The notes under the pieces are model-generated. The model had not been told where the DNA came from, ran no database searches, and worked only from the letters and a program-made list of their open reading frames with translations. Made by a program: the position numbers and the translations under genes. From assembly GCA_964035545.1 (NCBI GenBank), contig OZ037766.1, forward strand, positions 26,564,343 through 26,628,342: a DNA stretch of 64,000 nucleotides, in the 5' to 3' direction. Origin of the DNA: Bugula neritina (taxonomy: Eukaryota; Animalia; Bryozoa). Shown here piece by piece: positions 1 to 64,000 of the stretch. Position 1 is the first letter of the stretch; the number at the start of each line of letters is the position of its first letter.

Positions 1-2090
1 ACTCAGTGTGTACAATTAGTACACTTCAGTGCTGCACTTTAATTGAAATCTAAACTATGTATTGAATAAGGAGACAGCTATAGCTAGATAAATTTATATA
101 AGTATTGAAATACTACTAACAACAGATAATTTAAGCTTAATAAGGAGAGCATATCATATTATATTGTTTGATTTGTGTAGAAACACTCTGGTCTAGTTTA
201 GTTGTGAATACTAACAGCTGTTGACCCAGTGCTTACCCTTTTCTGTTTATGACATAACATGATTCCAAGTTAGGTGTTACTAAGCTGAGCTATACATGTG
301 GTGCAACACATAGGGATTTATTAGAACTTAAGCTAAAATTTTCTGCCACAATATGCAGGCCGTTTTGTCATAAAAATTTTGCAATGTTATTATTACTAAA
401 AAATGTAACTCTTATTACCTAGACAAAAAGGCATGTATTATGTCAGGATATAACAATGAATGCATATATAAATTATTATTACAATTTTATGTAATTTTAT
501 AGTAACTTTAAAGGTTAACTTGCATTAGTTTTTTAGGTGACGGCAAAATACATTGCTGTAATATAAATTTACCAAAGATCAATTTTTTTCCTTTGAAAAT
601 TCTATTTAAACGCAAAAAATATATAATTTGGCAAAAGAGGGGATTGCAAGACTGCAGCTTTCATTAGTTTTGTTTCTCTTGTTTGTGAACTACACAGCCA
701 TGCGCACCCCACTTACAGCACCAGCAACAGCATACATATGCTGACTCTAGTAAAACATAGAGCAATGAGTGTGTAAGACCCTCATTCTGTTGCTAAACCT
801 GTCCTTCCTTTACGTTATTGCTCAAGTATGTCCTTGTGTATCATTCTTACATACCAGCTGCTCTAAACATGTTTCAAAAGTGAATACTGGTGCGAAAAGA
901 CTATTAAATGGCAATGTTTTATAAAAAGCGGACATAACTACTATAAAATGCTGCCAACTGCTATGTTAATAACATACTTAATAGATTCCTTAATATACAC
1001 TGGTTATGATAGCAGGTTAAGGAGGTAAGTATACTGAATCAATAGTTGTTAATGTATGCAGCTAATGAAGGGATTTGATAGTTTGATATATAATAAACAT
1101 TAGCAGCCATATGGTAATGAGCAGTATATTGCCCTCAATGCTTGTAGTATACTGCACTATATAAACTGTACAGTCTGTTGATATTTATACCACATAGTAT
1201 CAAGCTATAAGAAGTATGTGTGTTACTAAGCTATCTATAACTTTTTGTTTATTAATTTTTGATAAAATAAAAGAAAAACAACAAATTTTACCACTGCAGA
1301 AGTTTCTTTGTTATTCATATAATAATATATGGGAAACAGTTATGTTTAATCAGTGCATTTTATATGCAAATTTTGAATTGTCAAGTCTGGTTTAGTAGCT
1401 TGAGTTATTTGTATGTATACATTCTACTGGATAGATTCGTACGTCATCAGCGTATCAATTGTTTTACTGCAATGAATGTCTTTAAAAAATATCAATAGAA
1501 AAAAAGCTAGAAAAATTTATCTGTATAATAGTTAATGTATTTTTGATGATGTGTAGCAAAGACTGAAGCCTATATGGTATGTTATAAAATGTTGCCAAAA
1601 GCTACTGTAAGTGAAATGCGACAGCGTTAGCACTTTACCCAACCAAGCGGTTACACTATTAAGTATCATTAAAGAGTTGTTACCGATTTCGATTCTGCTA
1701 GGCATTAGAGTTGGTATAAGTTAATAAGCCTGAACTAATGAACTTCATTTTCTTTCAGGATTTTACTCGCATCTTGTATTATTAGAGAGCATAAGACTTG
1801 ACAGAATGTTTTACACTGTAAAGTATATTCTACAACACAGTAAGACTAATAACGCAATTACAAATACTTTAAATACAAAAACACATGATTTAACCTTACA
1901 TAAAACATTCACAACACAGGTTTTTCTTTTTGCACCATGGACTTGATTTGTCTGATAAATACATATGCTTGTCCTAGGTATTGCTTTTTGGTGATATGAA
2001 GAATGTTGAACGTCAAAGTTTACTCCATGCCCATTTTTGTCTTTTCAAAATTATGTTATACTGACGCAGCATACGTAAACTATAAATAAA

Positions 2091-2290
2091 CTCACGCAAT
2101 TTTACAGTCACTATACTCTTACAGAAAGGGTCTTTTTAAAGTGGGCTAAGGACTTATTCAGATGAGGCACAGGAGCAATTATGACTGAATACTCTTCCTA
2201 GTATTACCAATAGCCTTTTCTGGGGTTTGAACCCATGACTTCAGGTTTACTAAGCCAGCGCTCTAACCCCTAGACCATGGCCGCTTCGCT
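2091..2290 (-). mobile_element. tRNA-derived SINE, copy 1
   Basis: Minus strand has an A-box-like TGGTCTAGGGG and B-box GGTTCAAACCC, followed by a body shared with 52091-52299 and 52825-53025 (e.g. CAGTCATAATTGC...ATCTGAATAAG.CCTTAGCC). Ends approximate. Confidence 0.8.
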
Positions 2291-3334
2291 ACACAGCAAA
2301 CATAGACCGTGAATGCTATATCAAATTTATAATATTTACAAGTTGCAATGCATGTGCCATTTTCTACTTAAAATTACGCAATTAAATAAACTGAATATCT
2401 TTTCAAGCACTTAACATCTAGACAACTAAATAACTTTCAAACATATACACCAAGTAAGCCGATGTGTATACTAGTTTTTATGCCAATAGTTACTAGTATG
2501 TATGTGAACAGCTTTACCTGTTTACTGAGCTAAATCCATTAAGTGCAATGAATAAATGACATGAAGTTCAGAAAATTTGAAGTTTTTAAAACTATATTGC
2601 TAAAGATAAATTATTTAAAAAGTTAAAAAGTCATTATTGCATGTTAAAATTAGATTTTGTGAAGTCATAAAATTTGGGCAATCTCTTTTTAAAAAAGGTA
2701 TATCTTTTAAAAATTATTTAGAATAAAATAAAACCATAACCCTTTAAAAAAGCAAGTTGCTTTATATATATAATGTAATAAAATGTCTTGAATAGAAAAG
2801 GCAGGTGCAGCAATAGGGAAGTTGAGAAAAGTCTCCGTTTTGAATTAGAAATAGAGCAAAAAAAAGTTACGTTCTTGCAAAAGTTTCAATTCATGTCCTA
2901 AACCAAAATTTATTAAGAAAATTAAAGAACTTGGGCTATTAAAATTTCTCCACTACTGCAGGTAAATAGCAATCTGTCAGTGCACTATAATATTTTTTGT
3001 GAATCTTAATGCACGATTCTCTATATAATATACTAAAATCTTTCAAGAAACATATTTGAAACTCAAATTAACAAAGGTATTATGCAGCAGGAAATAGTGA
3101 CTTTTTGACTGGCAATTATCCATTATAGCAACTATAATAGAAATATGCCTCGAGAATGTCTCCTGCAACTCTTCTGAACGGTACAAAGTGCCACTCTGGT
3201 GCCTCCTGGTTGCTATGCTTTGATCCATAGTCCCTGCTTATCTCTGTCTTGTAATCCACTGAAATATTACCAGCATAATAATTATTCTTCACACCTACAT
3301 TAGTTACAATGATTTTGCACTGTTGTATGTGTCA

Positions 3335-3482
3335 TCTAGCAGAGCTAGTTGCTAAATGATAGTTTCTAGGTGCTAGTTGCTAGGCACTAGTTGCTAGTTG
3401 CTAGACACTAGTTTCTAGTTGCTAGGCACTTGGTGCTAGTTGCTAGGTGCTAGATGCTATTAGCTAGTTGCTAAGCACTATT
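3335..3482. repeat. Degenerate short tandem repeat (TAGTTGCTAGG-like)
   Basis: Repeated CTAGTTG/CTAGGTG/CTAGGCA units seen directly. Confidence 0.8.
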
Positions 3483-6400
3483 GTCAATAGCGCTTTAAAA
3501 AATTAAATAATTTACTGCACTCTAACATTATTTTATTACGATATGATACTCACTAGCATGTCTCAACGCTCTATGGATATCAGAAATTTCTTTTGTTGTT
3601 AATTTTTCTGCCATTTCACTTCTAATTTTCTCTGGCAGAACATGCTTTCTGGTCTCGGAGTACCCCAACCTTTCTACAACATCAACAGTGTTCTCAGTCT
3701 ACAATCACAATTAAACTCTATGACTGCAATCACGAATTTTGTGCTAAACATACTATATGCTATGTTACAATTATTATTCACAGTAGAATTCGCCGAAAAC
3801 ACTTGGCTAAAAATTAGAAGAAAAGAAAACCAGCACTCAACTGAAAGTGATCAGATACAATCAGTTGTCATGTGTTTAAAAGTGAGCTGAAAATTAAATC
3901 TGGCCGGTGATGTATTGAAAAGTTATAAAACTATTTATCCAGTTTTATTACAAGTAGTTTAAGGTAACCAGTTTACTCCATTGATTGTTTGCAGTATTTT
4001 GTTGTATATTTTGTTGTTATTGTATAAGTGACTGCTTCTATTACAGGTTTATATTGTGGTTTAGACTATAGTGTAAAATTCTCAACACCTACACATGCTC
4101 AGGCTTAAGTACTGCTTGAAAGGATACATACAGTAAAAGTAAATCAAGCAAAAACTTTCTAATTTGACTGTTTAGAATCTGTTTATTGATGTATCAATGG
4201 TGTATAGAAATTATGCAGTCTCTCAAATGATTTCGAAAAAATTTTCATTTGATCCGGTAACGTAAAATTTATAGAGTAAAATTTCAACAGTTTAGCTCTC
4301 AAACCTAGTGTGCTAACTATTGAAGCCACAATTAAGATGGTCACCAGAAAACCTTATTGTGGTTAGCTTTCAGAACTTTTTCTGCTATATAAGCTTTTCC
4401 CCCAATCACTAGGCATGCTAAGTAAAGTTTGGTGTTAAGCTACTTTTTAAGTTACCAATACATAACATGACTTACTCAGATATATAGCTGTCTGGTCAGA
4501 AGGAGTACAGTGGTAAAGCTTGTTGTCTCTCTCCTGTACTTCTAAGCTATACATGAAGTACATAAAAGCTCCAAACGCTATGGCAACTGGAATCTGTTGA
4601 ACGTCAATCATATTCTTTATGTTTAGTCTTGGTCTCAATTATGGCTACAACAGCAAATACGCTCACTAATAAAATGAGCTGAATGCAAATTACTGACAAT
4701 CATAGAGGTGCAGAGGTGAGCATTTTTGCTTAGCTTGAGTTTATACTTTTTGCTTTGGTGTTTAGGGGTTGATTGTTTTATTCTAAAAACTCGAGCAACT
4801 TTTTATTCAGCAGCCAGCATTAAAAACTTTTATTCTACACCTACCTTTTAATGTAGCACCTAGGCAACGTACACTTGATAATTGAATTCACTAAAACGAC
4901 AGTAAATTAACATACGTAGTCATATTTATGTAATTGTTTGAATTAATGTGTTGAAATGTGTTTACATTCCAAGGATCTCATAGTTGAGAAACAAGAATGC
5001 CCAACACTTGGAGTTGCAGTATATGCATAAGTTAACGCAATTTGTATCTAGTAGTTAAATTACTTAACAGTTTACCTTATAGCTCAAGACACTGCGTAGT
5101 TTATAATGTGACCTTTACATACCTTTAAGCTGCAGTCACTGTTTACCTGTTGCTGCTAAGTGCGTGTTGTACTGGTACTAAACTGTAAGTTGAAATTGTT
5201 GCAGCTAAGCAGGTAATGCTGATAGGGGTAAATTCCTAAGCTATGCTAGCTGCCAATACTTTAGCAGGGAATTCCCCCATGCCCTTTTGAACTGTAAACT
5301 CATGATAGTACAATAGTATCAAGTAAAATGTACTAGCATAAGTATACAGTGTTCAGGTTTATAGCGATATTTGCAAAGTTGAGATAGCTAATAACTCATT
5401 ATCAAGAAATTACATATGTTATTATTCTTATTATAAAAGTAAGATAGTCTAACAATATAATTAAACTAAATATTTCAAAAATTGAATTGTTCAACAGCTC
5501 TTAAAGTTAAAACCACTGATTATATTCATTTTTTTACAAATTATAACAGTAATTGCTGTTGAGTACTACTTCAGTTGAAAAAGATCTCAATTGGTCATCC
5601 CTGAGTGACTAGTCTGAGGTTTTAAGAAGTTTACAAATTTCCTACAACTTTTCAAACTTACACAAACTGTACAAGCTTCATTCGAAAGCTGTGACTGTTG
5701 AGAGGCAATGTGAACCAAGGAAATGCAATGAATGCAATATCAAAATTAGTTGTACTATATCGGTGCAATAGGTTGGTGTAGAATGAGATAGGTGCACTTT
5801 CAACAAATTTGGCTGATAAAATCTAATGATCAAATTTTTCAATATAGTATTTTGAAAGTTCTGTCCAACAGTTCAGCATAATATATGAAGAGTGTCGGAT
5901 CACCGTCCAACACTTTCAGCCCCTGTCTAACAGTAAATTTGTACACAGAGATTTCTACACGACAGCAAATGTTGGTGAAGCTCATCCAATAGAAGTGTGA
6001 GAGCTTTTAACAAATTACTGCATCTCATTGTGTATAATAAAGGAAGCAACCTTTCACCAGCTGCATACAACTTGTCTGTTATTACCAGTTTGACAATTGA
6101 TATTTTTGAGTAAATACAGTTTATTATTATTGACAATATGCTATATAAAACAGCATTCTTTTACTTTCTTAGAAAGCAACAGCAGGCTGTTATTGCCTTT
6201 TGGCCATATTAACATAATTATTTAAATGTGTTGCAATAGTGAAAAAACCAAGCCGTCTATTAATTGTGCAAGATAAAACCTCACATTTAGATATGAATTA
6301 CATTAGAAATTTATAAAATTTGTATAATTTGTTGCATAAATTCACCGAATTTGTCTTTTTTGTTTCATTGTACATAGGTGGCTTAGAAATTTGAAGTTTG

Positions 6401-7201
6401 AACTAGCATATTGGCACAATTTTCTGGATATTCCAAGATGGCTGCAATTAACTGCCCCATTTATTAATGCTTTACCTCAAGAAGCCATAGAAAAACAATT
6501 ACTTGTTTGCAAAAACAATAGATATTATATCATTTTCAGCATGGCATATATTTTATTGCATATATGTCAACCATACTATGATTACAGGGTGTACCAGTAG
6601 AAAAAAAACATTTTAAAGGGAACATTGGTAAATTACTTCAAGGTCAAGTCGATTAAAACAAGAATGTGTATATTACATTATAATGACTAAATTATGAGAC
6701 CAGATACTGAAGATGGGCTATGGAGTTACAGTGAGGGGTGGTGAAGTAAAACACTGGGCTCGGTAACATAACAAAATGGCAGAATAAAATATTGTTTGCA
6801 CAAAATATTAGTGATTTAATATTTGTAACTATAAATAAACATGAATAGAGTCGCTGTAAAGCAGAAGATTACTGGCCCATCAACTGGTGTGATGGTAGCA
6901 TCTTATATCAACTACAGAGCATACAATATGGCTGCTGCATAGATATTCTGTATTAATTATAATTCATTTACTGAGAAAGCAGATTTCTGTGTGTATAGTA
7001 TCCATAATTACATAACTATTCAGTAAGAAATGGAGGAGAATTGTTTGTTGTTTAAGTAACTGGATGGTCCACAGATCTTCACAAATACACTGTGTAAATA
7101 GTTGAGTTAACTGCAGCTATTTCTTAGTTATTTTACAGTTTACTTTAAACTCCCTTCACGAGTTACTAAAATATTCACAATCAGCTGCTTCTGGGAGGTG
7201 C

Positions 7202-10200
7202 CTAGCTGTTCATAGTTGTGTATAACGCTTCCTTCAGACTGGGTTCAAGACTAGACACACAGGCTTGTAGCACCTCACCATTACTCTGCAATAGAAGCAA
7301 GTAAGTAGACAACTCCTAAAGAGCGTATAGTATACTAACAGTGGGATATACACAGCTTGTATTCGGATTATCTATTTCCTGTGTGTTATGTGAGCAGCTA
7401 ATAATATGCAAGTTACTAGTTCATATATCACATAACCTCGTGCACTAAAGACCTATTTCGTATGATAAAAAATCGTATCATGAAAATACACAACTGTCAA
7501 GAGAAGTATTCAGAGTCAATTTATTACATTTATTTGGACTAACACTGCAGTAGGCAACTTAGCATTAATTTTGTCTTGGAATATTGCCATACTTACACAC
7601 CACATGCTTTTAAGCAAGTCTAAAGGTGTATGAATCTCATTTTAGATATCAAATGTAATAAAAATAAAATAAAATTGTCATGAATGAATTTTATGGTGCC
7701 AAATATGATAAAATATATAATACTGCACAAACAATATAAATAGATATAAGTTATAAAGAAACTACTCATAAGGATTTCTATTGTAGCACAAATTTATCTG
7801 ATAATAAACATGAAGTGACACAAAGGTTAGGCTACAGATAGAGATTTCATTCCAAACTCTTAGCTAATAAAACACAGATAAAACTGACCTGTAGTGAAGC
7901 TATGCAAGTCTTTAGTTTGTTGTACACTTCCGAGTCTTTAGAGAAAAGCTCGAGACAGAAGGCTTGAGCAATGACGGTCACCAGGTGAGGCAGGTTACAC
8001 CCGTTCTCTCCGAACAAACCCGCGTGTTGCCTGCAAGAGCTTGTACATTGTATCTACTGCATAGATGACCAGAAGGAAACTCGTATCTCAAACATAACCT
8101 CCAACTTTTGACGAGTCACAAACAATTGTATAAACAACTTACTGTGAATGCCTAGTCAGTTAATTTGTATCAACTACGAGTATATCAACCAGCTCTGGTT
8201 AGCTCACTACTCACCATACACATTCATACAAATTACACACAGAGAAGGAATACTACAAGGTGTACTCACGATTCAAACAGGTCACAGAAGTAGCCGTAGA
8301 CATGTTCAGCTTCATCTGTGTCTTCAGAAACAGGCAGCCAGGAGAGCCAGAGTGGTATGACCTCGTTGGGGTCCACAACTCCTGTGGTAATATGTTACAC
8401 AATTACATATTACGATAATATACGTTGTATATGCTTTCTATACACTAAATATTACGATAATATACGTTGTATATGCTTTCTATACACTACATATTACGAT
8501 AATATACGTTTATATGCCCACATATTACAATAATACGTTGTACATGACAAGGATAGATTACATATTGCCCAATTTACTGTCAACTATGTAATTTCTGCTT
8601 AATGTAAAATGATGTCATAATACAATATGATAAATATTAAAATATTCAGATATCAGCAAACAAATGAAAGCTCATTTGATAGGTCAGTTGCACAGAACAC
8701 AGAGGTGGTCACAAGATCTATCCCACAAAAACCAAAAGTTTAACGCAAAGTTGTGGCCTATAATATATATGTAGAAAACATAAAATCCATTTATTAAAAT
8801 TCTGTGGTTATAACGACCATTAAGAAATATACTCCAGACGAGATACTTCAACTTACCCTGAGTGTATTTACATATTTTAGTTATCGCTGAGATGGCATTT
8901 TCAGCTGCAAAAACATTTTCGACATTTCGAGCCTCGGTGTCCTGTACCATGTTTACCAATAGAGGGACTATGCCTACAACGCCACAACTAAAGTTATTAC
9001 TGGAATAATAGAGATGTCATAGAGACATGGCTAAGAAGATGACACAGTTAGATTTCCTTCAGACAATATTTCATTCATGAAAAGTGTTACTTATAAAAAG
9101 TAAATAGTATGCATTTGCCCCTTGCTAGCCTTAGGGTGATTAAATTTACACGAAATAAATGTTGTAACAGCACCTTACAACTCCCACAGCCTAAATCAAG
9201 ATAATCGGTAGCCAAGAATTTATGACATTTCTATTTACATTACAATAAAAATGAACAGAAAACTCCAAACCTAAAAGTTCACAGTTGCAGGTTAGTAAGA
9301 CAAATGTTCACTAACTGTTGGGTAGACCAAACCCGAGACCTAAACTCACCTTTTAGTGTTTCAGTGAAAGCATTCTGTCCGCACATGGCCATGACCCCGG
9401 CGCCATAGGCCGCAGCTTGCCGCACCTCCGGCTGTTTGTCTGAGAGAGAGGCTACCAGAGCCTGGACGTAGTACTCGTTGTACTTAGCAGCAGCCTGCGA
9501 CAGCATAGCAAACTTTGTCAACAGTTGAAATAACAGTCAAGGTGACTGGATGATGTAATAATAAGACGAAAGGTCATAACTGGGAGCAGCTGTAGTCTAG
9601 GAGTTAGAGGAAATGGCTTAGCAAAGGCTATTGGTGATTTTAGGGAAGGCAATCATTCATAGAAAACACAATAGGAAATAAGTTCTTTTCCTCAGGGGTT
9701 CTCACAGGGACAGTGACTATAAACCCAAGCAAGTTTTCTATTAGGCCACAATCAAATGTAAGGTACAATAATGTAACATTTCGATATAGTTTGAGTAACT
9801 GCTTTCCAGAGTAATGGTGTGTGCCGTAACAAAAGAGCACACAGCATAGACCTAGCATTAAGAGTACTGTACTTACGGAACGGGCACACACCCCCCCCCC
9901 CCCTGCTGTGAAGAACAGTGTACTTACCGGGCCGGCATATTCCAGCAGATCATCAAAGATACAGAGACCCCACTGTCTGTCTGACCACAGGCTATCACTC
10001 TTGAGCAGTCTCACAAAATGGCCGAGGAGCTGATCGAACAGAGGCAGGAAGTCAATGCCCATCGTACCGAAGAGGGCGTGTATGATGTCGGATATCTTAG
10101 AAAGTATGTAGACGTCTTCTTCATCCTGCAAGTTAGACACCGTGTCTTATAATGCATGTTAAACCACGCCCCTACTGTGGTAAACCACGCCCCTACTGTG

Positions 10201-13200
10201 TTAAACCACGCCCCTACTGTGTTAAACCACTCCCCTACTGTATTAAACCACGCCCCTACTGTATTAAACCACTCATCTACTATATTAAACCACTCCCCTA
10301 CTATATTAAACCACGCCCCTACTGTGTTAAACCACGCCCCTCCTGTGTTAAACCACTCATCTACTATATTAAACCACTCCCCTACTATATTAAACCACGC
10401 CCCTCCTGTATTAAACCACTTCCCTACTGTATTAAACCCTTTCCTACTGTATTAAACCCTTTCCTACTGTATTAAACCACCCCCCCACTATATTAGCCCA
10501 CTTTCCTGACTGCTTTCGAAGACCCATACCTTCCATAGAAATGAGTGACAGCATTTAGTCAACTACAGTAACCTGGCAGAGACATCTCACCGCGTTACAC
10601 AGATTCTCCTCCACATCGTCATCATAGTCTTCGTCCTTTCTCTGCTCCTGACGCTCCTCCTGGTGTTTGAAGTGACCGTTGAGCAGATTTATCATGATAT
10701 TCAACAGCTCCTGTAGATGGGCCTGGCTGAGTGCCCCCTTACCCCGTCTTTCTATGCACTACAGTGTTCGAGAATAGGGTAGAGTTGTAGAGGTAAAAGA
10801 TTAACTAAGATAAATAATATTTTAGGCATAATTTAAAAATCATTCACCGAATACATCAGTTAAATATGAAGCATTCTTATTATAGAGCTCATTACATATA
10901 TAATGCCCCGAACTCAGGTGGTGCAACACAAATCTACATGAACACTAAAAGGAGAAAGCGCTGGGACATACTTGGGCTAGAGAGCTCATTACTTCAGCCT
11001 GTATATCTTTCTCTGGCTCAGACTCTATGGCTTTGAGGAGGCTGGGTGCGATGAAGTCCCACATGTTTTGTACATACTCTAAGGATAAAAGAGCAGACAA
11101 CTTCGTTATAAACTTATCTAATATATAATAAACGGCAATGACTATAATGCTCCCTTCGTATCTCACTAAGCTGCCGGTCCCAAAACCTTAATTCGTGGCA
11201 TAGCAGAATACAGGACTAAACTCAACTAATGAATTCGTTAAATTCGTCCATTTTGTCCCTATACCCACACATGCATAAACCACAAAATAAAGGTCCAAGC
11301 CCTTTCCATGACATGCATTTAAATGGTAGTGTCAGTACTAAGTAGCTAGTAATACAGTGTGAGTAGCTAGTAATACAGTGTAAGTATCTAGTAATACAGT
11401 GTAAGTAGCTAGTAATACAGTGTGAGTAGCTAGTGATACAGTGTGAGTAGCTAGTAATACAGTGTGAGTAGCTAGTGATACAGTGTAAGTATCTAGTAAT
11501 ACCGTGCCAATATCTAGTAATACAGTTATCGTACCTGGTCCTTGTATCTTTGCACAATCTAGAAGATACGGAAGGGATTCAGCAGCAGCAATACGACAAT
11601 CATCATGGAAATAAAATTTTAGAAGTGGAACCATAATCTCTACCACCTATAAACATGCAAGCATAAACAGTGAGCTGTAAGGTACACAAGAGCTCTGTTA
11701 GCTGTAAAACCATGTATAGACAAGGCACTACTCCAAGTGTGAACTTCTACATCATTTAGCATAATTATTCCAGGTTTTTATTCCTGGCCATATACATGTA
11801 TTATCAACACACACAGCTATGACGTAAGAATTTAAGAATTAGAAGGGCAAAGAAGACACTAGTGGCTTGTAAATACGTCTCCACGCACCCACCTCCTTAG
11901 TGTACGGAGAGAAGCCCTCCTTCAGTTCCCTCGCGTAACACACCAACATCTGACAGGCTGTTGCCTTGTCCTCCAGACCAGCTGTCTTGATTCCAAAGTT
12001 CTGTTGATCTCCGAGAGTTACAAACTGCCAGTCCGTATCGTTAGCCAGTGATTGCATCTCATCAGTGTCCAGAACAGCCACCTGCAATGGGTTGTCAAGA
12101 GAGCGTGTATAGCTTGTCACTATATTTACTGCTACCACTACCAACTAGTGTCACTGCAACAATTACCATCAGGGCATATAATCATTGCTGGAATAACCAT
12201 TGCTGCAAACATAGGCATCATTGTTATAACCACAACTGGTAAAACTGTAGCTAAAATTATACAACTATCAAAAATGCTGTTCACATATATCAAGACACAC
12301 TGTTAGGTCCCACAAAACTCTCTATTGTGTAGAGATTGAGTAGAAAACGATTGACGAAAGCATTAGATGAAAGGTCAGTAGACATTTGTACTGCTAGCGT
12401 ACCTCTGGTTTGATGTTGGCGGCTTTCAGTACAGGCGGCATGACCATGGGTAGGTACTGCTCAAACTCTGGCCCCAGGATCTTGCACATTCTAGCCCAGG
12501 CAGAGATGAGGTAGGAGACCTGATAGTATAAACATACATATTCTAGTGTGAATATATGATAGAGTTTAATGTTTATACTCTAGCTTATATAGTGTGAATA
12601 CTACAATGCAACGCTCTCAGTGAATGTAATAGGATATGTATATATTCTAGTGTATACTATGTATAATATAGTGCATATAATGTAATTGATGACACAGCGT
12701 ATAATTAGAAGTGATGTAATGTATACATAATGTTAGTAAAAGGAAGACAAACCAAGTCATAGAGTACAAATGTACATCAGTGAACTTAACCTGCTAGTAA
12801 CCTACTATGAACCAACCTAACAGTACTAAGATAGAAGAAATGCACAGAACACAGCATTATCAAACAAATAGCTCTCCTGTAGAGCTGGGATATTTTTTCA
12901 AATAAGTAAAAAAAGTTAGCTAAACTTGTACAAGTATTTTAAGTATTCCACCACAAAATCAAGTCTGCCAATAATTTCCTCGCACGCCCCTGGAAAGGCG
13001 CCATATTGTACTTTAGTGAAAGAATCAGCTAGACCTGACGGAAAAACAGAGAGAAGTATGGAAGACTACCTGAGGATCATCATCAGCCAGTTCCTGTCCA
13101 GTCTGAGAGGCCAGAAGAAGACTCATCACGTCTCCACAGTCCTGCATGAACTTCTCCTTCCCTGAAAGCAGAACAGGTGTGTAACAAGGGTAGACTGAGC

Positions 13201-16200
13201 CAAGGGAAGTTGGCCGTGATCAAAGAAACTATCAACTTTACAGAGCGGGTTGTTGGTCTCCCCTACCTGAGACTGAACTATTCAAGTTACTAGCTGTAGA
13301 TATGTGCCCATAACTAAACTATTATATTATATAGTTGACAACTAATCAAGTGCAAAATAGTTTATATGACCACAGTAAGTGTAAAAAAACAGATAAATAC
13401 ACAGGTAAATGTGTACAGGTAGGTGTGGACAGATAGATGTGGGCAAGTAAACGTACACAGGTAGAGGTGTAGAGGTAGGTTATACAGGTAAGTATACAGG
13501 TAGAGGTGTAGAGGTAGGTTATACAGGTAAGTATACAGGTAGAGGTAGGTTATACAGGTAAGTATACAGGTAGACGTGTAGAGGTAGGTTATACAGGTAA
13601 GTATACAGGTAGACGTGTAGAGGTAGGTTATACAGGTAAGTATACAGGTAGACGTGTAGAGGTAGGTTATACAGGTAAGTATACAGGTAGACGTGTAGAG
13701 GTAGGTTATATAGGTAAGTATACAGGTAGACATGGACAGGTAGGTTATATAGGTAAGTATACAGGTAGACATGGACAGGTAGACGTGTAAAATACTCACC
13801 TACTGCCAGTCCAATCAGACTGACACACTCTATAGTCTTCCCTCTGAGCAGCTTCAGCTCAGGCTGTACTGCATTCTCTATTATGACCTTCAGACAAGGC
13901 ATGAACCTGTGAACAGTGAGTAGAGCAGAGTAAGTAACTAGAGTGTGCAGAGTAAATCATCAGCTCACCATGTATAGTATGATGGACCAACTTACTATTC
14001 ATATACAATGTGATATTACTATGATGTTACGTTTCGTTGAAACATTTGATGTATCAACATATAACAAAAAGTCCTAAACAAGGTAACACATCTCACCCTC
14101 AATACTTACACCAACATGCAGGTACTTACTGGTCGTAATAGTCTATGAATTTATCCTCAACTGAGTCAGCTACAGAGGCCAGAGTGGTGACTATCTGTTC
14201 CAACACTAGTTTATTTCCCTTGTTGATCAGCTCATTAAACTTATTGTTCAGAACCTGTGACATACAACAATGTTACACAAAATGTACTACTTGTACTGAA
14301 ACATATAACAACATGTGCTAAACAGGTTACAACATGCACTACATAGTTATACAAAACTACAACTTGTGCACGCACACACATACTATAGCACTTAACAATA
14401 AAACAAACTACGTATGGATAACAGAGTTACCGGCACACTAAACCTACTACCAGCTCTAACAACAATTTATCTAAGCCAACCACCTATACTAAATATTATT
14501 TTACATCATAATTAAAAGAAAGTGGAAATATGTTACATAAAATTTTTAGAGTATGCAGTATAGACTCCACCCACCTTTCAATGAAAATGACTGATGTCTA
14601 AACCACACCCACCCCGGCTAACTTCTGGATTATGCTGCCTAAACCACACCCACCTCAGCTAACTTCTAGAATGTGCTGTCTAAACCACACCCACCTCAGC
14701 TAACTTCTGGATAATGCTGTCTAAACCACACCCACATCAGCTAACTTCTGGATTATGCTGTCTAAACCACACCTACCTCAGCTAACTTCTGAATTATGCT
14801 GTCTAGATACGGAGACAAAATCTGCTTGGGGCAGTCTTCACAGAAGTTGACTAGGGCAGCCCCTGCATGAGCCTGAACTCTGGGGTTAGCGGTGTCATCC
14901 AGCACTGATAAGAGACTCGGTAGCACCTGTCATTACAAATGGCACCTCGTTATTTCATTACACAGGATGGCGCACTAAACGTGCAACCAATACACTAGAG
15001 TCTAGATTGATCAGAGGTAGGCAGATGAAGAGCAATAGTGTTCAAATTACACAGTGAAGGGCTTAGACAACTACATACAACCAAAAATTCTAGTCTGTTG
15101 TATAAACAATGTTGTCACAGAATATATCAATTATTGATAGATTTATAGGATGGATTTTCAATTATCAGGAATTTTGGCATTAGATGGAACATATTCTGTT
15201 TAGGAATAAACAACAAAACTATGTACATATGGAGAATGCACCATATATAACAGAACTATGCATATACAAATGGAGATGTAGAACAAAACTATATACAAAC
15301 TAGGCTGCATCACATCACACATAACAGAAGACTTGCCAGCTAAAAGAACAAATAATTAACAAAAGAGTCTAGCATGAGAAGACAATTGCCACACAGAGTA
15401 CTAGCTATAGTCTGTGAACAGTGACAGCACCTACCGTCTGGTGGAACTTTTTCTGTAGGTTGGGTTGGAAGTCTGTAGACATCTGTCCCAGGGCGTTACA
15501 TGCAGCGTACCGAACTCTGGGGTGGGGGTCTCTGTGGAGCAGAGTATAGAGTAGTAACAGATTCTAACAAATCTAACAAGCTGTCCGCTAAGTAGATTGC
15601 TGCCTCATGCAACTATCATCTGGGCAATATTTTCTTACTGTTTTATAAAACTAGCAGCTCAGGCAGCACAAAAGGGCTTTTGGTGATGCCAAAAAAGGAA
15701 ATCAAATTGTAATGACCCTTGCATTACTAGCAAAGGCCCATATTGTCAACATGGTAAGAAGGAGCTCGTGAAAAACCTCTCACTACTCAAGTCACCATCA
15801 ACATGTTGAGATCTGCAAAGCCAGTTGAACAAAGAGAAGCACATCATTTTACTAGTTAGAGCGATTAGCACGTACCGAGTAAAGGGCACGATGCTCTCCA
15901 CAATCTGGTTCAACATGGTGGCCATGAGCTTGTGACATCCTTCCCCACAGGAGCTGATGGCCATCAGGGCAGCATGCCGACATTTCCAGTCTTCTGAAGC
16001 CAAGAGTTGTGGGATGTTGCTGAGTATGTGAGGCAGCATAGTCTGTGCTCCTACAAACCAACCAAATAGCTGGATATCTCAAGTTGAGTTTAGAATACTT
16101 AGAATAAAGTTTACCGATATGGCAAATGTCTGAAATCAACCGCAAATACGTCTTTTATATGGCAGGTGTACCGATGCATGAAATAGCTTTAGAAAAGATT

Positions 16201-19200
16201 TGTACAGGAAAATCTTCAATCTCCATTATAACAGATACATTCTTGGTGACTTACCTAGACCACAGGCTAAGCGGTCAAGGGCAGATTCTGCAGCTACAGG
16301 GTTGGTGTCGGCCTCATCATCTTCAGGCTAGAATCAAATAATGATACAGGAATAAGTCATCTACACCGTATCTAATTTAATTGTATATGAATTAAAGAAA
16401 AATCGAATATTATTTCAAAAAAGCTAACAAATAAGAATAGGGCAAAAGAAAATAAAAACATCTTTCTTTGAAATGCTTTGCATATGATGACATCAATTAG
16501 AATGACAAGGGGGCTGTACCTACTACACCCCTGACCACCCCCTGACCACCCCCTGACCAGTACGAGTATTACAAGTGTAACGAGAAGCTAGTAACCTCAT
16601 CTTGTGTTGACCAATCATCTTCATCTTCCAAATCACACATCAGTTGCAGCACAAGCACTATGATAGTCGGTATGTACTTAGACTGTTTTCTCAACATAGC
16701 AGATGCTGTCTCGGAAAGGGTGGTCACAAGCTCTAAGGCTAGCTGTCTCCACGAGTCTTCCATCTCTTTGTTAGAGATAATCTACAGTACAGACACCATT
16801 AACAGGTAAAATTTACAGGATATAAATTATACAATATTCAATACATATCTCTAGAGACTAATGTACTGGAGTCACTTGCCTTAATATACAGTGCTTCCTC
16901 CATATCTCACAGTTCCCAGTTTTATGAAATTTTATAGGTCATGGGCAAATTTAACTGATGCGTCAGCTAAATCCGATATTCTACTATGTCATGAATTAAG
17001 GTTTCAGGGCACGTAGCTTAGTGAGAGACGGAGGGAGTACTGCCGTAACTTACCTCTAGAACAGAGGGTACAATAGTCACACTGCAATGACTTACCTAAA
17101 TAGAGTAACCTACTTTAATCTTGTACTTACCTTTATACAGAGCTCGAGGACAGAGGGTAGCTGTGGTCTGAGATACTTAGGGATATTCTCGGCCACGTCT
17201 ATCAGACACTTGAGAAGGATATCGTCTGTCTGTGAGTCCACAGACACAGTGATGGTGTGAATTATCCCCGGCAGCAGGTCTCTCAGGTAGACTAGCAGCT
17301 GCTGGTCCGTGTCATTAGACACCAGGAAGGAGCATGCTGCCTTGGCAGCTGAGAAACACACCTGGTGGAATACAGGTAAACAAATGCTACATGAACACAC
17401 CTGGCATAACACAGGTGAACAAATGATACATGAACACACCTGGTGTAATACAAGAGAAAAGACATGAAGTAAAAGAAAACCTAACTTTTCAGCAGCATTA
17501 GCTCATACTGAACTACTCTCTAGTCCGAAATCTTGACTTTACATCGCCATATATAGGGAAGGGGTGAAGTAGTAACACAACTTGTGTGGCACAGAAGCAG
17601 TATAATACATACATTACCGGACAAACTTTTAAAAAGAAGGTAGGAAAGTCACTTCCTGCGAGTAGCTCACTTACTTCTGACTGTTCGGATAAACACGAAA
17701 GTAACATCTGTTTGATAGTTTCTAGGTGGTTGGCTTGCTGGTTACCAAATATACCAGGGACAGAGCTGCAAACATACGAGTTCGTAAATATAGATCCAGG
17801 AGAGCTTTGTGGCTGGTGAAGGGTTACAAGGTAAAAGGCTGGCATGTATGCAACTGAGACGTTGCGTACAATTACATAACTTAGAAATGTCTAGCCACCC
17901 AGCACCCTGGTATATGACCAGAAAACTTCTAAGAATTTACCTAGCATACAGGTATTCGCAAGGTCCCCATGTAAATGCACTGTGTAAGATGAAATGATAC
18001 ACTTTATGAATATTTTTATCCTACTTCATTGCAGAACATATCATATAAGAGTATAAGCATTAAACGGCGATAATTAACGGTGTGTAATGAAGTGTGTTGA
18101 GTGACAGAAAACAACTTTAAAGTTTCAACTACAATTACAATAGTTAATAATAATAAAAACTATCTTCAACTATTGATGGAAGGATTCACAAGATACGATT
18201 GTGAAATTGAACTGATATTAAAAATAGCAGTTCTACCACAGCATACCTAATAATACCTGCTGCCTGTATGTTAGATCACATTCTTATATAACTACACTGT
18301 CACTCATATAATTCAGGGAATGCATACCTAGTTAGTCCAACAACAAGAGCAGTTATATAGTTAGTATAGAATACACTAATCTACTATAATCACGGTGGTA
18401 CATCACGAATCGCTGACATTCCTGGCCCATGATGTCATGATTCTACATGCACTGCAATATTAAGCTGGCAGCTGATGAAGGTGTTGGGAAATGCTGACAC
18501 ACGCACTGTAAGGTGAGTTCTATTTAATCCAATAAATACAATTAGTTGAGGTAATTAGCAAAGGTAATTAGAAGGCCCTTCTTCTAACTAGCATCATGGA
18601 CAAGTAATTGAAATGGCAATACAAGATCATCTCTTAATGGTGCTGCTAATGGAGCACAAAAATTATTGGATGGGCAGTAAAGAAAATCAGGTAATTTTAG
18701 CTGTATTGGCAGTATCAGACCACTAGCAGCCTAATATCAGACCACTAGCAGCCTAATATCAGACCACTAGCAGCCCAATATCAAACCACTAACAGGAACA
18801 CCTTTTGGAAGCTAAATTTGAGTACAACAATCCATATGGCTAGCATTTCATACATTTAAATTACTTTATACTTTGATGATCTGTACAACGCAAATAAGGT
18901 ATTAGGAAATACTCTTTTATAATTACAACAATGCTCAAGCTGCTTAGTACCTTGTGCCCAACTGTGGCACAAGGAGACTTACAGCACAAGGCAGTAAGGA
19001 ATAGCTGAGTACCTGAATATGTGAAGAGCACTGTCCTTCAGGGACGCCTCCGTAGACTGCACGCACTCAAAGAGAAACTGTAGGATCTCAGGCCAAGTAT
19101 TGTTAGACTCCTCATCTACAAACACACAAGTACGCCAGTTACACACATCAAAATACTCACTAGGTTAGACCAGGGGTTTCTAGCCTTTTCAGCGCGACGG

Positions 19201-21424
19201 AATATTTCATGACGAGGGCAACATTTTAAACTTTAGCTTGAGCTGGGGGGGGGGGCCACAGTATCAGTATTCTCCGAATTATTTTATCCTAAATCCTTAT
19301 GAAGCATTACGCAAGAAAGTCCCAATAGTTAATGCAGGCTGCATGTTTTGCAGCACGCGGATATTTTATCCTAAATCCCTATGAATTATTACGCAAGAAA
19401 GTCCCAATAGTTAATGCAGGCTGCATGTTTTGCAGCATGCGGATAAATAAGACATTTAAAAGGTGGTTTTTCACTTTAATGTATACTGTGAAAATAACTT
19501 TTAGTCTTATGCCTTTGAGGGTCACATAAATGTAAGCAGGGGGCCACATCCAGCCCTGGAGCCGCCTGTTGGACAGCCCTGGATTAGATTGTCACGTATC
19601 CAGTAGCCCCTCTCACCTACCAATCAGATTCCTGCACAGCTCAGCGGCAGCGTCGCAAGCCTTCCTCCTGAGGGACACTTCCTTTTCCTCTCTGATGGCG
19701 GTGAGTAGCTGATGCTTGGCGGCAGCTTTATGCTCGTCCGGCAGCTTTTCCCACAATTCCTCAAAGTCTCCGGTGAACAGCCGTCTGAGCAACACCACCG
19801 CCAGGATACGCATCTGACAAGAGCAGATCACATGCAGACAGATGACAACAAACAGCAGGTTCTCCACATAAGTTATAGATATTGAGTTTACCTGTTAGCA
19901 TAGCTTCAGGAAGTCAAGCTAAGAGCATATATTTACTAACAAAACATCTAAAACACTTTGTAGACCCCTTTAAGAATGTTGTAGAATTGAAAGCATTACC
20001 TGAACTGCACTGTTACATTCCAGACCAAAGACTAAATATAGCATGACAGGTACATAAACAATTATAACTTACCTCCAGTGACTTGGAACCATCTCTGGCC
20101 ACAGATAGAAGAAGCTCCAGTCTTTGCACAGGTGTTATGGTATCGTATATCGTCTGCAAGGAGATAAACCAAAGCCTCAGAGCATATATTTAAAGAGCAA
20201 AATCCTAATAAACCATGACACTAGGCTACAAATCAGTCTATTACACATAGTATAATGTAAGCTTGAAAAAGAGGTCAAGAGTTAGAGGTTTGCAACTAAT
20301 AGGTACTAGATAAGCTAGCATGTCAACTAGTTTAAGCCAAACAGTGTCAAATTTTGTGATATCCTCAAAAAAGTAGACTGATTACCTGTAGGCAATAAAA
20401 TAAATTCAACCCATACTTATAAAATACAATTGACTCTAGCACCATTTAAACTTAGTTGAATTGAGCAACAATAAAGCTAGTCCATAACAGTTGAAAAAGA
20501 CCAACAGTTATTTGTAGCATACTCTTACTTTAGGAGTGTTTAAACTGTGATTACTTAAAGTTAGTATCATTACTATTATACTTAGTAATACCACTACTAG
20601 TACTACTGAAATATTATTCATTTTGACAGAACTTGAGTATGTTGGGTTGAATAAGCTATCACTATAAATATTACTAAATATTGCCTATCTCAGTCTTACC
20701 ACCCTTCATAAAAAATAGTTAGCCTCAACTTGAACTACCTCAATCTACCTAGTCTCTTTTAACCAAAGCCAAAGGACAGGTATAGCCTACATAGCAAAAG
20801 TTACTTTAACTTGAATTATACTTATAGTAATACTAATCCTTAGTTATATTTATAGCCATGGGCATAATTTAAACTAAAACCATAAGAATTAAGATTAAGT
20901 ATAATAAATATAATAACTATTACTATAAATAAAAACAAATTCATTAATATTATAATTATTATTAATAATTATTGATAATTTATCTATCCTTATATTTAAT
21001 TTTACTATAACTTAAATGTAAATTGTACTAACAAAAGTTAGTTATTAGTTATACTAATACTTACAGTTACTACTCTGACTCAGTCTTATAACTTACCAAT
21101 AAAACTAAAAGTAAAAGCTATACCTATGCCTATTACTATTAGTATTACTATTCTATTAGTATTACTATTAGTATTGGGTAAAGTATTAGTATTACTTTTA
21201 GTAAAGTGATACTAAGACTAATAGTAATAGTAAATGATTTATTATTACTATGAGTATTAATATTACTATTATTAATAGTAATAGTAATACTATTGGCTTT
21301 ACTTTAAGTTTTATATTTAAGTTCAACTTTTAGTTTTTACCTCTGCTGAACTTCTGGTCTCATTATCACCACTGAGCAAATTTTGAAGTATTTCATGAAA
21401 CTGTTGTTGAGTATTCTCGGCCAT
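7202..21424 (-). CDS. IPO5: Importin-5 (karyopherin beta-3), about 25 coding exons
   Basis: First exon 21341-21424 reads [28 protein letters not shown]. Internal exons carry IPO5 signatures [111 protein letters not shown] and [15 protein letters not shown]. Last exon 7202-7285 ends ...ALYTTMNS*. The introns I checked are GT-AG. Confidence 0.96.
8405..8545. repeat. 42-bp intronic tandem repeat, about 3 copies (IPO5)
   Basis: TACGATAAT recurs at 8411, 8453 and 8495. Confidence 0.85.
10158..10495. repeat. 21-bp intronic minisatellite (TTAAACCACGCCCCTACTGTG), IPO5
   Basis: Direct periodicity; explains the spurious ORFs 10152-10475 and 10156-10455. Confidence 0.95.
11337..11530. repeat. 21-bp intronic minisatellite (TAGCTAGTAATACAGTGTGAG), IPO5
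   Basis: Direct periodicity, starting right after the donor of the exon at about 11535-11646. Confidence 0.95.
13455..13790. repeat. 39-bp intronic minisatellite, IPO5
   Basis: GTATACAGGTAGAC recurs at 13562, 13601 and onward; the array starts about 10 nt after a donor site. Confidence 0.95.
14597..14806 (-). repeat. 41-bp tandem repeat x5 spanning an IPO5 exon end and 5' splice site
   Basis: Minus-strand unit TAGACAGCATAATCCAGAAGTTAGCTGAG|GTGGGTGTGGTT, with exon-end positions at 14777, 14736, 14695, 14654 and 14613. Confidence 0.92.
17355..17452 (-). repeat. 39-bp tandem repeat that triplicates an IPO5 3' splice site
   Basis: CCAG|GTGTGTT on the minus strand, with first exon bases at 17361, 17400 and 17439. 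Confidence 0.88.
18713..18795. repeat. 22-bp intronic tandem repeat, about 4 copies (IPO5)
   Basis: TATCAGACCACTAGCAGCCTAA repeated. Confidence 0.85.
19171..19581. mobile_element. Non-autonomous hAT-like DNA transposon (MITE) in an IPO5 intron
   Basis: Ends CAGGGGTTTCTAGC ... GTTGGACAGCCCTG resemble hAT/Charlie termini. The 8-bp flanks GGTTAGAC and GATTAGAT match at 6/8. Contains an internal direct duplication of about 80 bp. Confidence 0.7.
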
Positions 21425-22734
21425 TTTTTATTAAAACTGCAAGTCTTCAGAAGATTGGCAAATATGGAGTTTAAACCGCGAGTTCAATATGATAAACGAA
21501 AAGTAGTCAACTTTCCATTTACAGCACGTTGGCTTATAGAGCTGAAAGGATAATACCCGGGCTTCCTGTTGTAGTAGAATATGCAAATTGTCAATCGCTA
21601 CATGGCCCATATATTAACTTGTGACCTATCTTTTGAACTTGAAGCGAAAGATAACTCTGAGAACATATAAGATCTTGATTCTTGATGAATCCAGGAATTG
21701 CTAAACTACCTTGGATTGTTAGTGAATTCGTATAAATTGATTTATAACTCATTATTAAGTTATAACATGCGATAATGTTGTGGTTATATCAGTAAGCAAA
21801 ATATTGCAACTTGCAAATAGCAGCAGTAAAATTGTAATTGAGCTAAATTTTTATTAAGACTGCTCCAAGCTTTGTATGAAGATTATTCTTTTTACCTATA
21901 TAGCTGATTTGAAACTTGATGTTGCCTAATTACGTGGTGGTTAGTTTAATTAAATTCTCATTTTTAAAAATATATATACTTTCCTATTCAACTTTTGCAA
22001 TATTTAGCTTTTCGATTATAAATTACAATATCATTGCATATACCTACTGCTTATTGCTATTATTGGTGGAATCAAGACTGCAAATGTAGTTATAATGCCT
22101 TTAAAATTGATTAAATAGGGATGCATGCAACACTTGAATTAAAGTTAAAACAATTAAATAAAAATATAAAATAAAAATATAGAACTAAATAAAATAAAGC
22201 TAATAGAATATATCACTAAAGAGACGTGACCTAATGATACATTATAATATATTGCTTGTTATATGGCCTTTTTATACGTGTGTTGTCAATTTTTGCCCAT
22301 TAGCTCAATTTTCAAGTATAATGTTTAATGGAAAATAGGTTGCTAGCAAAAATCATGAAGTAGCAATAATTAAACTATATGTTTATTAGGACAAAAATTA
22401 TTTTGGATTATATAACAAACAAGGTCATAATATTTTATACCATCAAAAGAGAATTAGAATATATATTATATATAGAAGTTAGAATTCAATGCCTTAAGTA
22501 AGACATTTATCTCATGAGAGTTAAAGAACAAACATAATGTACAGAATAAAACAAATAATAGACTAGTGACAGCAAAAGTTACATTCAAGAAAAACTGAAA
22601 TACAATAAATAATATTCAATGAGTTTCAAAAATGGAAGATAATAATGTTTATTAAGTGATGGTTTTCATTACATTATAGTCCTTGCATGTGTGCTGGCAA
22701 TGTTAAGATGTATAATTGAAGATGGTGCTTGAAT

Positions 22735-25521
22735 TCACTTGTCATGTTCGCCAATAACCTTGTCAACAACTTGTTGGTACAGTAGCTCAAACTTGTTTGT
22801 CGAGTCCAAAAACCATTCAGATCGCTAAAAATAGCGCCACGAAATATGAATAAAGTTAAAGCTGTTAGACTAGTTAACATCAATAAAAAAATTATTCGTA
22901 AATATATCACAAAGATAGAAAATTTAACAAGCAAAAATAATATATCTTATTTAAGTTCATCAACATAAATTATACATGTATATATCATCATTATAACAAA
23001 ATCCTTTAACGAACTCTATAGAAAATCAAAGTTTTCTGCTTTTTGATCAAAACTAAGCATATAATGATTGTTGAATGTACTAATATATGTAGTTTGCCAT
23101 GAGATATATGTACGTGGCTAAGATTTACCTTATACATGTTTATGTTGTCGCATTATATAAAATGTATTTATTATATAGAACCTCAGCTAAACAGAAATTA
23201 TGAAATCTATGCTACCTTTAATTTAAATAGGCTATTGAATTCAATATAGAAACTCATTTTATATCAAATAAACTTTTGTATGAGTCACTAAACTGAAAAA
23301 AGAAAAAAAATTCAACATACCCTTTTCAGGTTATCCAGCTGCTTAGCCTTCAGGGTTTGGTTCACTTCTTCACATTGTTTCATGAGTTGTTTGGTTGCTG
23401 ATTGAGGTGATAGAGCCAGTTTTTCAAACTCCAATATCTCATTCTGTTTCAGCTCACCAATTTTTGTGACATCAGCAAAGAATCTCAAATTGTTCACTCC
23501 AAAGACAGATGCAGAAGTGAAGTTTGTTATCATGATTTCCATTAGCTGGTTTGCCTTCTGTTGCTTGACGGGGTCCTTATTGCTGTTCCTACATTATAAG
23601 AAAGATATTTACAAGGAGTTATAAAATTTTATTATAGATATTTCTTTTGTTTATTAAAAAATTTTTATTAAATTTCATGCACAAAAACATATGTAATTAT
23701 TATATACGTATTCATTATATAATTTACAAACTGCTTCAATTGCAGGTTATAGTCACTTACACAAATATACAGCTTGTGATGGAATTGGCTAGGAATTCAG
23801 TAGACAGATTTTGACATTTGCAAACAGTATAAGCTAGTCCTACCATCAGTGTTAGTAACCTTTGGTTTTGGTTCGGGAGAGATTTGATTAGTCTGTGAAA
23901 AGTAGATATATAAGTAATTCCTTATGTTATACATACTACTACTACTATAATATGTTATGCATACTACTACTACTATATGTTATACATACTGCATGTGTAA
24001 TATACACAAAGAATAAGATAATAGCTTTATTTTCAGGTTAGCAAATCTAAAAGCTTATCATACATAAATTATAAACATAATATGGCTGATTTGACTTTCA
24101 ACTTAGTTGTCAGAATTTAAACTGAAATAAAGTAAATGCTAAGGAGGCTGCAGATTTCAAAATAAAATGTCTAAAACACTTAGTTATTTTATTCTCACCT
24201 GTTTAGAACCCGTTTCTGTTTAAAAAGATCCCGAACTTTCAGTACCTTAAAAAACTTTTTTTCAACTGTTTTTCCAAGAATGCCTCCAGGTAGGTGCCAT
24301 AAAAATTTCTAAAAAAGTTAGCAAATGATACAGAGAAAGCAATAATTTAAATATAGCTAGTCTAATGCTGCTGTCTATAAATAACAGTGAAAAACATATA
24401 TGTTCTGCCTTTTAGTTTTAGTCAGCTGATTTAAATTTATTAAATTTTAGCCAAATCTTAATACTAATAACTGTAATTCTAATGATGAACTCTTAGTTAT
24501 GAGCTAAACATGAGTGAATTACAATGTATAAGTAACTTACTTTCACTAGAGAGCATAATGAGTGGACAGAAAAGCTGGTCAACTGAAGCATCTGTCCTGA
24601 AGAGAAACTTTTAGTTAGACAGCACAGTTCTGCAGAGAAACCAGGTTTGGTGAAAATTCCGACGTGAAAGAAGAGCCCCTCAGTGAATATGTGAATTAAT
24701 ACATTCTGTAAAATGACATTGTATTGTGACTTGATAGGCTATAGACTGCATATACTACTTTATAATATAATATATTATAATTTATCATATCATATTATTA
24801 ATATGATGGCAATGCTGATTATATTGTAGTATAAAATATTATTTTAAATTATAATATAACAATATATTATATTGTAGGTACTATATGTTACATTATGCCA
24901 ACTTATATTGTAAAATGTCATACCATATTAAATTATAATTAATTGATTATGTTACAAATTAATACGTTAGTTTATATCATAATAATATATATTACATTAC
25001 ATTGTTTAATGTTATTCTATAGGCTTACTATATTATATTATAGTTTATTATATATTGTATTATGCTATACTGTATTATAATAAGTTATAGTATATCATAT
25101 AGTACATGTTAAATCTTATTGAATTACATTATAGTAAGCTGCCTTAGCTATATTATGTACTGTAATATTGTATAGTTGCAGTGTCACCCAGTTATTGCAT
25201 CAGTATACACAGCTATATGACTCACCATCAGCATAGCAGGAGTTGTCTTCCTTTTAAAAGTAACTTTTAATGGCATTCCAAATTTCAAACTAAAATGGCA
25301 CACATTGTGGTTTTACATCTCAACAGTAGTGAGCATGTTTCAACATTCATAATATATTAATGTTTATCATCAGCTATTGGTTATTTGTGCAGGTATATTA
25401 TTATAGGTCATACAGTTTTAATGTTTTAAAATGTAAAATGTTCTATTTACCTGCGTTGCTCCTGCTCGCCAAGCTCCATAGCAGACGATTTCCCAGAGAA
25501 CAGTTTTTTAAAAAAATCCAT
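22735..25521 (-). CDS. RhoGAP-domain protein (ARHGAP20/TAGAP-like), 299 aa, probably catalytically inactive
   Basis: Seven GT-AG exons with consistent phases: 25451-25521, 25226-25289, 24541-24705, 24199-24308, 23761-23892, 23321-23588, 22735-22824 (900 nt). Motifs LKFGMPL, GLFFHVGIFTKPG, SVHSLCSLVKKFLWHLPGGIL, LIKSLPNQNQRLL, LSTEFLANSITSCIF and LMEIMITNF follow the RhoGAP helix order. Confidence 0.82.
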
Positions 25522-27592
25522 GGCTATAAAATATAGGTTAAATAAGGATATCTAGGTATAATGGCATTACAACACAAAGTGTTTCATATTGATTTCTATG
25601 AGTACACGTAACAGTAATAATATTGGTCAGGTGCATAAGGTGTAAATTGCAAATCCAAAGTACATAAATTACTAAAGTGTTGCAAAGATAACATGATCAT
25701 ACTTGACGAAAAATTTTTAGGATACAGTATTTCGATCAGTATTACAGATTAAATGTTTTATAAAGCTAAGAAAAGTTGACTAACCTGATTGATTAAACTA
25801 GAGACAGACAATTCCAAGAGATGAACTTGACTGAAACAGTAATAAGCTGTTAGATAAGGAAGTCAATAAATTGCACTAAAAGTTTTCAAACGTAGAAGAA
25901 AAGCAATGACATCCACCTTCTGAAGTAGAGCAAATAACACTACACAGAGTTATTACGCAACGCTCTTCTCATTGTTTAGTGTTAAGTTAAATTGTTAGTT
26001 AGTAGCTGTTAGTATATAGGTTAGTAATTATAGCATTACTAGCATTGTCATACTGAATATTTATTTTTTGCATATTTTATAAAAGTAAAAAATGAGATTT
26101 GTTTCAATGCTTTTAATTTCTAAGCATGCAGCTGAGCTCAAATGCACACACATATTGCTATATCAAACGAAGATGGTTTTACTGTTAGATTTGTTTTAAT
26201 ACATATTTTTAAGACAAAGATGGTTTATATAACGTTATTAAATAATTTACAACATATTCCAAGATGTTAAAGTTCTAGTAAAACATTAATTCAAACCGTT
26301 TTATATTTCATGATTATGTATTGTAATTGAACAGCATGCTGTAGCTTGATGCAAATGATTATGTAAACTTTTCTCTCTGAATGTTCTAAATGTTGTGATA
26401 TATGCAGATTAGTAAGAACAAGCAAAGCTTATCAATATAACAATATTATGGTTTTAATAAAAGCTAAATGTGCAAATAATATATACATATAACTATATAC
26501 TACTATTTTAGGTTTTAGTACAAGAATTTAGCTGCAATAAAAGCCCAAATTTACCAACATAATTTCCCCAACCTGTGTATTTTATCTCTTAGTTTAATTA
26601 GTAATTTGCCATTTAGTTTGAATGTGCAGACTAACATTAGGTGAGAGTTTCTAAAACATATTACAGTAAAACCTTTCAAAAAGAGCATAAATAATTCATA
26701 TATATTATAATAAACGTGGTCAAAAAAATAAAAACTACATAGATAATTTGGAAAAAAGGGTTATTATAGGAAAATGCATCTGGAAACATAATTTAAAATC
26801 TTTGAGAGTAAAAAAGCTGAACTTCTGTGCAAATTCAGGTAGAAAGACTCATTCGCTACTGAAAAGAAAATTCCTAGCATGAGCTCTGTTGCAAGCAGAG
26901 TAAAAACAGGGTACATATCAGTGCAATGGCTGCATCTGCACCAGCCCACAACTAAAAACTAGTTTATTAATATAAATTGCACAATAACTGTGCCAATAAC
27001 AAACAATGTTCATCAATCAGCAGTTAATTTTCAGCAATTACAAAAAAGTAGTTAATATTTTAATACAGTGTTGTTGTTTATTTATATAATATTGTGTTTA
27101 TGCTAACTATCTATATGACAATACTAATTAGGAAAACTGAATTACTTCTCAACTAGAAACACCCATGAAAATAACATAAAAGGCATAAAGATTGCATATA
27201 TAATTAGTCGTGACAGTTGAACTGACCTTTAAAAATTCAAATTTTCTGAATAAAATTTATAACGTAGACTGTGATATTTTGAAAAAATGTCAGTCTTAAA
27301 ATTAAATACCATATATACTATATTCAACATTATACAACTATCAGCTATCAGTATTTTAATGGTGTCCAAATTACCTATACTAGTTAAAAGTGATGAAATC
27401 AAAATATGACAATATTTTTTTAATTTAACTAAAAATTGTGTTAACAAATTAATGAATATAAATTTTATTTTGCTTCAATGTTATAGGAATGTGAAATTAA
27501 AATATATTGTTGAATATTTTTTAACAATTGAATGTCTTGTTTTAAAAAATGTTTTAAATATATGGAATGCCAGCTGACATACTTTCTTAAAC

Positions 27593-29194
27593 ATGGCCGA
27601 AGCAGCTGGATCTGCTTTACCCAACACATGGGAGGACACACGCGTGTGGGGCTGCGCCCCCGAACAACTTATCTCTAACATTTTCAGAGGCTCTCAAAAA
27701 GTATATTTCACTAAGGCAGGCAGCAGCTCAGAGCATCGGCAGTACTTTGAAGCATTCTTTGCTGGCAGTGCTGACCCAGTAAAGAAATATTTCCGAATTG
27801 AAGTAGGTAACAGTAAACACAGGGAAATCAAGTTTTATGCTGCTAATGGACGCTACTCATCATTGTGCGTGGCTAAATGCTCTATTCAAAGTCCAGACAC
27901 GGACATAATGACGCTAGTTATGATGTACCACAAAAAAGGACAAGCAGTAAATGAGGTTGCAAAAGCAAGACTGACATCAAATGGAGCTGCCGATATAGCG
28001 AATGGAGAAATGCTAAAAGTTGTGAGAAGAGATAACATAATTGTTATTGAAACAGCGCGATATGGCGAAGTGTTGATGCATCTACTCGACATTGAAAAAA
28101 AGGAGCCCAGCAAGTGTGCATTTTTAACACGTTGCATGGGCAAGCAAGATCCAGTTATCATGATTTCTTCTCTTTATTTAGCTTTACATTGCTTTTATTC
28201 AGAAGCAAAAAATGGTCTCTTGTACAGCTTAAATGAGTTGCTATATATTCCTTCAAGTTGTGTTCTTCAGTGCTTGACAGACATAGCGTCGCATGTTTTA
28301 CAGAAAAGACACTGTTTCTTGACAGTAGCAGCTGGAAATGAGCAATGCCTGAACGTCGAGCATGAGCTAATAGTTGGCAATCAACCACATCTTTTTATAC
28401 AGGTTAAAGGAAGAGAACCTAACAGCGGCTTTTTTATCCAGGCTTTTAACAGAAACAATGATGAGGTGTTTCGTCTAGTAGAAGTTTCTAACCGCGACTG
28501 CATACTATATATCAATCAAACTGAAATGATTGGCCAGGTTTCTTTTAGCAGACATCTTACTAGTTACTCAAATCAGAAAGGAGCAGAGGTGATCAGCGGG
28601 CAGAGTAAACAGCACGCCTCACACCCATGCCATGTTACGTTCCGCAGCACACTGTCCATGGCTTTTCTAGCTTCCGCCACAAGCAATCTTATGAATCAGC
28701 TAATAAGAATTCAAAGATTGCACAATTCAAACTTTGAACCCAGTGACTTTGCTGCCATGATCTGTATGACTTTATATCACATTCACTTTGACTCTAATAT
28801 TACCTCGGTAACTGCTGGTTTAGGACCTCCGAGCACTTCTGCAGTAGAACATCCACGGAGATCTTGTCCTGGGAGAACATCCGCCAATCAACATCAAAGC
28901 CAACATCAGAATCTTCCTCCACCTCGATATTCAAGTCATCCCCGACAGTCCCAACAAGCAGCACCATCTGCTCTCCCTAATATGTCCAGTCAACCTACAG
29001 ATTTGCTGAGTTGTTTTCAGGGTAGAGCCTCTACTCAACTTCAGAATCAAAACCAGATCTTAGCACCTTCTTCAGTGTCAGATCTTTCACAGACACAATC
29101 ATCTGATTCTGATTTACAAATAGCTCAGCGCGAACAGTCTCTGTCAGATGCTCTACCTAAGGCTTCCTTAACTGGATATTATCAACAATTTTAA
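27593..29194 (+). CDS. Intronless 533-aa protein; probable scramblase/tubby/LURP-like domain(s) plus Q/S/P-rich tail
   Basis: Long non-repetitive ORF in an AT-rich region with a good start context (AAACATGG). Segments FFIQAFNRNNDEVFRL, EMIGQV, YSNQKGAEVI and DFAAMICMTLYHIHFD resemble phospholipid scramblase motifs by eye. The fold call is inference. Confidence 0.75.
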   Translation: MAEAAGSALPNTWEDTRVWGCAPEQLISNIFRGSQKVYFTKAGSSSEHRQYFEAFFAGSADPVKKYFRIEVGNSKHREIKFYAANGRYSSLCVAKCSIQSPDTDIMTLVMMYHKKGQAVNEVAKARLTSNGAADIANGEMLKVVRRDNIIVIETARYGEVLMHLLDIEKKEPSKCAFLTRCMGKQDPVIMISSLYLALHCFYSEAKNGLLYSLNELLYIPSSCVLQCLTDIASHVLQKRHCFLTVAAGNEQCLNVEHELIVGNQPHLFIQVKGREPNSGFFIQAFNRNNDEVFRLVEVSNRDCILYINQTEMIGQVSFSRHLTSYSNQKGAEVISGQSKQHASHPCHVTFRSTLSMAFLASATSNLMNQLIRIQRLHNSNFEPSDFAAMICMTLYHIHFDSNITSVTAGLGPPSTSAVEHPRRSCPGRTSANQHQSQHQNLPPPRYSSHPRQSQQAAPSALPNMSSQPTDLLSCFQGRASTQLQNQNQILAPSSVSDLSQTQSSDSDLQIAQREQSLSDALPKASLTGYYQQF

Positions 29195-30244
29195 AACAAA
29201 AACAAAATTATTTTGTTGTAATTTATATTTGAATTCAGTTGTACTCTCCTAAAAAGATCCTAAGCTCTTATAGTAAATTTAATAAATAATGCAAGCTATA
29301 AAATCAAGCTATATATGAATTCTAATAAAATAGACAATTAACTATAATATATTATAGTATACAAGGCAAATTATTGGAAAAGAGTTTTAATCGTCATTTT
29401 TAATACTTGAAAATTCGGCTTAAGTATTTATTCGAAAGACCTTTTTAAACTATTTCATTATTACTTTGATATTATATATTTGTTAAGTCAGCAGGTTTTC
29501 TGAATTTCTTTCCGCCATGCTTGTATAATTCTATAAACCAAACATGTCATATTACTTTTTTCATTCAGATTTAAAATATAACCTAGTTGGAATAAATAAT
29601 AAGAGGCTACAATACTTTGAATGATTTGTAATGGAAATAATTTTTCTTTATATAATTACCTTATAGAAATTGAAACATTTTAACATGATTCACATAAAGA
29701 CATTATATTTAGTGCATGTATGCAACAGAAATTTATTAGAACTAAAATTTTGACCAAATCTTGGATAGGTGCAATACTTAGTGTGTTCTTGTTTTTAGTA
29801 ACATTTAATTCAAAAACGAAGAGTAGATAATTAAACTCATAATAACATTATATTGCATAAATTTGAAAAACTCAATGTACAATTAATTTGTGTTACATGT
29901 ATTGTGTGTGTGTTGTGTGTGTTGCATGTTTGTGGTGCGTGCGTTTTATATTAGATATCAGATGTCACTTACAAATAAAGCGCTGGAAAGTATTAAACTA
30001 CCAAAGACTATAACTTCTTCAAATAATATATTATTATAGTTTATGCTTATATTGTGAGTCTGAGTGTTTAATGTAAAACAACACATTTAGCTTTTTGCAG
30101 ATACACCAGTTGCTTTATTGTTCAAAAAACAGGCAATAAACTTTCCATAAATTTGTGCAGAAGGTTATAATCTGTAGAAATGCATGAAGTTTAAACTATT
30201 TTCAACTGTTGATAGTGAAGACAGTTTCCTGGTCAGAAGTTGCT

Positions 30245-31106
30245 TTAGCGTATATTGTGGCATCTGCAGCGTGTACTAGTGGCATCGTACCCAAAACTTG
30301 TGTAACCTTTATTTTCACAAATTTTACTGCATCTGTATACTGCGAGGAAAAGCTCATATGTAGCTGTCACGGAACCTTTTAAAAAGTTAAACGAGCATTT
30401 AATAACATCAACATAATATATTTTAGTATTTTTAGCACATTGTAGGCAATATGCTGGTAGAAATAACCATCATGCTTAAGAACGTAGCAGGTGAAACTTC
30501 CATTAACCTGAAAAACTATCACTATGCATCTCTGAGATGGTGCCCGGTAAAAATGTCACAGGTAAAAATGGAGCTGGCAATAATGGCACAAATAGAAAAG
30601 TATAGGAAAAAGTGGCACATTTTTAATATTAGGGTTTTGGGGTTTGGGAAAGTTTAATATCAGTGTGCAGTTTTTTAAACCTACTTTGCCATTTGTGTCA
30701 TTATTACCTGTGCAATTTTTACCTGCGCCAAATTTATGTGTGCTAATTTTACCTGTGCCCTTTTAAACATGCCATTTTTATCTAAAGTCCATAAAAACAC
30801 AGCAGGTAAAGTTTCCATGGACTTTGTAAACTATCACTACATCGCCAAGACTTATCTTTCATTCAATGCATAGAGTCAGTGTCAATGGATGAAACTACAG
30901 CTACAGGATAAAGCAAACTTTATCCATTGAATTGTGGGAATGTAGTGATTTTGTTCATTAGTAAATATACAGAGATTTTGACGTACATCAATATAAAACT
31001 AATCTTCATTGTTGATGGAATATACAACAGTTATAATATGGTACTTACATGTTGAAATAATGGTGATAAGTACAGCCAGTAACAAAGCAAAACACCTCAT
31101 TTTCAT
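30245..31106 (-). CDS. Secreted 4-Cys defensin-like (CS-alpha-beta) peptide precursor 1, 62 aa
   Basis: Exons 31049-31106 and 30245-30375, phase-1 GT-AG intron. MKMRCFALLLAVLITIISTCSVTA-TYELFLAVYRCSKICENKGYTSFGYDATSTRCRCHNIR*. AATAAA on the minus strand at 30114-30119. Confidence 0.85.
30539..30790. mobile_element. Palindromic interspersed element (HINE/MITE-like) in the intron of peptide gene 1
   Basis: Repeated CAGGTAAAAATGGCA motifs on the left are mirrored by TGCCATTTTTACCTG motifs on the right, around a GGGTTT-rich core. The same family occurs at about 31815-32075, 35201-35431, 36466-36722 and 40834-41033. The class assignment is inference. Confidence 0.6.
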
Positions 31107-31459
31107 TTTTTAGTCTACAGACATATTATTTGTGAAAGTTTGTTAAAATGCAATAAATATATACAGAAAGAAGTTCATAACATGTTTGCGAATTATATAG
31201 CATAAACACACCTTTCAATTTTAATAGAAACACATGTTTTGTAAAAAGCTATGCCACTATAAGTTAGACATAATATTAAGAACTATATGAATGAATCCTT
31301 AACCTGGCAAATGTTTTAATAAATCAAACATATGTAGCAATGTCAGCCAGGGGGTAAAAATAGATAATTTAGTTTTTTACCTGAAGCTTACAATAAACAG
31401 AAATCTTGTATACAGTTATAGTAGTGAAGAAACACCTATAATGTAGTGCAAAAAGAGCA

Positions 31460-31517
31460 TCTATAATTATATATTATTTTTGATTTAGATTATTACACGT
31501 GGCATTCAAATGATTGG
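31460..31517 (-). promoter_or_regulatory. Putative core promoter of peptide gene 1 (CCAAT, CCACGTG, TATA-like)
   Basis: Minus strand reads CCAAT-N10-CCACGTG, then TATATAATTATAG. The CCAAT/CCACGTG pair is conserved in unit 2 (36143-36165) and unit 3 (40517-40539), upstream of a conserved 5'-UTR donor AAGCTTCAG|GT. Confidence 0.5.
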
Positions 31518-32799
31518 TTAACAGGTTGACCCATGCAGCTTCTACAGCTACTATTATGGTTTGATCCAGAACTTTCCGGTCTGTTTGCATTCTATTTTAA
31601 ATTTCTACAAAATACAAAACTTATACAACATATTTAGCTCCGCATTCTAGAACATTTGGTAATTTACCTCAAAGGTCATTTCACCTATAACAAGTTATAA
31701 TTTCTTTGATAGAAGTTTATTCATTCTTTTAAACAAAAGAAACTGTTGAAATAAAAGAGATAACAAGTTTTTTTTAACTTTGTTCATTTTAGTTTAAAGA
31801 TTTTTTTAATGACTGGTGCCTGGTAAAAATAGTACTGGCAATAATGGTACAAATGAAAAAGTAGGTAAAAATAGCAAATTTTTCCCTTATTGGGGTTTAG
31901 TTTTGAGGGTTTAGATTTGAGTGTAAAAATTTGGGGTTTGGGCAAACTTAGTATGTATCAATGAGCCTATTTTTACATACTTTTCCATTTGTGCCATTGT
32001 AACCTGTGTCATTATTACCTGTGTAATTTTTATCTGCACGATTTTTACCTGTGCGATTTTTTATACCTAAAATCAGAAAATGCTATAACTTCTCTCTCAA
32101 TATACAGGGTTAGTAAAATCCCCAGCTTAGTGTACCAGTCTGCGTCTTTCTGTAATTTAAGATCTGACCTACTTTCTATTACATAATCATTATTTCTGTG
32201 TTCCCATGTAGCAGCTGAATGCTTGCAAGTATGGATTTGCTGTTGCGGTTTTTATTAACCGCGCATCAAATGAAGAACTCATGCTACGAATAGGTACGGA
32301 GTAAATTTCAAATCCCTTTTTGCTTATATATAATACATCCTTATTTGCAATATATATACTATACTCTCTTTTACTACATCCTACGGGCATTAGATCTGTT
32401 TTCTATAAATATTAGTAGCCAATTGATTGCTGATATCTGCCTTTGTCACAAAAGATTTCATTTTTGCATAATATAGATACAATTTTCCGTTGGAGGAACC
32501 GTTGAATGGATTTGCAATTGCCGTTTTCCTTCAATTAATACAGCTTTTGTTACTTGGCTATAAATATCTTTTAATTGCCCATGCCCTGTACATTTTGTTA
32601 AACAGTGACTTTTTAACCCCTCACACCTGCCTTTAAAACCTTTATAAAATCATCATTATTAGAATGTTGCTATCTAAAAACTGTAAATCAATGACAGTTG
32701 GTATAATAAAACGATATTAATGTCAACAGCTATTTAATAAAGTCTATGCATATGTCAATAAATAGAATCTGGTTGACACTGAAACAGCTGTTTTTCACA

Positions 32800-32802
<3 letters not shown>

Positions 32803-32854
<52 letters not shown>

Positions 32855-32871
32855 TATATATATATATATAT

Positions 32872-32912
<41 letters not shown>
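32803..32912. repeat. (TA)n microsatellite at the end of unit 1
   Basis: Seen directly. Confidence 0.97.
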
Positions 32913-32915
<3 letters not shown>

Positions 32916-33581
32916 CATAGTTGCGTTTATACTTCTACTGAAAAAAGTTCCGATTTTCAGTTAATAATACTTGTCCGGGTACCCCTTTGTAGTCAAACTG
33001 AAAATTGTTGAAATCATATTGATGCGAAAGCTTACTTTCTAAAAATTAAATTTGACTTGCCTAATCGCTTATATTTGATATTTGATATTTGCTATTTGAT
33101 GCCCTTTGTAAACCTCGTGAATTAGTGAAGCTTATAGCATAAAAAGGATAACTGAGAAGGCGTAGACGATATAATTATTGACATATATAAGTACATCATT
33201 TAATCGCCAAAGTCATTACTAAATAACGTTGTTTACAAGGAGTTATTACTCCTTAGGAGTATTATCCTGAAATCAGCCGTTTAAGTTATCACAATACAAA
33301 AAAATTTTTCGAGTGGCTTTTACAATACAATGCAACTCAAAAATGAATTTCACCTCGGTCAAATTGAATTCCTGACTGAAAATAGTGAAGGTATAAACAC
33401 AACTAAGGATTCAGTATTTTGTCTTTATATAATCACCTTATAGAAATTGAGACATCCCTTTAACATGATTCACATAAAAACTGTATCTATTTGGTGCATG
33501 TACAATAGAAAAATATTAAAACTAAATTTTTTCAAAATCTTATATAGGTGAAATATTTATAGAGTGTTCTTGTTTTTAGTA

Positions 33582-34526
33582 GGGGAAACCTGGGTGATAT
33601 GGGCCACTTAAGCCCACAGCCCAGGCTGACTATGGTTGATTGAAAATTAGTATTTCATCATGTGGGTGCTATCTCTACTGACACACAAACAGAGTTTGAA
33701 GCTCCTATACAGGTGCTTGACTGAGCTATAATTGAAAATTGGTGGACCATATCACCCGGGGATTTTTTGAAATTTCGGGTGATATGGGCCACCACAGACT
33801 CCGTCACATAAAGTCAGCTTTTTTGTGTTGAAAATGCATTTTGCTATATTAAAAAGTAACATAAAACAATATATTTAAAATAAGTGTGTAACAGCTTCTT
33901 TTAATGCCTCCTAACTCCAAGCATTTCAAATATTTTTGAAAAAATATCTTGGCTTCTAAAATACATTGCATGAGTATGAATATTTCAAGCACACATTCTA
34001 CGGCAACTGGCTATATTGTTGTCTAATCAATATTTAGAAGTTTAATGCTTCATCATTTTTTGAAACACTTGAGAAATAGTATTATTTTTCTTCAAACAAG
34101 TATATGAACAGAAAAATTCACGGTCCATATCACCCCTCAAGTGGCGGTCCATATCACCCAAAAATCATGTCACCAAAAATTTTGAATTCCTACAGGCAGA
34201 GAGTGGACAAGTATTATATATACTATTTGGGTATTTATACATACCTTCCACACATTATCTTTAGATACAGGCCCCTTACTTCAGGTAATTTTTTTCAATG
34301 AAAATATATCCACAAAATTTGTGAAAAGTTATAAGAAAATGAGCAAAAAGAGAAAATGTGTCTTTATTTTCTAAGACAAAGAGACAAGTCTAAAATATGT
34401 AGACAGGAAGTTAGATATTCCTAATTCTAAGCAATGAGACACTTTCCAACTTTCTAGTAACCTTGGATACTGCAAAACATGCATGGTCCATATCACCCGG
34501 GTGGTTCATATCACCCAGGTTTCCCC
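33582..34526. mobile_element. 945-bp non-autonomous DNA transposon with TA target-site duplication
   Basis: TIRs GGGGAAACCTGGGTGATATGGGCCAC and GTGGTTCATATCACCCAGGTTTCCCC match at 24/26, with TA on both sides. The empty site TTTTTAGTAACATTT is present in unit 1 (about 29792). Internal copies of CCATATCACCC. Confidence 0.92.
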
Positions 34527-34855
34527 TAACATTTATTTTATAAACGAAGAGTGTGTGCGTGTGTGTGCGTGTGTGTGCGTGTGCGTGCGTGTGCGTGTGT
34601 GTGTTTTGCAAAAGTGTTTTATATTATATATCAGGTGTAGCTATTACAAATAAAGTGCTGGAAAGTATTAAATTACCAGAGACTATAACATCTTCAAATA
34701 TATTATAGTTTATGCTTATATTGTACGTCTGTGTTTTTAATGTAAAAGAACACATTTAGTTTTTTACAGATACACCAGTTGCTTTATTGTTCAGGAAACA
34801 GGCAATAAAATTTCCATAAAGTTATACAAAAAGTTGTAATCCGTGGAAATAAAAT

Positions 34856-35749
34856 TTAAACTATTTGCAACTGTTGGTAGTGAAGACAGTTTCCCGACCA
34901 AAAGTTGTTTAAGTGTTTATTGACGCACGCGCAACGCCCAGTATTGGTAACGTATCCATAATTTGAGTAACCTTTCCTTTTACAAACTTCACTGCATTGG
35001 TAACTTGCGTGGAGAACTTTATATCTAGCTGTCACCGAACCTTTTAAAAATTTAAATGAGCGTTTAACAACATCAACATAATATATTTCAGTATTAGATG
35101 CACATTGTAGGCAATATGTTGGTAGAAATAGCTATCATGCCTAAGACCATATCAGATGAAACTTCTATTAACCTCATAAACTATCACTACATCTCTGAGA
35201 TGGTGTTCGGTAAAACAGCACAGGTAAAAATGGCAGAAATAGAAAAGTAGGAGAAAATGGCACATTTTCAATATTAAGGTTTGGGGGTTTGAAATGAGAG
35301 AGGGGGTTTAGGTTTTGGGTGGGACGAGGGTTTGGGTTTGGGGGTTGGGAAAGTTTAACTTCAGTGTAGCTTTCGTATACCTACTTTGTCATTTGTGCCT
35401 TTATTACCTGTGCCATTTTTACCTGAAATCCCTAAAAACATAGCAGGTGAAGCTTCCATTGACTTCATAAACTATCACTACATCTCCGAGACTTATCTTT
35501 CATTCAATGCATATATAGGGTCAGTGTCAATGGATGAAAGTGCAGCTACAGGTTAAAGCAAACTTTATCCATTGAATAATGGGACCCAGTGATTTTGTTC
35601 ATGGGTAAGTACTTCGAGATTTTGAAGTACATCAATATAAAACTAGTTTTCATTAAGTTGATAGAAAATACAACAGTTATATGGTACTTACATGTTGAAA
35701 TAATGGTAATGAGTACAGCCAGTACCAAAGCAAAACACCTCATTTTCAT
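34856..35749 (-). CDS. Secreted defensin-like peptide precursor 2, 80 aa (stop-loss, 18-aa extension)
   Basis: Exons 35692-35749 and 34856-35040. MKMRCFALVLAVLITIISTCSVTA-RYKVLHASYQCSEVCKRKGYSNYGYVTNTGRCACVNKH-LNNFWSGNCLHYQQLQIV*. TTA at 34910-34912 stands where the paralogs have TAA. Confidence 0.82.
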
Positions 35750-36761
35750 TTTTTGGTTCTCAAACAAATTATTTGTGAAAGTTTGCTGAAATATAATAAA
35801 CATATACAGAAAGAAGTTCATAATAAACTGTTTTCGAATCATACATAAGCTGTACATCTGCCAATTTTAATGGAAACACACGTTTTGTGAAATGTTATAC
35901 AGCCAAGTTAAACCTATTAGAAACTATATAAATAAATCTATAACCTTGCAGATGTTTTAATAAATCGAACATATATAACAATGTCAGCCAGGGGGTAAAA
36001 ATAGATAATTTAGTTTCTCACCTGAAGCTTACAATAAACAGAAATCTTGTAGGCCCTATGCAGTTATAGTAGTTAAGAAACACCTATAATGTAGTGCAAA
36101 AAGAGCATCTATAATTATATATCATTTTTGATTTAGATTATTACACGTGGCATTCAAATGATTGGTTAACAGGTTGACCCATGCAGCCTCTACAGCTACT
36201 ATTTTAGTTTGATCCGAACTTTCCGGTCTGTTTGCATTCTATTTTAAATTTCTACAAAATACAAAATTTATAACAAATTTAGCTTCGCATTCTAGAACAT
36301 TTGTTGATTTACCTCAAAGGTGACGCGGTCATTTCACCCATAACAAGTTATAATTTCTTTTACAGAAGTTTATTTATTCTTTTAAGCAAAAGAAACTGTT
36401 GAAATAAAAGAGGTAACAAGTTTTTTTAACTTTATTCACTTCAGTTTAAAGAAACTGTTAATGACTGGTGCCTGGTAAAAATAGCACAGGCAATAATGGT
36501 ACAAATGAAAAAGTAGGTGAAATTGGCAAATTTATCCCTTATTGGGGTTCGGTTTTGAGGGTTTAGTTTTGAGGGAGGGTTTGGGCAAACTTAACATCAG
36601 TGTGCCATTTTTACCTGTGCCATTTTTACCTACTTTTCCATTTGTGCTATTATTACCTGTGTCATTTTCACTGTGCCATTTTACTTGTGCTGTTTTTACT
36701 TGGGCTGTTTTTATCTAAATTTGTGAAATTGCTATAACTTCCATCTCAATATACAGGGTTA

Positions 36762-37104
36762 GCCTAGGGCCACACTGTGCGTATTTTCGCATGCGAAAAT
36801 TAAAATCACAAGTAGCAAAGGTGTCCACTGTAGCGTCAGTGATGCGTGATAAATAAAGCTTTCATTTTTAAATCGCACTCGCTTTCAATAAAACGCAATT
36901 TGCTGGAATATAGCACCAAATAAAGAAATTGGGCTCGCTGAATAACTACCAGCCAATTAGGTGACGACGACAGAGACGATTCGCACTTGCGTTGAAAATG
37001 CAGAACGACAAGTGCAAACGTTTTCTCAACGCGCACAGTGGACACCTTTGCTAGTTGTGATTTCAATTTTCGCATGCGAAAATACGCACCGTGTGGCCCT
37101 AGGC
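36762..37104. mobile_element. PIF/Harbinger-type MITE, 343 bp, TTA TSD
   Basis: Near-perfect TIRs of about 70 bp starting GCCTAGGGCCACAC, with TTA on both sides. The empty site CAGGGTTAGTAAA is present in unit 1 (about 32105) and unit 3 (about 41068). Confidence 0.93.
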
Positions 37105-38129
37105 TTAGTAAAATCTCCAGGTTAGTATACCAGTCTGCTTTTTTTTTTGCAGTTTAAGATTTGACACACTTTCTATTACATAATCATTTATTCTGTGTTC
37201 TCATGTATCAGATAGATTTGCATTTGCGGTTTTTATTAACCATTCATCAAATGAAGAATTCATGCTACGAATAGGTACGGAGTAAATTTCAAATCCCTTT
37301 TAGCTTATATATAATACATCCTTATTTGCAATATATACTACTATCTTTTTCTACATCCTACGGGCATTAGATCTGTTTTCTATAAATATTAGTTGCCAAT
37401 TGATTGCTGATATCTGCCTTTGTCACAAAAGGTTTCAATTTTGCATAATATAGATAGAATTTTCCATTGGAGGAACCGTTGAATGGATTTGCAATTGCCG
37501 TTTTCCTTCAATTAATACAACTTCTGTTACCTGGCTATAAACATCTTTTAATCAGGCATGTCCTGTCTGTTTTGTTAAACTATGACTTTTTAACAGCTCA
37601 CACCTGCCTTTAAAACCTTTATGAAATCATCGTTATTAGAATTTTGTTATCTAAAACTGTAAATCAATGACAGTTGGGGTATAATAAAACGATATTAATG
37701 TTAACAGCTATTTAATAAAGTCTATACGCATATGTCTATAAATAGAATCTGGTAGACACCAAAACAGCTGCTGTTTACAGAATATATAATCAAAAAAAAG
37801 CAATTCAATTAGATGTTATTTTACTGTGCTACTATTAGTTACGTGCTTCTTTAGCACTCCTCAGGCACATGAATTACTGAATTTAAATTTTTACATTAAA
37901 AAAATCAAGATGTAAAACACAACGTAAAACATAATGCAAATATAGTGGTGACTTTGAGGTTATTATAGGCTTTTAAATATTTAAAAAAATCTATAAAGAA
38001 ACACAATATAGGCACACAATTTATAGCAAATATAATTTTATTGGGTGGTAATTATATAGGTGTTTGAATATTATTTATTGTAGTACATGTATATATAAAA
38101 TATAAAATATAGAATCTCCAAGTCTTATG

Positions 38130-38778
38130 GCTGCACAGTAAAAAAATTTTTGAATGTCGGCAGGTTGATAGGAGTTCATTTTGCTTGTTTAAAGTACACA
38201 TGTTAGGTTTTGTATAAAATAAAAAAATATTCCCATAAGCATAAATTACGCGGTATTGTACAGTTTCAATTGTTTCAATATTTTCCAACTTATATTGTGT
38301 TTAATGTTTTTGTTAGTTAGTTGACAAATGTATTTACTAAGTTCTGCCTAGTTCGCTTTCTCTTTGTTTTTAAATGACAATTTGCAGTTTGAATATCTTA
38401 GTTTGAAAGATCCTTCGCTCAGGCCAATGTACATTGCAGGCTCTATTTCAGCAGTTTCTACAGTTGATTGGTATATTACATTGCTTTCCTGACAGTTTTC
38501 TTTTAGTGGACAGCTTTCTCTTTCTCTGCCGTTGTAGTTTTTTTGTGGAAGTTTTGTTTTTGTGTTTCTTTTTTTTAATATTCTATTATTGTGGGCGCTT
38601 ATATATTATTGTCTGTTTTATTTTTGGCATACAACTTTAGCTACCTTTCATATTGTTTATATTAATTATTTTATAGAATAGATGTTGCTTCGGGAATTCT
38701 TCATTCATTATTTTAAAAAAGGTTTTTGCAATTTTTGTGGCTACATGTTAATTGGCTGTATATGATGGATTGTTTGAC
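38130..38778 (-). mobile_element. Decayed Penelope-like retroelement 3' end (linker and GIY-YIG endonuclease)
   Basis: Minus-strand translation, with stops and frameshifts, gives FPKQHLFYKII...SCMPKIK...SAHNNRIL...CPLKENCQESNVIYQSTVETAEIEPAMYIGLSEGSFKLRYSNCKLSF...*AELSKYI...ISWKIL...TLNKQNELLSTCRH. This matches the PLE endonuclease pattern. Confidence 0.85.
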
Positions 38779-38980
38779 GTGATTTGCATAAAAATGTACC
38801 GTTTGGTGCATGCAAAATAAAAATTTATTAGGCTGAAATTATTGACAAAATCCTATATAGGGGTGTATTATCTATTGCTTTCTTGTTGTTAGTTACATTT
38901 AAGTTAGAATAAACGAAGAGTGGATAATTTACTCATAATTATATATTTATATTATACATTTGAAAAATTCAAGGTAAAAT

Positions 38981-39248
38981 ATGTGTTGTGTGTGTTGTGC
39001 GTGTGTTGTGTGTGTGTTGTGTGTATGTGTGTTGTGTATGTGTTGTGTGTGTGTTGATTTGTGTTGTGTGTTGTATGTATTTGTGTGTATGTGTTGTGTG
39101 TGTGTTGTGGGTGTGTTTGTGTGTGTGTTGTTTGTGTGTTGTGTGTGTTGTGTATGTGTTGTGTGCATGTGTGAGCGTGTGTGTGTGTGTGTGCGTTTTC
39201 GTGTGTGTGCTTGTGCGTGTGTGTGTGTATGCGTTGTTCATGTGTGTT
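38981..39248. repeat. Expanded imperfect (TG)n/(TTGTG)n microsatellite
   Basis: Seen directly; shorter homologous tracts at about 29900-29945 and 34550-34605. Confidence 0.95.
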
Positions 39249-39537
39249 TTACATTATATCAGGTATAGTTTATAAATAAAAAGCTGAAAAGTATAAAATT
39301 ACCAAAGACTATAACTTTTTCAAATATATTATAGTTTATGCTTAAATGCTTTGCGCCCGTGTTTTTAATGTAAAAGAACACATTTAGTTTTTTGCAGATA
39401 CACCAGTTGCTTTATTGTTTAGGAAACAGGCAATACAATTTCCATAAATTTATTCAAAAAGTTGTAATATGCGGAAATAAAATTTAAACTATTTGCAACT
39501 GTTGGTAGTGAAGACAGTTTTCCGGCCAAAAGTTGTT

Positions 39538-40116
39538 TTAGTGTTTATTGCTGCATGTGCAGCGTTTTGTATTGGTAACGTATCCATAATATCTGTAACC
39601 TTTATTTCTACAATAGTCCCTGCATTTGGAAAGTGTGCGGAAATATCTAGGTCCAGCTGTCACGGAACCTTTTAAAAATTTAAATGAATATTTAACAACA
39701 TAAATATATATCTCTGTATTAAAAACATTGTAGGTAATATGCTGGTAGAAATAGCTATCATTCTTAAGAACATATCAGATGAAACTTCTATTAACCTCAT
39801 AAACTATCACTACATCTCTGAGATGGTGCACTACATCTCCGAGACTTATCTTTCATTCAATGCATAGGGTCAGTGTCAATGGATGAAACAACAGCTTCAT
39901 GCAGGTTAAAGCAAACTCCAACCACAAATATCTTATCCATTGAATTGTGGGAATGCAGTGATTTTGTTCATTAGTAAATACTTCGAGATTTTGACGCACA
40001 TCAATATAAAATTAATGTTCATTGTTGATAGAAAATACAACAGTTATATGGTACTTACATGTTGAAATAATGGTGATAAGTACAGCCAGTAACAAAGCAT
40101 AACACCTCATTTTCAT
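39538..40116 (-). CDS. Secreted 4-Cys defensin-like (CS-alpha-beta) peptide precursor 3, 62 aa, highly cationic
   Basis: Exons 40059-40116 and 39538-39668. MKMRCYALLLAVLITIISTCSVTA-GPRYFRTLSKCRDYCRNKGYRYYGYVTNTKRCTCSNKH*. The mature part has 10 K/R against 1 D. Confidence 0.87.
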
Positions 40117-41880
40117 TTTTTGGTTCTCAAACAAATTATTTGTGAAAGTTTGCTGAAATATAATAAACATATACAGAAAGAAGTTCATAACTTTTTTGCG
40201 AATCATATAACATAATATACATTTTTCAATTTTAATGAAATCGCATGTTTTTTAATCACCCGTCAAAAGCTACGCAACTATAAGTTGAACATATTAAGAA
40301 CTATATCAATGAATCTTATAGGGACTGGCAAGTGTTTCAGTAAATCAAACATCTATAGCAATGTCAGCCAGGGAGTAAAAATAAATTATTTAGTTTCTTA
40401 CCTGAAGCTTACAATAAACAGAAATCTTGTAATCTGTTATAGTTATAGTGAAGAAACACCTATAATGTAGTTCAGAAAGAGCCTTTACTTATATATCATT
40501 TTTGATTTAGATTATTACACGTGGCATTCGAATGATTGGTTAACCACTTGACCCATGCAGCCTCTACAGCTGTTATATAGTTTGATCCAGAATCTTCCGC
40601 TCTGTTTGTATTCTATTTTGAGTTTCTACAAAATACAAAACTTACAACATATTTAGCTCTGCATTCTAGGACATTGGTTAATTTACCTCAATTAAGGTGA
40701 CACAGTCAGTTCACCTATAACAAGTTACTATATATTTGTTCATTCTTTTAAGCAAAAGAAACCGTTGAATTATAAAAGATAACAGGTTCTTTTTAACTTT
40801 ATTCACTTCAGTTTAAAGAAACTGTTAATGACTGGTGCCTGGTAAAAATGGCTCAGGCAATAATGGCACAAATGGAAAAGTAGGTAAAATTGGCAAATTT
40901 TCATTATTGGAGTTTAGTTTTGAGGGTTTAGATCTGAGTGTGAAAGTTTAGAGGGGGGGGGGTTTGGGCAAACTTAGCATCAGTGTGCCATTTTTACCAG
41001 TGCCATTTTTACTTGTGCTGTTTTTATCTAAATTTGTAAAATCGCTATAACTTTTATCTCAATATATACAGGGTTAGTAAAGTCTCCTGGTTAGCTGTGC
41101 ACCAGTCTGCTTATTTTTTGCAGTGTAAGATCTGACACACTTTCTATTACATTATCATTTTTTCTGTGTTCCCATGCATCAGATGGATGCTTGCAAGTAT
41201 GATTTGCTGTTGAGGTTTTTATTAACCACGCACCAAATGAAGAACTCATGCTACGAATAGGTACGGAGTAAATTTCAAATCCCTTTTAACTTATATACAT
41301 CCCTATTTGCAATATATACTACTCTCTTTTTCTACATCCTCTGAGCATTAGATCTGTTTTCTACATATATTAGTCGCCAAGATTGCTGATATCTGCCTTT
41401 GTCACAAAAGATTTCATTTTTGTGTGACCTGTTTACAGGCTTTGCATAATAAAGATAGAATTTTCCGTTGAAGGAACTTTTTAAATGGATAAATGCAATT
41501 CCAGTTTCTCTCAATTCATTAACTTTTTTCAAACATTGATTGAAAAATTCATTCGCATGATTGGAATCATGGGATGTAAACGTAGTGATATAGAATATGG
41601 GTGACGTGGACAGCTGCTGATTTCCAGGTGCTACTTGGTTATAAATATCTTCTAATCGGGCATGCGCTCTGTATTTTGTTAAACTGTGACTTTTTAACCC
41701 CTCACACCTGCCTTTAAAACCTTTATGAAATCAGCATTATTAGGATTTTGTTATCTAAAAACTGTAAATCATTGCCAGTTGGTATAATAAAATGATATTA
41801 ATGTCAGTAGCTATTTAATAAAGTCTACACATATGTCTATAAATAAAATCTGGTAGACACCGAAGCAGCTGCTGTTCACA

Positions 41881-41882
<2 letters not shown>

Positions 41883-41941
<59 letters not shown>
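41883..41941. repeat. (TA)n microsatellite at the end of unit 3
   Basis: Seen directly. Confidence 0.97.
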
Positions 41942-41944
<3 letters not shown>

Positions 41945-41949
41945 GTAAA

Positions 41950-42620
41950 AAAGGCAACTTCCAATGTCAAAGAAAATTTCAATTTAGAAACTAGTAGTAG
42001 GCAACTGGAGGAAGAACAGAGTTAAGGAAGAGTTTGAAATTTTAACAGAACGAACAGATGAGATTTGTGACTGGTTCTATTGTAAAGTCTTTCATTGCTT
42101 GCTCAATTCCTTAACTGATTTAACAACAACTTATCCACACATTTGTAAACATTTGTTGATTTGAGACCAATAATCCTTCTGAGGAACTGTATAATTGTAA
42201 ATTGAAGTTGAAGTTAAAATAGGGAGTTGTCAGTACTTAAGTTGAATAAACAAGCATGATCTGCATGAGAAAGGAAGAAAATTACAGAAAGAAAATGATT
42301 CTAAATCAGTTCTTTTCTGCTGCTTAGCCATGAGTTTGAATCTATCAAGCCACTCATTGAATTCTCCACTGCTGCCAAGCGCTATCCTTGTAATATTTAA
42401 TTATTATGTCAGAAAGCTTGACTGATGCCATTGCAATGTGTGCTGAAATAGCTTGTAATTATGATGCATATAGACAAGTATTACCATAAGTTATTATCAG
42501 CTTTTTTACTGTCACTGCAGCTCATTCTATCAAACCTCAAAGCTAACTGACGGCTTGAGGAACAATATGTCAAAGGTCATAACAGTTACATATCACATGT
42601 CACATGAAGAAGCACATTAA
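41950..42620 (+). pseudogene. Possible decayed hAT transposase C-terminal fragment
   Basis: Broken frames give DWFYCKVFHCLLNSL, AYRQVLP*VII and LRNNMSK, weakly like the LRSTM region of the hAT dimerisation domain. Matched by eye only. Confidence 0.3.
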
Positions 42621-45600
42621 TGTATAATTGCCTGACAGCATTATTGTATTGCTATAACATTTCATAATACAAAACTAGGAAAAGTTATAAGTCATGGGAT
42701 GATATTGTCATATTGCTTCAGTAAACAGACACGAACATTACAGAACTATTTAAATTGCTTGTTTGAAAAAAGTAACCAGCATTAAAAACCTTTGCTACAT
42801 GTTCATTTTGGCTATAAAACATATTTTATATGAATGAGTTAAAAATATACTATATCATATAACCAAATAGCACTTTGGAAGGATGATTTGAACTTAAAGG
42901 ATATGGTCAAGTTATGATCTTATGTTAGCTGAGTATATTGTGTAGATCATAGTAGCAAAAGAAATATGTGGTTTTATGTAACAACTTGTACTGCCAGGCT
43001 AAGAATAATGCAGCTGGTAAGACTACACCTAAAGCAAAGGTGTCGGCTGACTCTTAGTGGAATGACATCAACAAAGATGTAGTCCCTATAAACAGTGAGT
43101 ATGCATTGCAGCTTAGAAGATGTTCACAGAGGGTAGCCAACTCCTACGTAGTCATTACTTCATTGAGAATTTCACTGTAGCTGCACCTCACTTGGAGTAG
43201 TCAATATATGGAAGTGATTTCAAATTTTCAAAATTATTTCTGACATTCAATAAAACTTTCGATAAAGTCAAATTCAATTTAAGTAAATGTCAATAAACAA
43301 ATTTCAACTTCAAGTGTACACTAACCCATAAGGAACTTTCTAGATAGGCGTGCAAAGGCTTCATATTGTGTAGTATATCCAAGTAATAATAAAAGTGAAA
43401 AGTTTAGTATTAAAATCTGTGCTTGTTTACAAAAATTTGAACTCTGTGTTATTGATTTATACTAACAAAATCTCAAAACTCAGTGCAGGCTACTTATATA
43501 CAGTAACTAATATAGTATAATATACCACACTTATATATTGCAGTATAACATAATGCAGTAATATACTATAGCGTAATATACCATAGTATAATATACTAAG
43601 GCATAGTATGCTATAGTATGTTATGTTACAGAAATATTAGTATATTATACTGTAGACTGTAGAGCATAGTAGAAAAGTAATATACAGCCGTCCGGCATAA
43701 TGCAAGCTACCCTACTATTATTATTATAAAGCTATTGATTTTATCACACCAAAACCATTGTATCCAATGAATGCACGGTGTTGGCAAAGCCTACTTGTGT
43801 TAATTTTATGTCAACTACCAACCATCTGCACGCAGGAATAACAAACAAGTAAAGTTGAGTCACTAGGTTAAAGGTGAATACATCACGCTGAATTGAGTCA
43901 GTACTGTTCAGTTTGACTGGTGAGTAAGTAGATTATAGTAAATATATTATAGTAAGTAGTAAAGCAGCAGTGTAAGTCGGCTACTGTAGTTCATAGCATG
44001 CAGTTTATAGTTATATTTATGAGATGGTTTTTACTTTAGTCAACTGAACAACTAATCTGGTAGTGTAGACTCAAGATTCAGATTGTGGTTATGAATAGCC
44101 TCTGGCTCTACAGCCAAATTTAAGTTTAGTAAACTGCTTTATATAATAATATACATCATGTTTTATTTATGACTAGTAGTAGTAAGATTATACTAGCAGT
44201 ATCAGTATGTAGGTTGATTAAACATATTACGTAGCACTATCTGTGACTTTATATGACATTGAATTTGACGGTTACACTCACAGTTGCCTGCAGAAACCAC
44301 CACACCACCACACTGAGTCACTGAGTCACTGACACTCACCGCTCAGTCTCACTCTGTAGTGGTCCTGTTTAGCAAGCTCTCAAGTTCTGTAGGCCTACTA
44401 GTATTAGTATTAGTAACTGCCATCTTTCATGTTCCATTCGCATCTTCTGTTTATAGTAAGTCAACTATGCTTGAGCTTTTTCTCTTTCTCTGTCCAACTA
44501 TCTTTATCTCAGTCACATGTATGCTGTCCTCTTCATGGTCTGTTCAGCTGCTTTTTACCTTTGCTTCACATGTTGATGTAATAGATATCTACACAGCTAT
44601 GGGTAGCACGCTGACTCGCAAGTTGGAGGACTTTGGTTCTATTTATGTCTGGAGCAATTTGTTTTTACAAGCTCTTTCAGCCTTCAAACTCAGTAGAACT
44701 TCTAGAGAGTTGAGGCGCAGGTGGAGTCTAACTAGTGATGTATTAAGCAGGGGCCAGCAAAGTTCTGGAGAACTGGGTGGAATGTGTGTTGAGATTCCCC
44801 AGCAGCCCCTACAGTGTACTACTAAGTAGTACAGTTTATGGTAAATTTTTGGCAACTTTAGAAAGTTTCCTTCCAAATATGCACATTCACTTGTTACACA
44901 TTCACCAAAGTAATCTGATGAAAACAATGCCTTATTGATTACAAAATTAATCTTTGCAGAGAAGTACCAGCATAGAGTGTATAGCTACATACTGCAGGTA
45001 TTCTAGTCGTATTTGGCAAGCTAATGCAAAGTTGGTGCAGTTATAATGAAGAAACTTAGAAAAGCCTGCATTACATTGTCCAATATTAACCCTGGCATTA
45101 TAGGTGATACTTAATTGTATGTTAAAGCAATCTCTTCAAAAATATAATGATGCAGTATAAACTGAAGTGAATGTCATTTGCATATTGTGTTTTCTCCGCC
45201 CATTGATTTATGAGGTGAAGTTAATCTTTATTCAGAAAATAAGCTCTATTCTCCAACCTAAAAGTGTAGTTCCAGGCAATATTCTCTCCAAGTAATACTT
45301 GAGATACTAGAAGTGTTACTTGAGGCAGTAGTGACTTGAAAAATCCAATGAAATGCAAAATCTCAATTTCAAATTAGTATATTTTTTGGTATAAGACATG
45401 GTATATGGTAATTACTGTTTGCCAGCATGAGTCTAAACTCTAGACTGTAAAGATGTGGATGGTGCATAATACTTCTTCAGAGGAGGTACTGTAAGAGTAA
45501 TTTAGCAAGTTGAAACTGTTCTTCTCTCCATGGCCTGTTTTTCTAATACAAACTTCAATAGTAGCACTTTATCAAAACTCTATTAAACATTACTTCCATG

Positions 45601-46861
45601 GAACTGTGAATACAATACAATAGACTCGATCTAAATTTGACTATACAGTTTGTTTGTCATAATTTGAAAGGAAGCATACAATATATTGTAGGATTAATAA
45701 ATATTATGTTTAGGTATAGCCAGCCAGTTGTACAAGCAATAGCTAATGACATTTCTTTAGTAATTATACATTGTCATTATACTGGTCCAAGCTTATGGCT
45801 TGGGTAGCTATTTGCATAGCTCCATGCATTGGCCGACAGTTATATTATTAATGGCCCAGATGAACCTCTCTACTTACTGTCATACAATAACTTTACTCCA
45901 GTGAAATAGTCTTTCAGGGAGCTGCTGCTCAATGAGCAGGTGGATATGAGTACACCTCAGGGGTTGCAGGTGGATATGAGTACACCTCAGGGGTTGCAGG
46001 TAAATATTTGGGGAGGGGGGTTTGCAGGTGAATATGAGTATGTCAGGGGGCATGCTAAGTACATAAGTAATTGAAATACCTTTGCATATATTTGAAGGTA
46101 CTTTGTCATGAAACTTTATGTCGTTGCCTGCTACTTGCAATTTTCAAGGTCTAAAACAACTGCTGCGTCAAGCTTTTCTTTCTTGACATTGCACCATTCT
46201 GCTCACCTATATCCTATTCTGACAAATCTTATTACTATTAGTTTAATGAAAATTGATTTTTATAACTTTTTATTAATGAAATGGCAAAGTTGATTTTGCT
46301 TGTAGATTTTCAACTCTGATAGCCATAGATTCTTTTAAAATCATATGGCTTACTCTTGAACATTTTCAATACGTGATAAAATGTTGTTTAGTCTTTCGAC
46401 AGTTTTCTTCAAATTTTAATTAACAGCAATACTGTGTAATATTCAAAGTTAGCATCAGTCTTTGAGTGCACAGAATCAAAGATGTAACCACGTGATGTAA
46501 AATGTCTAGACCTAAATGAGCTCTATTCAGGTAGAGAAATGAGCTCTATTTAGGTGAAGAAACAGAAAAATTTTAATAATTATTATTTATTTTATTGATA
46601 AGCTTCGATTTAGAGCACAGGTGAAAACTCTCACAAAAACATCGTTTATTTGCTAGTTTTTTTAAAATATAAAAACAAGTTTTTGTCCAGTTTCTTCACT
46701 ATATATTGCACCTATTCTGCTATAAACATGTGTAGCTGTAGCATTGTATATGGTTTATTTTGTAGGACATATAGAAGTCTTCCCCAGTAAACCAACCGCC
46801 AGAGAGGGTCTGTGAAATCTGTTTTGTTTTGCCAGACCAGTAGAAAGACATTCATGAAGAA

Positions 46862-49800
46862 ATGACAAGAGCTACAAAAAGAATATTTGAATGGAGTATC
46901 GTAACAATAGGCTGTTTACTATGTTACCTTTTATTATCATGTAAATACCACTGGAACTTGCAGGTTAGTGAAGTAACAATACAATATTTACTTTTAAATG
47001 TAATTATTTATGGTTACACTTCCATTCTAGTATCTTATTTGGACAGAAGCTTGGCTTAAAAAGTTTTTTTGGTTGATTATGTTTAAAAAAGAAATTTCAA
47101 ACTAAAAGTCTTTAAATATTTCTCTCCGGAATCCCACCTTGATGAGTTTTGTAGTTATGAAATACAGTATACCTGCTTAGTAGGATTATAGAGAACTTGG
47201 TTGGTGTTTAAGATGAATCTTCACAAGTAGATCATTTAGTGTAGGGCCACATGACGTGACGTGAGAGAAATCCCATTAGAATACACTCTAGTAACCTGCC
47301 ACACACAGTGCATGTGTTTCGAGTGCAAAAATTATTAGCCAATGATGTTAGCGTTAAACTTTACTGCTTGCCTACAGACGTTTGTTTTAAACTACGTCAT
47401 CGGATTTGAATATTTTAAAAGCGGAAATGCAAACTATATAAAACTGTTTTAATTCAGCTGACTAGAAGTTAAATCGTAAATTAAAATAAAAAAATGTGCT
47501 CCCTAAATATTACATGGTAATAAGCCAATTAGATCAAACTGTGTCGCACAAGCGTATCGCACTTCTCGCTCAGCATGTTAGACGCTTGAAAATCCGCACG
47601 CAATGTCCAATTTTTGGGCTCAATGGGATTTCTCGCACATTGCGCTCATTGTAAGACGCCTCGTGTGGCCCTACACTTACATTTACTCTTGGCTCACAAC
47701 TGAAATTTACATCTTAAAAACTGGGTTTACATCTTCTATAACACCAGCAAAGCTAAAAATGCAACAAGTCTATTTGTAGAACAATAGTTGCACATTTACA
47801 AAACTGATGCTCATATATGTTAACATAACATAAAGCTTTAATTAAATATTATGTTGTAGCCAGCGAGACAAAAGGTAATGCAATTATTTATTAATTATAA
47901 AACACAGCATAATAATTATAAATGTTATCCAAACAGTTAGTACTGCATCTGGTTTAGCCAAATAATTGGTAATGCTAATCAGGAAGCATAATTTTGTTTT
48001 TGATTATGGCATAAGAAAGGGTAGTTAATGGACCATTGGCAAAAAATCATGTGCTGGCAAATACACTAAATTATATTCCATTTATTCTCAGTCTTTGCCA
48101 ACTTATTATGTTGGTATAAGTTACAACTGTGACCTTACAATTAATTTTGACTTCAAAATCAAAGGTGATATATTAACAATTCTCCACCCCTCCCCCTCTT
48201 GCACCCTCCCTCCCCATCACCCTCCCTCCCCATCACCCTCCCTCCCCATCACCCTCCCTGGAAGCTAGTTGTTTACACTGTTTATACTAACCCAGCAAAG
48301 TGAGAATAAGGATTCTGAATGTTTTCAAAACGAAAACAAAAAAGTAGCTAATTTAGTAAAGCTGCTTTAGTAACATGCTCGTTGCATAAGAATAAATATA
48401 TTTGGTATAACTGTTTTCAATGCTTAACTGTTTCTCGTGTAATTATTAGGATCCAAAGCCCAACGAGGAAGCCCAGAAGAAAATGAGAGAGCTTGCAATA
48501 CAAGAAAAACTAGAAGTATACGAGGCCTTAAAATCAATGAAGGCTCGAGCGGATATTGTCAGTGATTTGTGCCAAACTGAGTATGTTATCAGTATAATAT
48601 AATGTGTTTGTTATCTTCTGTTTAAGGGCGCTTTCGGATTCCCCCTACGCGTAGCCTACTGGGCTCATTGATGAATTTACTCACTTTCTCTCCGTCGAGT
48701 ACTCCTCAATGAGCTTCGTATGGGTGCACGTAGTACCCATTGGGTAGAGCAACAAGTTTTTAAGCGCCCTAATACTGATTTTTCATTTTACTTTTTCTAT
48801 TTACAGTACCGCTTTTTTCTTTCCTTATTCCCTTTCTTATATTGCACCAGACTTTTTCTGGTTATACTTTTTTCTAATCTATGTGTTTTCAACTTCCTTC
48901 CAGCTTTATTTTGACAGCTAGCTAGTGTTACACTTTTGTTTTCAATAGTTTTGCGCTGGGTTCCTCATTGATTTCTGATAACCATAATTCTACCCAACCA
49001 AACTGCATCAGCAAAATTTTACCACCAAAGCTGCTCTAGTGTAAATTTTTAATGCTCTCTGACACACTGCATTTATGCAGTATTCTATTATTCACATATA
49101 TCTTGGCTATTGGCTAAAAACAACATATTGATTTTATGATAAATTTTGTGTATGTTATAAAATTAACATGGACATACTATGCAGAAGTTATATTTAGCTG
49201 ATAGCCAACATCTATGTGAATCATTGAATACTACACAAATGTACTACGTCAAAGAGTTTTTGAAAAAAAATTATGTAGAGTTGAGTATATTAGAATGTTC
49301 TGCAAGTATATAAGATGACATTCCATGACAGGTTGTAAATCAAGTTTTCAATTATTTGTACTCATAGTAGAACTGATTTATCTATACTTTACAGCATAAA
49401 GTATAAAACTGATCCTGGTTTTTGCTTGGGAAATTCAAAATCAAGGACCTTGCTAAGCACGAAAGACAAATCTCTAATGTATACGCCAATACCAAAATGT
49501 GGCTGGACCACTTGGATGGTAGTATTCTTTGACCATTATAAAGTTTATCACGATGGAAATACCGGGTATGTATGAGTGAATTTTCAAATGTGAAATGGTC
49601 TTTCACTTTGAGTCCTATTTAGTATATGTTACCTTACACTTATTAAATTATTAAAGTATTCAAATGCGTAGTATTTAGCTAAAAGCAAAATTGCTGAAGG
49701 AGGAACCATTAAGAAAAAGCATTGCATTCCACCGGCCAAACTAGAAGATAGCAACTTTCTATGCTCAACCCTGCATAGTTGAGTTGCTTATTAAACTTGT

Positions 49801-50968
49801 ACTGTGCTTAATTTTAATAGATCAAAGCTTATGCACCAACATATTATTTTGATTTTATTTATTTATATTCCAAACTATGCTACATTTTGTGTGGTATTGT
49901 TACAAATTTAACTAGAATTATGTTGTAAACATTGTAATATTATATTCAATTTCTCTAGTTATATTGCGTGTGGTCATGCAACCACTAGAAATAATTCTAT
50001 ATAAGCTAATCGCACTTGCAACTTTTTTGTTAGTAGCCCATTGTATATGAACCATTTAGTAGCTGTAGTGGAGAAATTGAGATAGCCTAAGCTCTTTAAA
50101 TTTTTCTCATAGCTTTTGGTTTGGGCGCTGGTTGAAATTCTTGCGAGAACATAACTTCTTTTGGCACGCAGGCTTTTCTCAATTTCTCCATTACTGCACC
50201 TACCTCATAATATAAACTAGCTGCAACTTGTAGACTTTCAACCATAATTTCATCAATTATAATTCCAATAACTTTTGCAGATGGGCTTGGAATGCACCAT
50301 ATGATAAAATAAACTTTAAGATAACCTCCTTAGAATGTTCCAAAGAATTTCTAGATTACGAATATAGACTATTATTTGTGAGGTAAGTAGAATACAGTCA
50401 TTTTCAAACATCCGTCAATACTATAGCGAAACTCACGTCTCCTGACTATTAATCAATTCTGTTATGTTTTAGAAACCCTTATGAGCGGCTAGTATCTGGG
50501 TACAAGAACAAAGTATTAGAAAAGAATGGGTTGTACGTCAAAACATACAACAAACCATGTCCGTGGTTGACTTTAGACCCCAAATATAACCAAACGTCTC
50601 TTAATTTCTCGCAGTTTGTGTCTTGTATACTAGAAACTGCTAGAGGTCAGAGTTCAGATTTATCTTCTCGGAAAGCTGGAATACTTCTAGACCACCACTG
50701 GGCTCCACAGGTGCACCTCTCATTACCGTGTACAGCTATGTACACTCACATAGGCACATATGATCATTTTGCTGACGACGCAAACGAGATGATCCGAATT
50801 CACAAATTTAATGCCACTTTAAAGCGAATCAATCAGACTCCTAAAAGCTTAAGCCGTACTCTAGAATTTTGGTACAAGCAGTTGAGTGTTGAGCAGCTAG
50901 TAGGACTTCAGCAGTTATATAAATACGACTTTGAATTATTTGGGTATGATCCTTCTCCCCCATTATAG
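46862..50968 (+). CDS. Golgi carbohydrate sulfotransferase, Sulfotransfer_2 (CHST8-14/HNK-1ST) family, 342 aa
   Basis: Exons 46862-46963, 48450-48580, 49368-49565, 50281-50382 and 50473-50968, all in phase. N-terminal type II anchor; 5'-PSB YTPIPKCGWTTW; 3'-PB LFVRNPYERLVSGYKNK; DHHWAPQ..C; terminal LYKYDFELFGY. Confidence 0.9.
47239..47676. mobile_element. Harbinger-type MITE, 438 bp, TTA TSD (sulfotransferase intron 1)
   Basis: TTA-GTGTAGGGCCACA ... TGTGGCCCTACAC-TTA, with subterminal GAGAAATCCCATT / AATGGGATTTCTC. Termini related to 36762-37104. Confidence 0.85.
48626..48769. mobile_element. Short Tourist/Harbinger-like MITE, 144 bp, TAA TSD
   Basis: TAA-GGGCGCTT ... AAGCGCCC-TAA, with an internal inverted pair GCTCATTGA / TCAATGAGC. 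GC-rich island in an AT-rich intron. Confidence 0.65.
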
Positions 50969-51851
50969 CAATCTCACCAGAGCATGCAGAAAGACAATTG
51001 TGGTGTGATGGTCGTTTGTATGGTGAAAAGTATGCAACTATTATAGACTCGGTTCTCCAAATCCCAGACTTTTACATGTCCAGTGAAAGTCAATAAGCTA
51101 ATTGCTACATGATTGGATATTATATTCTATGGTGCCAATAAACTTATCAGAATTACTATTTATTGCTATAAATAACAGTAGCATACTGCTAATCAGAGAC
51201 TACAAAGTGAAGTTAGTGAGAATACATGTTGCTAGTGTTCGGACTAGACCAATCATACAAAGATTTGCTACTGCATGTTCAGACTAAGTAAAATTGCCAA
51301 AATACCAATTTACTTAGAATCAATGTCATCAAAGTTTTATTTTTACTGTGCAAGTTCAACTTTAAGAAAGGATTTTATATATCCTGTCTGTAGGCTGTAC
51401 ACACCCTGGTAATTTTTGAATCACCTTGAATTTGCATAGTAATTAATGATGGTAAGAATAAAAATATCTATATGAGTGAAATCTTGATTGGACCACAAGT
51501 AGTTTCCAAGACAGCTACTAAAGATGGAGGTTACAGGAACGCTGAACCTAGTTTGTGTTTTACCTAACATCAAGATTTTTCTATTTTGTACGTTATCTCA
51601 ATGCAAACAAAAAATCTTTATGGTGTAACTAATTTACCCTTTATTTTTCAACATCTAATTCATCAATTGGCCTTACTGTAACTGATATTGATAGCAATTC
51701 TTTCATGTACAAAGGGAGGCAACCCTTGAAACAGACTATGAAGAGAGAAATTACTGTATCAATATAACATATAGTGACATGTATTACACACAGGAAGCAA
51801 AAACTCAGGAAAAACTAACAAAATTCTATAAGAATCCTTTTTAAAAAGCAA

Positions 51852-54800
51852 TCAAGGCCTGTGGCTGGTGGAGGGTATGAAGTGTTCCGTATCTTGTATA
51901 CGCCATTTGCTCATAATCTCTGTCTGTGTTTTTTGACTTCCAGACCTCATTGGTGTCCAGTCGGAGAAGGTCTCTATCATCTTTCTGGGTACTAAAATTA
52001 ATAAAGATTGTTATCACCGATGCGACTAGTAAACCTAGTAACTCTGTTAGGTAGCAAAGAATATAGCAAGAATAATATATTATTAGGTAAGGGAGCAGCC
52101 GTGGTCTAGAGGTTAGAGCATTTGGCTAGTAAGCACGGAGGTCATGGGTTCGAGCCCTGACAAAGGCCAGTGGTGATGTTAGGAAAAGCATCCAGTCATA
52201 ATTGCCCCATCTGAATAAGCCCTTAGCCGGAGTTAACAAAAAATCCTTCTATCAGGGGTTTTCTCATATGGATGGTGACTATAAACTTCCGTGAGAGAGA
52301 ATATATTATTAGGTAATATAAACTTCAGAGTATGGAAATCAATAAAAACATTAAAAATCAAAAAGTAATAAACGGAATAAAGACACAGGCAGTGCGAGGT
52401 TTAAAACATTGAACACTATACAATTATTAGAGTTTCTGCAAGTTTGGTCAAAAACGAATTTAAGAGTTGCATTCTACAGTCCAAGAGAGCATAACTCACA
52501 AGTAATTGCATTTAATGATCTGAGGAGTATAATAATTATGATAGTAAAATAGTGTGCTCACTTTTTGAGATGTCAAATGCCACAGCAAAACCATGATTCA
52601 TTTGCATATAACTATTGTAGTTATAAATCATATGCGAATGGCTTATTTCAAGTAACTCGAATCTCATCACCATTTTCAAGATCTACTTAACTTGCCTAAA
52701 ACTAGTGACATTGTTAAAACACAGCTAGTCACCTTTTTTACATTTATATTCAGATACAAAATGACAAATACTACATTTCTGGTTGAAGTACTTGTACTTG
52801 TGCATCAGTTCCATCAAACTATCCATCTAGTCGCTATCGGTGCGAGAAACCTCTGACGGAAAGGGTTTTTGTTAAAGCGGGCTAAGGACTTATTTAAATG
52901 AGGCACAGGAGCAATTATGACTGGATGCTCTTCCTAACATCACCAATGGCCTTTGTTCGAGCTCAAGCCCATGACTTCATGTTTACTAGGCAAACACTGT
53001 AACCCCTAGACCACAGCTGCTCCCTAGCACACTTCCTTACAATAATGGAGCACTGTGACTTTCCATCCTACACCAACTTACCATATTCCGGAAACTTCTC
53101 TGGATATAAACGCATGTAGTCATCCACAACTCTGTCTTCATATTTGTAACTTCTAACATTAACTCTATCCGACCATCTAGCAAACCAAAGAGAGGCTGCG
53201 TATGCAGGTAACAACTTCCATGAACCTAAAATATATGCCAGTAGTTGTTGCAATACAAAAACGAGAGGACGCACACACAAGACACCGATATTTTGAAACA
53301 TTGCAATAATATATTGAACTTTTCTTTGATTAAAATTCGAGCTTACCAAAAGCTCGAATTTCAACCAAAAAAAAGTTTAGACTATCAAGACTCAAACGAT
53401 GTTTTACTACAACTTATAGGCTGAAGATATAAAGTAGTAAGAATGAAGAAACTGAAGTAGCTCAATATAAATACCACTGCATTGTTAATATTGTGTATGA
53501 TTACTTTGAATCAAATGGCAACTCAAAAATAAATCTTCTAAAAAATCTAGGGAATTAAAATTAATATCATCATTGCAGCTACTTCTATAGTACTGTTACT
53601 AAATTAAATTGAAAAACCAGCATAATAGCCATAATGATAATGAACATTTCTCAAGTATTATAATTAATTTATATATTATTATTACATATTGATATATTTT
53701 ATACTATTCATACTCATAGTTATTATGATAACTATCTATATGATATGACCACCATAATAATTATAATAGGGTTTGCAACAAATCATTGATAACATCAATA
53801 TTAAAAAGTATATCATAATGATAACGATTCATCATGATTTACACTATCATTAGAAATATTGTTATAACCTAAGACTTATACTCATACTCATAGTTATGGG
53901 AACATACAGTCACAGCAATACTTAATGTAACTAAGTTTTTGTTATTTCAATCCGTAAAACTGAACTAAATTTTATTTCACCACTAGTATTTTAATTGATA
54001 ATAACAATTAATACTAGTACAAGTATTACTACTAATAATAAGACTAATAGTACGTAATTAGTTTTAGTACATTATTATTTATAGTTATGAATATTACTAA
54101 ATGCTATAACTATTTATAATACTAATTGTAACACTGATAGCTATAGTCTATAAGTGTAAATAATACTTTACTAAATCAGTTATAGTAATAGTTACAGTAA
54201 CACTAATTACTAGTATTAGTATTACCTTGCTATTACTGAGTATTAGTAATAGTAGAGTAATAGTAATACTAGTAAACCTAATACTATAGACTAATTGAGT
54301 AATAGTAATACTAATAGTAATAGTACAAGTATTACTATTAGGTTTAGTATTAAAGTTTAACTAATATTGTAATAGTAATACTAATAGTAATACTAATAGT
54401 AATTAGTAAAACTAAAAGTACAAGTAATTATCAAATATTAGATTTATACCAATGGCAATACTCATACTATAACTATAATTACAAGTATAACTATTAGTAT
54501 TGCTCTAAAGTCTAAGCATAACTTAAATATAAAAAATTATTACTGTTGGTTATTTCAACAAGCAATCATGAATTGATAATCACAATGATAATAATTTAAA
54601 TTAAATAATTAATACTAATATCATATTTATAACAAATTAAAATTGAACCATTTCAATTTGTACTATTAGTATTAGCATTAGTATTTAAATTTTAATGCTA
54701 AATTTTAAGTATAATAAATATAATTATTAATCATACTCGAAATAAGACTCACTTTTGTATAAGGGTTTGGGTAAACCATATTTCGGAAATGAACTGGCAG

Positions 54801-54948
54801 CAGCCATACATCCCGTGCCAACACACACCCATTCATACAATGTAGCTGGAACAAAAGACCAGCTGCCGGCTGCTTTACGAGCTTCAGTATCAGTCACAGT
54901 TATGTAATCCGTTCTTGGTTTAGCATAGTAGTATGCAGGCAATGACAT
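51852..54948 (-). CDS. NDUFC2: NADH:ubiquinone oxidoreductase subunit C2 (B14.5b)-like, 159 aa
   Basis: Exons 54753-54948, 53082-53225 and 51852-51991, in phase (480 nt). Two hydrophobic segments around KPLYKS, then EDRVVDDYMRLYPEKFPEYVPRKMIETFSDWTPMR, matching the family C-terminal D...Y..LHPEDF...K....F..W.P.R pattern. Confidence 0.8.
52091..52299 (+). mobile_element. tRNA-derived SINE, copy 2, with a 17-bp TSD
   Basis: A box TGGTCTAGAGG, B box GGTTCGAGCCC, short (GA)n tail. Perfect direct repeat AATATATTATTAGGTAA at 52074-52090 and 52300-52316. Confidence 0.9.
52825..53025 (-). mobile_element. tRNA-derived SINE, copy 3
   Basis: Reverse complement begins AGGGAGCAGCTGTGGTCTAGGGGTTACAG and is homologous to copies 1 and 2. 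Confidence 0.85.
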
Positions 54949-56688
54949 TGCGGCGAGTGAATCTTTACCACAATTAGATTAATTTATTTAAGAAAAAATA
55001 GAGAGGCCACGAGAGAAATACTTATAAAAGTGTGGCCATTGTTGAACATAAGTATGAGTTAATTATATCAATATGAATATGAATATGTGCAACAAATTGA
55101 TAGAGCTGGCAAATCTAGTAAATGTCTCACCCGGCTTTACCAAAGCAGTTGTTTCTAACCTTAGCTAGGCTTGTTGGTTTTGTAAATAAGTGTTGTTTAT
55201 GATAGAAACTATTTGTGCTATTATGTCTAAATTCTCTTATTCGGATCACAGGCTTTACGCAAATGCATGACATGAGTTTACGACTAAAAATATTCCGTAC
55301 CAGTTAAAACCTTGGCCCGATAGGCAATTAGTCCTGTTCGAGACAATTCCATTACGGCGGTTTTATTGCAGCGCGAAATGGTAAAAATAAAAGGTACACG
55401 TTACCATCATTAATAACTATTGGTATTTCTATACGAAATCTTTGCCCTAAGGTGTAACCATTAAAATTACTCTAAATATAATTATAGCAATTCAATATTA
55501 GTTAAATAATACATGGCTCAGCAACTAATAATAATACCTCAACGGTAGCACTCTTTATTTTCTTGAGTTGAATCTTCGTTTAAGAATTTGAACTTCAATG
55601 TGAAACTGAATATGATTATCATTATGATTATAAATATCAATATGAATATGAATCATTGAATGTCTTAGTCTAACTCTATCACTATGAGTATGATAATCAT
55701 AATGAAGTGCTATTATTATTAATGTTATGAATATCAAAATCAACTTCAAGTGATCTATGATCAACATAAACATGTCCATGTATTTCAATTTGTAAATGCT
55801 AAACTTGAAGTTAAAGTTAATCTTCATGTTGATGTTGATTTTCATTTTGATTTTTTGTTCTCATAACTTTATTCTAATACTGATAGTGATTAGTATAAGT
55901 AAAAGTTAGTCATAGTATTAGACTTGGATTACATTTAAAATCACTATTAGTATTACTATTAGATTTAGTATGAATCAAATCAGCAAATCAAAATGTAATA
56001 CTAATAGTAATAGTAATACTATTGTGAGTATTACTATTAGTATTAGTATTAGTTATGCAATACTATAACTATAAGTATTACTAACTCTAAGCAATAGTTA
56101 TACTAATAGTATTAGCATTATATTTATTAGAATATTACTAATACTATTACTATTAGCATTACTATTACTGTTAGTGTTAGACTTAGTGTTACTCAATGTT
56201 GCTATTTGTGGATTTCATTTTGATTTTAAGTTTAAGATTACCTTTAATTTTGGCTTGCTTTTAATTTTTTTATTTTAGGGTTTAGCTCTTGAGGCTTGGA
56301 GTTGGTCATTTATTTTTAGCTCTAATTTTCAATATGAGTAAAACTAAATAATTATAATGAGTAGTGAATTACTAAGAGTTGTGCAAAAGGAAATTTCTAA
56401 ATTCAGTTTTGATAAAAATCATAAGACCAGAAAACTTTTATTTTTTAGTGTTCAGAACTTTTTGGGAACAGTTTTGAAATGTGATATCTTGTTTAAAGCA
56501 ACTCGTACAATATAAAAAGACATATTGATAACACTTATTGGTCTAAAAAAGCTATTGCTTCATGTGGGCTATATATTGTTTTCTCATATTGTTAACTTAT
56601 TGTTTAATTTATGCTGGTATCTTTTGTTTAGGATTCAACGCAGTTATCCTAACCGTTGCTTGCTTATCATCTCTGTAATTGAACAGTC

Positions 56689-59600
56689 ATGGACCCAGTA
56701 ATATCATATATTCTTGCTGGAGTCATTGTAGTTGTTTTGGCTGCCCTCGTCTATCAGGCATTTACCTCTAAGAAAAGTAAGCAATAAATATGTCTAAAAT
56801 ATATTCATCATCAATTTAAGCAATGGTGTTCATATAATTCTGAATTGACATGTATTGCAATAGTTCTAAGTCTGCAATTTTATGCGCATTTGTGTGATAC
56901 TGATTTCAATTTTTTTAACAAGCACTTATTGATCTCTTATGACAAAGCTAGTGATTTAAACATCATCAGTCACTGCGGGTTTCATGTTTTAGGCAATGAA
57001 AGTGAACCTGCCGCTGTTAGACCTCGTGTACTTCCTGGGGCGGAGCTGAGAGAGGATCTCCCAGCGGGTGCTCGACGTAGACGCGCTGGTGCAGGTCGGT
57101 TAAAGTATACGTCTGATTGTAGTGTACACACAGCTCAGCAGTACTGTTATGCAAATCCATTGTTCTCTATCCACATACTTTTTAATGAAATATATTTTTC
57201 TTTAATTTTTTCATGCAATCATACTTGTTAAATAATAATTTGTTTACTCAACTATTTAAAGTGTAAATTTTAAATAGAGCAATTGTGATATGGCAACTTG
57301 GTAAATGTCTAATAACTTTTATAATACATTAAATGTTTACAAGATTAAATAATTTTCAACACATGATTTCTAGTTAAAGGCCGGTTCTTGCTACTGTATG
57401 GTGTAAAAGTATCTACAGTACAATATGTCCAGTATTTGAAGACTAGTCTTTGCTATACTATATCTACAGTACAATATGTCCAGTATTTCTATCATGTTTT
57501 AGTTGATAGACTACGGAGAGCTCGAGAGGCTGAGGCTGCTCGCCGGCAGGAAGAAGATTCCGGTAAGCTTAGTCTGCTGTTGTGATCATTACAGGGAAGA
57601 TGTTTGCTGTCAGACTGATTATTTTTCACAAAACACTGAATATTACATGTTATTTTACATAGATGAATAGTTTGATATCGTGCGACAGTGGGATGAGCCT
57701 GTTATAGTTATGGTGTAGTTTTTAAATTCTCTTAGTGTTCTACAGTGCAGACTTTTTTAGATGCCTCTGCTAATGAGGAAGGAGACTTGTTTGATTATAT
57801 TGCTCAGCCAGAAGGTAAAATTGGAGCTAAGAAAATGGCAAAACTGGAAGAAAAAGCGAGAAAAAGAGCCGACAGAGAGGTGAGTGCTATTAGAGCAACT
57901 TGTCCTAAATCACCTGGTGTCACACCACCTGTTGTCACACCACTTCCTGTCACACCACCTACCATCACACCGCCTGCTGTCACACCATCTTCAGTGACAC
58001 CACCTGCCATCATATCTTCATAATATGTATCTGCATATTCATATATCATACTCATATATTTCCAATGACTTTCATGTCTGGTGCAAACAGTTTTCTTTTT
58101 GCCTCAGACTCATAACACTTGCTCTGTGTAACGTGTTGGGGCTCTATTGCAGGCCATGGAGAGGGAGCGAGCTGAACAGAAAGAAAGAGACGCCCTTCTT
58201 GAAGAAGAGAGGAAGAAGGAAGAAGCTCGTCTTCTACGACTCGAGGCTAAGAAGGTATGTTGTTCTGTTCTTAAATAGAGAAATTAGTCCGCTAAAGGTC
58301 TGAGTAAATACTGTCGGGCAATTTGGTTAAATTGGTAACGATACTTGGGAATTCTCAAAGTTAGCGTAGGGCCACACGGTGTGTATTTTTGCAGACGAAA
58401 ATTTGCACCACAAGTAGAAAAAAGTGTCCGCTGTACAAAATATTGAGTCAGTGATATCGGAAAACTACTAGCTAATTATATTTGCGTTTAAACTTTACTG
58501 CTCGCCTTGTTTCTATGTCTACATGTGCGGGATAACTTAAAATTTTCATTTTTAAATCTCACTCGCTTTCAATATAATGTATTGTATATATATATATATA
58601 TATACACATATATATACACATATACATACACATATACATACACATATACATATACATATGTATGTATATTACCTTATATCCAAAATAGAAATAGTTGCAA
58701 GTGATTTTATGGTGAATGTGTGGAGATTTATGAAATTTTGTCTACTAGTGATGTTGGTTGTGTTAGCAGTTGCAGTTGTCTTCCCTATCTAGTCTGTTGT
58801 GGCCACAGATAACAGTGTTATAGCATGTTTTCTGATTGAAGGAAGAAGAAGCAAGAATAGCAAAGGAGGAGAAAGAGAAGAGAGAATATGAAGAGTATTT
58901 GGCAATGAAGAGTCAGTTTGCTATTGAAGAGGAAGGAGAAGATGCTGTCATGCAAACAGATGTAAGTATTATGTATATAGTGTAGTAGTTGTGTGTATAT
59001 AGTGTAGTAGTTGTGTGTATACAGTGTAGTAGTTGTGTGTATACAATGTAGCAGTTGTGTGTATGCAGTGTAGTAGTTGTGTGTATATAGTGTAGTAGTT
59101 GTGTGTATATAGTGTAGTAGTTGTGTGTATATAGTGTAGTAGTTGTGTGCATGTAGTGTAGTAGTTGTGTGTATATAGTGTAGTAGTTGTGTGCATACAG
59201 TGTAGTAGTTGTGTGTATACAGTGTAGTAGCTGTGTGTATACAGTGTAGTAGTTGTGTGTATACAGTGTAGTAGCTGTGTGCATATAGTGTAGTAGCTGT
59301 GTGCATATATAGTGTAGTAGTCGTGTGTATACAGTGTAGTAGTTGTGTGTATATAGTGTAGTAGTCGTGTGTATACAGTGTAGTAGTTGTGTGTATGCAG
59401 TGTAGTAGTTGTGTGTATGCAGTGTAGTAGCTGTGTGCATATAGTGTAGTAGTTGTGTGTATATAGTGTAGTAGTCGTGTGTATACAGTGTAGTAGTTGT
59501 GTGTATATAGTGTAGTAGTTGTGTGTATATAGTGTAGTAGTCGTGTGTATACAGTGTAGTAGTTGTGTGTATATAGTGTAGTAGCTGTGTGTATATAGTG

Positions 59601-61622
59601 TAGTAGTTGTGTGCATATAGTGTAGTAGTTGTGTGCATACAGTGTAGTAGTTGTGTGTATGCAGTGTAGTAGTTGTGTGTATGCAGTGTAGTAGCTGTGT
59701 GCATATAGTGTAGTAGTTGTGTGTATATAGTGTAGTAGTCGTGTGTATACAGTGTAGTAGTTGTGTGTATATAGTGTAGTAGTTGTGTGTATATAGTGTA
59801 GTAGTCGTGTGTATACAGTGTAGTAGTTGTGTGTATATAGTGTAGTAGCTGTGTGTATATAGTGTAGTAGTTGTGTGCATATAGTGTAGTAGTTGTGTGT
59901 ATATAGTGTAGTTGTTGTGTGTATACAGTGTAGTAGTTGTGTGCATATAGTGTAGTAGCTGTGTGCATATAGTGTAGTAGTTGTGTGCATATAGTGTAGT
60001 AGTTGTGTGTATATAGTGTAGTAGTTGTGTGTATACAGTGTAGTAGTTGTGTGTATATAGTGTAGTAGCTGTGTGCATATAGTGTAGTAGCTGTGTGCAT
60101 ATAGTGTAGTAGTTGTGTGCATATAGTGTAGTAGTTGTGTGCATATAGTGTAGTAGTTGTGTGTATACAGTGTAGTAGTCGTGTGCATATAGTGTAGTAG
60201 TCGTGTGTATATAGTGTAGTAGCTGTGTGTATATAGTGTAGTAGCTGTGTGTATATAGTGTAGTAGTTGTGCGTATATAGTGTAGTAGTTGTGTGCATAC
60301 AGTGTAGTAGTTGTGTGCATACAGTGTAGTAGTTGTGTGCATATAGTGTAGTAGTTGTGTATATAGTATAGTAGTTGTGTGTATATAGTGTAGTAGTTGT
60401 GTGCATACAGTGTAGTAGTTGTGTGCATACAGTGTAGTAGTTGTGTGCATATAGTGTAGTAGTTGTGTATATAGTATAGTAGTTGTGTGTATACAATGTA
60501 GTAACTGTGTGTATACAATGTATTTGTTGTTTGCATACAGTATCCTTGTAATGTAAAATATGTGTTTTGTAGGAGGCAGAGCTACTTCAACAGTTTATTG
60601 ACTACATCAAGGTATGTATGGTGTTGTTTTACACTTACGTTGTGTTTATTTCTTGTTGAATCATTTCTTCTCTAATGTGAAGGTCAACGCCCTTTATATC
60701 CTGTTCTGTTTGCGAGTACTATTTAGCTTGACTATATTTATTGAACTATTGAACTATTTATTGATTATATTCACTAAACAATTATATAATATTGTTTGTA
60801 GAAAAACAAGGTCATGGTAATAGAGGATTTAGCTGCTCAGTTTAATATAAAAACCCAGGTAATGTGTATAGTTTTATAAAACGTGTGCTCTCTCTAGTTT
60901 GTTGCTTTCATTGTGATAATTTATTAGACTCTAGCAATTCTAATTCTCTTGTCGAATAACCAGAACTAACACCTTCTGTAATAGTAGATGTGAACTTACA
61001 ATCCTATCATTCTGTTAATAGTTATAGATATGACCTTTGGTCATAAATCCATTAATTGTTGGTCAAATTCTATATTGGCTTGAAATTTTATGAAATACAG
61101 TCAAATCAATACCACACATTCTTCCAGTTACATTGCTTGTAGAGTGAAAGTAAAGTCAACTTTTAGTCCACTTTATTACTTACTATTTTGGCGGTTAGCT
61201 CAACGTTGCAGAAATTGCAATATCCAAATTAACTTTAAAATTGAAAAAACTAGTTTTTATATAATTTCATACATAGTGTTTCACCTGCGTGAAGCTATGA
61301 TATAACTTAATAGACATCAGTGAATCATTGTTCCAACTCTGTTTAGCTTATTTTCTGTGCTACTGACTGTATTGTTTGAAGAGTGATCATTTATATGTCT
61401 ATGCAGGCAGCCATAGAGAGAATTGAGGCACTCATGTTAGATGGAACTCTCACTGGAGTACTAGACGATCGCGGAAAGTTTATCTACATCACCATGGAAG
61501 AGTTGCAATCTGTAGCCAAGTTTATCAAACAGAGAGGTCGTGTTTCAATACAAGAACTAGCGGAATCCAGTAATAAGTTAATTAGATTGACTCCTGAGTC
61601 TGGTCCAGTAGAAGTGCAATAG
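56689..61622 (+). CDS. DDRGK1: DDRGK domain-containing protein 1 (UFBP1, UFMylation adaptor)
   Basis: N-terminal TM segment [25 protein letters not shown]; [14 protein letters not shown]; [18 protein letters not shown]; [10 protein letters not shown]; [13 protein letters not shown]; last exon [17 protein letters not shown]...[18 protein letters not shown]. About 9 coding exons. Confidence 0.96.
57915..58012. repeat. 15-bp intronic tandem repeat (TGTCACACCACCTNN), DDRGK1
   Basis: Direct periodicity just after the donor at 57880. Confidence 0.85.
58364..58580. mobile_element. Truncated Harbinger-type MITE, related to 36762-37104 and 47239-47676
   Basis: Left end TTA-GCGTAGGGCCACACGGTGTGTATTTT. 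Shares CACTCGCTTTCAATA with the 36.8-kb copy and TTAAACTTTACTGCT with the 47.3-kb copy. Runs into a (TA)n/(CATATA)n tract. Confidence 0.75.
58972..60540. repeat. 22-bp minisatellite (TAGTGTAGTAGTTGTGTGTATA), roughly 70 copies, filling a DDRGK1 intron
   Basis: Direct periodicity; explains the three 493-572 aa minus-strand ORFs. Confidence 0.97.
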
Positions 61623-62831
61623 ATTTTGGTGAAAAGGTAACTGCAACAGTGTTCTAGACCCATTCCTGCAAAATTTAAGCGTTTTATAAGCTATAAACTA
61701 GAAATGTTGTTAACTAACCAAGTACAATAGATCTGATGTTAGTTTTCTTTATTATAGCTTCAAAAATATGTTTTTATCTGACCACTTTTTTTTACTCTGG
61801 CTAAACAAATTTGATGAAGATTTTTGTAATTTTAAACTTCTCAACATGTTAGAAGCTCTGTTATATTTTGTATATTAAAGGAAACTTTGTTTTTAAAAAA
61901 AATGAGTTTTAATGATTTAATTTTGATGAGCTAGAAAATTTAACACTTCATTGCAAAGTCATTTTAGCCTACTGTTGTCGCGGAAAGACTTCATTAAGGC
62001 TGTTATTTTCATATACTAAAGTTATAATAGTATATAGACTAATAGATAGATACCAACTATTTTGAAAATAATTATATACCAGAAAAACATGTATTTATAT
62101 TTCCAAAACTGAGCATATATTATATATTTTATTTGTTGTTGATTCTTATTGTTGAATTTGTTTTTATACCTTTGCACATGTCTTGACTTTATGTTTATAA
62201 GTGATAAATTGGAGTTACTAAAATACTAGATGTTCATTTATGAGCTACGCTTTTCATCCAAATTGGTAATGCTTCTCCCTCGAACAGGAAACTTAATAAA
62301 CAAATAGTAAATAAAGACTATACTATTGTTACCATGCCACATTTTGTGTTACGAGAGTGTGTCCATAGCTGCTTTTTTATATTTCTGTCAGAATGATATT
62401 TAATATGACAATACATATAATATGATGAAAAATATGCCTCCTACATAATTAATTAAGGGTATAGGTACAAATTTATTCAGAAAAATAATGAGCATTTCAA
62501 TCTATGAAAACAGTAGGTCACAATTTCAACTCACGCTTATATATTAGATAGCTGAATAAGTCTTGGTGTAGTGATAAATCTGGGCAAATGCACGTGTATT
62601 GATAAAAAAAAACAACAAATAGTATAAAAAAAACATGCTGTTGAGTTGGAGGAGCAAGTGACCGTGTCAGAGCATTAAAAGTATTTAAAACTTTTTCCTT
62701 CAAGACTTTTCCCTTAACTGTCAATAAAACAATACCAACTAAACCTTTCTATAAGCTATTGCTGCTGAACAAGACACAAAATTCCTTGCTAACGATTAAC
62801 AGTGAGGCAACAATTGAAGTACATTGTAAAG

Positions 62832-63623
62832 CTAAGTGGGACTAGGTTCAGATTGATTTTGAGATGCCACTATCTTCTGCATCTGGATTTCTTGTTCTCT
62901 AAGCAAGTTGTCTTGTTTTTTAGCTTGAAGTTCCGAGAAAATAACCATTAGTCTATTGTTTGACTGTAGATGTTTCCAGAAACAGTTGTGTGTGCACATC
63001 GCCTGAAATAAAATTTAATTTAGAAATTTTGTTAGTTTTTAAAAAACTCCACATGAATTATATATGCAAGATATTATTTTCATGAACAACACAACTTGAT
63101 AAAACTTTACTGAGATTAGAAAAAACCTAGCATATTATCATTCACCCGTTATCATTACACAAAAGCTCTTTCTTAAATATAATTTGATGATTACAACTTA
63201 CTTCGGAGTTGTTCAACTTTCTTTGATTCATATCGTAGACACAAGAGTTGAAACAGTTCTCGGTAATTCTGTTGTACATCATCATAAGGTCTCGAAACTA
63301 CAAACAAAGCCTTTATTTTAGATTAAAACTTCTCTTTTATAGTACAAGTAAACAGTTGCATAAAAAAACTTTAGTACATTAACAATGCAAGTTCCTAAAA
63401 ATTCAAGATACAGGCTGGCAAGAAAGAACTTGCAGTTGAGATTTTAATATAATTATGCTGTTCTTAGGAAATCTTTATGTATTTGCATTCGACAGAAACT
63501 TTTTGAAAAACTTCAATTATTAATTCAATATTTGAATTTCAGCTCCACTAACAAAAACTTGAAGTTTAAAACTTTGGTATTGATTTATCAAAAAAGAAAA
63601 CTTACTTGAGTAGCATGATCCAT
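62832..63623 (-). CDS. TIMM10B: Mitochondrial small Tim chaperone Tim10B/Tim9b, 94 aa
   Basis: Exons 63606-63623, 63202-63297 and 62832-63002. MDHATQ-FRDLMMMYNRITENCFNSCVYDMNQRKLNNSE-AMCTHNCFWKHLQSNNRLMVIFSELQ...PSPT*. Twin CX3C motif; SNxRLM favours TIMM10B over TIMM9. Absent from the ORF track. Confidence 0.85.
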
Positions 63624-64000
63624 GGTGATGTAATTTTAGAGTTTTTTTATAATCTGCCTTGAATAATACTGTGAATTATCTGAAAACAAACAAAGTATTT
63701 AGATGTAAAGTAAACAATTACAATACAATAATCGAATACTGTTGGGTAAATATTTATTGCCATAGTTCTCCACTAACTCGTGCAAAAAATTGGCTCTTTG
63801 AAAGAGCCAACCTCAAATGGTAGGAAACAGCCATGATCATCTAAATTACTTCAATGATTAGTCATTAAACCAAACATTTTCAATTCACATCAAAATTAAA
63901 TTAGTTAATCTATACACCGACAAATATATTTTTATTCCAACAATGACAAGCTCTTTAGAGACTTTAATTCTCACCCTAGCTAGTCACTTAGATAAAAAAT

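Follow-up and report, generated by a model that had tools for sequence, protein, structure and literature searches.

The combination of a conserved signal peptide with a hypervariable mature peptide is a well-known, textbook pattern, and the three Bugula neritina genes described here (the trio) are a good new example of it. In the vertebrate β-defensins, the signal exon is conserved and the mature exon is positively selected (e.g. PMC4571063, PMC3161384). The trio has the same two-exon layout and the same contrast between signal and mature exons following tandem duplication, but the β-defensins have six cysteines and the unrelated trans-defensin fold. The cis-defensin (CS-αβ) superfamily, which includes arthropod and mollusc defensins, mytilin, ASABF, drosomycin, short scorpion toxins, and plant defensin-like peptides, resembles the trio in having CxxxC in the helix and CxC in the last strand, in the small, cationic, and secreted nature of the peptides, and in the placement of the signal in exon 1 and of the mature peptide in exon 2; the trio peptides differ in having only four cysteines and no C1-C4 bridge. 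MgCRP-I, a lineage-specific family of a lophotrochozoan filter feeder, also combines a conserved leader with a hypervariable, cysteine-framed mature peptide, but it has six cysteines in another framework, and no sequence relation to the trio was found. AtLURE1 is a species-specific cluster of defensin-like genes (PMC3525529), and Arabidopsis defensins are under positive selection (PMC5731061). Tandem clustering and fast-evolving defensin-like peptides are common to AtLURE1 and the trio, and among structural matches to the AF2 model, AtLURE1.2 ranks first (Z 4.6, rmsd 1.9 over 37 residues), but AtLURE1 is a plant reproductive attractant with six cysteines, and the structural score is too low to indicate more than a shared small fold. 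The legume NCR peptides, which have 4 or 6 cysteines and include NCR044 (PMC7354933), and the myxobacterial two-disulfide CSH peptides of Zhu's proposal, as cited in PMC11561630, are like the trio in that a helix is held to a strand by only two disulfides; the NCRs in addition have conserved signals with highly variable mature parts and act on a symbiont. Both lack a sequence relation to the trio, and NCR044 is largely disordered. A literature search turned up no bryozoan defensins or antimicrobial peptides.

The trio genes lie in tandem on the minus strand and have two exons each, with ATG codons at 31106, 35749, and 40116 of the window (the whole stretch of 64,000 nucleotides that was analyzed), and each gene encodes a 62-residue precursor with a 24-residue signal and a 38-residue mature part. 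Exon 1 spans 58 nt, the phase-1 intron has a GTAAGT donor and the acceptor TTTTTAAAAG, and exon 2 encodes the final 4 signal residues and the 38 mature codons. The original prediction placed the pattern at 34913-39657, a span that does contain copies 2 and 3 but leaves copy 1 outside, at 30245-31106. The features, all on the minus strand, are as follows.

29903-32919, minus strand: duplicated unit 1 (gene with its 3' flank and ~1.8 kb upstream), from self-BLAST and alignment
31049-31106, minus strand: copy 1 exon 1 (start codon, first 19 signal codons plus 1 nt), with the GTAAGT donor next
30376-31048, minus strand: copy 1 intron, 673 nt, phase 1; holds a repeat element that recurs in other parts of the unit
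30245-30375, minus strand: copy 1 exon 2 coding part, with the SVTA signal end, 38 mature codons (30248-30361), and TAA (30245-30247)
34570-37788, minus strand: duplicated unit 2, from self-BLAST and alignment; 81-88% identical to unit 1
35692-35749, minus strand: copy 2 exon 1 (signal peptide)
35041-35691, minus strand: copy 2 intron, 651 nt, phase 1, with a ~265-nt element with inverted-repeat arms inside
34913-35040, minus strand: copy 2 exon 2, with the signal end and 38 mature codons (34913-35026)
34856-34912, minus strand: copy 2 read-through, with TTA (34910-34912) in place of the TAA stop, ending at TAA 34856-34858
39174-41947, minus strand: duplicated unit 3, from self-BLAST and alignment; 76-89% identical to units 1 and 2
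40059-40116, minus strand: copy 3 exon 1 (signal peptide)
39669-40058, minus strand: copy 3 intron, 390 nt, phase 1, with the inner part of the intron element deleted
39538-39668, minus strand: copy 3 exon 2 coding part, with the signal end, 38 mature codons (39541-39654), and TAA (39538-39540)
39498-39537, minus strand: conserved 3'UTR box right after the stop, with the inverted repeat AACTGT...ACAGTT; homologous boxes at ~30205-30244 and 34870-34909
39411-39416, minus strand: candidate poly(A) signal AATAAA, ~122 nt past the stop; homologous hexamers at 30114-30119 and 34783-34788

Copy 2 has no stop after mature residue 38, a point that the original prediction missed. The TTA found where copies 1 and 3 have TAA is a single A/T difference from copy 3, and it extends the frame by 18 codons, a fifth cysteine being among the added residues. 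The 3'UTR box is also present in the distant paralogues L013, L037, L038, and L041. The AATAAA hexamers are read directly from the DNA, and their role in polyadenylation is putative.

The three signals are nearly identical (differences at 1, 1, and 2 of 24 residues), and 11 of the 38 mature residues are common to all copies, namely the four cysteines, K18-G19-Y20, G24-Y25, R31, and N36. Between copies 2 and 3, 20 of the 38 mature residues differ, with only two purely synonymous codon differences (ACT/ACA and CGT/CGC). In their first ten mature codons, all ten residues differ through 13 nucleotide differences, every one of them at codon position 1 or 2, and all ten third positions are identical; in this ungapped register, 17 of the 30 bases match. 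All counts given in the original prediction were reproduced on recounting. Its caveat about a shifted AGATAT is also fair, as a 6-nt insertion together with a 6-nt deletion in copy 3 is possible for codons 1-4; the selection tests were therefore rerun without these four indel-ambiguous codons. Across the three copies, the variable sites of the mature part number 17, 22, and 10 at codon positions 1, 2, and 3.

The mature segment is an outlier in the 3.6-kb alignment of the duplicated unit. Its divergence (p) is 0.28-0.33, as compared with 0.136-0.156 over the 2353-2738 non-coding sites that could be aligned in these units, and exon 1 has p = 0.02-0.07 in the trio pairs. The limits of the hypervariable block are the predicted signal cleavage site and the stop codon: copies 2 and 3 differ at 32 of the 114 mature nucleotides, at 4 of the preceding 40 nt, and at 3 of the following 70 nt. 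Mature codon positions 1-2 have a divergence of 0.33-0.42, above the non-coding rate, and third positions 0.16-0.18 (6-7 of 38); neither the third positions nor pS (0.15-0.27 at synonymous sites in the three pairs) differ from non-coding DNA (P = 0.16-0.65). Positions 1-2 are above position 3 with P = 0.034, 0.004, and 0.079 in the three pairs. Mature pN (0.31-0.38) exceeds non-coding divergence (0.14-0.16) in one-sided Fisher tests with P = 1.2e-4, 3.5e-8, and 2.8e-5, and without the first four codons with P = 2.7e-4, 3.5e-5, and 1.4e-3, the three pairwise comparisons not being mutually independent. In neutral simulations at the non-coding rate on a three-branch tree, 0 of 20,000 runs attained the 39 first and second positions that vary in the trio, and 27 variable residues were reached in 7 of 20,000.

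Codon models gave maximum likelihood ω values of 2.2-2.7 for the mature part and ~0.2 for the signal. With only three paralogues of 38 codons, the likelihood ratio test of mature ω against 1 has P = 0.016-0.07, and without codons 1-4 the same three paralogues give ω = 1.9-2.3 with P = 0.06-0.19. NG86 dN/dS for the mature part is 1.2, 3.0, and 2.0 in the three pairs. On the same small sample of three 38-codon paralogues, pN against pS alone has P = 0.40, 0.055, and 0.155, and the parsimony count of nonsynonymous to synonymous changes is 35:7, as compared with a neutral 4:1. The original prediction had made its claim of diversifying selection dependent on mature dN exceeding dS or intron divergence. 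We found dN of 0.39-0.53, dS of 0.17-0.34, and intron divergence of 0.09-0.23, and the excess of dN over both persists without the four ambiguous codons. Faster amino acid replacement limited to the mature peptide is well supported, and the formal test of ω > 1 is marginal.

The trio and other family members in the genome have in common a phase-1 gene frame, similar signals, and the point at which exon 2 starts; internal stops mark several of these other members as pseudogenes. All three trio copies keep C11-x3-C15 and C32-x-C34 unchanged, and these correspond to the CxxxC...CxC core of the superfamily. The mature part has four cysteines, C1 and C4 of the six-cysteine pattern (C1-C4, C2-C5, C3-C6) being absent, but the relatives in the C9 array carry all six, and hhalign of the four-cysteine profile against the canonical six-cysteine peptide of that array gave 96% probability and E 4.4e-9. 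An AF2 model (pLDDT 79.9) comprises a helix (residues 6-22) and a hairpin of two strands (24-30 and 35-41), a predicted helix-on-antiparallel-sheet arrangement for which CS-αβ matches have Z of only 3-4.6; the best low-rmsd matches are the CS-αβ peptides AtLURE1.2, mytilin (Z 4.4, rmsd 1.2 over 32 residues), ASABF, and drosomycin. The leader is hydrophobic with V-T-A at -3 to -1, and the mature peptides have net charges of +3, +6, and +9, features that, as read from the sequence, indicate secreted, cationic, and probably disulfide-stabilized products; the cleavage site and the disulfide pairing are predictions. No curated Pfam model reached its cut-off (Gamma-thionin, 16.3 bits against 25.1; Defensin-like, 10; Myticin, 9-10), the curated family models considered being Defensin_2, Gamma-thionin, Toxin_2/3, and Scorpion_toxin_alpha-beta, and a six-cysteine relative scored 19.4 bits with the last of these (cut-off, 27). 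No sequence relatives outside the B. neritina genome were found among about 15 billion predicted proteins. The trio peptides are derivatives, with two predicted disulfides, of a lineage-specific CS-αβ (cis-defensin-like) superfamily.

A WSC domain (PF01822) was considered as another identity. The C-x3-C...GY-x-Y...C-x-C pattern fits positions 25-55 of that profile, the paralogue L013 scores 20.5 bits, and the only hits of an exhaustive protein search were multi-WSC proteins (E 9e-6 and 6e-5). The best trio score, 24.9 bits for copy 3, is below the cut-off of 27.8, copies 1 and 2 are unmatched, and the likeness covers ~31 of 82 positions and 4 of 8 cysteines; the relatives in the genome show the canonical six-cysteine CS-αβ array instead. 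The WSC assignment was rejected.

In the explanation that we favor, the three two-exon genes for secreted, cationic 38-residue peptides with two predicted disulfides lie in a young tandem triplication with ~4.5 kb per unit. The peptides retain the CxxxC...CxC core of the CS-αβ fold, and the C1-C4 pair present in the six-cysteine relatives of the same genome has been lost. Since the duplications, the promoter region, UTRs, intron, and signal peptide have drifted at or below the neutral rate, and exposed mature residues have been replaced at about twice the neutral rate on a fixed scaffold (4 Cys, KGY, GY, R, and N). The cause would most likely be positive diversifying selection on peptides that face changing external targets, most probably microbes, in host defense or in the management of surface and symbiotic bacteria. 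We regard this account of triplicated defensin-like genes under diversifying selection as reasonably likely when taken as a whole; selection as the cause of the rate excess is probable, not proven. The genes are probably functional because the scaffold residues are kept and the signal ω is ~0.2. An intact reading frame is weak evidence for this because 28% of neutral simulations remain stop-free; the four cysteines are retained in all three copies in 8% of them. The "arms race" of the original prediction is an interpretation, in which a microbe-directed role is plausible for peptides that are cationic and defensin-like; as a bryozoan is a ciliary filter feeder, an arms race with prey is unlikely.

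The signal exon, intron, and flanks might instead have been homogenized by conversion or unequal crossing-over around old, distinct mature exons, in which case the acceleration of the mature part would be only apparent. Tandem arrays often undergo conversion, and the nearest neighbors form a mosaic along the unit (copies 1 and 2 are most alike 250-550 nt upstream, with p 0.01-0.05, copies 1 and 3 in exon 1, and copies 2 and 3 in the intron, with two difference-free stretches of ~50 nt), indicating that conversion has acted and may lower flank divergence. Old mature exons would, however, have high synonymous and third-position divergence, and both are at the non-coding rate, with positions 1-2 exceeding position 3. 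The tracts would also need to end exactly at the cleavage site and the stop codon in every pair, and the sparing of the mature part from conversion would itself require selection for diversity. We consider this concerted evolution unlikely as the explanation of the contrast.

Neutral drift of decaying or dead copies has a somewhat smaller chance still of being correct. It would agree with the lost stop of copy 2, the pseudogenes in the family, an ω not firmly above 1, and the ease with which reading frames stay intact in neutral runs, but drift cannot exceed the rate of linked non-coding DNA, and the mature part evolves at twice that rate. Four cysteines and seven other scaffold residues are retained, the chance fixation of 8 first and second cysteine positions having a probability of ~0.003 by simple arithmetic from the 51% variability of positions 1-2; the low signal ω and the intact splice sites and 3'UTR boxes of all three copies also argue against relaxed constraint. 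A local mutational or alignment artefact, from hypermutability of the exon, unrecognized indels, or a misassigned reading frame, is very improbable. In copy 3, two 6-nt indels may have displaced codons 1-4 (AGATAT lies two codons later), but the rate excess persists without them, and MAFFT aligns the mature part gap-free with the settings used for the flanks. All three copies also have an open +1 frame, with slightly higher residue identity between copies 2 and 3 (21/39), but this frame lacks a cysteine scaffold, a shared stop position, a consistent acceptor, and a homologue, and it still gives pN of 0.25-0.33, pS of 0.31-0.37, and ω of 0.7-1.1. In the C9 array, moreover, this exon has diverged five times less than the intron has.

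The trio might be the variable "specificity" arm of a bryozoan-specific CS-αβ superfamily, made up of conserved six-cysteine arrays and rapidly evolving two-disulfide offshoots, with which the animal would police its surface microbiota and its vertically transmitted, bryostatin-producing symbiont, much as NCR peptides are used by legumes. We think this improbable, and the symbiosis role is pure conjecture. The trio provides three short, cationic, easily synthesized peptides from a species known for chemical symbiosis.

The C9 array shows the opposite, conserved pattern in the same genome. Its 12 copies of related six-cysteine genes have an intron p of 0.098, similar to that of the trio, and a flank p of 0.13-0.15, but exon 2 has p = 0.019, and the peptides are identical across the twelve copies. 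If expressed, the two sets of genes would amount to a small natural experiment set in a single genome and superfamily, an identical six-cysteine array under purifying selection against a diverging two-disulfide trio. Comparing them would help to identify the surface that bears specificity on a minimal CS-αβ scaffold.

The window (C2:26,564,343-26,628,342 of the assembly) consists of AT-rich, eukaryotic DNA in which three tandem two-exon genes (copies 1, 2, and 3) encode small defensin-like precursors. Each lies within a duplicated unit of about 3 kb, as delimited by self-comparison.

29903-32919: duplicated unit of copy 1; start codon at 31106, minus strand; intron of 673 nt
34570-37788: duplicated unit of copy 2; start codon at 35749, minus strand; intron of 651 nt
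39174-41947: duplicated unit of copy 3; start codon at 40116, minus strand; intron of 390 nt
Exon 1 of each copy, minus strand: 58 nt, with a GTAAGT donor at its end
Intron of each copy, minus strand: phase 1, with the acceptor TTTTTAAAAG
Exon 2 of each copy, minus strand: the final four residues of the signal (SVTA), followed by the 38 mature codons

The signal is probably cleaved after V-T-A, as judged by reading the -3/-1 rule on the sequence. The span 34913-39657, as stated in the original prediction, covers copies 2 and 3 only. The copy 2 intron harbors an element of ~265 nt (within 35160-35500) that has inverted-repeat arms (35212-35251 and 35380-35419), a G/T-rich telomere-like core, and direct repeats of ~38 nt at its flanks. 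It looks like a MITE, and related copies are found at 30561-30764, 31822-32060, 36474-36711, and 40841-41087. The inner part of the element is absent from the copy 3 intron, which accounts for its shorter length.

The original prediction was that diversifying selection is confined to the mature peptide, and the counts on which it was based were reproduced. The signals differ between copies at 1, 1, and 2 of 24 residues, and all three copies share 11 of the 38 mature residues. Between copies 2 and 3, 20 of 38 mature residues differ and only two codons vary in a purely synonymous way; in the first ten mature codons of this pair, all 13 differences are at positions 1-2, with the third positions unchanged. 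The duplicated units were aligned three ways over 3596 columns, giving 2353-2738 aligned non-coding sites per pair.

Pairwise p-distances between the three copies, by segment of the duplicated unit
Non-coding DNA (2353-2738 aligned sites): 0.136-0.156
Exon 1: 0.02-0.07
Intron: 0.08-0.20
3' flank: 0.13-0.18
Mature segment: 0.28-0.33

Between copies 1 and 3, no window of 114 nt is as diverged as the mature segment, and in the other two pairs such windows occur only at the alignment ends or in the intron repeat. The edges of the hypervariable block are sharp: copies 2 and 3 have 32 differences in the 114 mature nt, 4 in the preceding 40 nt, and 3 in the following 70 nt. Within the mature part, divergence reaches 0.33-0.42 at codon positions 1 and 2, whereas third positions (0.16-0.18) and pS (0.15-0.27) are both indistinguishable from non-coding DNA (p 0.16-0.65). 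Mature pN (0.31-0.38) exceeds the non-coding value in all three pairs (one-sided Fisher p 1.2e-4, 3.5e-8, and 2.8e-5). Because the three pairwise comparisons are not independent, neutral evolution was simulated 20,000 times on a tree of three branches that had been fitted to the non-coding sites. A count of 39 variable first and second positions, as observed, was reached in none of the 20,000 runs, and the observed 27 variable residues were reached in 7.

It had been noted that a compensating pair of 6-nt indels (a shifted AGATAT in copy 3) could mimic some of these substitutions. Gapped alignment of the whole N terminus on this basis was rejected, since only 9 of its 24 aligned bases agree (by hand count), as compared with 17 of 30 when ungapped; a local indel pair within codons 1-4 of the mature part could still have occurred, and the analysis was therefore run in parallel without those codons. 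The excess in pN persists in their absence, with p values of 2.7e-4, 3.5e-5, and 1.4e-3.

Codon models point in the same direction with less force. NG86 dN/dS of the mature part is 1.2, 3.0, and 2.0 for the three pairs. A one-ratio maximum likelihood fit on a star tree gives a mature omega of 2.2-2.7; against omega = 1, the likelihood ratio test yields p values of 0.016-0.07 according to the model of codon frequencies used. Leaving out codons 1-4 changes omega to 1.9-2.3 and p to 0.06-0.19. For the signal, omega is ~0.2. Because these p values are marginal, the within-gene test is suggestive rather than decisive. The strong evidence for selection is the excess of mature divergence over the linked neutral rate. 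The mature part of the trio has probably been driven apart by selection.

The same pattern might arise if the mature exons were old and their flanks had been homogenized by gene conversion. Conversion does occur here, in that the nearest neighbor switches along the units in a mosaic manner, but an old exon predicts high synonymous and third-position divergence, neither of which is seen in the mature part, and we consider this explanation improbable. Still less likely is neutral decay of the genes. Their intact reading frames alone say little against it, as 28% of the neutral runs were also stop-free; however, decay cannot surpass the neutral rate and would not have spared the scaffold. The +1 frame is also open in all three copies (30245-30364, 34910-35029, and 39538-39657, minus strand), with a pN of 0.25-0.33, an omega of 0.7-1.1, 14-21 identical residues of 39, and stops at differing places. 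It was rejected as coding since it lacks the Cys scaffold, a shared stop position, a consistent acceptor, and a homologue, and its openness is taken as an accident of composition.

An internal control for selection on the trio is provided by other members of the family in the 216,009,554-base assembly, which was searched exon by exon, with exons joined for codon arithmetic only. DNA and single-protein searches matched only the three copies, and the wider family came into reach only with a pattern for the signal exon and a profile built from five exon 2 peptides; the profile gave 44 matches. Further four-Cys genes are located on contigs C2, C3, C6, and C9.

C9:4,421,937-4,568,458, both orientations: array of at least 25 six-Cys genes (loci L044-L057)

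The Cys pattern of this array is the canonical C...CxxxC...C...CxC. The trio and its four-Cys and six-Cys relatives have a common gene frame comprising a short hydrophobic exon 1, a phase-1 intron (220-380 nt in the relatives), and an exon 2 that starts S-(V/M)-(A/T)-E, and hhalign aligns the four-Cys profile with a six-Cys peptide at 96% probability (E 4e-9). In 12 modelled C9 copies, p is 0.098 for the intron and 0.13-0.15 for the flanks, values that put them at about the age of the trio. Exon 2 has a p of only 0.019, the mature peptides are identical, and one signal residue is changed in each of two copies. Conservation of exon 2 despite a similar age shows that mature exons of this type are not hypermutable in themselves, and indicates strong purifying selection or dosage amplification in the array. 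The mature exon has been conserved in the C9 branch of the family but probably driven apart in the trio. Four members elsewhere have in-frame stops within the mature exon, namely L034 (C1:13.62 Mb), L036 (C9:7.475 Mb), L037 (C3:9.92 Mb), and L040 (C3:32.05 Mb); their probable status as pseudogenes suggests that the superfamily turns over by birth and death.

The nature of the peptides was approached through profile and structure comparisons. Pfam matches of the trio are all sub-threshold (Gamma-thionin, Defensin-like, Myticin, and WSC), and Pfam Defensin_2 gave a single match in the assembly, also below threshold. Exon 2 of copy 3 gave no relative in a word-index search of proteins, the exon 1/donor junction had no exact match in a pattern scan of metagenome contigs, and a PDB sequence search returned only chance Kunitz fragments, which were discarded. 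The Atlas feature search returned only scorpion-toxin or thionin clusters, with scores no higher than 0.79, and these serve as leads only. AlphaFold2 on the three-row alignment predicted a helix (residues 6-22) and a hairpin (24-30/35-41) with a pLDDT of 79.9. The low-rmsd structural matches are CS-alpha-beta peptides, including AtLURE1.2 (Z 4.6), mytilin (Z 4.4, rmsd 1.2 over 32 residues), ASABF, navitoxin, drosomycin, and nasonin-1M, to which Foldseek adds cobatoxin and lucifensin; such low scores are to be expected from a model of only 42 residues. From these matches and the in-genome homology, we read the trio as putative two-disulfide CS-alpha-beta derivatives that have lost the C1-C4 bridge. 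The peptides have net charges of +3, +6, and +9 and contain 4-6 tyrosines. When 1.84 billion cluster representatives were searched exhaustively by HMMER with the three-sequence profile, two multi-WSC proteins were the only hits, and the WSC-like C-x3-C...GY-x-Y...C-x-C motif is also present in a distant paralogue. The multi-WSC proteins were rejected as the family because the scores are sub-threshold, the domain is only partly covered, and the in-genome relatives are six-Cys CS-alpha-beta peptides; the likeness is taken as convergence on a helix-to-strand double staple, a WSC origin being a possible alternative.

Tandem duplication that leaves the leader conserved and the mature peptide hypervariable is the classic pattern of secreted effector peptides. 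Published reports describe positive selection or species-specific evolution in avian beta-defensins (PMC4571063) as well as in defensins and LUREs of Arabidopsis (PMC5731061, PMC3525529); for mussel MgCRP-I (PMC4558851), they describe the conserved-leader pattern. The mechanism in the trio is therefore not new; what is new is the bryozoan carrier family, the scaffold with two disulfides only, and the contrast with a conserved sister array of the same genome. Literature searches turned up no description of a defensin or antimicrobial peptide from a bryozoan.

Where copies 1 and 3 end in a TAA stop, copy 2 reads TTA (34910-34912). Relative to copy 3 this is one A/T difference, and the copy 2 reading frame consequently extends by 18 residues, including a fifth Cys, to a TAA at 34856-34858. 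The extension may reflect a true loss of the stop, serve as a C-terminal pro-piece, or stem from an error in the assembly. The matching downstream frame of copy 3 is likewise open for 17 codons past its stop. Immediately after the stop lies a 3'UTR box (~30205-30244, 34870-34909, and 39498-39537, minus strand; also L013:1630-1665, at another family locus) with the sequence GGAAACTGTCTTCAC...ACAGTTG and an inverted repeat, AACTGT/ACAGTT. The box is more conserved than the coding part, is also present in distant paralogues on C2, C3, and C6, and may act as a regulatory hairpin.

Self-BLAST located two long near-perfect palindromes in the intergenic part of the repeat units (36761-37105 and 32784-32974). 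Copies 2 and 3 are followed downstream by microsatellites of the (GT)n type (34550-34605 and 38985-39240). About 1 kb past the 3' end of copy 1 is an open reading frame of 533 codons (27593-29194, plus strand) with a Q/S/P-rich tail, for which Pfam gave no match and the Atlas no usable match. A 4-kb stretch (58000-62000) has an extreme GC skew of 0.24-0.47, and three nested open reading frames at 58818-60536 have low-complexity Pfam matches only. At 8000-20000 (minus strand), G+C is raised to ~40%, and an open reading frame with a match to Importin repeat 6 (9643-10140, E 1.7e-10) is probably part of an importin gene.
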